A program made the position numbers and the translations under genes. This document shows, piece after piece, positions 1 to 64,000 of a stretch of 64,000 nucleotides of DNA. The first letter of the stretch is position 1; each line of letters starts with the position of its first letter. Source of the DNA: Mizuhopecten yessoensis (lineage: Eukaryota); NCBI RefSeq assembly GCF_002113885.1, contig NW_018404865.1:382255-446254 (forward strand), in the 5' to 3' direction. The notes below the pieces were generated by a model that was not told where the DNA came from, ran no database searches, and saw only the letters and a list, made by a program, of their open reading frames with translations.

Positions 1-853
1 TAACTGTTGGCATACCTCTAACACTGAAGTCGAATGGCACGGTTTTGTCTACGTGTCCGTGTTTGTCTATAAGAGTTAGTTCTCTTCCATCGTGACATTT
101 CACCCATGACTTTCCGGGAGAACCGTTACACATTCCAGTCACAAAATTTGATTTAGAATGTTTGAAGGAAGACTCAAAGACGGGTTCCACACCCTGATGT
201 ACGACGGTACCAGTTTGCACTCCCTGAAGTGTCGCTAGTGCCTTTAGTCCAGCTGCCTTACCCTCAAACACGAGTTTCAGCTTATCTGAGTCCCATATGT
301 CGGGGGTAAATTTGATAGCGGCATGTTGGGGATACGGTCTTCTCTGTCCGTCAACGTCTTTAAGATTTCCTGAATCGTGCACCACTGCTAGATCATCTTT
401 TTCATCAATGATGCGTTGTATCTTATCTCTTTGTATTTTCATGTTTTCCACTTTTGTTGAAATGTCATTGATCACCGCTTGCAGTTCATTACAATTATTC
501 TTAGTTTGATTCTCGTAGTTTGATATAAAGATATCCGCCATCTCGTTTACGGCATTGGTAAGAACTGTCCTTCCTGCTTCAATTGACTTGGTTCGTTCTT
601 CTCGGTTTTTGTCTTGTTTTGTTTTTAGTTTCCTTAACTCATTTAGGTCCGATTCTAAATACTTCTCCAGTTCATAAACTTCTGTTACCTTCGTCTTGAG
701 TTTAGTTTTGATGTCATTTGAAATTGTGCTTGGTTTCTCGAACACGTGACCATTGTGAAGTTTGTCGGTCATACAACCTACACAGACCAGGGTGGTATCA
801 CACGTAATACACACTAATATCATCAGGTTACCCGGATGTTCTTCACATTCCAT
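1..853 (-). CDS. B-box (type 2) + coiled-coil TRIM-like protein, probably followed by an NHL/beta-propeller region; 3' end lies outside the window
   Basis: Uninterrupted minus-strand frame from ATG at 853 to the window edge (absent from the ORF track): MECEEHPGNLMILVCITCDTTLVCVGCMTDKLHNGH (C-x2-H..C-x2-C..C-x2-C..H-x2-H), then a K/E/L-rich helical segment, then beta-strand-like sequence (FVTGMC..KSWVKC..ELTLIDKHG). In-frame upstream stop near 963. Confidence 0.85.
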   Translation of the reverse strand, partial: MECEEHPGNLMILVCITCDTTLVCVGCMTDKLHNGHVFEKPSTISNDIKTKLKTKVTEVYELEKYLESDLNELRKLKTKQDKNREERTKSIEAGRTVLTNAVNEMADIFISNYENQTKNNCNELQAVINDISTKVENMKIQRDKIQRIIDEKDDLAVVHDSGNLKDVDGQRRPYPQHAAIKFTPDIWDSDKLKLVFEGKAAGLKALATLQGVQTGTVVHQGVEPVFESSFKHSKSNFVTGMCNGSPGKSWVKCHDGRELTLIDKHGHVDKTVPFDFSVRGMPTV

Positions 854-2069
854 GTTTGGTATATCAACCGATGAGGTTTGAAGTTTTAATGCTACTTGGA
901 AACCAAAATATGTTGACCAGCACCACCAAATAACACCAATTATTGTCTGTGTTAAGGCTAACTATCGCGTGTTTCTTTTAGTTCATTTACCAGAATACAA
1001 TCAATCGTCAAGGCGAATGTGGGAAGATATCACAGATTGCCAAATAGTTTTGCTTCAAACAGTAGACTCCAACTTCTCCGTGCAACATCAGCGTCTGCAT
1101 CTGAAGAAAAAAAATACGTGGGTACAAAAATAGTACAAGTTATGTAATGATAAAATGACACTGAAAAGGAAACTGTCTTTTTATCTAGTATAATATAATA
1201 TAGTTTATAAGTATAAATGACATTGGACGTGAAAAATCAAATTAACATTAGGATTTGAAAATTTCGTAATATTAAACAAATACATTATTGATAAGAAGTA
1301 ACCATTGAATATGATAATTATGAAACTAGTCTTCGCTTGTTTTAACTTCAACGAGCAATTTATCTCTTATTGACAACAATAACAATTATAATATGCTTAT
1401 CACATAAACAAGATTTGCAGATTTTTTTTTTAAGGCTGTCACCAAATAAAAATAGTGACATTTAGACTCCAAGTCTCCATAGTGACGTCACTGAGCAAAT
1501 ACAAATATGTGACACAATTAAGTTGTGATGTTAAATTTGAAATAATGGTAGAATACAGCCAATACAGTTACGCTAGGTGATAACAAATATTCATTCCCAA
1601 ACAGTTAAATATATGGAAGTTAAGAAAACGAGAACAGGCATTAATTTGGTAAGTTAATTTTTAAAAAATGGAAAAAAATGATGATATTGGAATGGTTTAT
1701 TTAAGAATAATCTGCCAAATTTTCTAAAAATAACAGTTTCATGCTTTTGTCACTTACAATGTACCTTCCATAATTGGTAGAGAGCGATTGATATTTTTGG
1801 CAAATACCGGGAACTTTTCAGTTCGCCATGACAAGGGGATTCCCATACAAAGTAGTTCCGGCTAGTAGGTAAATACAAAATTCCGTATTGCACATGTGCA
1901 AAGCAAAACGTTCTATTTCATGGTCTGAAAATTGCTTGAAATAATATAACAAGATTCAACAGGTATGTGATACAACCATTGCTAGCTCTATGTCTACTAT
2001 TATATGTTCTCTTTCTTTATGATCGTTGTTAAGCTACATAGTATAATTGAAACGACAAGAAACATGACA

Positions 2070-2528
2070 ACGTTTGTCTGATTTAGTACAGAAAACCTGA
2101 TAACGTGTGTCTGAGGTAGTACAGAAAACCTGATACCGTGTGTCTGATGTAGTACAGAAAACCTGATTCCGTGTGTCTGATGTAGTTCAGAAACCCTGAT
2201 AACGCGTGTCTGATGTAGTACAGACACCCTGATACCGTGTGTCTGATGTAGTTCAGAAACCCTGATAACGAGTGTCTGATGTAGTACAGACACCCTGATA
2301 CCGTGTGTCTGATGTAGTACAGACACCCTGATACCGTGTGTCTGATGTAGTAAAGAAAACCCGATAACGTGTGTCTGATATAGTACAGAAACACTGATAA
2401 CGTGTGTCTGTTGTAGTACAGAAACCCCGATAACGAGTGTCTGATGCAGTACAGAAACCCTGATAACGTGTGTCTGATGTAGTACAGAAACCCCGATAAC
2501 GTGTGTCTGATGTAATACAGAAAACCTG
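2070..2528. repeat. 33-bp tandem minisatellite (~14 copies)
   Basis: Unit TGTGTCTGATGTAGTACAGAAACCCTGATAACG repeated head to tail; explains the repetitive ORFs 2000..2557 and 2083..2394. Confidence 0.95.
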
Positions 2529-3024
2529 GACTCCGCAGGAGTACTATGTACCGTCATCAGATATAAGTGCTAAGGTAAATACAGTCACGTGACATTGTTT
2601 CTGTGTCAAGTACGTCCTAAATATCAATCTTGATCAAACATAGTATTAATCTAAAGATACAGGACGCCCACCAGGTTATTGCGGGTATTACTGATAAGTT
2701 AAGAGTCTTGAGCCAAACAAAAAACAAACAAATGCCCCAAATATATAATCAACAAATAATCTTGATTCAGAAAATCTATAAGAGTTTACTTCCTAGTGGT
2801 ATAAATCATATTTTTTCATTTTTAAAGACGTTATAACGTAGGTGTTATTTCCCCATATAACCTATGTAGCTAAAGTGCCTTTGTTTCTTATCTTCTTTGT
2901 TGATGAGGATAGTAATTGTGTTGAATTATTGTCGCAAAAGTTTCCAATGTGGTATATATTCCATCCTATCAGCAATGTTGGATCCGCAGGATATAGTTAA
3001 GTTTATAACGACAGGGAAAACAAG

Positions 3025-3284
3025 TGTTATGACAGCCGCTGATTATAACGAGGGAAGCAAGGGTGGTAGTCATGTGTTATGACAGCCGCTGATTATAACG
3101 AGGAAAACAAGGGTGGTAGTCATGTGTTATGAAAGCCGCTGATTATAACGAGGGAAGCAAGGGTGGTAGTCTTGTGCTATGACAGCCGCTGATTATAACG
3201 AGGGAAGCAAGGGTGGTAGTCATGTGTTATGACAGCCGCTAATTATAACGAGGGAAGCAAGGGTGGTAGTCATGTGCTATGACA
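3025..3284. repeat. 50-bp tandem repeat (~5 copies)
   Basis: Unit ATGACAGCCGCTGATTATAACGAGGGAAGCAAGGGTGGTAGTCATGTGTT at 3029, 3079, 3129, 3179, 3229. Confidence 0.95.
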
Positions 3285-4004
3285 CGATGATAGGAAATGT
3301 AGTACAAACTTGTGTTAAATAATGGTCAGCAATATCCATAAAATAACTGCTCTTGCTAAAAAAATCAGAAAATAATTAACTTTGATGAAATTATCAACAT
3401 ACCTGATGATAAGGAAATATTCGCTGCGTGTTTCGATGGGTTTATTTTTAACGTAACGGGAGAGCCGTCTGTTCTTCTCAGTCTTCTATTACACAATCCA
3501 TAGATACTTTGCCCGATAACGCCCCTGTCACGTGTATAACTTGCTGTTTATTAAACCTGAACAGAAGGTCGTTATCATGAAATCAGACGAATACAAAGTT
3601 AAGTGATGAAGACAACGACGGAAACCTTTTCAGTAGCTCGTGGATCATATCTTTAAATTATATAACATTATGTGGAACAGATTTGTATTTGTTGTTGTAC
3701 GGGATGTTTTAGTATAGTATTATGTAGACTTATATCTTCTCTTAATTTTCCTATTGAATTTACAGAACTATTTGTAATTTGAAATACTAGTAATTAAAAA
3801 AAAAAGTTGAACAAAACAAATAATTTGAAACTATAACATTTCTGTTATTTAAAGATAAAACTAAAACTACAAGCATTTAGATGCTTCTATAGCAATCGTG
3901 TTTTATTTTCAGACGGCAAATTGTGATTTTATTTTGCCTAGAAACAATAATTTTCAATATATACATATGAAGAAAGGAAATATTCAGTCATTTTGGGGGA
4001 ATGT

Positions 4005-4200
4005 CAGGTGGCGCTGTGGATAAAGCTCTCGCCTTTCACCAAGGCGGTAGCTGTTCTACCGCTGTTCGATAACTCAATCGGACGGGAAAAGGTATAGGGT
4101 CACCTGCCCGAGGGGTTTTCTCTGGATACTCCGGCAGTTTACTTCAACACAAAGACTACTAAGTGCTAACATCCTGGTCAACAAGAGTGATTGATGTAAT
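4005..4200 (+). mobile_element. Degenerate tRNA-derived SINE (family A)
   Basis: A-box-like GGTGGCGCTGTGG, GCCTTTCACCAAGGCG, B-box-like GTTCGAT, central GGTTTTCTCTGGATACTCCGG; a related copy lies inverted at 25210..25390. Confidence 0.65.
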
Positions 4201-5268
4201 TCATAATTATTGTAATAAAAAAAAAGTGTAATCCAAGTATATTTTAATCACTAGAAAAGCGTTTTATCGATTTTCGATGACGAACGTTATCATAATGATG
4301 AGTTAACAAACACGATGACGTCATAAATGAAATTATATCTCAGTGAATGTCATTCAGACTTGATGGTATTTCGTTGAGTTCATGGAAGTTCGTTGAAGTC
4401 TGTTGAAGGTAAAAAAAAAATCCGCAAAAAATTAACATAAATTTTAGACGATTTTCACTTCGTTCATTAATATCATATAAAAATCTAATCCTTAAATACA
4501 ATACAGCGCTTTCAATGATGCAGCTCAAAAGAACATCTGAAGTAAAGTCCACCCTTCACTGCTGGAGGTAATAGCTGGACGTTTTCCTGTGCATGCCTTT
4601 TCAATCCATCCATGAGTAAATGTGCATATATCTTTACCAGAATGTCATGTTTGTATTATTTCATGTCACTAAAGATGCAATGGACATTTTCAGTGTGATA
4701 CGGTGGATGCCACAATGTCACCCTGAATCAAATGATAACGTTCTGACGATATGATTATGATAAGTATCTGTCGACAATGGCTGTATTGGTATTTTGACAA
4801 TGTAGACATGATCGTTGTCGACAATACCTTCAATATTTCGATGATGAAGATATGAGATCGTTGTTATGTTGATGTTTTTTTGATGATGTTGATCTGATAG
4901 TCGCTGCCATTTGTTGTTTTGATGATATATATTTGATGCATCTAGCTGTTGACATTGAGGTACTAGTTTGATTGTAAAAAAACGATAGTTATTGACACTG
5001 AATTGGTACTTTGACGATGAAGAATCTGCCGTGTTAGCAATTTATGTAACATTCAAAATAGGAACGGTTAGGACACAGAATAGCTGCCACATATGTATTG
5101 GAGTTTGTTGACGATAGCGATATGATTGTTGTGTTCATGTTGGTTTGTTTACGATGTAGATATAGCGTACAGCTGTTCTGTTTGATCTGATCTGTTGTTA
5201 ATTATAATACATTTGATCTGCCCATTGTTAACAGTATGTGTCAACAATGTAGGTCTATACTCGTCATA

Positions 5269-5408
5269 TCACATCCCAGGAGTTGTTGAATTTGAGCATG
5301 TATGGAGGTTAATACCCAATTCAAATCCAGCCGGGCATGAGCAGATGTAACTTCCGGGGAGATTCGCACAGATGTGACTGCATGGTAATTCTAAACATTC
5401 ATTAATAT
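5269..5408 (-). CDS. Gene 2 exon 12 (terminal): cbEGF and stop
   Basis: DINECLELPCSHICANLPGSYICSCPAGFELGINLHTCSNSTTPGM*; acceptor tttctgtttcag. Confidence 0.9.
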
Positions 5409-8400
5409 CTGAAACAGAAACATATATAACAATTAGCCAAGGATTGGTAGAATATTCTTCCGAAGCTAGGGCTTTCCGCCGGAGAGGCTGCAATGAATGT
5501 TGCCGGTCTCTTTATGGTAAACGCAATGACTTGATTTATCCAATGAGATTTCTTCATTTATCATGATAAAAAAAAAAAAACTTGTAGACATTACTAGCAT
5601 CTAAGTATCATTAGAGAACTGCAAAACACCTTTTAACGTCGACCTCACTCCACGATACCACGATAACCTGTCACGTGACTTTTGCAAAGCGAATCTTACC
5701 GAACTAACATATGACCCTGACCACGACAAGTACTGTGTCACAAGGTTGATTATTAGTATTGTAAGATGATTTTGATATCATTATTGTGCATTACTGAATT
5801 GTAAAAGATTATACCACCCAGATGAATAAGCGACTTCAAAACAGGCAATAAAATCAAAACACATGAGATTTTTATGACGCAACCATAATTTAGCACAATG
5901 TTTAAGCGCAATCAACAACTTTAATGAGACTAACGCTTAAATATGTACGATTACAGTACAAAGCTTACATTTGACACTTTCGCCGGATACCTACCGAGTT
6001 GACACGTGATCCCCTGGTACCCACGTGGACAGTGGCACCTGTGATGTATGCACACACCTCCATTTCTACACTCAGGAATACACGTTGTGTCTGTTTAAAG
6101 ACGAACGATGACATGTCAAGTTTAAGTATGCATACTATTTAGAAACAAAATAATCAGATTTGCAAAGGTGGACATGTAAACAAATTGTTGAATTTAAATT
6201 TAAGATTGTTAATAAGTCGTTATCTGTTACTATAGTTTGTGTCATCTTGCGTTTGGGAATGGTTCATATTTAGAACAAACCTAACTCGTAATAAAGTATA
6301 TCACAAATTGTAGAAACCTTTAGCTATTCGAACATAATAATTATTTCCAAAAGGAGAGGAGCCAATTTAGGCCTTTCTGTGGCTATCACCGATGGGTTTT
6401 TTTCTTTTTGGATATACATACCTTCGGGTTATGCCGCCATGATATGACATATAATTAAAGTCAAATTGGAACCCAATGCTATATATAAGAGGGTCTAATT
6501 AGGAACCAAAAGAATAAAAACTTTTTTACTAAGGTGCATGTCCATTTTAGAACCTTTCTTCAAAATTTTGGAATATTGTGTAACACTGAAGCTGCGTATA
6601 AGATGAATGACCAATAAAACTAGTGCATAGTTGAAAAGTAGGTCACAGTGACCTCGCTATTTATCAGCTTAATCATGTTATCGATACACTCTATTTTGTA
6701 ACTTTATAGACATAATAACCATACACTATTCTCGCTCACTTGTATTTAGACAATTCTTAACCAAATCTTAAGATTGGGGGTAAGGCCTGACAACCACTGT
6801 GGGAGAGGCCCCGAACGGGAGGACTTGGGCACCCAAACAACAAAACAGCGGTCGTCCCAAACACCACAGGTCCCGGCAGCGCAGGGCTGAGGGATTCGGT
6901 GCTTGGCTATTCCCACTTCATTCGCCGTTACTGGGGGAATTTGGGCGGATGGGTGTGATACTTTCTTAATACTTTTTTCATTTATTTAGAAAAAAAATAC
7001 GTCCATTTATCTGGGAGTTGAAAGTATAATGAACGTACCTCACAGCCCAGTTATGATTAAGATATATTGGTATTTTATGTACTGTTGATCTGGGACAGTT
7101 GTAAAGGCTAGTAAATTGTATATATCCTTTTCCACAATAAACAGTAGTTAGCCAGAAATAAATTGATCTACAATATTAGTATGCGAGATAGCTGCAATGC
7201 AATTCCAGTTACCAGGTATTGCTATGTATTTACTGGACTAGAAGGCCTACATTCTACTCATAGCTATAAGGTTTCCCATCCGAATTGATATATTAGGTGT
7301 GTGTAAGGGGGTGGTGGTATGTCACATCATATTTACCATAATATTATGAGTCAAACTATAACAAAAAAATGAAAGTCTTTATATGCAAACCTTTCTTGCA
7401 ATCATTTAATATTTAACCCCGTTTCAAGAGATTTAGTTGTGATTATTATAAATACAATTTGGTAAGACTGCTGTATGTTTCAAATGTTAATTTAGGCACA
7501 AAAAGTGTATCGTTGATACAATAAAGCCGATAAATAGTGATAGGAGATCCCTCCTTCATTAGTTTGGTCCATATCGATATATTCTCTTCCAGGAAATGAT
7601 ATTTACCAATTTATTTCTAGACACCTGTCTCGTTGGCCAATAAATATTATATCCGAAGTACTTACTGACACACGTCCGTCCGTCTTGTCGAAGTCGACTT
7701 CCGGGCGAGCAGACGCATGCGTACCCACCATGTGTGTTCCGACAGTGGTGCTGACACAGTCCTGAGTGACGGGAACATTCGTCAATATCTGAAATATTTG
7801 GTTTAAAAATAATTCTTAATCGTTTATCTGGTTTCAACATTTGCCCTTGGTTTTTCTGTCTTATTAATTAGCGCGCGAGACCTTCTGCAGCACTTCTGAA
7901 CTTTAGTTTTGACTTCAACTAACTTTTAATGGAATATACTTCAGGTGTGTTTGTATACTAACATTCGTAAATAATGTTTAACAACGCCACACTACTAAAA
8001 CGAGTACTTATGCAAGTTATCATTTTAATATTTTTTATGTTAAAGGAAGGCTTTCTACCCTCCACTTTTCCGAAAAACGTGCAGACGTTGCTCACCCAAA
8101 CCTCCCACATAACACATTGTAAATTTAAGTGGTCTCTATTTCTTTTCGTGTTCTAAAAGAAATAAACTAGTTAATTAATTTGTATCACTGTGTGTGACTG
8201 CGGTAAACTAGTGTTCAGCTACTGAAATAGAAAAACAAAATATTTTAGAAAAAATTCTGGATTTCATTCTGATTAATCGGATTCCATTGTGTTCATTTCG
8301 AAAAAGACACTTTGAAAAGGTTTGGCTGGTGGACGATTTTAAAGAGAGAACTCCGAACACTACAATTTCACTGACCATCTGAGCTATTTTATAATCGACA

Positions 8401-11400
8401 GCTCAACAGTAACAGTTCCACTTTAAATTATAATCCACGGCCCCAGTATTTAACAAAACGAAAACAATTATGATATGATACGGCTTGTACCTTTTACCAA
8501 TGAACTATCAAACGGACATTATACCATCATGCTGGCGATCAAACCGTATCATAACCTGCGTCAAGTTTTAATCCTGGTCATGGTCCCAATTTTTACAAAA
8601 GCGAAAAATAACTACAATAGACTATGCCCGGGTTTGTACCTTTTACCTATGGTTTATAAACGTTCATCCTATTTATCTGGAACTGGATGTCAACCCGTGT
8701 CATGTGAAGTATACCTGTCTGGCAAAATAATCCCTCGAATCCCGCCGCACAGTGACAGGTCCCATCTCGGCAATGACCGCCGTTGAGACATTCAGGTGTA
8801 CATTCAACAGCTGTAATCAAATATGTGACAGATTCTAAAATAATTCTTAAATGTACTAATATCACCTATAACAAAACACACATCTCCTTTCGCGTCCGTC
8901 CGCAAACATAAAATGACCAAATCTACATCTAGACAAAGGTCAAGCTTACCACAATAAAAAGTAATAAGCTATAGAGAGCATACGTTCATTTACTTTATAC
9001 ATGTGTACCTGTAAATATGTTTTCATCTGATATTTACATACATGCATACCTTTACACGTGCGTCCGTCTGCGTTTATGGCACGTCCGGGGGGACAGACAC
9101 AGTGGTAGCTTCCGACCGTGTTCCGACAGTCGTACTGGCAGTGACCCCTCGGTAACAGGTGGCACTCGTTCACATCTGTGATTCATAAACATTGTTTATA
9201 TTTTCATCTGAGAAATATTGAAAGTGGACAATATCGACTATTTCTATTATGTTTTAAAGATTTCGATAGAATGATGTAAATATAGGCTTACTTTTTCTGT
9301 TATCCGAGAACCGGAAATTGGCTTAGTGCGTAGCCATAAATGCTGGGTTAGTCCAAAAAACGAAATGATAGAGACAATATGTGAAATATTTATGTTACCT
9401 AGTTGACAGGCGACTCCTGTGACACCTGGCGAACATATGCATGTACCATCCTTACACACGCCTCCGTTAGAACATTGGGGGTTACATGCCATTTGCAAGG
9501 ACTCCAAACTCAGCCCACAACCGGATGTCTTGTTTTCTGTACAATGATTACAACGAAAATTATCGTAACTTGGAGGGGGAAAAGTAGTCAGTGAGAAAAC
9601 ATTTTAAATTCAATACAATACAATACAAATCCCTGTCCTCATGATTTCGTGTAATTTGAGTAACTGTATGCTAGGATATTTAGAAAAATGTGTCTGATAT
9701 ATCTTTATTGCTTGCAAACGCAATAACATTTTATTGGAATACAATTCTTTTGCGTTCCTGCGCAATTAAATGGGATGTATGCCTCGTGCCAACCGCAGCC
9801 TACCTTTTATTCTAACAGCCTATGACTTAAATCTCACAGATATGAAATGCTTAACAACTAGTCTTATAGTTAAATATTTCCATTTCTACTGAGGTTGGAC
9901 TCCATAAACGAACTACAAGTAAAGTGTATGAGGGGTATTTTTCCATAAACTTTCAAGGTGGCGTATGAATACATCCGCAAAAAACTAGTTCCGTTTTTAG
10001 ATTTTCCACTTAATATAAACAAATTTGAACTTTCAGCAGTATTAGACTAGGTATAACTTGTACTAGTCCGATATTTTAGAAGTTAATAATATCATTAATG
10101 TTCATTAAATTTGTCTCAAGGCCAATCGAGAAAAAATATACTTTGAGTATTATTTAAATTACATCAGCAAACCCTTTCAGCAGACCTAATACATAGGACC
10201 GCCTCCGACCCTCATAATTGATATACATACAACATAACATACCCCCAGGACATCCGGGCCCTACGTGGGACAGCACACATCTGGCACCTCCACCATCGTC
10301 ACTAATGCTGTAGTTATCTTCACAGGGACTCAACGGTACGGCAGATACTACGCGACGGAAGCAATGACAGATATCAATAAATAGGGTTTTACTAATGTGG
10401 ATGACTTAATAATAATCTAGGGATTTCTAATAACAGAACCTGGAACTGCAGATTCCAATAAAAAAGGAAACCGTCAAGTCGACTAAAACGTCCACATTTT
10501 TATTTGTTATTAAAGTAAATTTTGGTAAAGGTCTAAAACACTAGCAATTCACGCACAGTCACGGCGAGAAGTAAAACAGGTGTGCCAGCGCTGGTTAAAA
10601 TTGTCCCGTTGGAATCTAACAATAATTTGAAAACGCAGCCAAGTTCAGAAGTCATCTGTACGATTACCTCCCTTAAATTTCAATTTAACTCCCGAAAAGC
10701 TAGATAAATTGCAATGTAGAACTTGTAGCATTTGTAGCTCACCAAAATGGTTACAATTTATTTAATCATATTTAATAAGTAGTGTTCCTATGTTATATAA
10801 GAAAAAACTGGAGGCGGAAATAGAACTCCCGGAAAGATACATTTGCACTTTTTAGTTATAAAACGCTTTAGACACTAATACTGAAAGTTGTATTAAGAAA
10901 ATTACCAGAACGAATATAATGTTTCATCGTATTTTATCTTACTAGCTCTAATAACTGTATTTAGGTTAATGTATGCATGTTCTTATGTACAATAGTATAA
11001 GAGGTAGCACAACAACTGATCAATTCTACGTCATATCCGAGTCATTTCGGTACATATATAACAACTAATTGTACATACGCTTACAGTGTAGACGAATCGA
11101 CATCGATTTGTGGACAACTCGTACACAGTTTACACCTTTGTGTGCATATGCTTCAGTGGTCATTTGTCTGTTGAAGGTGACAGAGTACATACCGTACTAG
11201 TCATCGAAACGTCACATAAAAAACACTTATTGGTTTTGTAACAAGAACTTTTCATGATAAAGTATAAATATGTTGTTCAACATTTTACTATAAGAAACGT
11301 ATGAAGTGATATTCCCCAGTACCTGAAAGAAACCGATTCCTTTAAAAGAAAATATAGCATTTGATCAAACCTGATAATCCTACGTTTATAAGTAGACACG

Positions 11401-14400
11401 TCATATGTAACCACAGGGGCGGGTTACGCGTAGCTGACAGCTATAATTGGAATTAAAATGGTATCAAAACGGTGCGAGGCATCACAAATTACTCCGCAGG
11501 GGTCGACACTTGTCCGTTAATCCTGGACTTGTAGATTTCAGCAAGGACTAGTGAATCACCTAACCTAACTGGTCCTTTGGACTTGTGAAAAATATGATCA
11601 TAAAATAAGAATATTCCTTTTTTTTAAATCTAGACAACTGCTTAAAATAAGATAAATTGCATGAATATTGGCGAAATTCTCCCCAAAACCTTTACCATAT
11701 TTTTATGGCAGTTGTTATTTTAAGTCCCCTACAGTCGATTAGTTTTGATGATTTGTACTGTAGATCGCGATGTTTCCTTTAAGAAATCTTGGACAAGTTA
11801 CATTGATGAAGGACTAGTAAATTATCTTTTCAACTAGTCCTGTAGACTACCAAGCAAAAACAGTTAGTGTCCAACCCTAGTTAGACTGATTTTTGCAGAA
11901 ATGATTCGAACGTTATGTCATTATGAAGCCGGGTTTGTTGTTTTCTTATTAATCAGTTCGATATTGAATAAATAAAGGGGTGAATATAGAAAAGATCGAT
12001 GAATTAAAGTGGGCATTCCTCCTTCGTCTAACATAAGGAGTTAGACAAGGTCACCGACTATGCCTTATATCGTTTAACTGTATTTTTCTTTTCCTCTTTT
12101 TTATTCAACAACGGGAAAATAGCCCAGGATTACAGAAAAAAACATATTATTATAAGTGTTTTAATAACTATATGTTCATCTTCACAACTGTAAACAACAG
12201 TAATCATGTTGGATATGTACTCCACAGTTATGTTTACTGCTGCAAAACATATATTTGAAGAGTAACTCCCTGTCAATACATCTTCAAACTTTGAGACGGG
12301 TACCTTTACAGTATAATGCAAATATCGAAAGAGGTGGACTTAAACTAGAATAAATATACATATGTATAATTGCTTTACCTAAAAGTGATTTTTTTCTGTA
12401 TTTGACATATTCCAGAAATGATTTCCAGTTTTCAAATGTCATTCCTCGTGAATAATTTAGGTATGCATTTTAATACTAATATAAGTCATAAAAATTGAAG
12501 TTGCAAATAAATTTATGTATGGATATTCCGTCTTTAGCAACTGTGCCCTGTAGCTTGTATTTTGATAGTAAGTGTTTACTTACCTCCAATACGTATACAC
12601 TCTGGAGTCCGGCCTGTCGCCATGAGTTCATACCCATCCGGGCACTTCAATTTCATTGTCCGAGATTTGCATATCTTTTGACCATTTTCAAGTGTCTGAA
12701 CGATATAGGCCTCCCCACATAACCCATTATCAGTTTCCATGACAACACATCGTCGCCCTTCATCATCTATGACCTGGATCTCCGCTATCCCACACGAAAA
12801 TGGACCCTCTCTCTTCCGGGGTACCTGAGTTTTCCAGGAGACTAAGGGTTGTTGTGTTGTCGGGGATATATCGCCCAGACTTGACGTAGAAGAGTGAAGA
12901 CAGGTGAATTCGTGATCTTTATGACTCCAAGCGAGTTCAAGATCATTCCCACACATAATGGTTGTCTGTGTGACTTCCACGCAGCCAAGTTCAGAGGTCA
13001 ATTGTACGATTACCTCCCGTGGAGAACATATCCATTCCGTTACATCGACAGTGGTGAAATCACAGAGAAACCCAGTTCGTTTTTGGGTCAATATTTGACC
13101 TCGGGGACATCTCGTGCCTATGTCGTCAGGGTTACCATCAAAGTCTCCAAATTTCTTGCTGGTATCGCCGTTGTTATTATTTGAGTAACCAGGGTTCATA
13201 TATGTATTGTCGCGGTTCCTTTCCGAATTGCCATCGTTTCTATTCGAGTTTTCATGGTTATTATTCGAGTTATCAGGATTGTTTTGTGAGACACTTCGAT
13301 TGTTTCCATGGCTACCTCGCGAACGATACTGGCACATACGACCACTGTCCGTGAACACTGCCTCTTGTCCCAGAGGGCAAGGTTCCTCACTCCTGTCATC
13401 ACTCGTACCCACTGGCTGACATTCCCCAAGTGATATCCTGAACCCCACAGGACAGTCGACGACACTAACTTTGAGAGTAGGGTCCTTGATACATCTCTGG
13501 CCGTCCGTTGTGTCCAATGGGATGAACCCAGGAGAGCATATCCGTGATGATTCCCGGGTAGTGGGGACATTACCATAGTTACACGTATATCCGGTACGAG
13601 AACGTACGAGCTGCTGACCCGGAGAACAAGTAGGGATGGGAGATTGTTGCTGACCCGTATATTGGCACACCCTTCCCACCGGCGTGTCGACGGGTTCAAG
13701 CCCATCGGGACAAGGGGCCGAGGTCGGTGAACCTACGCATCGCCATCCAGAAGACGTTAGCACTCTTGATTTCCCAGATGTACATGCAGCTGATATTTCC
13801 TCGCAAATATATCTCCCCATGACCTGTGTCAGACTCGTACCTATCCCACAAACAGGCCGGACTTCACCAGCGGCTGCACACATGGATCCCATACCGGACC
13901 TAGTGATGAGCTGCCCTGGTGGACACGCTGGGGGTGGCGTTGTCTGCGTTCCCTTATACTGACAGACAACGCCACCCAGTACGTTGACGGCTACCTGGTC
14001 AGCAGGGCAGACACCTTGCTGTTGGACAGGTTCAATACGTGATGTCGGAGTAGGAGTATGGTCACGGGAAATTGTATTGACAATCACCGGTGAAGGGTTA
14101 GTTTTCATTGTTGGAGGGATAGCGTGGTGAGATATATCTGGCGGGATTGAACTCCTTGTCATCTCGGGAAGGTCAGAACGCCTCGTTACTCCAGGAGAAA
14201 GGTCAGACACGTCCTCCTCACCGACGGCCTGACAGTATACTGTAGCACCCTCCACGCGCTGACGGTAGCCCGGAGGACATGGCTCTGATGATATAGCCTC
14301 ATCATCTGTCCCAAAAGATCTAATATATGATGTACATAAATCGTCCCGACATATCCGTTCTTGTCCCCGTCGCTCTCCTGCACGGCCTTCCTGTTTTCCC

Positions 14401-17400
14401 CTCCCTTCCCCCTTTGGTCGGGTAGCCGGGTTACTGGCCCTCTGTCGGCCTCGTAGCTTGTTAAACTGCATAACAAATGTTTTGATCTTATCTTCAAAGC
14501 TAGTTCTTTCCGTCGATTCGATAGCTGAAATTGTCGAGGACGTCCTAGGGATGTAATCAACAGGAAGAGGCGTTGTCGATTTTGGTGTTTCCGATTCATG
14601 ATGAGTCGACGTCCGGTTCATTCTCATGCGTGACCCTTTGGATTTACTATTTTCTACAACGTTCTTCTTACGTAACTTTTTGTTTTTTCTCTGTTTTCTA
14701 TTTTTACGTTTTTGCTTATTTTTTCTTCTACGATACGGCGTTTTTGGTAAGGACTGATCTGATTGCTCAATTGGGTGTAACGGGGTCTCTTTGATTATTC
14801 TCCTCCCCTCGTGAAGTGGATTGACTTTCTTTGACAATGTCCCCGTGTTCCATTCTGTAATGTCTAATCTGTTGTGACCTTTTAACCTCTCTATGTCATC
14901 ATTGACTCCTGCACGTGATTTTTGAATCAACTGCTGTGTCTTTCGTTCATCAGTGTGTCTTCTGTCTTGGTTCCAATCGCCAGTAATTGTTTCTACTCTA
15001 AATGACGGTCGGGGTAGAGCTGGCCTAGACGCGACCGCTGGGCGCAGTTTTGGAGATTTAGGTCTATTATGAACGGTTTGTGTACTTTCTGTGGTCGTGT
15101 AATGCTCTGGTGCAGCCTCGTTGTCGAATTTGGTAAAGGCGCTGTCTGGCTGTAAGCGGTGTGATACATCGTTAAATACAGAGGGAGTACCGGGACCGTT
15201 GTACCCTGTTTGACACCCAGATCGTGGACACGGATAAATTCCCCGGGAAATCTCTGTCAACGTTGACATTTCCTCCTGGAAGAAGGGCATCCTTTCATTG
15301 AATTGGGCCGTTTGTAAAACGAATTGTGTATTTCGTGTACGTGTTTGACGGTCATGCACACATTCATCACTCAAACAAGGACTGAGACTCTGCACGATTG
15401 GATCTAATGGTCGAGTAATGTCCGGATACATTTCTGGTATAAACTGACATGCTCCGGATGTACAGGGCTGATTTCCATCAACCTCGCCCGGGGCGGTATT
15501 ACAGTCACGTCCCAAACATGGAACGGGCTGAAATTCAGTGTTCGTGAATTCTGGAAACAATGCCTCTCGATGATCGGGCGCTTCGTGAGGAAAAGTTGGA
15601 TTACAATCGGGACCCCTACATTCTGGAAGGATAGGAAATTCTTCACCAACAGTCGGGATTTGTGGAACTGCTACGCATGGCTGAGCATCCGTTCCACACG
15701 GTACTTCTGGTCCACAGGGTTGGTTCTCCAATCCGCACGGCGGATTTGATCCACATGGCTCTCTATTCGATCCACACGGTAATTCGGAACCACAGGGTTG
15801 AGATTCGGAACCACATGGAGGAGGTGGCATGTGATCTACGGAAAATGGAATTTCCGGCGCATTTGTATCACAAGGAGAGGAACTTGGTACACACGGGGAC
15901 TGGGATCCAAAGTCTACGTGTGGAGAAGATCCACAGGGTACGCCGTCTGAACCACATGGCCGTAGCGGTGGAGGATGTACCACAGATGGTATGGCGTGAT
16001 ACGAAGGCGTTCCGCAGGGCTGGCCTTCCCCACATGGTGAATCAACATCAACTTCGGATGTAAGCTTGAGGGGGTGAATTCCACAGGGTCGACCTCGTGC
16101 ACGTGAGCCTGATCCGCACGGGGAGTTACCTACGGAATTACAGAAAAGATCGTGTGGCATACACCACGTATACAGCCTGTACAGTACGAGTGTTTCCTCG
16201 TTATAATTATCACTGTATGGCATAACCATTATATATTCCCTAACAAATTGATGATATTTTAAACAACTACGGATATGTTGGTATAATTGCTGACGTAATA
16301 ATTATAAGGACGTCACGGTTGGTACATTGGGCATCGCCGACGCTCTCAGGAAGATAACTGTTCTTCTTTTAAACGAACACAACACATTAAATAATTTTAA
16401 TATGAGGCTGAATTGTCAATTTGTCCTATCTTTAGAGATAAACTGAAGTGATTTGGAGAATGGCAAAATGTTGTTAATCCATTATCGGTATACTTGTCCT
16501 GGTTGACTTTTTAAAGTTTCCGGATGACTGAGGTCGACTCATCATATTGTCTGTGATACAACAAGAATTAAGATTTGTTAATTGTCGTCCTTTCGGGGCG
16601 AAAAGACGAAACAACGAAATGGCACTTATCAGCCACCGTATGTGTGGCTTACAAAAATTGTGTTACCTCCGTCATGGGCAACCCCTATATGTGACTATAG
16701 TCATTTAATCTCCGACAAAAGCGCCCCCTGTATTTGACTTAGAGTAGACATGTTGTCATCGACATGAGAGTCCCCTGTACATAAGTAACGATAATAATGT
16801 AATATCCGATATGAGCGCCCCCCGGATGTGACTTACGATAATCGTGCAGTCGGCGACATGAACGGCCATTGTCGGTCAGCGTGAACCCCCGGAAGCAGGT
16901 GCACATGAAGCTTCCGACCGTGTTGATACATCCTTGGTAACACTTCCGGCGTCCCTCACGACACTCATTCACATCTATGGGCACAGCACAAACAGTAAAG
17001 TACATTGTATTATTGCTGTAACAGTGTTCGCTGTTATTGAACTGATCTGTAATTGTATTCTTGTAAGTAATTGACAAAATACATTACTATAAACAACAAC
17101 TGAGTTAAAAGTAAATATGTAATTTTGTCAATGAAAATAATTAAAAAAAGAGATTACGCTGCCATTCAGTTTTGTTTTCAACATGGCATATAAAAACAAT
17201 TTTTAAATAACGCTAAACCTTGATAATAATGATATAATTATTATAATAGATTTAAAATAAAAACGGGATTTCATTCATTTATATAATGTGTATGTTTGAA
17301 TGAAATTGCATGTATGTCACAATTACCAAACACAAACTCGATGAAGAAACTAACCCATTACAAGTACTGATGAACGCTTACATTGAAAATGTGTAACACA

Positions 17401-19426
17401 TTAGGTTAAATTTAAACATACTTTAAATACAGGACGTACGTTTCTAATGAGTGTATATATCATTATCTGGCTTGTGTACACAGCCATCTGTAATTGTCTG
17501 GTCACCTTAACTACGGTACAAGGACAGAGAGTAGTGTTACATGTGCGTCCGTCAGGGATCGAACCCCCGATCTCCAGGTTCCTAAGTCGGACGCTCTACC
17601 ACTAATTAGCTAAAGGCAAACTCCCTCTACCTTGATGCTAGAAGGCGACCGTAATCAAATGTACAATTTAAATATGCCACACAAGTATACAAGTACATAT
17701 CTGTAAGAACACTGACGAGTTTCTGCATGTTTATCTTTTACTTCTCTTCAATTTTTTCTCATTTCACAAACAAACTTATCACAGTTGTGGGTAATAGATA
17801 GTGTTACACTGATATCAAATATTGTGCTATTTTACCAAGACAAATCAAAAACAAAAATGGCAGATTTTATATGTAACGCTAAATGGTGAAATATTAATTT
17901 ACCTCGACAGGATCGTCGATCAATTATTGCGAAACCAGACATACAGGTGCATTGTGGGATACCCTGCACTTCTTCGCATCTCTGTTCACATCCAATGTGT
18001 TCACAAGTAGACAGCTGGACCGGAAGAACGGATCTCGCATTTATAGCTGTTGGCGTGTCTACTACATGACAAGAAGATTTCACACTTCCGTCAGGGCATG
18101 CGCATAGGTTAGGGGATGTACATACTCCGGAACCACATCCTCTACATATGGCTGTAACGGATAAAGTTTATACAAAATTAAACAATACAGGACAGTTGTA
18201 TGATCGGTCGGATTAAACAGGTTTTTAAGTTAAGTCAGGTTATATTTACATGACCTTGGGATGCATGCAGTTTGAACAAGAGTTGAAGGTCTATTTTAAA
18301 AACGTATCTAGACTAGCAATTTTGAACATTCATGCCATGCAAATATACATTAATATATATGCATACACAGAAACCTTCTTAAAGTTTTAGTTTATAAAGG
18401 TAACTGTTCAACACAGTTCCAATCTGCATATACAGATATATAAATAGAAAAGGACCTAGCTAAGGATTAGTAAATACAGGTATTTTTATTTTGTAGTTGA
18501 ATGCATTCAGTAGTACTAGGGCGGAAGTATACAGGTATCCAGATACCAAAGGTTTACATTATCCTGGAAGTTCCATTTCCGAACATCTCTGTTTTAGAAT
18601 TTTCACTGCATTACAGTAGAGTATTGACCTGATATGATATATATCTAGTTTTTAGGGGAATCAGGATTAGTGTGTCGGGTCAATGGCGTAATATACAGAC
18701 TCTGGTTAGAATGTATCAATAAATTCTTATAACTCTTTAATAATTTTATTAATGTTGGCGTCATTCAGGGGTGGATTTTAGTTCATTCCATTAAATATAT
18801 ATATAAGTATGTTGAAAAACATTCCAGAACAGTTAAAACTGCAATAAGACGTACATTCCCCAACCTAGAGGGGACTGATGATAAATCCTAGATTTTAAAA
18901 TTAACGAGTGTTCTTGGAGTTAGCTCCCTTGCATTGCGAATTATCTTAATGCTCACGTGTCAGACAGAGTCGACTATCCCCGGTCCGGGACCAGCCAGGA
19001 CAACAGCGCCCGTCCACACCTCCGCACTCGTGTTGACCCCTGTTAGTTACAACAGCTCAAACAACATTAACAGACTAAAGACGACATATTGCGAAGTAAA
19101 ACTGAGAACATCGAGGTCAATAAAAGCATTGGAACCGAATTGAATTACTGTACGTTCTTCAGTATTCAATTTATCATTTTGTTAATCTCAACAAGCCATT
19201 CAAACATAAATTGTTGGAAAATACAATAAATACGATTTGTATTCACTGGCATTCTCAAATTATGATATTTTAAATTCATAAATTAAAATTGATATTTCTG
19301 TATGGCCAAAATCCATGAATCATCTGTAGAAACGACTCACCTGCGAGTTCGCAATAAGGGGTACGTCCCTCCTACACTCTTCAATGTACAGACCACTGTT
19401 AAAATCGCCATTATCGCCTCCGCCAT
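5269..19426 (-). CDS. Secreted FUN/EGF/cbEGF matrix protein with a giant Cys-repeat insert (fibrillin/VWCE-like N-terminus); 12 coding exons, ~1641 aa
   Basis: Exons 19341-19426, 18957-19039, 17903-18151, 16837-16974, 12584-16129, 10243-10347, 9399-9536, 9050-9175, 8715-8810, 7666-7788, 5995-6090, 5269-5408. All introns are GT-AG, phases match (2, then all 1), total 4926 nt with no internal stop. Confidence 0.88.
5995..6090 (-). CDS. Gene 2 exon 11: short EGF
   Basis: NTTCIPECRNGGVCIHHRCHCPRGYQGITCQL; 96 nt; not in ORF track. Confidence 0.92.
6781..6940 (-). pseudogene. 28S (LSU) rRNA 5'/D1-region fragment, ~160 bp, inside intron 10 of gene 2
   Basis: Reverse complement reads ATTCCCCCAGTAACGGCGAATGAAGTGGGAATAGCCAAGCACCGAATCCC...TGTGGTGTTTGGGACG...CCCAAGTCCTCC..TCGGGGCCT...TGTCAGGCCT, the conserved eukaryotic LSU 5' sequence with several substitutions; a GC-rich island in an AT-rich intron. 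Confidence 0.85.
7666..7788 (-). CDS. Gene 2 exon 10: cbEGF
   Basis: DIDECSRHSGLCQHHCRNTHGGYACVCSPGSRLRQDGRTCV; 123 nt. Confidence 0.93.
8715..8810 (-). CDS. Gene 2 exon 9: short EGF
   Basis: AVECTPECLNGGHCRDGTCHCAAGFEGLFCQT; 96 nt. Confidence 0.93.
9050..9175 (-). CDS. Gene 2 exon 8: cbEGF
   Basis: DVNECHLLPRGHCQYDCRNTVGSYHCVCPPGRAINADGRTCK; 126 nt. Confidence 0.93.
9399..9536 (-). CDS. Gene 2 exon 7: short EGF
   Basis: ENKTSGCGLSLESLQMACNPQCSNGGVCKDGTCICSPGVTGVACQL; 138 nt. Confidence 0.9.
10243..10347 (-). CDS. Gene 2 exon 6: one more C-x14-C repeat
   Basis: VSAVPLSPCEDNYSISDDGGGARCVLSHVGPGCPG; 105 nt, phase 1-1; not in ORF track. Confidence 0.8.
11497..11879. mobile_element. Non-autonomous DNA transposon (MITE-like, hAT-type ends)
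   Basis: Imperfect terminal inverted repeats CAGGGGTCGACACT ... AGTGTCCAACCCTA with internal GGACTAGT/ACTAGTCC motifs; no clear TSD. Confidence 0.5.
12584..16129 (-). CDS. Gene 2 exon 5: 3546-nt exon with Pro/Cys repeats, a basic tract, an Asn-rich tract and C-x14-C repeats
   Basis: Body of ORF 12576..16229; acceptor ttttctgtaattccgtag|GT, donor G|gtaagt; phase 1-1, 1182 codons. Confidence 0.9.
16837..16974 (-). CDS. Gene 2 exon 4: calcium-binding EGF
   Basis: DVNECREGRRKCYQGCINTVGSFMCTCFRGFTLTDNGRSC; 138 nt; donor gtaagt. Confidence 0.93.
17541..17615 (-). mobile_element. tRNA-like SINE head / pseudo-tRNA
   Basis: Reverse complement CCTTTAGCTAATTAGTGGTAGAGCGTCCGACTTAGGAACCTGGAGATCGGGGGTTCGATCCCTGACGGACGCA has Pol III A and B boxes, but the acceptor and anticodon stems pair poorly. 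Confidence 0.6.
17903..18151 (-). CDS. Gene 2 exon 3: two EGF-like domains
   Basis: PICRGCGSGVCTSPNLCACPDGSVKSSC...CEHIGCEQRCEEVQGIPQCTCMSGFAIIDRRSCR; 249 nt, phase 1-1. Confidence 0.92.
18957..19039 (-). CDS. Gene 2 exon 2: FUN (fibrillin unique N-terminal)-like 4-Cys domain
   Basis: GQHECGGVDGRCCPGWSRTGDSRLCLT; acceptor taacag, donor gtgagc; 83 nt, phase 2->1. Confidence 0.88.
19341..19426 (-). CDS. Gene 2 exon 1: signal peptide and furin-type site
   Basis: gccATGG Kozak context; MAEAIMAILTVVCTLKSVGG-TYPLLRTR(R); donor CAG|GTGAGT. Confidence 0.85.
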
Positions 19427-20299
19427 GGCTAGGGACGAACTGTAGCGATCTAACATTGCATCAACGTCCCTCAGAATACAACTCGAACACACTTACATCA
19501 CGGCGCGAGGACATTTAAAGCCGAACATTATAATTTAAAATCAAGAAAATGCTACGGTTCTACAAAACCTTGACAAACCAAAATCTGACATGGCCTCCAG
19601 TTCTAACAAAGCTACAATGAAAGTTAAGTCTATCTAGATATGTAAACATGTGTACGACGAGAATGCTGCTAACGAGAAGCACATGGTTTTTTTTTTATTT
19701 TGCGCACATGTGTGTAGACCAATTCGTTACCGGGCCTGGGACATGTCTCGACCCTCATTAAGCCGGAAATACACGATTCGTGATTGTGGCACGCGCGTGC
19801 TTTTCTCCGTTCGGTTACCATCTGGACCCGATCCGGTTTCATTCAAATGGAAAATTAAAGTTAATACGATCTGAAACTCCATGTGCAACAATTAATAAAG
19901 AATACCAATGAGTTTTCAGTTTGGTATAAGACTTGTTTATGTGACAAGTTCCAGAAAATGGCCAAATATTGTACAAATTTAAAAAAGACAATTAAAAGTC
20001 AAGTTAATTTTCAGTTTATATGACATAGATGATGCAAAAAAAAAATAACATTGCTAATTTGATTACTGGTATATGTAACGTCATGTCATCTTTTTAATAT
20101 TACATTCGTAATTTACAAATAAATTACCAGCCGATTAAACTATGCGGCTCATAATATCACCTACATGAGGACAATACATAACATTTGATTTTTTTAATAA
20201 GAAATGACGCTTAGAGAACGGAGAACGTATTTCATATTAAAATGACAAATTACTTATGAAAATTTCACAACGGTAATAATGTCGTAACATTTATTCGTT

Positions 20300-22445
20300 A
20301 ATTCTACTGTATGACCCTGTATGGCCTGAATGTGTTGATTGGTCGTTTAGTCTACTACTATATGACTCTGTATGGCCTTAATGTGTTGATGGGCCGTTAA
20401 GATGTGCCGTTAAGTATATGGTATAATCCTGTATGGTATTAATGTGTTGAAGGGCCGTTAAGATGTGCCGTTTAGTTTACTGTATGGCCCTGTATTGTCT
20501 TAATGTGTTGATGTGCCTTTAAGTCTACTTTATGAATTGTATGGACTTAATTCATTGATGTACTGTTAAGTCAACTGTATGACCCCGTACAGACTTATTG
20601 TTTTGATGTGCCGTTAAGTCTACGGTATGAACATGTGTGGAGTATGTGTGTTAATGTGCCGTTAAGTTTACTGTATGATATGTACATACTTAATGTGTTA
20701 ATGTACTGTTAAGTCTTCTGTATGATATGTACATACTTAATGTGTTGATGTGACGTTAAGTCTACTGTATGATATGTACATACTTAACGGCACATCAACA
20801 CATTAAGTATGTCCATATCATACAGTAGACTTAACGGCACATCAACACGTTAAGTATGTACATATCATACAGAAGACTTAACGGCACATCAGCACATTAA
20901 GTATGTACATATCATACAGTAGACTAAACGGCACATCAACACATTAAATATGTACATATCATACAGAAGACTTAACGGCACATCAGCACATTAAGTATGT
21001 ACATATCATACAGTAGACTAAACGGCACATCAACACATTAAATATGTACATATCATACAGAAGACTTAACGGCACATCAACACATTAAGAATGTACATAT
21101 CATACAGTAGACTTAACGGCACATCGACATATTAAGTATGTACATATCATACAGTAGACTTAATGTGTTGATGTGCCGTTAAGTCTATTGTATGATATGT
21201 ACATACTTAATTTGTTGATGTGCCGTTAAGTCTACTGTATGATATGTACATACTTAATATGTCGATGTGCCGTTAAGTCTACTGTATGATATGTAAATAC
21301 TTAATGTGTTGATGGGCCGTTAAGTATACTGTATGATATGTACATACTTAATGTGTTGATGTGACGTTAAGTCTACTGTATGATATGTACATACTTAATG
21401 CGTTGATGTGCCGTTAAGTCTACTGTATGATATGTACATTCTTAATGTGTTAATGTACTGTTAAGTCTTCTGTATGATATGTACATACTTTATGTGTTGA
21501 TGTGCCGTTAAGTCTACTGTATGAAATGTACATACTTAATATGTTGATGTGCCGTTAAGTCTACTGTATGATATGTACATATTCAATGTGTTGATGTGCC
21601 GTTAAGTCTACTGTATGATATGTACATACTTAATGTGTTGATGTGCCGTAAAGTGTACTGTATGATATGTACATACTTAATGTGTTGATGTGCCGTTAAG
21701 TGTACTGTATGATATGTACATATTTAATGTGTTGATGTGCCGTTAAGTCTATTGTATGATATGTACATACTTAGTGTGTTGATGTGCCGTTAAGTGTACT
21801 GTATGATATGTACATAGTTAATGTGTTGATGTGCCGTTTAGTCTACTGTATGATATGTACTTACTGAATGTGTTGATGTGCCGTTAAGTCCACTGTATGA
21901 TATGTACATACTTTATGTGTTGATGTGCTGTTAAGTCTACTGTATGATATGCTCATACTTTATGTGTTGATGTGCCGTTAAGTGTACTGTATGATATGTA
22001 CATACTTAATGTGTTGATGTGCCGTTAAGTCTACTGTATGGCCCTGTATGAGTCTACTGTATGGCCCTGTATCAGTCTACAGTATGGCCCTGTATGAGTC
22101 TACAGTATGGCCCTTATGGACTTAATGTGTTGATGTGCTGTTAAGTCTACTGTATGATATGCACATACTTTATGTGTTGATGTGCTGTTAAGTCTACTGT
22201 ATGATATGTACATACTTAATGTGTTGATGTGCTGTTAAGTCTACTGTATGATATGTACATACTTAATGTGTTGATGTGCTGTTAAGTCTACTGTATGATA
22301 TGTACATACTTAATGTGTTGATGTGCTGTTAAGTCTACTGTATGATATGCACATACTTAATGTGTTGATGTGCCGTTAAGTCTACTGTATGCATACTTAA
22401 TGTGTTGATGGGTAGTTTAGTCAAAAGTATGATCCTGTATGACCT
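20300..22445. repeat. 47-bp tandem satellite (~40 copies) with an internal inverted block and degenerate edges
   Basis: Unit TGTATGATATGTACATACTTAATGTGTTGATGTGCCGTTAAGTCTAC; reverse-complement orientation between ~20782 and 21163. Confidence 0.95.
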
Positions 22446-22854
22446 GTGGTATATAATACCATATATCTTTCAATGTCACATATGATGTCAACACTCAATG
22501 TAGTTATCTACACGCTTGCAACTTTTTCCAGTGGAAAATTACTGTACGCATATCTCAATTACGGTTTAATTACAGTTTAATACAAGTTTGTAACAATTCA
22601 ATTACAGACTAGAGTGACGACATGTTAAAGTAAGGCGCGTCGTCATTGGGATCCCGTTAACGAACGGCACGTTGTTGTTTTTTTCCTATATTACCATCTT
22701 GTATGAAGAACTAGACTTAAGGTCAGACCACACAGTCTGGTTCAGAAATAATCGACAACATATCTTGATCCGTTGCTAATGATGGGATGTCTGCAAGTAA
22801 GCAACTTTTTTCTTCCTAATGTCTCCCTTGACAGCGCCTCACTTTTGACCTTTA

Positions 22855-23170
22855 TTTAAGCGTTCACGCCTGTGAGGAAGGCTTTGGGTTCTGTCCCCTG
22901 GCCGAGATATTTCAGAGTCTGTAAAAATGGTAGTTTCTACTCCTGCTTAACGCTCAGCAATTTAGGAGTGGTACGACGGGTTTGCCGGGTGGATTGTCCT
23001 GCTGGATGTCTTCGGCAGTATGTTTCAGTGAGGTCGGCATCAGTTCCGCGCTATCACAAGGAGACAAACACGAACATATCGCAGACTCTCAACACACACA
23101 CGCATACACTACACACATGTATTTTGCACACAGGGGAGGCTGTCCTTAAATGATCATAGCTAAACGTTTA
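22855..23170 (+). mobile_element. SINE (family B, Meta-domain-like core)
   Basis: Homologous to the inverted copy at 38578..38930 (AAAAATGGTAG..CTGCTTAACG.CA.GCA, GCTATCACAAGGAG, CA-rich tract, GTCCTTAAATG tail). Confidence 0.7.
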
Positions 23171-23338
23171 CAATGTATCTCTGCTTCCAACCTTAAACAT
23201 GATATGAGCAAGTTCAAAAAGAAAACAGCAAGGTTCAAACATGCTAAATCCAAGTTCAAATGCACGTTATAACTATTGAACGGAATACATGTAGTTTTAA
23301 TCTGCCTAACGGTATAGATGTTTAAAAATCAGTGAATG

Positions 23339-23781
23339 AGTAGTAGGAAAGTACCGCTTTTGGCACAGGGTATTTAAGTGCACTCCCCTATATGATCCTT
23401 ACCACCTCCCTGGCACCCCCAAAGTTGCACCCCCCTTCGGCAGGGGGGTACCGATCGATGACGTCACAGGGGGGTTCTCATGTATTTGGGGTTTTCCTGA
23501 CTGAATCTATTTATAGCGACAACCTATACGAGGGGGTACCGATCGATGATGTCATAGGGGTTTCTCATGTGTTGTTGTTGTTTATGTTGCTGCTGCTGCT
23601 GCTGGGTAAATACAGCATATACCGGCTGCTTCATAGTGTCTATGAAGGATGGTTGCTGCTTAGTGGCACCCCCTACCGAAGGGGGGTGCCACTAGCTATA
23701 GGGGTACCAGGGAAGTTGTAAGGATTACATAGGAGACTGCACTCAATGACCCTGTGCCAGAAGCGGTACTTTTGTACTACT
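23339..23781. mobile_element. MITE with ~100-bp terminal inverted repeats
   Basis: Left AGTAGTAGGAAAGTACCGCTTTTGGCACAGGGT..GCACCCCCCTTCGGCAGGGGG mirrors right CCCCCTACCGAAGGGGGGTGC..ACCCTGTGCCAGAAGCGGTACTTTTGTACTACT; internal direct repeat GGGGTACCGATCGATGA(C/T)GTCA. Confidence 0.85.
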
Positions 23782-25209
23782 TAAATGTATGGTAATGGTT
23801 ATCTACGTGTGTAAAAGAAAAACACTTTGTCACCGCAATCATCTCGGCCAGTCTTGTTATCGCAATGTGACCAAAAATAAGTTGATAGCAGAAATATTTC
23901 CTCAAAATACTCAATATTATTTACGGTGTTATTGTGTTGATATCGTCGGTGCAAACGATATTACTGGCACAGCTGAACGTCACCCAAATGTTTGCTTGTT
24001 AAATTATTTACGAGGCAAAAGGAGAAGCTTTAAAATAACACTGATCCAAATGAGTTTATCTTTTGCTCGTTATGTTTATATAGGAACTTACAGCGGGATT
24101 GTAAAAGTATGCAGATTAGTCTTAGCACAGTACAATTGTATAAAACGAACTTCATACAAAAAACGGTTTGTACGGAGAAATAGAAATTTGTAATCAGTGA
24201 AACAACCACATAAAAAGCATACCAAACTAAATAATAAAAAAGTTAAATCTGAGACAAAATAAAGTTAAATGGACACCAAACAGTTCAAATATATACAACA
24301 CTAATTGGCAGGACTAAATTCGTTTTTTTCACTGTCAAACGGTCAAAGTTTAAAGGCAACCGAATTCAAACAAACGTATATTTGTAGCAAATTAAGTTCA
24401 ACCAGAAGCCTAACGAAGTTCAATAAGAAAAGCAATAATCGGACAAAGCCGATTTCCATTTCCTTCTGTTATCCTGTGTGACCTTATCTATATCACGTGA
24501 CCCTATATGACCTCTGTTAATAAAGGTCGTCGATAGTTCTAATCAGCCAATGTCAGTTGTAAGACGGCCATTTGCTGTCCATGGTGTACAAGTCGCTCAA
24601 GTTCGGTGGTCATTTTTTCGGACGAATGGCCGAACGGTTATAAGTGCAGTCCAGTGTAAAATCATTGTTCCACTAACCGTGACCAGTACTGGTGACCATG
24701 CGGGGGATGGACATACTGACCACACATTGGCGCATGCGTATATTCGAACAGTTAAGGTACACGCCACCGCTGGTCAAGGCTTCGAGTACTGTAATTCATT
24801 AAACATATGTCGTATAAAAGTCGGAAACATGTCAGTAAGGAGATGACAAAAAAATGCTGATTTACGTACTCGTTGTAAATAAACTTACAGCAAAAGAAAT
24901 ATTTCAGGATTGAGATGGATATTCTGCACATTCATGAAGAATGGAAGTCAAAACGCGATACGTGTAGTTGCCACACTGGAAAATACATATTTTACAGAAA
25001 CCAAATGTCAACAACGTTCTAAATCTGTTATATTTGACCACCTTTTTAATTAAAACTGTTCTCACTTTAATCAACAATGTGAGAGTGCCGTTCATGAGTG
25101 ATATGTTACTAGTTACATATTTTTATTTTTAAAGTAATAGGAAGGTATATATAAACTTTATTTATGCTACAAACATTATGAAACAAGTTATTTCAACTTA
25201 GATAAATCA

Positions 25210-25390
25210 CTCGTGTTGGCCCGGATGTGAGTGTACTGCATGGGGTTTTTAACGTGCAATGTGTAAGGAAACTGGAGGGCCCGGGGAAATCTCACGTGGT
25301 CTGTCGCGTGAACCCCATACTTGTTGGAATCATACCCCGGTCGCCTTGATGAAAGCTGAGTGAGTTATCCACTGCGCCATCCGACTACCC
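25210..25390 (-). mobile_element. tRNA-derived SINE (family A)
   Basis: Reverse complement GGATGGCGCAGTGGATAA..GCTTTCATCAAGGCG..TTTCCCCGGGCCCTCCAGTTTCC..ACATCCGGGCCAACACGAG matches 4005..4200. Confidence 0.65.
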
Positions 25391-25959
25391 GAAGGTAGGT
25401 AGATAAGAAGGCACATATACCGTACACACTGAGACGTGTATCCTATTGTTTCGCGTTTAACTAGTGTAAGATACCGCAAAACATCCGAGTATCGGAGATT
25501 GTTAGGAAAGTCTAGGTCTTTAAAACGAAACAAACAAAAAAGACATTATACCTTCCGACGTCAAGAATGTGTGTAGAGTAATATTAAACAACCATATCCG
25601 TACCGGCTATCTACAATCTCACAACCGTTGTAGAAAAACAAATTGTATTACTTACTTTGCAATCGAAGACAACAAAACACTAATAAAGATTTGGATTTCA
25701 GAATTGCTACGCAAAAAACAAATAAACCCATTTGTTTGTAAACAGGGATTCAGTGAATCCACAAAGCCGACTGCCAAACCCAACTTATACAATCTTTTTC
25801 GAGAAATCTGTGCATCTATTCAAGATATTCTTGCTGATTTTATGACTTTTACACTAATAAGCAGGAATACTTCTTGCAGTAAATATGGGTATAAAACGCT
25901 GTTTACCAGTTAAACAGTACTACAGGCCGTTAAAGTATAACATTATAGTATACTAGAAA

Positions 25960-26280
25960 ATAACCTGGTAATCATGCAATGATCAAAAGCTAACATAATG
26001 CATAGAGTCTCGCTATCGATTTTATAAAAATGAAAGTTTTCACTGGTTATTCAAGATACATATTTGCATTAAAAACAAGGTAACACAACAACAAATGACT
26101 TGGTAATTTTACAATGATCAAAAGTTAGGAACAAGTCTACCTTCTCGCCATCGAATCTATAAAAACAAAAGTTAATTTTGCTTTATAAACAAGGTTACAT
26201 CACAAAAATGACTTGGTAAACTTGCAATGATCAAAAGTTAGCACGTAAAGCGTCTTGCTACTAATTATATAGAACAAGGT
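25960..26280. repeat. Degenerate tandem repeat, ~3 copies of ~120-130 bp
   Basis: Recurring (C/T)TGGTAA..CAATGATCAAAAG(C/T)TA..TCTCGC.ATCGA at ~25965, 26100, 26213. Confidence 0.6.
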
Positions 26281-29179
26281 CATATCACTCTGCCATATGA
26301 ATACTACATGTTCATTTTGCACTCGTATTTGGAAAATCACCAATTCCTGTGAAAGTCCATTTCAAATATGGCCTCCCTCAATGATTATTCTGTAAAACGT
26401 CCCGTTTTGTGTTTTCAGTCAATAAGGTTACGTGTAAGGAAAATAAAAAGCCAATAAAAAAACAGCATATTATTACCCGAATCACTTTTAAAACTAGGGT
26501 ACAGTAACTACATATTATGTAGAAAATATTAACCCTCGGGCTCAACATCCTAGAATAAATTACCGACATCTACATATCCGTATTAAATACCTGCATAACC
26601 ATTCTGATTATTGAAAGAAAATTCGTTACAAAAAGGCCAATGATAATACACTAGCTGCCCTGACCTTAACCTTTTCACGTGTACCCTAACGAGCTGCATA
26701 TATTATAAAGGTTCACATATACTGTACAAACTAATTAATGTTGTGTGGCCGACAGGTATGCTGGCCAGGTAACGTATTTACCTGTATCAATATGAACAAA
26801 AACAGGTGTAAACAGATAAACATAGATTCATTCATATCGCATTAGTTTGTCATTATCGTAATAAAAACTGTTTTTGTATATTTTTTTGTGCTATAGTCTT
26901 CCTTCATTACAGAAACAAAGACATAAAAGAGAAACAACATGATGTATCGTACGTAACCTATTTTTTTTTTTGGCAGACTGAAATAGTTCTTTTGTTTGTA
27001 ACTGATGCTACAGTTGGGAGAATACTTCATTTACAATTCATCATATTCTATTATATAAGATGTCTGGATGGATTTCTCATGTCGTAAACAAAAAAGGGAT
27101 AAAAACAAATCGTATGTCTTGATTCCCATGATGATTTAATTGATAGCCCTTCCTTCAAAAACAAACTTTGGGCAAATCAGTGCTAGTGCATATTTAAGGA
27201 ATGACCAAGACATTTTTTCGGTATATACCGTTTTTTCATATACCCAAAAAAATATTATGGGGAAAATAGGCAAAATATAATTATATATGTTTAGCATTAA
27301 AACTTTGATAGCCTTGCTCAAGCCCGACATGTGTCATCGATTCCCGCTTATGTGCTTATTCAAAGAAATCCTCGCGAGCTCAGGAAGGATTAGCAGAAGA
27401 TGGTAGAAGAACTAGAGGAATTGGAGAAGGGGAATGGAAGGGGAATGGAAGGGGATATAAGGGGGGAGGGGGGGCGGTGCTCTCCTCCTTGATACAGTCT
27501 CAATACTTTTTTGCTTTTCCCCGTTCACTAACGTTTGTTGAATATTGTATTGGGATTGTACCCTGGTATACATTGAGTTAAAATCTCTATCCCGACGAGT
27601 CCAAAGTGACGTTGCCCAAAAGTCGGAGATCCCTGTACAGTCGGAAGTGATGTCATAGAAACCATTTCACCCTCACGTGACTAAAGTATAATAAATACAA
27701 AACAAACACGACGATATTAGAACATGCTCCAACACACAGCATCCTAAATCATGCTGAACGTCCCAATGATCCGAGTATGCATGTAGCTATGACTAACATG
27801 TTGATAGATGGGAGGTCATCTGTACACTACCGAAACAAAACAAACACGTACAACATGCCTCAAACGGACACATCTTGACCTACCAAAATAAAACGTGATA
27901 TTGTGTGACCGCAGTGTAAGCATTACGACGTCTGCTGTATACGCAGTGTATGACATCCCGCCTAGCAACGTCACGTATGGAGGAGGGGCCGTTTTACTCA
28001 GAGGGGAGCTTCTTATATCATGGTCATGATTTTTGTGTAATTATACTTCCGCGTGTCGACATGATTTTGATTTGGACATGATTTGCGAAGTGTCAAATTA
28101 TTTACTGTTATTTATATTTAACATGTTTGTCGAAATACAAGCTCCCGAGAGCTTATGTTAAATTGTTCACCTTATTTCACGTTTACTAAAGCTTCTTGTA
28201 TCTTGTATCTTGGTTGTCAACAGATTCTAGTTGTATAATTGACAAATTGGTTCAATATAAGATAATATTGTCCGAGATAATTTGCCTAAAATGTTAACTC
28301 GTAATTTTAAGTAGCTAACTTTGTTAGTGTGGGGTAAATACTCGGGTCTGACATCCACTTACCACTTATAAATCTAGTTAAATATATTACTGATGTACGA
28401 ATTTCAAAACGTGCCTTAATGGTGAGTAATCCTAACAAGGGTAAGCTAGTTATATAGATCATATCATAAATGTATTAACATCTTCTGGTTTTGTGACAAC
28501 ATTCTTTTTTTTTAACTTTTAATCGTTATGTGGTTGCAATATATATATTTTTGTTTGTTCTATGAGTAATACAGAAGGGTAAAAGTGAGGCGTGTATGGC
28601 CAAACTCTGTAAATCGTGGAGAGGCTTTATGAAAATAGTTGAAGCAGAAGACAGATGCCGGTAACTCACGTGCATCATTAACATCCGTGACGTAAATACA
28701 TTCTTGTAATGACCTCATATTAAAACGCATTATAGCAACAATAAAAACCGACACGTTTTCATTTTCAAAAAATTATTCTAACTCGAAATTAGCATTAAAG
28801 AGAACATGGACTATTTGTTACACACGAAGACGTGACAGAGTAAAATGGCCTTTAACTTACGTCTCCCTAAATCCTATTTATTTAAAAGGCATATAGATAC
28901 ACTGTGTAGAGTACCTGGTTGTGACGTTTACAACTATTGTAATTTACATGACGCCACCATTAATACTGATGAAGTGATCACATCCGGTATGAAATAGCAG
29001 CTCCTAATTACATCATTCTGCGATAATGAGCAATTAAATTGGCTTGAATGTATTCTTATTCCTTTTTTTGGAAGGAATTAAATAAGGATTTTATTACAAA
29101 AGTATGATTAAAATCAACAAACTCCGTATACGAGTTTAACTTTATTTACCCTTTTTTACTTGTAGTTATTGAAAATTGG

Positions 29180-29860
29180 TATATAAAGATATAAACGGAT
29201 GGTATATAAAGACAGATGGTATATAAAGACATGTGGTAGATAAAGACGGATGGTAGATAAAGCTGGTTGTTTATAAAGACATGTGGTTTGAATAGACAGA
29301 TGGTATATATATATACAAGTGGTAGTTATAGACAGGTGGTATTTATAGACAGGTGGTAGTTATGGACGGATGGTAGATATATACAGGTGGTAGTAATAGA
29401 TAGGTGGTGTATATTGACAGGTGGTTTATATAGACAGGTGGTAGATAAAGACAGTTGGTATTTTAAGACAGGTGCTAGTTATAGGCAGTTGTTAGTTATA
29501 GGCAGGTGTTAGATATAGACAGGTGTTAGTTATAGACAGGTGTCAGTTAAAGAAAGGTGTTAGTTATAGACAGGTGTTAGATATAGACAGGTGTTAGTTA
29601 TAGACAGGTGTTAGATATAGACAGGTGTTAGTTATAGACAGGTGTCAGTTATAGAAAGGTGTTAGTTATTGACAGGTGTTAGTTATTGACAGGTGTTAGT
29701 GATAGGCAGGTGTTAGATATAGACAGGTGTTAGTTATAGACAGGTGTCAGTTAAAGAAAGGTGTTAGTTATTGACAGGTGTTAGTGATAGACAGGTGGTA
29801 GGTATAGACAGGTGTCAGTTATTGACAGGTGTTAGTGATAGACAGGTGGTAGGTATATAA
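29180..29860. repeat. 17-bp minisatellite with a divergence gradient
   Basis: Unit ATAGACAGGTGTTAGTT, grading from GGTATATAAAGACAGAT variants on the left. Confidence 0.93.
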
Positions 29861-32329
29861 TGGGTGTAAATAGCACGTGTCTGTCTCCTGCCTGTCTATT
29901 ACAATCACTGTTTTGTTTACTATTTCCTGTCTATATTTAAATTCAAAAGTTTAAAACTGTTCCAAATCACTCTTATTTAACTTACCATCCTTTCTGTAAA
30001 TTTTGCCCCTCCATTATCTTGCTTTCATACTAGTAGAAAAGTCCACACATTCAGTCGTAAATAACTCTGTTGCGGCACGTATTCTGGGTAGCGAAAAAAA
30101 TAAGTCAGAAAATAAAATTCAGATTAATATTACACTTCATTACAGTATTCCGTGAAACGTCTAGTGAACAATTATTCATTCTTTATTTTGTATTAAAATA
30201 TAATTGATGTTCGGGTCTGTGTTACGTGCCAGGCAGATATATCTTGTCACATTTAAAATTCAATATTTGTACATTTAAAAGGTTTCAAACGATTTCTATG
30301 AATTTTATTTTTTTTCGTTCCATTTCCGTTATGAAATTATTAGCGAAACACGATTACATGCTAAAAAAAATACAATTAACGTGAATTATGTATAAAATTT
30401 GTAATATCTGTGACATATTTCTCAAGAATAATTTATTATAGCCTCAATCGTTTACATTTTAAGTGCGATTTTGTTAATTGACTGACATAAATCATTGCAA
30501 TTGATGTATGTTTCATAACAAGAGATCAAATCATATCTAACGGATCATGTCTGTTTAGGCAGAAACGACGCGGTAGGCGCCCGTAACATCCCGTCACAAG
30601 AACGTAAAACGGCAATGAAGAGGATCGGACAATGATGTATTTTACAAATAAAATCTTGACCACATATCTCGATTGACGGTAGTTCGTATCGGTCACTCAT
30701 TCACGCGCTACTGTTTTCCTACATTGTAAGAGTAACACAATAATCGGCTGTCTGAATGACGTTATTGATCCGTCAATATATTTTCGATATGTTGTGTATG
30801 GTATAAAATATGCGTCGTAATCATAATGAACTGAATACAAGGTATGGAATTTCAAATATCCGTGTGACTGTAGGAAAAACCCTACTCGAATGCTCTAAAT
30901 TTCGCAAGTATTTTCGCCAAATTTGTGACTCTTGATCAGATAATTTCTGAGTTAGTGTAATCTGTATTTCTTTCTTAATAACAGCGTTACCTTTCATTTA
31001 TATCAAATGTTCGCTTGAAAACAGAAGCTGGAATAACCTAATAAAGTTAATATAAATCCGATACAGTTCGTGCTAAACGACGTAAAAAGTAGGTGGACAG
31101 CATAGCATAAAACAGATAGAATTTAATAAGAAAATAAAGATTTTCTATCTTTGCGAGACACAAAAGGGTAGGGAAGGTGCTGCATTCAAAATCTTTACTG
31201 ATGATAACGGTTAGATTCAAGCTAAAATATTTTCGTAAAAGCTCAACAAGTCTGTATTCTAAGGTATCAGCGATAACGTGTTTAACACAAGAGAAGATAA
31301 GCTGAGCGGGAGGCGGGNTACGATCATGCAGTGTGACACAGCACGCCTACTTTCCCCGAACCTGCACGGATAATGGGCGACGGAATTTGCAAGACATTGC
31401 CTTCTGGGTGTTTTATTTTATTATTTATATAAATATGTTTTTAAATGATTTTGAACTTCAGGATCACGAAGTGGCCAATTACATAGAAAAGGGGGTGACA
31501 CATATCACCTTTCAATAAATTTATCTTTTGAAAGAGTTGAAATGAAGTTCGACTTATTGAATGATGTACAGTTATTATGACAACGGACTTTTTTTCTTTT
31601 TTTTATTATATTTTCAAAATTTTATGACATAACATATATATAAATATACATACAATGTACATGGGCGTCAATAATCGCCTTTAAATAATGTACATACTGC
31701 TCAAAATATTCTATCAAGTATCAGTATTCGTCCTACATATATATTAACAAATAAGTATAAATTCACATTTTGATATACAAAAATAAACTTCCGGATATTC
31801 TTGTCCGTACTCTATTCTATGACAACGGACTTAGTCATCAACGACAGGTGCAAATTAATCCACCACCTCAACTCGTGAGTTGGCTGATTTATTTCAAAAA
31901 CATGCAAAATCGTGTGGCCATTGCTAATTTTGAATAAAGTTCCAATTAAGTCCACAACGCCCCAATTGTTCTCAGAGGGTTCTTTATCATACCTTACTGA
32001 AATCCATAAATTTAGTACCGTTTAATTAGAAAAGAAATCTCAGTTCTTATCTTAGAGATTTAAATGTAGTTCCAGTTTAAATTCAATATCAATCAAATCT
32101 ATAACCTTATAAAGAAAGTGTGACTCTTTTCATTCTATTTAAGGTGTTTTAATTTTATTAAATATTCATCACGAAGAATTAACTTACTAAATATTCATTG
32201 CATAGATTTGAATGGAATTTCAGATTTCAGATTTTTATTTTTCTCAGACATACAAAGTATGTAACAAGAGGTCAATATGTATCATATCCATATATACATG
32301 GCGGATAACAAAGGCATAAAGGCTACAAA

Positions 32330-32610
32330 CTAATTACATACATTCAATAGCTTTTCAAGGTTTTTCTAGAAATTTGCTAACATTTGATAAAACCTTTACA
32401 TTGCATATAATAAATAGTCTACGCATTTTTAAAAGGCTAGGTAAAGTATAGTAGTAATTTGGAATAAAAAGTTGTCTTATTTGTTTAACAGATACGTGTT
32501 CGCACTTAAATAGATAATGATATTCATCACCAATTTCATTAAAACATAGATTACAAGTTCTGTTTTCTTTTGGTATTCCAATCCATCTTCCAGGTTCTAC
32601 AGTAAAACAT
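32330..32610 (-). mobile_element. 5'-truncated LINE remnant (ORF2 C-terminal CCHC region)
   Basis: Minus-strand translation VEPGRWIGIPKENRTCNLCFNEIGDEYHYLFKCEHVSVKQIRQLFIP matches the E-x-GR..R-x-C-x2-C..DE-x-H..C motif at the end of non-LTR retrotransposon ORF2; frameshifted downstream. Confidence 0.75.
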
Positions 32611-32873
32611 CTATATATCTATAATGTAATGTCCGGTGTGGTCACTACACAGATAAACCTAAATAGAGAGGTATCTTCTGTCGCACGTCACTATATATTC
32701 GAGCGTCGCATTTTGTTTTAATATAATAGTCTGTATTTATCATAATACATCAATAAATGTATTTTATTACACGCATTTGCATGGTTTCTGAGCTTATTCT
32801 GGTAGTTGGAATGAAAGAAAAATACTCTTCCATGCGCAGGGGTGTAAGATATATTCCATAATAATTATAATAT

Positions 32874-32985
32874 AATTCCACCCGAGGGGTTTTCAAATTT
32901 GGCAAAAACCGAGGCTACCAGATTTGAAAACCCCTCGGATGGAGCCTCGTGTTTTACCAATGTTGAAAACCACTCGGGTGGAATT
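32874..32985. mobile_element. Short inverted-repeat (hairpin) element
   Basis: AATTCCACCCGAGGGGTTTTCAA...TTGAAAACCACTCGGGTGGAATT, with an extra internal partial arm. Confidence 0.7.
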
Positions 32986-33649
32986 TTGCTAGATTTCCTC
33001 TATGTATGGTCATAGTGAATATCCTTGTATTGTAATTGTCTTTACTGCTATGTAAATAAATGTAATTCATTCGACCTTCCTGTGCTACATGTACACAGTA
33101 TCGTTCATTGCGCTATGTTGTACTAAAACATGGTATATAACTTTGATATTTTGCTGTGGTATCATAACCTATAATGTACATTGTAGTATATTATATATTA
33201 GTAAGTTATGGTATTAAAATGTACTGTTGTGATGTATGTCAATATATCGTGTTATAATGTATGTCATTGTAATATGCCGTATTGTATTGTCATTGTATAT
33301 CGTACTGTATTTAGTGTAAATTGATGTAGTTATAATATATAGCATTGTACCATTTTGATGTCTACTCGTCCTATTACTAATTAATTATGATTGAATTTTT
33401 GATAAGAGCATTGTATAACTAAAAATATCAATTCAATATTTATATGTAATTGAAACATACCTGGAATTATATCCCCTATACCATCTGCTATATATAGACT
33501 GGGGATTTATGCTTATTATTATATAAAATTTGCATCAATATTTTCTTACTGACCGTTTTATTCAGCTTTGTCTTTGTCATGTCAACCTAAGGAGAGAACT
33601 TATATAGGCCTAGCCTGCTTTTTTTTCCTATTGTTTACTCAATAAAATA

Positions 33650-33675
33650 TGATGAAATGAAATGAAATGAAATGA
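33650..33675. repeat. (AAATG)n microsatellite
   Basis: GATGAAATGAAATGAAATGAAATGAAA. Confidence 0.85.
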
Positions 33676-34569
33676 AAAATGTCTACTCGTCAATTTGTCC
33701 TATTGCACAAGGAGATCAGGAATCTGACTTGCTTTTTATTTTGACGGTTTTACGTCCGTTATTACGGCTTTCAGACTTTCAGCAGACGTGAAAAGATAGA
33801 AAAATGAAAATAGAAGGGAAAAATAATGTAGAGGAAGGAAAGATACGGAGAAGGTAGGGGCGGAGAAGATATGAGTCGTCTGTCCTAAAACGAAACTGAC
33901 ACAGAACATCGATACATATTTATAAGTTCGTTTGTCACAATACATAGTGTAGTAAAACCTCGATACAATGTCCTTCATTTATATAGTAACGATAAAACAA
34001 TAAAACATCAATAAAAAGTCCCAAGTTCTAGTAAAATCAACATTACAAGCCCCTTCACTCTCATCATACACTAAATTATCGATATAATGCCCATCTTTTG
34101 TCATTAAAGAGTAAAATATTTATATAACGCCATATAAGTGGAACTTTACTGAAAAGCCTTGATTAATATTGCCCGTCGTGTGTTACTATACAGTAAAACT
34201 TCGACATAACACACAATGTTTGTCACTAGAAATATACTTGTATTCAGAAAAAAAAGTCAACAACTTCGTATTCGTAGCCATAATCAAACCCTATTGGGAA
34301 CCTGAACTACAACGCTATTGTGAATACAAGGAATCGTATCGTTTGTTGCCGGACATATGTCGATTTATCAGTCATAATCAGTTGCCAGTTAGTCATAATG
34401 CTGCGAAAATGAAGAATAGTGTGTCTATGAACAACAACATGAAACAATAACATTTGTGCACGGTTACCTGTTTATTTCTTGCAACAGTTACACCTCGTCT
34501 AAAAAATACATAAATAATCCGCCATTTTGTTATATGTCTAGTAAGGACATCCGGTACGGAATCCGGAAA

Positions 34570-35060
34570 AAAACCTCGGCTACTTTACAGAAAAACCTCA
34601 GCATAACACAAAACGTTTGTCACTTTAAAGACAAACCTAGACATAACACAACACGTTTTTCACTTTACAGAAAACCCTCGGCATAACGCATCACATTTGT
34701 CACTTAAAAGAAAAACCTCGATTTAACACATCATGTTTGTTACTTTACAGAAAAACCTCGACATAACACAACACGTTTGTCACTTTACAGAAAACCTCGA
34801 CATAACACAACACGTTTGTCACTTTACAGAAAAACCTCGACATAACACAACACGTTTGTCACTTTACAGAAAACCTTAACATTACGCACCAATTTTGTCA
34901 TTTTACAGAAAAACCTCGACATTAACACATCACGTTTATATGTACTCATAACACATCACGTTTGTTACTTTAAACCTCGACTTAACGCACCGCATTAGTT
35001 ACTATACAATTACATCTCGATATGACGTCCCCTTATTTGTCAGTTTACAGTCAAACTTCG
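34570..35060. repeat. 40-bp minisatellite (~12 copies)
   Basis: Unit AAAAACCTCGACATAACACAACACGTTTGTCACTTTACAG; a solo degenerate copy near 34190. Confidence 0.92.
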
Positions 35061-35951
35061 CTGTAACCCTCATGACATCATTTCTTTATTTCACTTTTTA
35101 ACAATTCCTTTGTTTATCATCATCTTTATTGTCAAAACCCTGTTAACTGCATTTTCTATGTTTGCTATGTAATTGAAGTGCATGTATAACGAGATTTAAC
35201 GGATTGTTTCACTGGCCAGGGAGTTGGATATTGAAAGGTCTCACAATGACGTCACAAATCAATTTGTCATTACGCCTTCTACATGTATTTATGACTTATC
35301 AATTCATTGCTGGTTCTTTTCCGAAAATTTCCCATTTATTTATTTATCACTTTAGATATTTTTCCATCGGAGTAAGTTGTACTTCTTTATAAACTGAAGT
35401 AAATATGAGCATCAGGTCTTGATTTCGAGAACTGATTTCAATTTTACAAAACACCTTCTTGTATATAGCATACGAGAGCTATACTAATCAGCTGTAATGT
35501 CAAAAATGAAACACACAAACATCTTCATGAGATTTCTAGACGTTTCCAATATGTCTCAATCACTTTACAACTATTTTAATTAAGCTATTTTTGAAACAAA
35601 AAGCGGTCCAGTCGTTCAGAGCATGGCTAACTTTAATTATTAAATTACTGGCACATGTTTCACTACATATTTTCAACGATATCAAATTCCTAAAATTTTA
35701 ACTGAAAAGGTATGGAGTCTACTTAACGACATGATCCTAATATTAAAAAAAAAAACATCGTTTGAAGAATTTGAAATTTATATATAATTTATATTAATTT
35801 GAAATAACGACTTCTTAAGTTGACAATTCTTAGAACAATACTTGTGACTGTACAGTGGGCTGTTCTGGCGGTGCATTGTGGGTCGTTCTCGCGTTTATGA
35901 CAGATTTATTGCCCTACTAGATAAACATGACATCCGTTTATTAATTACAAG

Positions 35952-35959
35952 TATATAAA
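35952..35959 (+). promoter_or_regulatory. Candidate TATA box of gene 3
   Basis: TATATAAA followed ~28 nt later by Inr-like TAGTC; ~480 nt upstream of the ATG at 36436. Confidence 0.4.
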
Positions 35960-36435
35960 AACAATGCATACAGGTAAAATAGTCGTATCTGCTAATGGCT
36001 CGAGCCTGACACATTTCGACGTTAGCTGCGAACTAGAAAGGTTTCCGTTGTTCACACCACGCTATCTATCCGTTATAGACAAAAAATATCCAAATTGATA
36101 CCTCGCAAAGACCGTCAGTGTTGGTACAAATGTTCTTCATTCGCGCCACCTAGGACGACAGACAGACACTGTTAGATCTATAGAGAGCCGTATCATATCG
36201 GCACTAAGGAAACTTCAAAAACAGTTTTAAACATTTCTAAATGGATTTTTCTCTTTTCTCCTGAAAACTGCCGTTTTAATATTTTTCAGGAAAGTAATAC
36301 TTAACTTTTGTTTTCTACCATCAACAGGACATATAATCTGATTGACATTCAAGAATTTGTGAGGTGGTTTTATATCTGGATGCATATTAAGACGTTTTTT
36401 AAATTGGATTAGAAAAGACATTTTTACAAGAGATT

Positions 36436-36487
36436 ATGGAGAAAGTAACGATACGTTTTCTCGCCGTTTCCTTTGTGCTGTTTCTAT
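36436..36487 (+). CDS. Gene 3 exon 1: N-terminal part of signal peptide
   Basis: attATGG; MEKVTIRFLAVSFVLFL; donor T|GTAAGT, phase 1. Confidence 0.78.
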
Positions 36488-39400
36488 GTAAGTATTGTTT
36501 TGATATTTACTTCCATTTCAGCTTATATAGGACATTAATTTTCAAAATATTGTAATTATTTTATTTTGATAAGGTTTTGTTTCTTCCATGATAATTTTCT
36601 ATTGTATTCCCCACAACAAACCAGTTGATGTAATATTAGAAATTGTAAAAAAATGTATGTATTTACTAGTATATCGTTTTAATTTTCAACTTTAAGATGA
36701 TGAAATGATTATCGAATCCGGAATTAATTGTCTTGGCCAGGTTTCATTTTACAACTTACAAAGCAATGTTGATATTTCGTTTGACTTCCAAAGGTTCCCA
36801 GGGTGAAACTGACAGAGAAACTTTAAACATATTCATTTTCATTCAACTTTTTTACCTTTTGTTTCCTTTTCATTATTATTATTTTTTGATAAAATAATTT
36901 TGGTCCCATTCAAAAAGTTCTGGTCCATAAAAAGAATTGAAAGTAAGAAAAAGGAAACGTGACATGGCGTCTGGTCCAGGAAATATGTTCTAGGCGTTTA
37001 CGAAACGAGAATACCGCTGATGCAGAGTAAAATGTACCTTGCGCATGCGCCGTCCACAAACACTTTATTGACGTTTTCAGTTCATTTAGATGATTTAACT
37101 TTACGTAATTTACTCAACTTTTTATTTTACCTGTTTATTAAAACAAAAAGGTATTTTTATTATTATTCTAGCACGCCCCAGGTTTAACAGTAGATAATTC
37201 AGTATATATATATCTTAGTAATTTTATCCCTTAAAGCGCCACTTCTTTATTTCTCTTCAAGTTATAAGAATTCCTTAATGTGTTTCTGAAATATTATAAC
37301 TTATTTTGACAAATAAATCTGAAAACCTTGAACGCCATGGATAAATTGTATAAATGAGGAAAGTCCATCGATTAAACCTGTTGGTAGACGCGCTGCGAAA
37401 CCGAATATACCTGAAAATTTAACACAAGGGTAGGTACCTGACCAATCAGATGTTTCGGTTGCCTTGTTATAGTACGATTCGAGTCGATGTCCTGTCCGTA
37501 TGAATTACACATATTAAGACCAATTGTGTTGTCAAAAATATTTTCAGGGTTTTCCATCAATTATACACAAACATTTTTTTACACGATTTATCTGCTAGGA
37601 AAATAAACCTATTTATCAGTTTAGCAAAATATGACTCTGTTCTCTAAACCTGACTGTGTAATGAACAAATGTCAACTAAGAAATATTTATTCGGGGCCAT
37701 GTAGTGATTTTGTTTCCTTGTATTACTCAGCACTTGATCCCATTTGACCTTTTGTGTTGACGGGTCGTTTTAACGTTACAAACGACCAACACGTAAGTTT
37801 GTGTGGGGAGCCTGAAGCCTTTGTAAGCCTTCGAGATTGTTGTCGCGTTTACCATTACACAAAGTCGGTACGCTGGTGTGAGATACTTGATGCTTTGTTA
37901 AACCTTTATGAATGATCGCGACAAGTGAGCTTGAGAGATTGTAGTCTTTTGAACATGAGAGACTTGCTGCTTTGTAAAACCCTTACCAATGGACGCGACA
38001 CGTTAGCTTGAGCGATTGTAGTCTTTTGAACTATTACAAACAGCCGGTACGTTCGTGTGAGAGACTAGATGCTTTGTAAAACCTTTACAAATGGAGGCTC
38101 TTTTGAACTATTACAAACAGCCGGTGCGTTTGTGTGAGAGACTAGATGCTTTGTAAAACCTTTACAAATGGGGGCTACACGTTAGCTTGAGAGATTGTAG
38201 TGTTTTGAACTATTACAAACAGTCGATATGTAATTATTAATAATGATAATAATTTGATGTTCATATATACCGCTTTATCACAACATAGATCGTAGGTCGT
38301 CTCAAAAAGGTTCGCAAATTACTATCCGTGGTTATAGGGCCTTTACAACCAAACAATATCTTTCTCAACTCCCTGGGGGAGCATACAGCCGGTGCTGCCA
38401 CTTCGGCACTCACAGCTAGCATTCAACAATTCCAGTACTGCCCAAAGTATGAGACTACAATAGTAGATGCGTTAAAAAACCTTTACGAATGGACGCGACA
38501 CGTTAGCTTGAGTGATAGATTGTAATATTTTGAACCATTACAAAACGTCGGTACGTTGGTGTGACTTTGGTTTCTTTTGTTTAACGTCCTATTAACATCT
38601 AAGACCATTTAAGGACGTGTCTCCATGTGTGTTGTGTATGCGTGTATGTGTGCCGGAGGCGGGGTATATTGGTGTATTTGCCTCCTTGTGATAGCACGGA
38701 TCTGATGCCATCTTTTTAGTGCTTAAACCTTACTGAAATGCCATGCCGAAGGCACCCAGCACAGCATTCCGTCCAGTTACTCCATACCGACAACGGGTGA
38801 ACCAGTTGTTGCCATTCCTCTAAATGCTTGACGTTAAGCAGGGAATAACAGCTACCATTTTTCAGGACGCTGTTGTGTCTCGGCATTCGAGCAGAACCCA
38901 TTGCCCTCCTCACCTGGGTGAATGTTCAGCATTAACGCCAAAATTGCCAAGCAAAGCGCTAGTAAACAAAAAGTAATTAGAAGCAGAGAGAAACCACCAA
39001 TATTGCAATGGGGGGGGGGGGGGGGGCACTAGATTAGTTGTAGTTTCTGCAATGTCCCTATAGTTGAAGAACAGAGAAGAAATATCCCGATTCTGCAGTG
39101 GCCTCACATACGTCGCCTTTTACGATATGAAGTGGGATATAGCAGGTATACTCCTACCTCGAACTTGCAGGGGGTGTCTTAATTTATACTGTAAGTCAAA
39201 AAAACTAGCGTAAAATACGAACAAAAACAAGAATTACACGGAGACCAATGAAAAAGTAAAGGAGAATACGACCATGTGTTCCGGAAGGGTAAGCGTCTTT
39301 GGCTTCATCGGCAACACCGCCATGGCTAAATCATAGTAATGTTCCATGTGTTGAATTTAGAACTTTGCTCTGCATACCACAAGCACTGATAATACAAGGG

Positions 39401-42400
39401 CTAATTTGAATCTTATTTTTTGATAATTAAATCCTTTTCAAGGGATATAAATCTAATGGTACATTGTGTAAGGCCTTTACAACCGTCAACAGATGACGGA
39501 TGTATAAGAAACCCCGAAACAAACAGTCGTAAATATAACCATGTCATTAATTAATTATGTGTATTAAGTATATGTCAGTAACATCTAGTGAGATCCTGTT
39601 TCATACGTATGTACGTGTCACCCCAACCTGTTAACTTTGATGTTTATGAACAAGGTCGGAATAAAAATGTAATAACTATGTCAGACATGTAAACCTGGCC
39701 ATGGCTTGTTCACCACGCATTATTAGCTTGATAGGAAATTTAGACTCGAAACATAATTGTCTAAATGCATTTTCCAACACTTTTTTTAAAGACTGTTTCT
39801 TTATATTCATAATTGCCAATTCATTCATAGTCTATATTGAAATGTATTGTTTTGCTAGTTTTTAAAACGTTTTTGCAAAGATTTTTTAATTAAATTAAGC
39901 GGAGCGTCATTAGTCTTGTCATCATTGCTTCAACTTTGCCATGAATTTTGCACTTTTTATCACGTTTTCATCACTAAAAGTATACTTACAGATTTCAAAG
40001 TTATGCGGTAAAAAAAGGCAAATAAAAAACAACTTAAAACGTTTAGAAATCTTATAGAAAAAATATTTTATTTTCAGTTTAGGACACATTAAGCTGACCA
40101 AACTTTGATGAACGGCATTGTAAACATAATTAAATCCCACACCTTAATTAAGTCCTACCGCAAAAATGAAAGGTGCATATATGGGCATAGAGACGGATTA
40201 CGTAGTATTTGGAGAAGTCGTTATTAATATTACGTATATTTTGGGCGTATATTTAAATTTTTGTATGATTCATTTAAATATTTCATGCTCATTTGACGTT
40301 TCTCCATAACTTTGCAGAAACATGTACTATCCGATACCTGTTACGAAACTTGTTATTGTCACGTGAATAATAAACATCTTAAATAAATAAAGAAAAAAGA
40401 GGCCGCCAACCCCAAACCCCAACCCTTCCTCTGATGATAATTAGTTCCGACTATGCACTAGATGAAGGTCATCGTGGCAAGCGTCACTCAAAATCTCGTG
40501 ACGTCACAAAATAATATGTTGATCAAAAACAAATAAATATAAGTGTTCAGTATGGGGATAGACTGATATCACGACTTTCGTGTTATTAACACACCCTTTA
40601 TCAATCAGTAATGACAGTTACACTTTCCAGTGAATTATAATGACGTCACAGTAATCCTACATATGACGTCACTGACCTGTAGATAAGATTTCTCAATGAA
40701 TACGACGCCGTATTGGTCATAAATGCGTAGCAGGAAAACATGTTTGTTACTTGAGCAAAATAAACAGCTCGTGCACTATTGCTGCGCTAATGCTCATCTT
40801 CACAACGTAGATTTCCTAGTAAAGTCAGTGAATATGGATATAAATATATTCATACATTTTTTTATTGTTTCAATAAAGCCATTTCACCTAGTCGGTGTTC
40901 ATTTATTCGAAACTCGATTTTTTAAAGTATTTATGACGAAACTAACGAAACATGTTATACTTAAATGATATTTCAAGCTGACAACACTGTCATTGTTTAC
41001 AATCTGTCTCTACCAATACGTAGTGTATTGGTCATTGACAGTACTGTCATAAAACGGCCAATTACTTGGCCAATTCCTTATCAATAACATAAATGGTCAG
41101 TGTCCGCTGAGCGTTTGTAACGGCTGTGTGACGCTACACGTGTGTGATGGCCGAAATATCATTATACTGTGACATTAATGGTAAACATCCATGTACTAAT
41201 GAACCTGTACAAGTTATAGCTTCATTAATGATATGCACATTATAGGACAATACCACATTTACCGCCCCAATGGTACGTGTAACATCGTGTTGTATTCCTG
41301 TTTAAATAGACATGGAAATGCATAAATAGCCGAAAATACTGATTGATTAAACAACATGATTTAATTAAATATGTTGTCTGAAAACTGTACATTTGACAAT
41401 ATAAAATTCCGGATATTTTGTACAGCCATTTTCTAAAATTACAATCTCCACAAATCCGGATATTATGTAATAATTTGCTTTGTATGTTAGTCTTGATGAA
41501 ACAATAAAATGGAGACATGCCGCTGAAACTACTAGCCTATGTTTAATATGTCTGATTGCTACAATCGAGTGACCAGCTTCTGAGCCTTTAAACGAATCAG
41601 AGCACAATTAATAACAGTGGTTTTTATTTATTGCTAATACCGCAAGTCTTCATTTTTACAAATCAGTCAAGTGTGTAATCGCTTCACAATGTCAGCAAGT
41701 CAGTCTCGTTGTCATGATTGAACGACGCCATTACGTGCGCAGTTTCTGTGTCCGTTTGTTTCTAGCACATACTCATTGCGGAATGCGTGCGGCGATAAAC
41801 AGGTACATCACAGAAACCGGTCCTCTAACGATATACGCTATCTTATTGGAGTTTAAGCTTGTCCTGAGAAATATGCACTAGAGCGGTGACTGTAAATGGT
41901 TGATCGCATGCATGACAATACGGCTGGTCTTCCTCATGCAAAATGTAACCATGTGTGATGTAGATATGGCCTATGCGCAGTCGCGAGAGGACAAGCCAAG
42001 GAACATTTGAAAGGACAGTCTGAAAGCTAGATATCAGAACAGTTCGAAAACTGGGTTTGATTGCTTAACTTGAGAGGTCTTCCGGATAGCCCTTTCTGAA
42101 ACCCTGATGTAAGAGTTCTGTCTCAGGGGTCTGTTAGGATTTTGACACCAGAGTTTTGAATGGAAGTTCTTTCTGAAACTTTGACAAAAAAAATCAGTCT
42201 GGAGCTCGGTCATAATGCTTCATCTTAGAGTTCGGATTGCAAGCTGGAAATAGTATATATCTAACTGTATTTGCAATGTTAATGTTTACGGGTAAGATAT
42301 TGGGACAGAAGCAACACTTGTGTATTATTGGTCCAATACGGGGCCTCCGTAGGGGAGTCGCCAAGTACTGGCCACAGGTCGGTGGATTTAATTTACTACT

Positions 42401-45400
42401 TGTACTCCGGTTTGCATGCACCAACAAAACTTGGAACATCCTTTAATGACAGAATATGTTAATAGGACGAATGGCACAAACCAATAGGCCAAATCCGCGA
42501 CAAGCGTCAGTTTCGACCCTAAACTTTGCAGCCATGGACATCATTTCCGCACTGCCGCCTTCCCCCTCCCTACATACTGATCAAATCTATCATTCTTTAT
42601 AAGCAAAAAACAGGTTTGAGGAACATTCCACAAAACCTATTCCGTCTTTGCGTATTGCAGAGTTATCTTCTCTTGGGAGCAGGTATTGATTGTTACGTCA
42701 TTGGTTTGTGTGAGAAAATTACGTCGTTTTCTCAAAAATTGATGACGTTACTCTCGCAAACAAGTGACGTAACAATCAATACCTGTCCCAAGAGAAGATA
42801 ACTCTGCAATACGCAAAGACGGAATTGGCATAAATAAATCAAATTCCTTGAATATAAATCATAAGCTGACACTTACTCAAAAATGTCAAATAGATGAAAA
42901 TCTTGTCGTTTGTCAATCATAAATGCATAAATTTCAATGTAGGTGATCAATCTTGTATTTTAATTTAAAATTTTGTATATTTTGCATAAATATTCTAATC
43001 ATTTAACTCATTTAAAGATATTGTTATATGTACTAATCCTCTCCTATCATATTGGCACGTGAAACATATAGACGTGACTTAGATTTATCATACTTATAGC
43101 ATTAATGCTGTATGAAATCTAAACGTGTTAATTTTAGGACGGATTTTATAATAAAGAAGTTTTCAAACGACTTTCCATCACATGTAATGTGAATGAATGC
43201 AATAGGCTCGAGTACGCATGTGGCTACACATTTTTTTGTCAAATTGTTGTTTAATGTAATTTAAGCATTTAAAAAGCGGACTGTCTTTTCAGTAAAGCGA
43301 TTTTTTTATATCCAGAATGTTAACTTTAGGTCGAGAATAAATAACGAAAACCCCCGTTGTAGCTTTACAAGATGCAAGCGTTTATCAGATATCAGATAAC
43401 AATGGGACAAGTTTGTAATCCAGCAAGTTCGGAATATCATTCGAAATCACAAAAGTGGAGATTTGTCATACTTTATGACATCACAGCTGATGATATTTAC
43501 ATACTTATTATATGTAATGTTATTACACTGTAAATCAGCTAATTTATATGACAACACATTTATTGTTTTTAGTGAAAATATCTGTAGCCGTTGACTTGTA
43601 TTCTCAGTTGTATCTGTTATTCAAAAAACACATTGTTTTCGTTTAAGAACTTACAACAATTAAAGATTGGAACTCATACATTTTTAAGACGGCAATATTT
43701 GTATACGCTACGTAAAACCCTCAAATGTGTCTGCAATATATACATGAGGTCTGATAGCGCAGTATTTTTAGATGACAGAACTTCCTTATAGTAAAAAAAA
43801 AACGGCCACCAGTCAAATGGGTCCGTATCCGGTTGTAACAGTGTATTACATTGTTGTATGTGTCTGTCAGTGTGTCGTCTCAGCACCTATTGGTCACAAT
43901 CTCCCGCCACATTTGACCAGTGGTTAACGAACCTGGCTATCCCATTAACGTGGCCTTAGGCCATGTGATGAGCGTGCAATGGTCGGTAGGTTAATTAGTC
44001 TTGACCGTTACTGTGTTACATTTACTTTAACTAAAGAGTGTCGCAAATGATCAGTTTGTAGCACGATTGACCATTACTATCATGCACATACATGCTACAT
44101 TATAAGGTGTGTAAGGACGGTCTATGGTCAGCAAAGCTTGACCTTTATCAAACCTAGCATAAGCTATAATGAAAAGTGTGAGAAATGGCCTATGGTCAAC
44201 AGACTTGACAGCGCTATACTAATGCTGCTTGCACATGGACATTATAACGCACGACAGAAATAGTCAATGAATACCAGACTTGACCGTTGATATACTAATG
44301 CTGTACGGACAGTATAATACACGTTAGAAGTGGTCAATGAACAGCAGACTTGACCGTTGATATACTAATGCGGTACGGACAGTATAAGGGACGTTAGAAG
44401 TGGTCAATGAACAGCAGATTTGACCGTTGATATACTAATGCTGTACGGACAGTATAATGCACGTTAGAAGTGGTCAATGAACGGCAGACTTGACCGTTGA
44501 TATACTAATGCTGTACGGACAGTATAAGGTAGGTTAGAAGTGGTCAATGACGACCAGACTTAACCGTTGATATACAAATGCTGTACGGCCAGTATAAGGC
44601 ACGTTAAAAGTGGTCAATGAACGGAAGACTTGACCGTTGATATACTAATGCTGTACGGACAGTATAAGGGGCGTTAGAATGGGTCAATGAACAGCAGACT
44701 TGACCGTTGATATACAAATGCTGTACGAACAGTATAAGACACGTTAGAAGTGGCCAATGAACAGCAGACTTGACCGTTGATATACAAATGCTGTACGAAC
44801 AGTATAAGACACGTTAGAAGTGGCCAATGAACAGCAGACTTGACCGTTGATATACAAATGCTGTACGGACAGTATAAGGCACGTTAGAAGTGGTCAATAA
44901 AGACCAGACTCGACCGTTGATATACTAATGCTGTACGGACAGTATATTACTATCATGCACATACATGCTACATTATAAGGTGTGTAAGGACGGTCTATGG
45001 TCAGCAAAGCTTGACCTTTATCAAACCTAGCATATGCTATAATGAAAAGTGTGAGAAATGGCCTATGGTCAACAGACTTGACAGAGATATACTAATGCTG
45101 CTTGCACATGGACATTATAACGCACGACAGAAATGGTCAATGAATACCAGACTTGACCATTGATATACTAATGCTGTACGGACAGTATAAGGGGCGTTAG
45201 AATGGGTCAATGAACAGCAGACTTGACCGTTGATATACAAATGCTGTACGGACAGTATAAGGCACGAAGGAAATGGTCAATGAAGACCAAGTATAATGCA
45301 CGTTAGAAGTGGTCAATGAACGGCAGACTTGACCGTTGATATACTAATGCGGTACGGACAGTATAAGGCAGGTTAGAAGTGGTCAATGACGACCAGACTT

Positions 45401-48400
45401 AACCGTTGATATACAAATGCTGTACGGCCAGTATAAGGCACGTTAAAAGTGGTCAATGAACAGCAGACTTGACCGTTGATATACAAATGCTGTACGGACA
45501 GTATAAGACACGTTAGAAGTGGCCAATGAACAGCAGACTTGACCGTTGATATACTATTGCTGTACGGACAGTATAAGGCACGTTAGAAGTGGTCAATGAC
45601 GACCAGACTCAACCGTTGATATACTAATGCTGTACGGACAGTATAATGCCCGTTACAAGTGGCCAATGAACAGCAGACTTGACCGTTGATATACTAATGC
45701 TGTACGGACAGTATAAGGGGCGTTAGAATGGGTCAATGAACAGCAGACTTGACCGTTGATATACAAATGCTGTACGGACAGTATAAGGCACGAAGGAAAT
45801 GGTCAATGAAGACCAGAGTTGACCGTTGATATACAAATGCTGTACGGACAGTATAAGGCACGTTTGAAGTGGTCAAAGAAGACCAGACTTGACAGTTGAT
45901 ATACTAATGCTGTACGGACAGTATAAGGGACGTTAGAAGTGGTCAATGAACAGCAGATTTGACCGTTGATATACTAATGCTGTACGGACAGTATAAGGCA
46001 CGAAGGAAATGGTCAATGAAGACCAGACTTGACCGTTGATACACAAATGCTGTACGAACAGTATAAGGCACGTTAGAAGTGGTCAATGAAGACCAGACTT
46101 GACCGTTGATACACAAATGCTGTACGAACAGTATAAGGATTGATATACTAATGCTGTACGTACAGTATAAGGCACGTTAGAAGTGGCCAATGAACAGCAG
46201 ACTTGACCGTTGATATACAAATGGTGTACGGACAGTATAAGGCACGTTAAAAGTAGTCAATGAACAGCAGACTTGACCGTTGATATACTAATGCTGTACG
46301 GACAGTATAAGGCACGTTAGAAGTGGTCAATGAACAGCAGACTTGACCGTTGATATACTAATGCTGTACAGACAGTATAATGCACGTTAGAAGTGGTCGA
46401 TGAGCAGCAGACTTGACTGTTACCATATTACTGCTTTTTAACGATTTTGATTTTTTAAAACGTTTACGTGGCCACTGTTTGTAAATCTCATTATTTTATT
46501 TTTTTAATCACGAAGAAAATATGTAGATATAGTCATTCCAAAAAATACTCATTATTAACGTTTTTAAGCTTTCACAAAAATCATTTAACTTATAAACATA
46601 TCCCTTTAACAATCAGTCCGAGCTGTATAATATAGTATCAAACGTATTGCAAACAGATGTTCGATAACTTTCAAAATATCACATTTTTCCGGAGAAATGA
46701 CTCCGGACACCAACACGATTATTAATCGTAATTGTTTACTGATTCATCAAAGAAGATATATCAGTATGAATCACAAACGGCGTAAGAAACCAATATCTGT
46801 CATATTGACATATATGACGTCAAAACATTCCATAAAGAGCATATCGATTTTTTACGAACTTATTTTCTATGAAACTCTCGCTGATTGGTTGATTAAATGG
46901 TAAATGAATCGTGTGTTGGTTCTGGCCAAACACACGTGGTTAACACGTGACCAGATAACTGAAGCACCAAACCAAAGCGTTTCACTACATGTCAGTGGTT
47001 AAAAGCCTAGTTCGCATATTGTCGCACAGTTCCGCATAAAACAAAAAACGCACGTATCTGATTGGTTCAAAATCTGTAATGATAATGTAACAACATCGCT
47101 GATAGGTCAAAAGTTAATCGATAAAAAGTTCTGGAAATAAAAATGACCCATGCTCTGGTATGCAGACATGGAATATCCCTCTGCGCACTACACATATACG
47201 TGTGTGTTTACATGGACCGCACTAGGTTGCATGACCTGTTTCTGTTTACAGTACTAAACATATATTGTTAATACTTGTTTGTATCATACCTTTTTGTACT
47301 GCTTTCGGAGTAGAATACCCATACGGAATTTGGTAGAAAGGGGAACATTAGTTAAGATGAATCAACAGAAATATTTGCCATTGTATTCTCTGTTCTTCAT
47401 GTGCTATCTGAAATTGTCACCCTAGATATATTGATCGTTTACATTGACTTTGCAAGGTGTTAGCTGGAACTTCTGTTGTTTTTTCGGATTTAAAACTAAA
47501 CGATCACCGTAGGTTGGGAAGCAGGAATGTTACTATCGAGGAGGGGAAACTTGCTTATCATACAGCTTAGTAGTAAGCCACCATCATTATATAATGTTAG
47601 AATAAATTACTTATATGATAAGTCTGTAATACCATTGAATTACAGTAAAGTATGGTCAATAAAATCGAAATGGTTAAGTCAATTTTTGTTTTTCAAAAAC
47701 AATTCATTACCTATAAATCTAAAAAAAAGAAAAATTGAAGTACTTTGTTACCTGACCTGAACAATTCTTCGACAATTAATAAAAGAACGAAACAAACCTT
47801 TTGTTTAAGGTAGGATTTTTTAGTTTCATGGGTATGCCATACGTTTGCTGAGTTATCTTACAACTGCATTCCGCATAGATATTGTCAACCAGGATATCTT
47901 TAACATTAAATCATGCATGGTAGGGGGAATGGCACCAGTACCTTAGGTCAAAAATATATTAATTCTTATCTATCAAATTTTATGTTTTCTGAACGCCTAA
48001 GAGGAAAAATTTGGAATGTTATTGATTGAGAAAAAGTGTTCGTCATAATATTTTCGTGTTTACGGGGGACACGACTTGACAGCACTAAAGCAGCTTTGTT
48101 TACGACAAACGTTAATACAACGGACACACGCAAAAACCACTGTGACGCCACACTACGTCACAACAGTTCAATAAAGTAAAACAGATATTCATCATTTCTT
48201 AATGATGTATCGTCAAAGATATTTTTCGGCAGGTGAGTGATTAATAGAGAAAGGTGACGAAGCTTCTTAGGTTAACCAGATCTAAGTCATAGTTCTTCTA
48301 AACCGCATATATATATATTTGTGTATGAGGGTGTGTGGTTGATACGTAAAAAACAACGTACGACGTCGAATTTAAAATCAGTAGAGATAATCGGCAATAC

Positions 48401-51400
48401 ACACAATAAACAATCCTAACTCATGAGTTATCAATCACGATACATTTATGTAACCCGATGTCAAGTCGCTATGGCCGACCTGAAATCAAGTTTGATTATA
48501 AAAAAATCACGGAAAATGGAAGCATTACTTATCTCACATTAACATGTATTTAGAATAGGCAAATATGTTTAAATCAAAACTTACTGCTTTATCGTAAAAC
48601 TCGTGTGTTGACGATGTGCTATATTTGACGTTATGCCGTTGTGGTATATTTTGTTGCTGTTTGTTGACGTTGTGGTCTAATTTGTCATTTTTGATTACCC
48701 TGTATTACAAATAAGATTATTTTTATTTGTATTTGACCTCTAACAAATGAAATCAAATAAAACACAAAATAGCTCAAGGGGAATTTATTTATGGATAATT
48801 CACAATTTCGAACTTAAAAAAAATAACAATACAAAAAGCATCTGAAAGACACATGTCAATTAAGCGTATACATGTTTAATAATGTGTGACACAGGATGTA
48901 TGGATTATATCGCTTGAATATGAAAAAGTTAGTATCTTAATGTGTGTAGGAGTAAACATGATATCGTGCTGTACGGGGGTCAGACGTAATGGGCTAACAG
49001 TGTTACACCGGACGTTAGGGCTAACAGTGTTACACCGGACGTTATGGCTAACAGTGTTACACCGGACGTTAGGGCTAACATTGTTACACCGGACGTTAGG
49101 GCGACAAGTGTTACACCGGACGTTAGGGCTAACAGTGTTACACCGGACGTTAGGGCTAANNNNNNNNNNNNNNNNNNNNNNNNNNNNNNNNNNNNNNNNN
49201 NNNNNNNNNNNNNNNNNNNNNNNNNNNNNNNNNNNNNNNNNNNNNNNNNNNNNNNNNNNNNNNNNNNNNNNNNNNNNNNNNNNNNNNNNNNNNNNNNNNN
49301 NNNNNNNNNNNNNNNNNNNNNNNNNNNNNNNNNNNNNNNNNNNNNNNNNNNNNNNNNNNNNNNNNNNNNNNNNNNNNNNNNNNNNNNNNNNNNNNNNNNN
49401 NNNNNNNNNNNNNNNNNNNNNNNNNNNNNNNNNNNNNNNNNNNNNNNNNNNNNNNNNNNNNNNNNNNNNNNNGGAATGTTTCTGTCACGTGATCGAGGTT
49501 TGTGAGACATTCTGAAACATAATTTCCTCTGTGTTGCAGTTTTCGAGAACATTGTGATACACATTACCCTATGAGTAAAGGTAGCAATTTTAAATATGCA
49601 ATCATGATATGTACCACGGTTGAAATGTTAGTAGTTTATGGAACCCTACAAGTCATAACGTTCTTTTGTTTGCAAACATATTGTCGCTATTTGTAAAATT
49701 TCTAATCAAATGTATTAAATTAACATCTTATCAATTATTAAACCAAGTAACTTCAAGTAGAAGTTGATGTTAAATTCGCGTCAGAATTACCCCGCTAAAC
49801 TCTTACAACACCATTTAATTGTACACTTGTATTTTTATCGAGTTCTCAATACATACAAAACTTCGTATAATTCAACTCTATCATAAATTAATCACCCCGT
49901 CCTGAATTTATTATTTCGATATCTTAATTTGAAGTCCTTCACTATTGATTTAAAACATCGCTGACTAAAACAAACATGTTTTCTCAAAAACATTGATTGT
50001 TTATCAGTAATTTGCTGTCTTTCTTTCTGTATATCATATTGTGCATAACACGTTTTATCATATGAAAACCGTATTATGCAGTGTCATAAAGTCATCACAG
50101 GAATTGCGTTTATGTAACGCGTGTAATATCACTCCGTAAATGACATCACAATCGAAACAGAACAACCAATGTGACGTCAGGTCATTGTGAAGCAGACGCA
50201 ATTTTCATCGTTTCAGAGGCGGCCAAGTGCAACATATTCGTTTCAGATCATAAATATACGTTCAGTTTATTTTGTATTATATGATTAAAAGAATCTTTCA
50301 TTCGTTTCCCTTCATATTAGATTGATGATTACAAGTTTTGAATTTTTCATATTTGCTCGCCAGAGGCTCACAAACATGAACAATCCAAAACTTGTATCAT
50401 AAATCTAATATTAAGGGAAACGAATGACAGATCCTCTAAATGTGAAAATAACTCAAAACACGTCAGTGTGATTGTAAGTTATCTATTGTGTCACTTTCAG
50501 AAACCAAAACACAAGAAATTCACCTTTATCCTTTGTAGTGTAGGAGTGATGCCCATTTTGTGTCTGCAGTCTGCAGCAATTCAACGATTTCGTTATAGGT
50601 TTCATGGAGTTAAACGAAACGATCATAAGTCAGTTTCTACTATCGAAGAAAATATGGCAAAAAAATACTTTATATGAATGACATATATGAATAAGTTTTG
50701 TGAATCACAAATTGTGAAAAAAAGAAACTCCTTGTTTTGTTTATTTTTTTAATCGATCACCAGAATACATACACAGTATCATAATAAAACATAACGGAAA
50801 TGAAGGGCAGTTTTTATGCCATGTCATTGTGACCTTGTCAACAGAAGGTGTCCATTTCATTTCGAAGGCTATGACGTCACGACTAGGTCACTGAAGTGTC
50901 CGTTTTACAGGTCACATGATTCATTCACAACTCAATCCCTGATCAACATGAAACGTTCCAGTTTTTATTGATGACTACGCGATTGCATAGAGAGATATAA
51001 TAATGAAACGTTAAAGTAAAAACCACGAGATAATAAAAACAGAAATAGTTCACGTAGTGTATGACACTTGAAATATACCTATGAATGGATTGGTTTCTAT
51101 TGACGTTTCCGTGTCAATATACAAGAGAAATTTCAATTACTAAACAGCACAGTTTATTACAAGCTATACAGTCGCATACATATGATGATAATATGTACTT
51201 TTGCCAAATTATTACGTCCGGATTTTTTTTATAACTATAACATTTCCTTTAAGTACAAACGCTGGCTATTAGTACATGTATAAGATGGGCGAGAGATAAC
51301 AAACTGTGAATGCACCCAAACATATGTTAATTGAAGGTGAATACAAATAAATAGTTAATTATAACTGTACTATACAGCCGTTTCCTCCGTAGGTGATGCT

Positions 51401-54400
51401 AGGGGCCAAAAAGGTAAAAATCCAAATTGGTCTTAAAGATCTACTGTTGAAGTTAAAAGGGAGATAAATATACAGCATTTTGATAGAGCGTCCTATCTAG
51501 CTAACATAAGCCACTCTCAAGCGCTTTACAGTACATATATATACAATCTAATACAATGAATACAATTAGCATATACATTAATCAATACAATAAAGAGGAA
51601 TTCGCAGACAAACTCTTTAATACTTGTCGTCAATGTACAGAGCACTTGTTAACTTCAAATCAGTAATAACAAAAATATGTTCATTGTTAACCCCGACACA
51701 AGGAATATCCTTGATATCAATGTCACGGCAAGGTCACGGCAAGGTCACGGCAAAACATCGGGGACTAATACATCTACCAACACAGTCCAACTGTTTGTAT
51801 CTCGAAAGGTGTAACACAACACATAAAGGTGTAACACAACACATAAAGGTGTAACACAACACATAACTTCTAAGACTCGTTTCATAAAATCTCATATGAA
51901 ATGAAAACTCATTTAAGATCCTCTATATATGTTCATACATTCTTTATTCTGTAAAAAAAAACTCACCTACAACGTTTATATTAATTTTTCTTATCTGTAT
52001 CGTTTTCTGTGTATAAATATCACAAGGGGTGACGTGTCTAAAAAGACCATTGTATAAACAGATTAGTTTTTATGTGAAATATCATCTGTATATAACTATC
52101 ATTTGTCTGTATTGAAAAAGTATCTCTTTTAGAAAGACTACCCAAATATAAGGCAGTTTATCACTACATAATTTGGTTGAAATAACTCAAATGTTATTTG
52201 CTATATGATAAAATTCATGAACCACTTGCTGTCTTTTTCCTTTTGTGGTATACATGTTTAAGTTTATATTCAACTTTCTCTGTTAAAATAATATTTAACA
52301 ATCCCGTTTAAAATTCCAGTGTCAAGATAATGTTTATATTTGGATCACTCATCTTCACTAATGAATATTTAGTCATTGATTAATTAAGCGAGCAGGTGTT
52401 TCCTAACGTTAATTGTTAATAACTGATATAAAATCTATTCTGATCATGTGTATAATTCTAGTGCATAATGTTATGGTTTCTTCCTTGACTTTTGATTGAT
52501 ACAATATCATAAATTTTATATTTATATCTGTTCGATTGTACCTCAGATATGATTAAGAAATATGGAATTTGCTGATCATTAGTCTATAAATACAAAGTTA
52601 AACATCCGTTAAGGATATATTTGATTTCCTCATTTAATAAACATTACGACAATGAATGTCATTGTCTTGTGTCATGTTTCGATCTAGATCTTCCAGACGT
52701 TGACAAACATTGTGTATGTTGTAAGTTGGTTGTCTATGCATTCCTGCAAACAACTATCCCAGCATTACCTTTATAAAATAGCTTCTTGCATTATCAAAGT
52801 TTTGGAATAGAACTGAAATCATTATTTAAGCAAAAATATAAATAACAATAAAGTTGTTTCTATGCGAAAAAGTTTGTTAGGTTTGAATGCAGAGTGCTTT
52901 CCCTTTAGAGTGCTCTCCCGTCCGAGTTGTGATTACTCCTTAAACGGAGACTTTTTGCCATATTACCTCCAACGTACATCTTTTTATAGAGATTTATACC
53001 CTTCCTTCCTTTTTCAATTTTCTTTGACTTCTTTACCATGTACGTATTTGTCTCGCATTCATTTTTGTTATCACAATTTAATTTCATTTACCCTTCTGTC
53101 GCAAAATAAATAAGTTATGGATACATGTTTCCCTCTTTTATATGTAGGGGAATATGTATGAATAAATCGTTTATGTTAGTTTTCCTTACATTGTACTAAT
53201 CCGAACGCAACCCTAAAAAAAATTGAATATTTTTGAAATTGTCTGTTATGTTTTACTAGTAAAGAATAATTAAATCTGTGATTTTCTGTTCAAACGTGCA
53301 TAAAAAAAGTAAAAATGTCACTGAACTACTTATTGCCGGTCAAGTTAGACTGAGAGATCCAAAACGTTAGGCACATTATATATTCTAGTTTGCATGTAGG
53401 TGAAAATATATGGCAATATCTATCGGAAAATATTGATGATATGTTTTCAACAAAAATAACCAGGCAAGTTAAGAAAGTTTGTCTTGGGTGAATTTATAAA
53501 GGCAAATATAGAATATACATCCAAATAATTAAAATAATGTCTTTGCCTGTATGCCGTTATGCCTTTTTGCTTTTTTTTAAAATCAAATAACACGTATACA
53601 ACGTGTGTTAGTTTGGTAGGTTCAAGTGCCCATATTGGGTCATACTGTCGTTAGGAGTTCTAATATATCTTCCGGAGGCGAGGTAGCCTGGTGGTAGGGT
53701 GCCGGGTTCGTGACCGAAGGGTTGCGGGTGTGAGTCACGTCACGGCTCTGTGGTGTATCTTTGAGCAAGATATTTTACTCCAATTGTTCCAGTCTACTCA
53801 GTTGTATATGAGTACGTGGTTGGACAGTGCTAGAATTGTTGAATGCTAGCTGTGAGCGCCGAAATGGCCGCACCGGCTGTATGCTTCTCAGGGAGTTGAG
53901 AAATATATTAGGCGGTTGCAAAGGCCCTATAACAACGGATAATAACTTGTGAACTGCTTTGAGACGACCTACGACCTAGGCTGTGCTTAAGCGGTATATA
54001 AGAACCTCAAATTAGTAGTAGTAGTAGTATTTTGCGAAAGGTGTCGTTATATATGTCAAGTTTTACCTATCTGCTGTCGTTGCAGGTTTCGCCTCTGTCG
54101 ACTGCCAGTGGGGATTTGGACTCGGGAAAGGTGGTGACTTGGACTGGCTCGTGTCAAATATGGGAGAACTGGATAAGTTTGACCTAAGTCAGAATCGCGA
54201 TAAATCTGGTGGTATAGCTATCCCAAAACAACACCAGACACCAGGACGAATGGCAATAGGAAGGCGCTATGGACGTTTTATCCAGTCTGCCGATGACAGC
54301 AGTGAGCCAAGTGACAGCAGCAGCAGCAGCAGCGAAGAAATATCTGTCGGGAATGGTGATACTATATACAGTAGATTTCTAGAAAATAGACAAAACAATA

Positions 54401-57400
54401 ATAATGATGGATTGGACAATCAACAAGGCGGAGGAGAAGGATACAATAATGAAGGCGAGGAACATGTTTACAATGGTGAAACCGGAACTGAAAGTGAAAC
54501 TCAAACCGGCGATAATTGGAACTTCAATGATAACTCACAAAATCGACAGTCAGGATCAGAGCATTCCGCGTGGCACAGAAATGGAGGAAATGGAGAGGGA
54601 TCACAGTATAATGCACAGGAAATGCAGAGTAATCAAGGTGTTACCTACGATAAGCGTAGCCCGCAAGCTCATCCTGGTCAGCAAGGCCGAGCAGGCCAGG
54701 GAAGGCAGCAAAGTCAACAGGGTCAACGCGGAGGTCAAGGTCGGTCAGGTCAGCATAGATTTCGTAACTGGGCGGATTATCAGCGTCAACAAGAAAGGAA
54801 CAATCTAGGAGAAGAATACGAGCGTGAAGACGTGACACCAATAAATAACTCTAACGGAGGTCACGGGCAAAGTGGCTCACAGGGTCAAGGTCAAAACGAA
54901 GCTGAGGATAGAATGCCCCACGCTGGTAATCAATCTCCAGCATCAAATGGCTTTGCTTATGAAGCTATTGAACCAGAAGATAGAACAACTCCAGCTGTGA
55001 CCTCAAACAAGAAGACAACACCTTCACAACAGGAATATGAAGCAGAAGATGTCACAACAAGCGCTCCGGGTGGTTCAGTCACCAGTGGACGAGTTACCTT
55101 TCAACGGAGTACTACAGAGGAATATGAAATGGAAGGAAGCAGGCCAACAACGTCTGCTCCAAAGGCAAACAAAGAAAATTATAATACGTGGGAGAGTGGG
55201 ATGAACCCTAACGGAGGTAAACCCATTCGGACAGGACCGGGTGGCAGAGCACCAGGTCCCAACTCCCGTGGTAGATGGGTAAATATAGGCCAGATGCCTT
55301 ATCCACGAAAGGCAAATAATGCTGTAAAAAGAAATGAATGGAGTGCATATGCTAGCTCAGTGGATGGAAGTAGTCCAGGAAACGGAATTCAACCTCGGCA
55401 ATCATCGGTAGACGTTAACCCTAACAAGAGACAGCCGACTCCAAAACAAGGCAGGATTGCTGAACCGGTAAATAACAGGCAGACATTGTCAGGGAATGGA
55501 AACAGTCCAGGTCGACAAGGACTTACAGATACCTGGGTAGGGCCCGATCAGAATCCAAATCAGAAACCATCAGAGAATGCGGCGGTGGGTTCATGGTTGG
55601 ATACAGTGTCTAATACACAAATGAATCTACCTAGTCAACCAATGAAACCTAATCCGGCGAATAATAATCAACAGCCAAAACAGGAGCCATTAGTACGACC
55701 ATCAGACCGTATTCCTTCTCATGCTAGACCAGCGTTCCAAAGCGGTCGTCATCCTGCGTCCGTGAGACCCATGTTCCCTAATCGTCATAACCAAATAGCC
55801 AAACCAACCTCTCCTAACGGGCAGAGATTACCACCAGTGAAGTCTTCTTCTTTCCCTGCTACACGTAACAAGCCATCGACACCTACCAGATGGAGGCAAC
55901 AACCGATACGACCAGCACAACCAAGTGGAAGAAAGCCGGAACAAACGGCGCAGAGACCATCGTGGACAGGTGGTTCTCCAAACAATGTACGACAGTTACC
56001 TCAAGACGGCTGGATCGATCCACCAGTTTGGCAGGACAAGACGCCTAGGCAACCAATCCAAAAAACGAATACAAAACCTAAAAATCAACCATGGAATAGT
56101 GGTCGAATTAGTAACGTACCGGGACCGGTCCAACATCATCGTAAGCCTTTGGGAGGGCGGGACTTTCAAAGGAAACCATGGAACGGTAAAAACTTAAATA
56201 AGCCTAATAACCAGCCGAGGCAGCCAAAACATGTAATGAAGAAACCGGAAAATGATATACTCACTTCTACACAATCAACATGGAGAGGTGTTCCTGTGTC
56301 GCCAACACTGAATATTATTGACCCGAAATTTTCTGGTCAGATGCCTACACGTAGAGGTAAAAATCCACCAGCATGGACAAACCCGCCATCAGACTCAGCA
56401 GGTAGACATCCGGTTAATCGTGACAACATTCCAAATGAGAAACCATCGGGCTCTATTCCAAACCAAAGGGATCAACCAGTTGTCAACGACATCAACAAGA
56501 GTGTACAACCATCAAAACCTATTGACAGTGGTAAACACATGTACCCTAATGATATCTCTAAAAATCCATCCTGGGGAGGAGACATCATCAGTCCATTCAG
56601 TGGAGATTTTGTCACAGAGAAACCTATGGTAGGCGGTACCAAAGTCAGTAAGAGACCCGATACCGGTCAGGTGACAGTTGCATTGAAACTCCACGTTTCT
56701 GATGCTAGTGTGCCTAAGTTGCAAGTCAATGATTGGGGGAACACCCCTCAACGTGGGGACTTTGTCTACAAACCAAAACCGGCCACAGTACCACAGGGAC
56801 ATAAACCTAAGGGCAGCAGGAACACCAATAGGATAAATACCCCAGACCGCTTTCACGCCAACCCGGATAAGCCAACTTATCGAGACATAGAGACCAGCAC
56901 GTTCTCAGTCATTAATCCAAATTCAAAAACATCTCATACTGGTCCCGCCATTGTCCGACCTACAAAGAACAACAGACGCCCATTGAATCAGCAAAACAGA
57001 CGTCAACCACCTGTTAAACAAGAACCAGTAAAAAATAATAATGAACATCTCAAACAGATTAAGAATTTAATTAATAAACAACACCCGGCTACAGTAATTA
57101 AACAATTCATCGAAATGACGACGGCGAATAGCTTTGGCGTTTCTGGTACACAGGAACACAATAGTCTTATCACGAACATTGATGACACATTATCATCAGA
57201 TAACCCTCAGATTATTAACCTTCTCAGAGACATAGCACGGGCGAACAAACGAGCAGGTACCGGTCACCAACAGCAAGGGGTTCCACAGAACGATGTGATA
57301 GCTAAAATGTCGTCAACGGCAGTATTAGGTAATCGTCCTAAAACGTTAGATATGGCTTCAAGTCATGGAAGCATTGTCGACGGTGTTGACGCCGAGGCTC

Positions 57401-59498
57401 TTCTCAACAGTAATGCCAATCTACACGGCATCATAAACAGCAAGAACCCTGGATTATCGAAACCATCGGCTGCTAATTCCATATTAACTACAAGGTTAGA
57501 GAGTACAAAAAATAAGCCACCTTACCCAGGATTCCCTGCAGCAGGAAATGATGATGCAGTGAATTTCGGCGAGCTAAGCATGACAGTTAAACGTGTTAAT
57601 GGAGAGCCAAGACCGGTGGAAAATGTGGAGCTTGGCCAACTAAAGAATGTAAATGCGGGTCAAGGATCCAGTAAAAATGTGATCAATATTAAAAATGGCC
57701 GTACTATAGCCCCGGTTAATCCGACACCTGAATCAGTAACACCAAAGTCATGGTCGGAATATAACCCCGACCCATGGCAGAAGGGTGTTAACACCAAACC
57801 AAGCACACAATCAAATATTCCAGGCTCAGCAGCAGGAGGACAAAACGGGAACTACACAGCTTCAAGAGATAAAGGAGGTCGACAGAATGTATCGGGCACC
57901 ACAGAAAGACAACAGACCGCGCCAGTAGTTCAAAGACAGTTTCAAACAGTATTAACGGCACAAAGGAGGAGACAAGGAGGCGGCGGTGTCTGGAGAAGTG
58001 CTGCTGGTGGAGAAGGGGCCTGGAAGGTAGCGGCGAGGAACGAGGCCAGAGAGCTGGTCTTGGAGAAGGAGGGACATTGGAACTGTGAGTAATATGTGTG
58101 TCGTCTAAAATATGGTGTGGAAACGTACATTGCATGATTTTTATTGATTTTGCTGAACATTGCCCACAAATTCATTCATAAAGTGACAGACATATTTAAG
58201 CATAAAACTGTAAATCACTTAACTTCCCCGAATATCTATTATTGTGAATTTGTTTTTGAAAAAGTCATTAATAAAAATTGAATGGAAATTCAATTCATGA
58301 TTGATTCCTTCCATATGCTTTTGAAAAAAATAATTAATTAAATGCTCGATCAAATCTCGGAAACTGATAACGCATTATGAGTGGTTTACAGTTTAATAAG
58401 GTAGGTAATATATCAATCACTTTTAAATAGCCTTTTATCCACAGCACAATTGTTAATACATTTCTCCTATTTGGCTTTAATTAGGAGACTTTCCTTATGG
58501 GAGCAACACAAAATTTAAATGCGCTTTTGCCTTTTCATGTATTTACTAGCAATTGCGATCTGCATTTCAATTTATTTATGTTGCTTCTGAAAATGAACAT
58601 AATGAGAGTTTTCTTGCTTTTGAAATCGCAAGGCTAATGCGACCAGCGCACGCAAAGCAGGCACCAACCACAAGCGTTGCATAAGTTTAATAACTTCACC
58701 TATTAATACTTATCCTATAACTCTGCATGCATGCTCCCTCTAACCACCCACTCTCTCCCCTCCCCAGCGGTCAATATCACCACAATAGGCAAGAAGAGCA
58801 ACATATGTCCTGTCTATGACGTCACATATCAGGAGAACGCCGTTATCCTCTCCACCAGACACAGCACGTGCAAAATGTGAGTTAACGGCTACGCGCTAGT
58901 GTGTAGGTGAATAAAATCAATTGTATTATTTAGAGACGATTGGAGGTTTTTTTCAGGGATTATATTTGACGGACACAATTTAAATCCCATAGTCCAACTT
59001 CCGGTTTTGTGAGGTTTCCAAGTACCATGTGTAATGTTTCGATGTCTTTTCAGTTTCTGATGTTGTCCTTTCGTTTTAATGTCGTTTTAATTTCGAGTTC
59101 AAGTTTGATCTTCGTGCGTTGTTGACATTATAGGATATTTTGTAAAATAATTGCAAAACAAATGTAACCTTATACTAAACGACACAGAATGTGTAAAATC
59201 AGGTTAGTTATATGTAAAATAGCATAAAAGTGCATCCTAGTGGGATCACGAGTTACATAAAGTATGCAAAATGTGCATTCACTTAATTATTAGTGTAATA
59301 ATACAAACAGATGTTATACATCATAAGGTTGTTGTTAATATAATAATGAATGCAAATAAACTATTCGGTGCACTCGAGATTGATCGATTGTTTAATAAAA
59401 TGAATGTTTTTGATTTATATAAATGGAGGTTTATTGAATTACTGAGCGTCATTATAAGTGTAAAAACTAATATATCATATTCAAGTGTCAGTATATAC

Positions 59499-59537
<39 letters not shown>

Positions 59538-61998
59538 CAAAAGAGTAGTTTGCATTGTCGATAACTATGCAAACTGAGTGCTTGTTAGATCTACTGACCA
59601 AGACAATCATGTATAACCGCTTCAACATACAAGGACAATTTAAACTGAAACACAAATACAAATAATACCACAGCGTCAACATAATGACACACTGTAGGAC
59701 AGTGGTAGCAAAGACAATCATAGCTGATCATCAACAATAAAAATGTATACCACAGCGTCAGAACACAATAACAATTAAATCCGCATTATCAACACACAAG
59801 GACTTATTATACGACAGCGAACACAAACGATAATTCAAGGACTGAATATATCACAGATTCAACACATTCCTAAAACAATGACCCTAGGTCAACATACACG
59901 ACAAATTGTACCACAGAGTCAACACACGAGCGAAAAATATGCCAAAGCGTCAACATATTATAACAAAATATACTACATTATCAGCTTGCAGGACAAAATA
60001 TACCATTCTACAGCACTCAAGGTAATATCATGCTTAAATGTCGAAACATTTAGACAAAAAAAACCCACAGCGTCAACACATAACATCAAAATATACCACA
60101 GCAACTACACATAACGACAAAATATACCACAGCGTCTACACATCACGACAAAATATACCACAGCGTCAACACATAACAACAAAATATACCACAGCAACTA
60201 CACATAACGACAAAATATACCACAACGTCAACACATAACGACAAAATATACCACAGCGTAAACACATAACAACAAATTATACCAGAGCGTCAACACGTAA
60301 CGACAAAATATACCACAGCGTCAACACAAAACGACAAATTATACCACAGCGTCAACACATAACAACAAAATATCCCACAGCGTCAACACATAACAACAAA
60401 TTAAACCAGAGCGTCAACACATAACGACAAATTATACCACAGCGTCAACACAAAACGACAAATTATACCACAGCGTCAACACAAAACGACAAATTATACC
60501 ACAGCGTCAACACAAAACGACAAATTATACCACAGCGTCAACACAAAACGACAAAATATACCACAGCGTCAACACATAACGACAAAATATACCGCAGCGT
60601 CAACACATAACAACAAAATATACCACAGCGTAAACACATAACAACAAATTATACCAGAGCGTCAACACGTAACGACAAATTATACCACAGCGTCAACACA
60701 TAACGACAAATTATACCACAGCGTCAACACATAACGACAAAATCACAAAATTTACCATCTTTCTTTATTGTATTCTGTGGTTTGTGATGCATGTTTGAGA
60801 CTGAAGTTCTCACACCTAAATGTTGTTCCCAATGTGTCCTCAAGACTCGAGTAAATCGTATAGCAAATAACGCTGTTTCATTACTTTGGAGTTAAACAGA
60901 TTTTGGTATGTTTCGCGATTACATCAAGAAGTTGAAGCAAAATTAATTATGTTCAATGTTATTCGAGCAATCACGTAAAATAGCCTGTCAAGAAAATGCA
61001 TATTTTTAGTATTTCAAAAATGATGCGTTAGTGAACCCATGACGATCAGGTTATTTTTGTTTTTAAATAACAGATACTATTTTACCAAACACCCGTTTAG
61101 ATAGGTTATTTTATTTTTTGTTTGAATTGAGGGTGTAGGGTGGGGATGGGGATGTGATTTATTATTCGTTGTTCACAACATGATAATAATCTGATAGTCT
61201 TGGCGTCACAAAACATTTTAGTTATATAGGATATTTCCTATACTTCAAAAGACCGTCAAGAGAATTCAACTATCGACAATTTCATTGACCTGATGCATGC
61301 TTTCCTCAAATTCCCCACTTCATTCATCAGCGAGTTTAACGCTTAAATTTCATATACAGTCATCATATATGTGTTGTGGTTATATTTTGAAAATGATGTT
61401 CTATTAAAACTATCGAACGAAATCATCAACATAATATTTAATTTAACAATTCGTTCTATAAGGATAAGTCAATGAGTACATGAATACCCCAAGGGAGGTT
61501 GATAATCAGATTTCTTTGAAAACGTTTACAGCTTTTTGATACATGTCTATCAAGTTTATTTCAACCTATTGTTTTATACATTTGTTCTATTTATATCGGA
61601 TCATAAATACTTTAATACATATGATATGGGTTATTATCACGTTTTGTATATAGCATTAATTAAATCTATATCCGATAACAGAATTTTGATTCATTGTATT
61701 TTGAGTTTCAGTTATATAATTGTTTTATTTATATCCGATCATAGCATTATCACATGGCACCCGAGACCAAAAAGTCGCCAAGTCCGACAGCAGACTCCGT
61801 TCGGGATGAGGAAGCAGTTTATCACGAGGTAAGAATCGAATCGCCAATTAATAAATATCCTGCAACTATTTATAAACCGATTTTTTACTTTCCTATCGTG
61901 TAAGGGATGCTTGACTTATGCTCGAGTCAAACAGTATAAGACTTTCAAACCTTCTTTAATTTTTTCACAGTTTGTTAAGAGCGTTCAGAGAAATATAA
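36436..61998 (+). CDS. Secreted low-complexity (G/N/Q/P/S/R-rich) protein with a small C-terminal domain; 5 coding exons, ~1423 aa
   Basis: Exons 36436-36487, 54086-58084, 58768-58876, 61745-61828, 61971-61998; GT-AG introns with matching phases 1,1,2,2; total 4272 nt with no internal stop. Exons 1+2 join to give the signal peptide MEKVTIRFLAVSFVLFLCFASVDC|QWG. Confidence 0.8.
37830..38565. repeat. ~102-bp degenerate tandem repeat interrupted by a SINE fragment
   Basis: GAACTATTACAAACAGCCGGTACG..GATGCTTTGTAAAACCTTTAC..GTTAGCTTGAGAGATTGTAG repeated; period 102 between 38105 and 38207. Confidence 0.8.
38231..38444 (-). mobile_element. 5'-truncated SINE (family C)
   Basis: Reverse complement of the 3' half of the element at 53674..54029 (GAATTGTTGAATGCTAGCTGTGAG, CCGGCTGTATGCT, GGGAGTTGAGAAA, GAGACGACCTACGA). 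Confidence 0.8.
38578..38930 (-). mobile_element. SINE (family B)
   Basis: Inverted homolog of 22855..23170 including the tail CGTCCTTAAATGGTCTTAGATGTTAATAGGACGTTAAAC. Confidence 0.72.
42350..42470 (+). mobile_element. SINE 3' fragment
   Basis: GGTCGGTGG..GTACTCCGGTTT..CACCAACAAAAC followed by a tail TCCTTTAATGAC..TGTTAATAGGACG shared with family B. Confidence 0.5.
42639..42825. mobile_element. Near-perfect palindromic MITE (~187 bp)
   Basis: ATTCCGTCTTTGCGTATTGCAGAGTTATCTTCTCTTGGGA..GGTATTGATTGTTACGTCA mirrored by TGACGTAACAATCAATACC..TCCCAAGAGAAGATAACTCTGCAATACGCAAAGACGGAAT. Confidence 0.88.
44070..46420. repeat. 70-bp tandem satellite (~33 copies) in intron 1 of gene 3
   Basis: Unit GACTTGACCGTTGATATACTAATGCTGTACGGACAGTATAAGGCACGTTAGAAGTGGTCAATGAACAGCA. 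Confidence 0.95.
48991..49159. repeat. 27-bp minisatellite running into an assembly gap
   Basis: Unit GGGCTAACAGTGTTACACCGGACGTTA, at least 6 copies. Confidence 0.93.
49160..49472. other. Assembly gap (313 N)
   Basis: Run of N. Confidence 1.
50293..50432. mobile_element. Inverted-repeat hairpin, probably part of a non-autonomous element
   Basis: ATCTTTCATTCGTTTCCCTTCATATTAGATT..ACAAGTTTTG / CAAAACTTGT..AATCTAATATTAAGGGAAACGAATGACAGAT. Confidence 0.75.
53674..54029 (+). mobile_element. Full-length tRNA-derived SINE (family C, CORE-like centre) with a (TAG)n tail
   Basis: A-box GGTAGCCTGGTGG, B-box-like GGTGTGAGTC, CORE-like TGTATCTTTGAGCAAGATATTTTACTCC, simple-repeat tail; ends ~55 nt before the gene 3 exon 2 acceptor. 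Confidence 0.8.
54086..58084 (+). CDS. Gene 3 exon 2: 3999-nt low-complexity exon
   Basis: Acceptor ctgctgtcgttgcag|GT is in frame with ORF 54139..58092; donor AACT|GTGAGT; phase 1-1. Confidence 0.92.
58768..58876 (+). CDS. Gene 3 exon 3
   Basis: Strong pyrimidine tract ctctctcccctccccag; SVNITTIGKKSNICPVYDVTYQENAVILSTRHSTCK; donor gtgagt, phase 1->2. Confidence 0.85.
59502..59534. repeat. (AT)n microsatellite
   Basis: About 16 AT units. Confidence 0.95.
59660..60742. repeat. 31-bp minisatellite (homogeneous 60065..60742, degenerate upstream) in intron 3 of gene 3
   Basis: Unit CCACAGCGTCAACACATAACGACAAAATATA. Confidence 0.93.
61745..61828 (+). CDS. Gene 3 exon 4
   Basis: IIITWHPRPKSRQVRQQTPFGMRKQFIT; donor AG|GTAAGA; phase 2-2. 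Confidence 0.78.
61971..61998 (+). CDS. Gene 3 exon 5 (terminal)
   Basis: Acceptor cttctttaattttttcacag; SLLRAFREI*; AATAAA signals ~170-220 nt downstream. Confidence 0.7.
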
Positions 61999-64000
61999 TA
62001 TGCAAATATTTGGTATTTTATTAACTCAATCTTTTGTATTAAACTTGTCAGGCTGATTTAAAAATCCTCTAATTTAAGTATACGTTATAATTCAGGTCAT
62101 GCAATTATATCGGTGTAGATATTGAAACAGATAACAACAATATATATGTTAACAAGTAGCATACAAATAAAACGCAGGTGTAATCGTTTTCCTTGAACAT
62201 ATAAATAAATTAAAAAAAATAAAAAAATCGCGATTTCCCTAAAACTACTATTTATATTACTTATAACATCATCATAATTCTACTGTTACTGTAAGTGATC
62301 AGTAAAATATTGAATGCTTGAAAAATATCTAAATGACCAGATTTGTCAATCACGTGAAATTTCTTTAAGTTGATTTTTATAATGTTCGTGTGTGTTGACA
62401 TTGACGTGTATTTTGTTTCTATTTTAATTATATGACGCCTCCCTTAACAAAACTATCATAACTGTACATACACTCCTTTCGCGCAACTTAAATATTGCGT
62501 TTGTTTTAAAGAATTTCTGGCAAATAGGTTTCAATTATAATAAACGCTAAGCCTTATTTGGGACGTTTAAATTTACAAAACAATATTACAACACCACACA
62601 CATTATTTCACAGTAAATATAATAGATGTAAGTTTGATGTAGAACGATGTTTGACATAATATTTGTCATTGCCAATGCCACCATTTCCGGAAATGCTAGC
62701 GAGCTTTACCATCAAACAATAAATCCCACTGGCGTACTGACACTTGCCTGTGTGACGTGTTACCTGTCAGTCAGACATACCTTATGATCCATCCCGGTAC
62801 ACAAATAATCACTTTCTCATTAGTGTTAACACTGAATGTCTCCGGTCCCGTGAAACATGATTCATGTATATAACATGTTCGACTAAAGTTCACCCTAACA
62901 CACTAGAACTACCTCTACGTCTCGTCCTGTCTGTAAAAACTAGGACAGAGTGTCTCATTAATGACTTACCACATTAGTTCCCCATTATGGTTATCCGCTG
63001 AAAAAATCCTTGCTGACAAATGAGAAGTTATGTGGTTTGTCAACCATTGATTGCACCGATATGGAACAAGCAAGATATATATGGAGTAACAGTTTGCTGT
63101 TTTTGTAAAAAGGCTTTGATAATTAATCATTTTAAGATCTATTTTAAGATCCATGTTTCTAAAAGAACGCTGTTTGTGTCACTTTGTGTTAAATACACAG
63201 TACATTACTCCCTATATCTTTGGCAAACCTGATTCTGAATTAGAATATAGTTTGAGATATATCTCATGTAAAGTCCATTGATTCTTTTTTCTGTACATTT
63301 TATTATTTATTTAGATATAAGCTGTTTTTTATTAGAAATCTTGAACATTCAATTTCTAAATGACCTCCCTTAAGAACGATGTTTCCAAATAGACAGTTAA
63401 TTTGTCGATTTGTGTTATTTAACACTCTCAATATCTTTGTCATAATTGTATCTGAATTTCCATTTTTTTCTGTAATTTCATAAGGCCTTATACATGTACA
63501 AGCTTCAATAACATTATTATTTTTGCCGTCTTTCCTATGAAAATTCCATACTTTTAAAACCCATGATGGAGTTTTCTCTATAAAAAGATAAGGCGCTATT
63601 ACCATTTGTTTCCAATTTTATTATTTCATTAAAACATTTTCAATATTTTATGCCTATCCTTAATTATTTCTCAAAGTTTGAATTGCAGAAGAAATGTTCA
63701 ACCGATTTTAACATGACTTATCAATCGTCATATAACACAGATCGAAGGGTTTGATAACCGCTAAATATCTATTTTTTACACCGAAGTTAGTAATAGTTTA
63801 CGGATTGTGTATCGGTAACACGTGACGTTAGTGTATTTAGGACAAAACGTGTACCCAGTGAAAGGATACCATGTATAAATAAGTGTAAACCCATGTTACT
63901 GTTATAAATAGCTCCGCTTAATGTTCCTACACTCTCGCAAACTTGCAACGTTGTAAATAACTACATACCGTAAATATGGTAATTTACGCGAGGGGATAAC

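Follow-up and report, generated by a model that had tools for sequence, protein, structure and literature searches.

An array of two-cysteine C-x14-C units in a fibrillin-headed scallop protein conserved in bivalves and gastropods

A spliced gene with a fibrillin-type head

The window, i.e. the whole 64,000-nucleotide stretch of Mizuhopecten yessoensis DNA analysed here, holds on its minus strand a spliced gene of 12 exons, whose product is uncharacterised (RefSeq XP_021347973.1). Exon 1 (19341–19426) encodes a signal-peptide-like N-terminus and a furin-type site, RTRR, which is the sole R-x-K/R-R of the whole protein; the RefSeq model starts at an upstream ATG at 19456. The FUN-type four-cysteine domain encoded by exon 2 (18957–19039) matches the structure of the fibrillin-1 N-terminus (2m74, E 4.9e-9). 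Exon 3 (17903–18151) adds an EGF domain of the fibrillin-first type, a linker and a second EGF, with a match to PF21364 (E 2.9e-5) that falls slightly below the curated cut-off, and exon 4 (16837–16974) a calcium-binding EGF (cbEGF; PF07645, E 9.3e-9). The defining features of a FUN-EGF head are thus present in the scallop protein, namely a furin site, a four-cysteine FUN domain with CC-x-GW (seen directly) and then an EGF. The large exon 5 (12584–16129; 3546 nt) encodes, in this order, acidic Cys/Pro micro-repeats, a Lys/Arg patch, a short amphipathic helix, a conserved C-R-D-D-L-C marker and 16 two-cysteine units. A further unit is encoded by exon 6 (10243–10347), and exons 7–12 (5269–9536) encode three EGF plus cbEGF pairs, as assigned by Pfam on orthologues. 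The bounds of these last exons are 9536–9399, 9175–9050, 8810–8715, 7788–7666, 6090–5995 and 5408–5272 plus stop. Spliced contigs from four runs and three studies contain the joint between exons 5 and 6 (12584 to 10347) and, likewise, the downstream joints 10243/9536, 9399/9175 and 9050/8810.

The furin site, FUN-EGF head and cbEGF domains are shared with fibrillin, LTBP-1L and LTBP-2, and VWCE, which make up the FUN-EGF head family (PMC3794157). Unlike in those proteins, the body of the scallop protein consists of about 1200 residues of Cys/Pro repeats, basic patch and two-cysteine array. No TB (eight-cysteine) or hybrid domains were found, the search for TB covering exon 5 and full-length orthologues, and VWC domains gave no hit in exon 5 or the orthologues. 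GenBank's 'VWC and EGF domain-containing' is a label taken from the best hit. A literature search by accession, name and motif type returned no description, and the scallop protein and the orthologue accessions searched are uncited.

The C-x14-C array and its conservation

Exons 5 and 6 encode 17 two-cysteine units in the minus-strand frame, 14 with exact C-x14-C spacing and one each with spacings of 10, 15 and 16. This confirms the array reported in an earlier note made from the DNA alone, and all 14 C-x14-C units quoted there were located in this frame where they had been placed. Exon 5 carries units 1–16 (14279–12597). Unit 1 (14232–14279), a C-x14-C unit of the GY type, is the most EGF-like, and its status as first unit is conserved in orthologues. 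It is followed by units 2–10 (13332–14009), eight with the x14 spacing and one with x10 (13454–13419), joined by linkers of 6–14 residues. A 74-residue linker rich in Asn, Asp, Gly and Ser (13110–13331), the length of which varies among orthologues, leads to units 11–16 (12597–13109); four of these are x14, with an x16 unit at 12953–12900 and an x15 unit at 12719–12669. Unit 17 (x14; 10324–10277) is reached through the spliced joint into exon 6.

The regularity is far beyond chance: within a 607-residue stretch containing 34 cysteines, gaps of 14 between successive cysteines occur 15 times (the 14 units and one linker), vs. at most seven in 20,000 shuffles. As the earlier note proposed, the DNA of the array is too diverged to appear repetitive. 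Tandem Repeats Finder (TRF) reported no tandem repeat in it, and the units are on average only 33% identical over their inner 42 nucleotides and 19% over the inner 14 residues, and an artefact of recent tandem duplication of DNA is ruled out. The proposed consensus C-P-x-G-x8-G-x2-C needed refinement: position +4 is mostly Q (37%) and not Y or F, and the second G, at −3 from the second cysteine, is present in 65% of units.

Orthologues are known in Solemya, Mercenaria, Haliotis and Babylonia, i.e. in bivalves and gastropods, and the expectation that they would keep the spacing holds across both groups. C-x14-C is retained in 19 of 19 units in Solemya and 16 of 17 in Haliotis, and also in Babylonia and Mercenaria. 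Linkers range from two to over 100 residues and unit counts from about 15 to 45 or more across species, with the length of the unit fixed; in Argopecten one entire unit is missing, both of its cysteines being absent together. Judged from these comparisons, the retention of unit length while linkers vary indicates that the C-x14-C unit is real and old. Within the scallop, four RNA-type runs show 29 coding differences, none at a cysteine and none an indel; silent differences account for 7 of 16 in the units vs. 2 of 13 in the linkers, although these numbers are small. A word search with the Haliotis array matched only itself.

Predicted fold and relation to known modules

Two AlphaFold models, of three and of nine units, give the same isolated 6+6 β-hairpin for every unit, bearing out the suggestion of hairpin beads on flexible linkers as a prediction. 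These are single-chain models of moderate confidence (mean pLDDT 67–70), and their low pTM (0.23–0.27) may mean poor modelling instead of independence of the units. Of the three results that the earlier note would have taken as a refutation, namely a known Pfam repeat family, other cysteine pairings in a model and loss of the spacing in orthologues, none was obtained, although the models do not reveal the pairing. Foldseek ranked mostly EGF arrays at the top, albeit weakly (best E 4.5e-4, TM about 0.1–0.27). The three-unit model had no VIA-align match and the nine-unit model a single one, hirustasin (Z 2.5); nothing significant came from BFVD and Atlas fold searches. The two-cysteine hairpin module was proposed to be new, and indeed no Pfam family matches it: Pfam and PHROGs yielded nothing above threshold on the mollusc arrays and NCBIfam has no family for the unit in the look-alike proteins described below, i.e. 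the repeat is absent from the libraries scanned. DUF4789, DUF5874 and CBM_14 were considered and rejected, with ESM feature scores of only 0.75–0.77, within the chance range, and no Pfam hit. In the PDB, neither sequence nor profile searches produced a hit below E 0.3, whether run with alignments of one unit, of three units or of bacterial units; the rows for sushi and antibody entries are chance matches.

An important question is whether the units derive from EGF domains. The C5–C6 subdomain of EGF and cbEGF domains (cEGF, PF12662) shares with the units a C-P-x-G turn, a secreted context and, as predicted for the units, a short β-hairpin closed by the second cysteine, and the earlier note read the unit as a 'half-EGF'. 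The likeness of the profiles is borne out: HHalign aligns the unit profile with cbEGF C5–C6 loops at 90% (score 18, controls 5–11), a comparison free of circularity. In addition, EGFs flank the array, and the first and penultimate units are of the GY type and score highest on an EGF matrix. Human VWCE may have one similar C-x14-C segment before its first cbEGF; no VWCE sequence was among the matches of any search. The units could be EGF C-terminal subdomains amplified after loss of the C1–C4 part, serving as monomeric beads that bind a glycan, chitin or another matrix protein, with no self-assembly. Loop length and the residues characteristic of calcium-binding domains, however, differ. The C5–C6 loop is 12 residues long in all 19 loops from the gene's own orthologues, and 14 in just 3 of 259 fibrillin/LTBP loops, which otherwise favour 10–13. 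Position +4 is Q, Y or F in 37, 14 and 7% of units vs. Y or F in 40 and 34% of cbEGF loops, so that G-Q replaces G-Y/F, and the D two residues after the second cysteine falls from 78% in cbEGFs to 9%, the following D-I-D-E being lost. Pfam finds no EGF within the array, where each unit has two cysteines in place of the six paired 1–3, 2–4 and 5–6, and the cEGF model gives 12–16 bits on one unit only (unit 16, E 0.015–0.16), below its cut-off of 26.6. An EGF-loop HMM scores the arrays no higher than shuffles, although the length mismatch penalises such a model, and the units, with their free linkers, share one giant exon instead of occupying phase-1 EGF exons, one per module. We consider this origin and role unlikely.

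A different comparison, missed by the earlier note, comes from tandem C-x14-C units in bacterial secreted and fibre proteins. A search with the unit profile retrieved 152 proteins, about 60–85 of which are secreted proteins of non-mollusc type with tandem C-x2-G-Q-V-L-x4/5-G-x-W/F-x-C units. Four of 85 such look-alikes carry Peptidase_S74, and five of 85 match the N-domain of the Bdellovibrio mosaic adhesive trimer (MAT), below its cut-off; most hits lack a fibre marker. In one of them (P0009), about 21 units precede S74 and the contig neighbours are bacterial, while in another (P0041) units alternate with coiled-coil-like shaft repeats; a genome-contig search with the latter found shaft-repeat relatives and only one new unit-bearing locus, in a Magnetococcales MAG. 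MAT proteins are trimeric fibres, and the paper describing them does not describe the C-x14-C unit (PMC10769870). The mollusc unit might, by this comparison, be a parallel-trimer 'knot', with the module of bacterial fibre shafts put to use in three chains in register that form a beaded rope; the shared G-Q...G module would be due to convergence or to homology, ancient or by transfer. A profile built from bacterial units alone scores 11–53 bits on mollusc arrays (maxima of 6–11 for cysteine-fixed shuffles, at most 5 for fibrillin/LTBP), and HHalign aligns the two unit profiles at 97% (score 31), a similarity that is partly circular, the bacterial set having been picked with the mollusc profile. 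Single mollusc units score near zero, 0.6 on the bacterial matrix and −1.6 on the EGF matrix, and bacterial units prefer V-L at +5/+6 and W/F at −2, unlike those of the scallop. The mollusc protein also lacks collagen and a long coiled coil, and Pfam finds no S74 domain in scallop exon 5 or the orthologues. The T4 foldon hairpin, which may resemble the unit, also in its register, was not returned by the PDB profile search, and no solved structure of a bacterial unit was found there. Trimeric knots are possible but doubtful, and more speculative still is the wider proposal of an undescribed disulfide-stapled trimerisation hairpin that bacterial surface fibres would share with a fibrillin-headed matrix protein found throughout molluscs, giving a three-chain animal extracellular rope knotted at 15–45 points with extensible linkers between. 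Least probable, and to us very improbable, is that the cysteines make disulfides between chains or coordinate metal and in this way harden a network resembling a cuticle or wall. Apicomplexan oocyst wall proteins (COWPs; PMC12548878) offer a precedent, with secretion, regular cysteine spacing and a proposed structural role, as does scallop byssal Sbp5-2, with 14 two-cysteine motifs and extensible fibres that disulfides strengthen (PMC9117251), and the Cys/Pro micro-repeats upstream of the array could cross-link. COWPs, however, have a cysteine every 10–12 residues in six-cysteine repeats, and none was identified among the profile hits examined. The fixed distance between the cysteines of a unit, the free linkers and the joint cysteine loss fit an internal bond, and the profile is poor in His and other metal ligands.

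A candidate matrix tether

The array protein is not a byssus protein. Sbp5-2 and Sbp9, the latter with 49 EGF and two Calx-beta domains (PMC6244088), are likewise secreted Cys-repeat proteins of scallops, but their cysteine patterns differ and the present gene also occurs in gastropods. By eye, the Sbp5-2 sequence (from the supplement) has short C-x4-C pairs and mixed spacing, with neither a C-x14-C run nor EGF ends, and Sbp5-2 was not among the identified matches of the array searches. That orthologues exist in Solemya, Mercenaria, Haliotis and Babylonia speaks for a general role in the matrix.

The reading we favour, at a probability of about one half, is a mollusc-wide matrix tether, processed by furin and probably self-associating, with hairpin beads on flexible linkers between a FUN-EGF head and a cbEGF tail. 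The array would form the middle spacer of an extracellular-matrix protein that is secreted, trimmed by furin and conserved in bivalves and gastropods. Each C-x14-C unit would fold alone into its predicted 6+6 hairpin, presumably stapled by one disulfide between its own two cysteines, and the units would be strung as beads on linkers of free length. The two ends, FUN-EGF head and (EGF-cbEGF)x3 tail, would do the binding; in fibrillin-1, the FUN-EGF region binds C-terminal cbEGFs and heparin (PMC3794157), and by analogy molecules may join head to tail. The hairpins contain hydrophobic β-branched residues and lack a fixed neighbour within their chain; they would most likely associate laterally with hairpins of partner chains to form a beaded filament or mesh that can stretch. 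Of the extensible or self-assembling fibre envisaged in the earlier note, the hairpin beads and flexible linkers are borne out in the models, and the fibre itself is inferred.

At 16 residues, the unit is small enough to synthesise. If it trimerises, it would explain an unannotated repeat of many bacterial surface fibres and would give biomaterials design a minimal oligomerisation module locked by a disulfide. For the molluscs, these data place a repeat family missing from the libraries scanned in a little-known relative of fibrillin within the small FUN-EGF group, and the combination of variable unit number and linkers with constant unit length is the design that would be expected of a tether of tunable length.

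A cysteine-spaced array in a FUN-EGF protein

A minus-strand frame at 16301-12579 of the window stays open for 1241 codons and carries 16 cysteine pairs in its last third, with a 17th pair in the following exon. The earlier note's count of 17 two-cysteine repeats, 14 of them exactly C-x14-C, is borne out: the remaining three units have 10, 15 and 16 residues between the cysteines, and within the 607-aa array region gaps of 14 occur 15 times, compared with at most seven in 20,000 shuffles. It was also right that the DNA is too diverged to look repetitive, with no tandem DNA repeat found across the array and unit cores averaging 33% base and 19% residue identity. A 40-nt copy (93% identical) of 12979-13018, part of unit 12, lies in intron 5 (10633-10672); its flanks are unmatched and it is absent from spliced contigs. 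Unit 12 is the best conserved relative to Ylistrum (93% aa).

The Mizuhopecten yessoensis gene has 12 exons with GT-AG introns, in phase 1 from exon 2 on, and every exon translates into RefSeq XP_021347973.1 (1651 aa, "uncharacterized"). Contigs from four RNA-type runs in three studies contain the joints 12584/10347, 10243/9536, 9399/9175 and 9050/8810, and a single 5013-nt RNA contig covers all four, so the array belongs to a spliced transcript. The GenBank/UniProt model OWF53031.1 loses frame after exon 8 (9050 onward) and misses the last four EGF-type domains; the tail is correct in RefSeq and in the RNA contigs. Two short intronic stretches with very high RNA-contig depth and loose ends (11038-11223, 11521-11592) are interspersed repeats.

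From the N-terminus, the protein comprises a signal peptide, RTRR, a FUN-EGF head, an EGF and a calcium-binding EGF (cbEGF), followed by acidic Cys/Pro micro-repeats (16127-15213; P-C-G...P-C doublets, then C-x4-C), a Lys/Arg patch (net +21 over 45 aa), a conserved C-R-D-D-L-C marker, the array and three EGF-cbEGF pairs. Orthologues conserve three features directly before unit 1 (about 14700-14330): the patch, an invariant C-x4-C marker and a short amphipathic helix of F-E-D-K-I-K-x-F type, which is a candidate seed for oligomerisation. Similar acidic blocks occur in all full-length orthologues seen, with P0008, a protein from our profile search, having one near its C-terminus instead. Neither a TB nor a VWC domain was found in the array protein, which by definition is therefore neither a fibrillin nor VWCE. 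The head matches fibrillin-1 2m74 (E 4.9e-9) and PF21364; such heads are known from fibrillins, LTBP-1L/2 and VWCE (PMC3794157).

No family in Pfam or PHROG scans covers the mollusc array, in keeping with the earlier suggestion of a new module. PDB sequence searches with the units gave no match, and the literature held no paper mentioning the accessions searched. The scallop byssal proteins Sbp5-2 and Sbp9 and the apicomplexan oocyst wall proteins (COWP) have a cysteine pattern unlike that of the array; a VWCE segment and the T4 foldon may resemble the unit. The array is a real, old, unlisted repeat module within an unstudied FUN-EGF protein.

Elsewhere in the window, a low-complexity ORF of 1317 codons (54139-58092, plus strand), with abundant Asn, Gln, Pro and Gly and without a match in a Pfam scan, is probably a single large exon of another gene. 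A minus-strand frame leaving the window (961-2) has B-box-like Cys/His and coiled-coil features and looks TRIM-like by eye, and a 47-nt satellite array (20460-22430) flips orientation around 20780 and 21160.

Conservation of the spacing across molluscs

Orthologues are present in Ylistrum, Argopecten, Pecten, Solemya, Haliotis, Mercenaria and Babylonia, and on several further transcript or metagenome contigs. The spacing is kept, as proposed, in 19/19 Solemya and 16/17 Haliotis units, in 18/18 and 16/18 units of the retrieved proteins P0010 and P0011, and in 14 of the first 15 Babylonia units, while linkers range from 2 to >100 aa. Since their counterparts in P0011 are 14, the scallop spacings of 10 and 16 look like derived deviations. 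One whole unit is missing in Argopecten and P0008 has about 45. With E about 1e-29, scallop-only profiles retrieve Solemya and Haliotis, and retrieval also works the other way round; 29 coding differences in RNA-type runs include no cysteine change and no indel. A byssus role is argued against by the presence of the protein in gastropods, Solemya and Mercenaria, the latter two not being known to have an adult byssus.

Likeness to EGF loops and bacterial fibre units

Because the novelty claim depends on the absence of relatives, we ran a large unit-profile search, which retrieved 152 proteins: about 30 mollusc-type and some 60-85 other secreted proteins, mostly bacterial-looking. The latter carry tandem C-x2-G-Q-V-L-x4/5-G-x-W/F-x-C units equal in length to the mollusc unit; one is named Polyangiales and another sits among bacterial genes. 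A Magnetococcales MAG has three of these units. Three metagenome proteins (P0044, P0073, P0128) form a separate small family, very Lys/Arg-rich with C-x14-C units and short linkers. Seven small proteins of 60-180 aa (P0037, P0040, P0057, P0066, P0111, P0116, P0134), each having a single x14 unit of C-P-P-G-Y type or two of them, are likely prokaryotic or viral.

In profile-profile comparison the mollusc unit matches the bacterial unit at 97% (score 31), a partly circular figure given that the bacterial set was picked with the mollusc profile, and the cbEGF C5-C6 loop at 90% (score 18); column-shuffled controls score 5-11 and the bacterial unit against EGF gives 4%. With a bacterial-only HMM, mollusc arrays lie above Cys-fixed shuffles and fibrillin/LTBP are not scored. 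Single mollusc units are intermediate. The proposed "half-EGF" identity thus stands as profile likeness but not in spacing, cbEGF loops having length 12 in the orthologues and 14 in only 3/259 fibrillin/LTBP loops. With a motif of 16 residues, the present data do not distinguish between EGF descent, a common origin with the bacterial unit, and convergent arrival at a hairpin geometry that is favoured.

Two AlphaFold single-chain models were made, one of three-unit windows aligned in 78 rows and the other of nine units in 16 rows. Both show each x14 unit as a pair of 6-residue strands joined by a 2-residue turn and separated from its neighbours by coil (pLDDT 67 and 70; pTM 0.27 and 0.23, respectively). 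The first cysteine lies ahead of strand 1 and the second inside strand 2, a placement equal to that in the EGF minor sheet. The beta-hairpins of the earlier proposal are thus predicted, and their likeness to EGF arrays is weak: these rank top in Foldseek (best E 4.5e-4, TM about 0.1), and VIA-align, BFVD and Atlas fold searches returned no usable match.

Possible assembly and function

The cysteines probably pair within each unit, and a network of inter-chain disulfides, which would employ the same cysteines between chains, seems very improbable. Monomeric, EGF-derived binding beads would suit the cbEGF profile match, less so the spacing of 14, and we consider them improbable. A specific parallel trimer like bacterial fibres is somewhat less improbable but still unlikely. 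Among 85 look-alikes, four end in Peptidase_S74, a fibre chaperone domain, and five have a sub-threshold N-domain of the Bdellovibrio mosaic adhesive trimers (MATs), which are trimeric fibres (PMC10769870); the mollusc models are single-chain.

The reading we prefer, at a probability of about one half, is of internally stapled hairpins strung on flexible linkers that would associate with partner chains. The basic Lys/Arg patch would bind a polyanion and the ends of the protein would serve binding; the fibrillin-1 FUN-EGF head has C-terminal cbEGFs and heparin as ligands (PMC3794157). In this reading the array protein is a matrix tether used across the molluscs.
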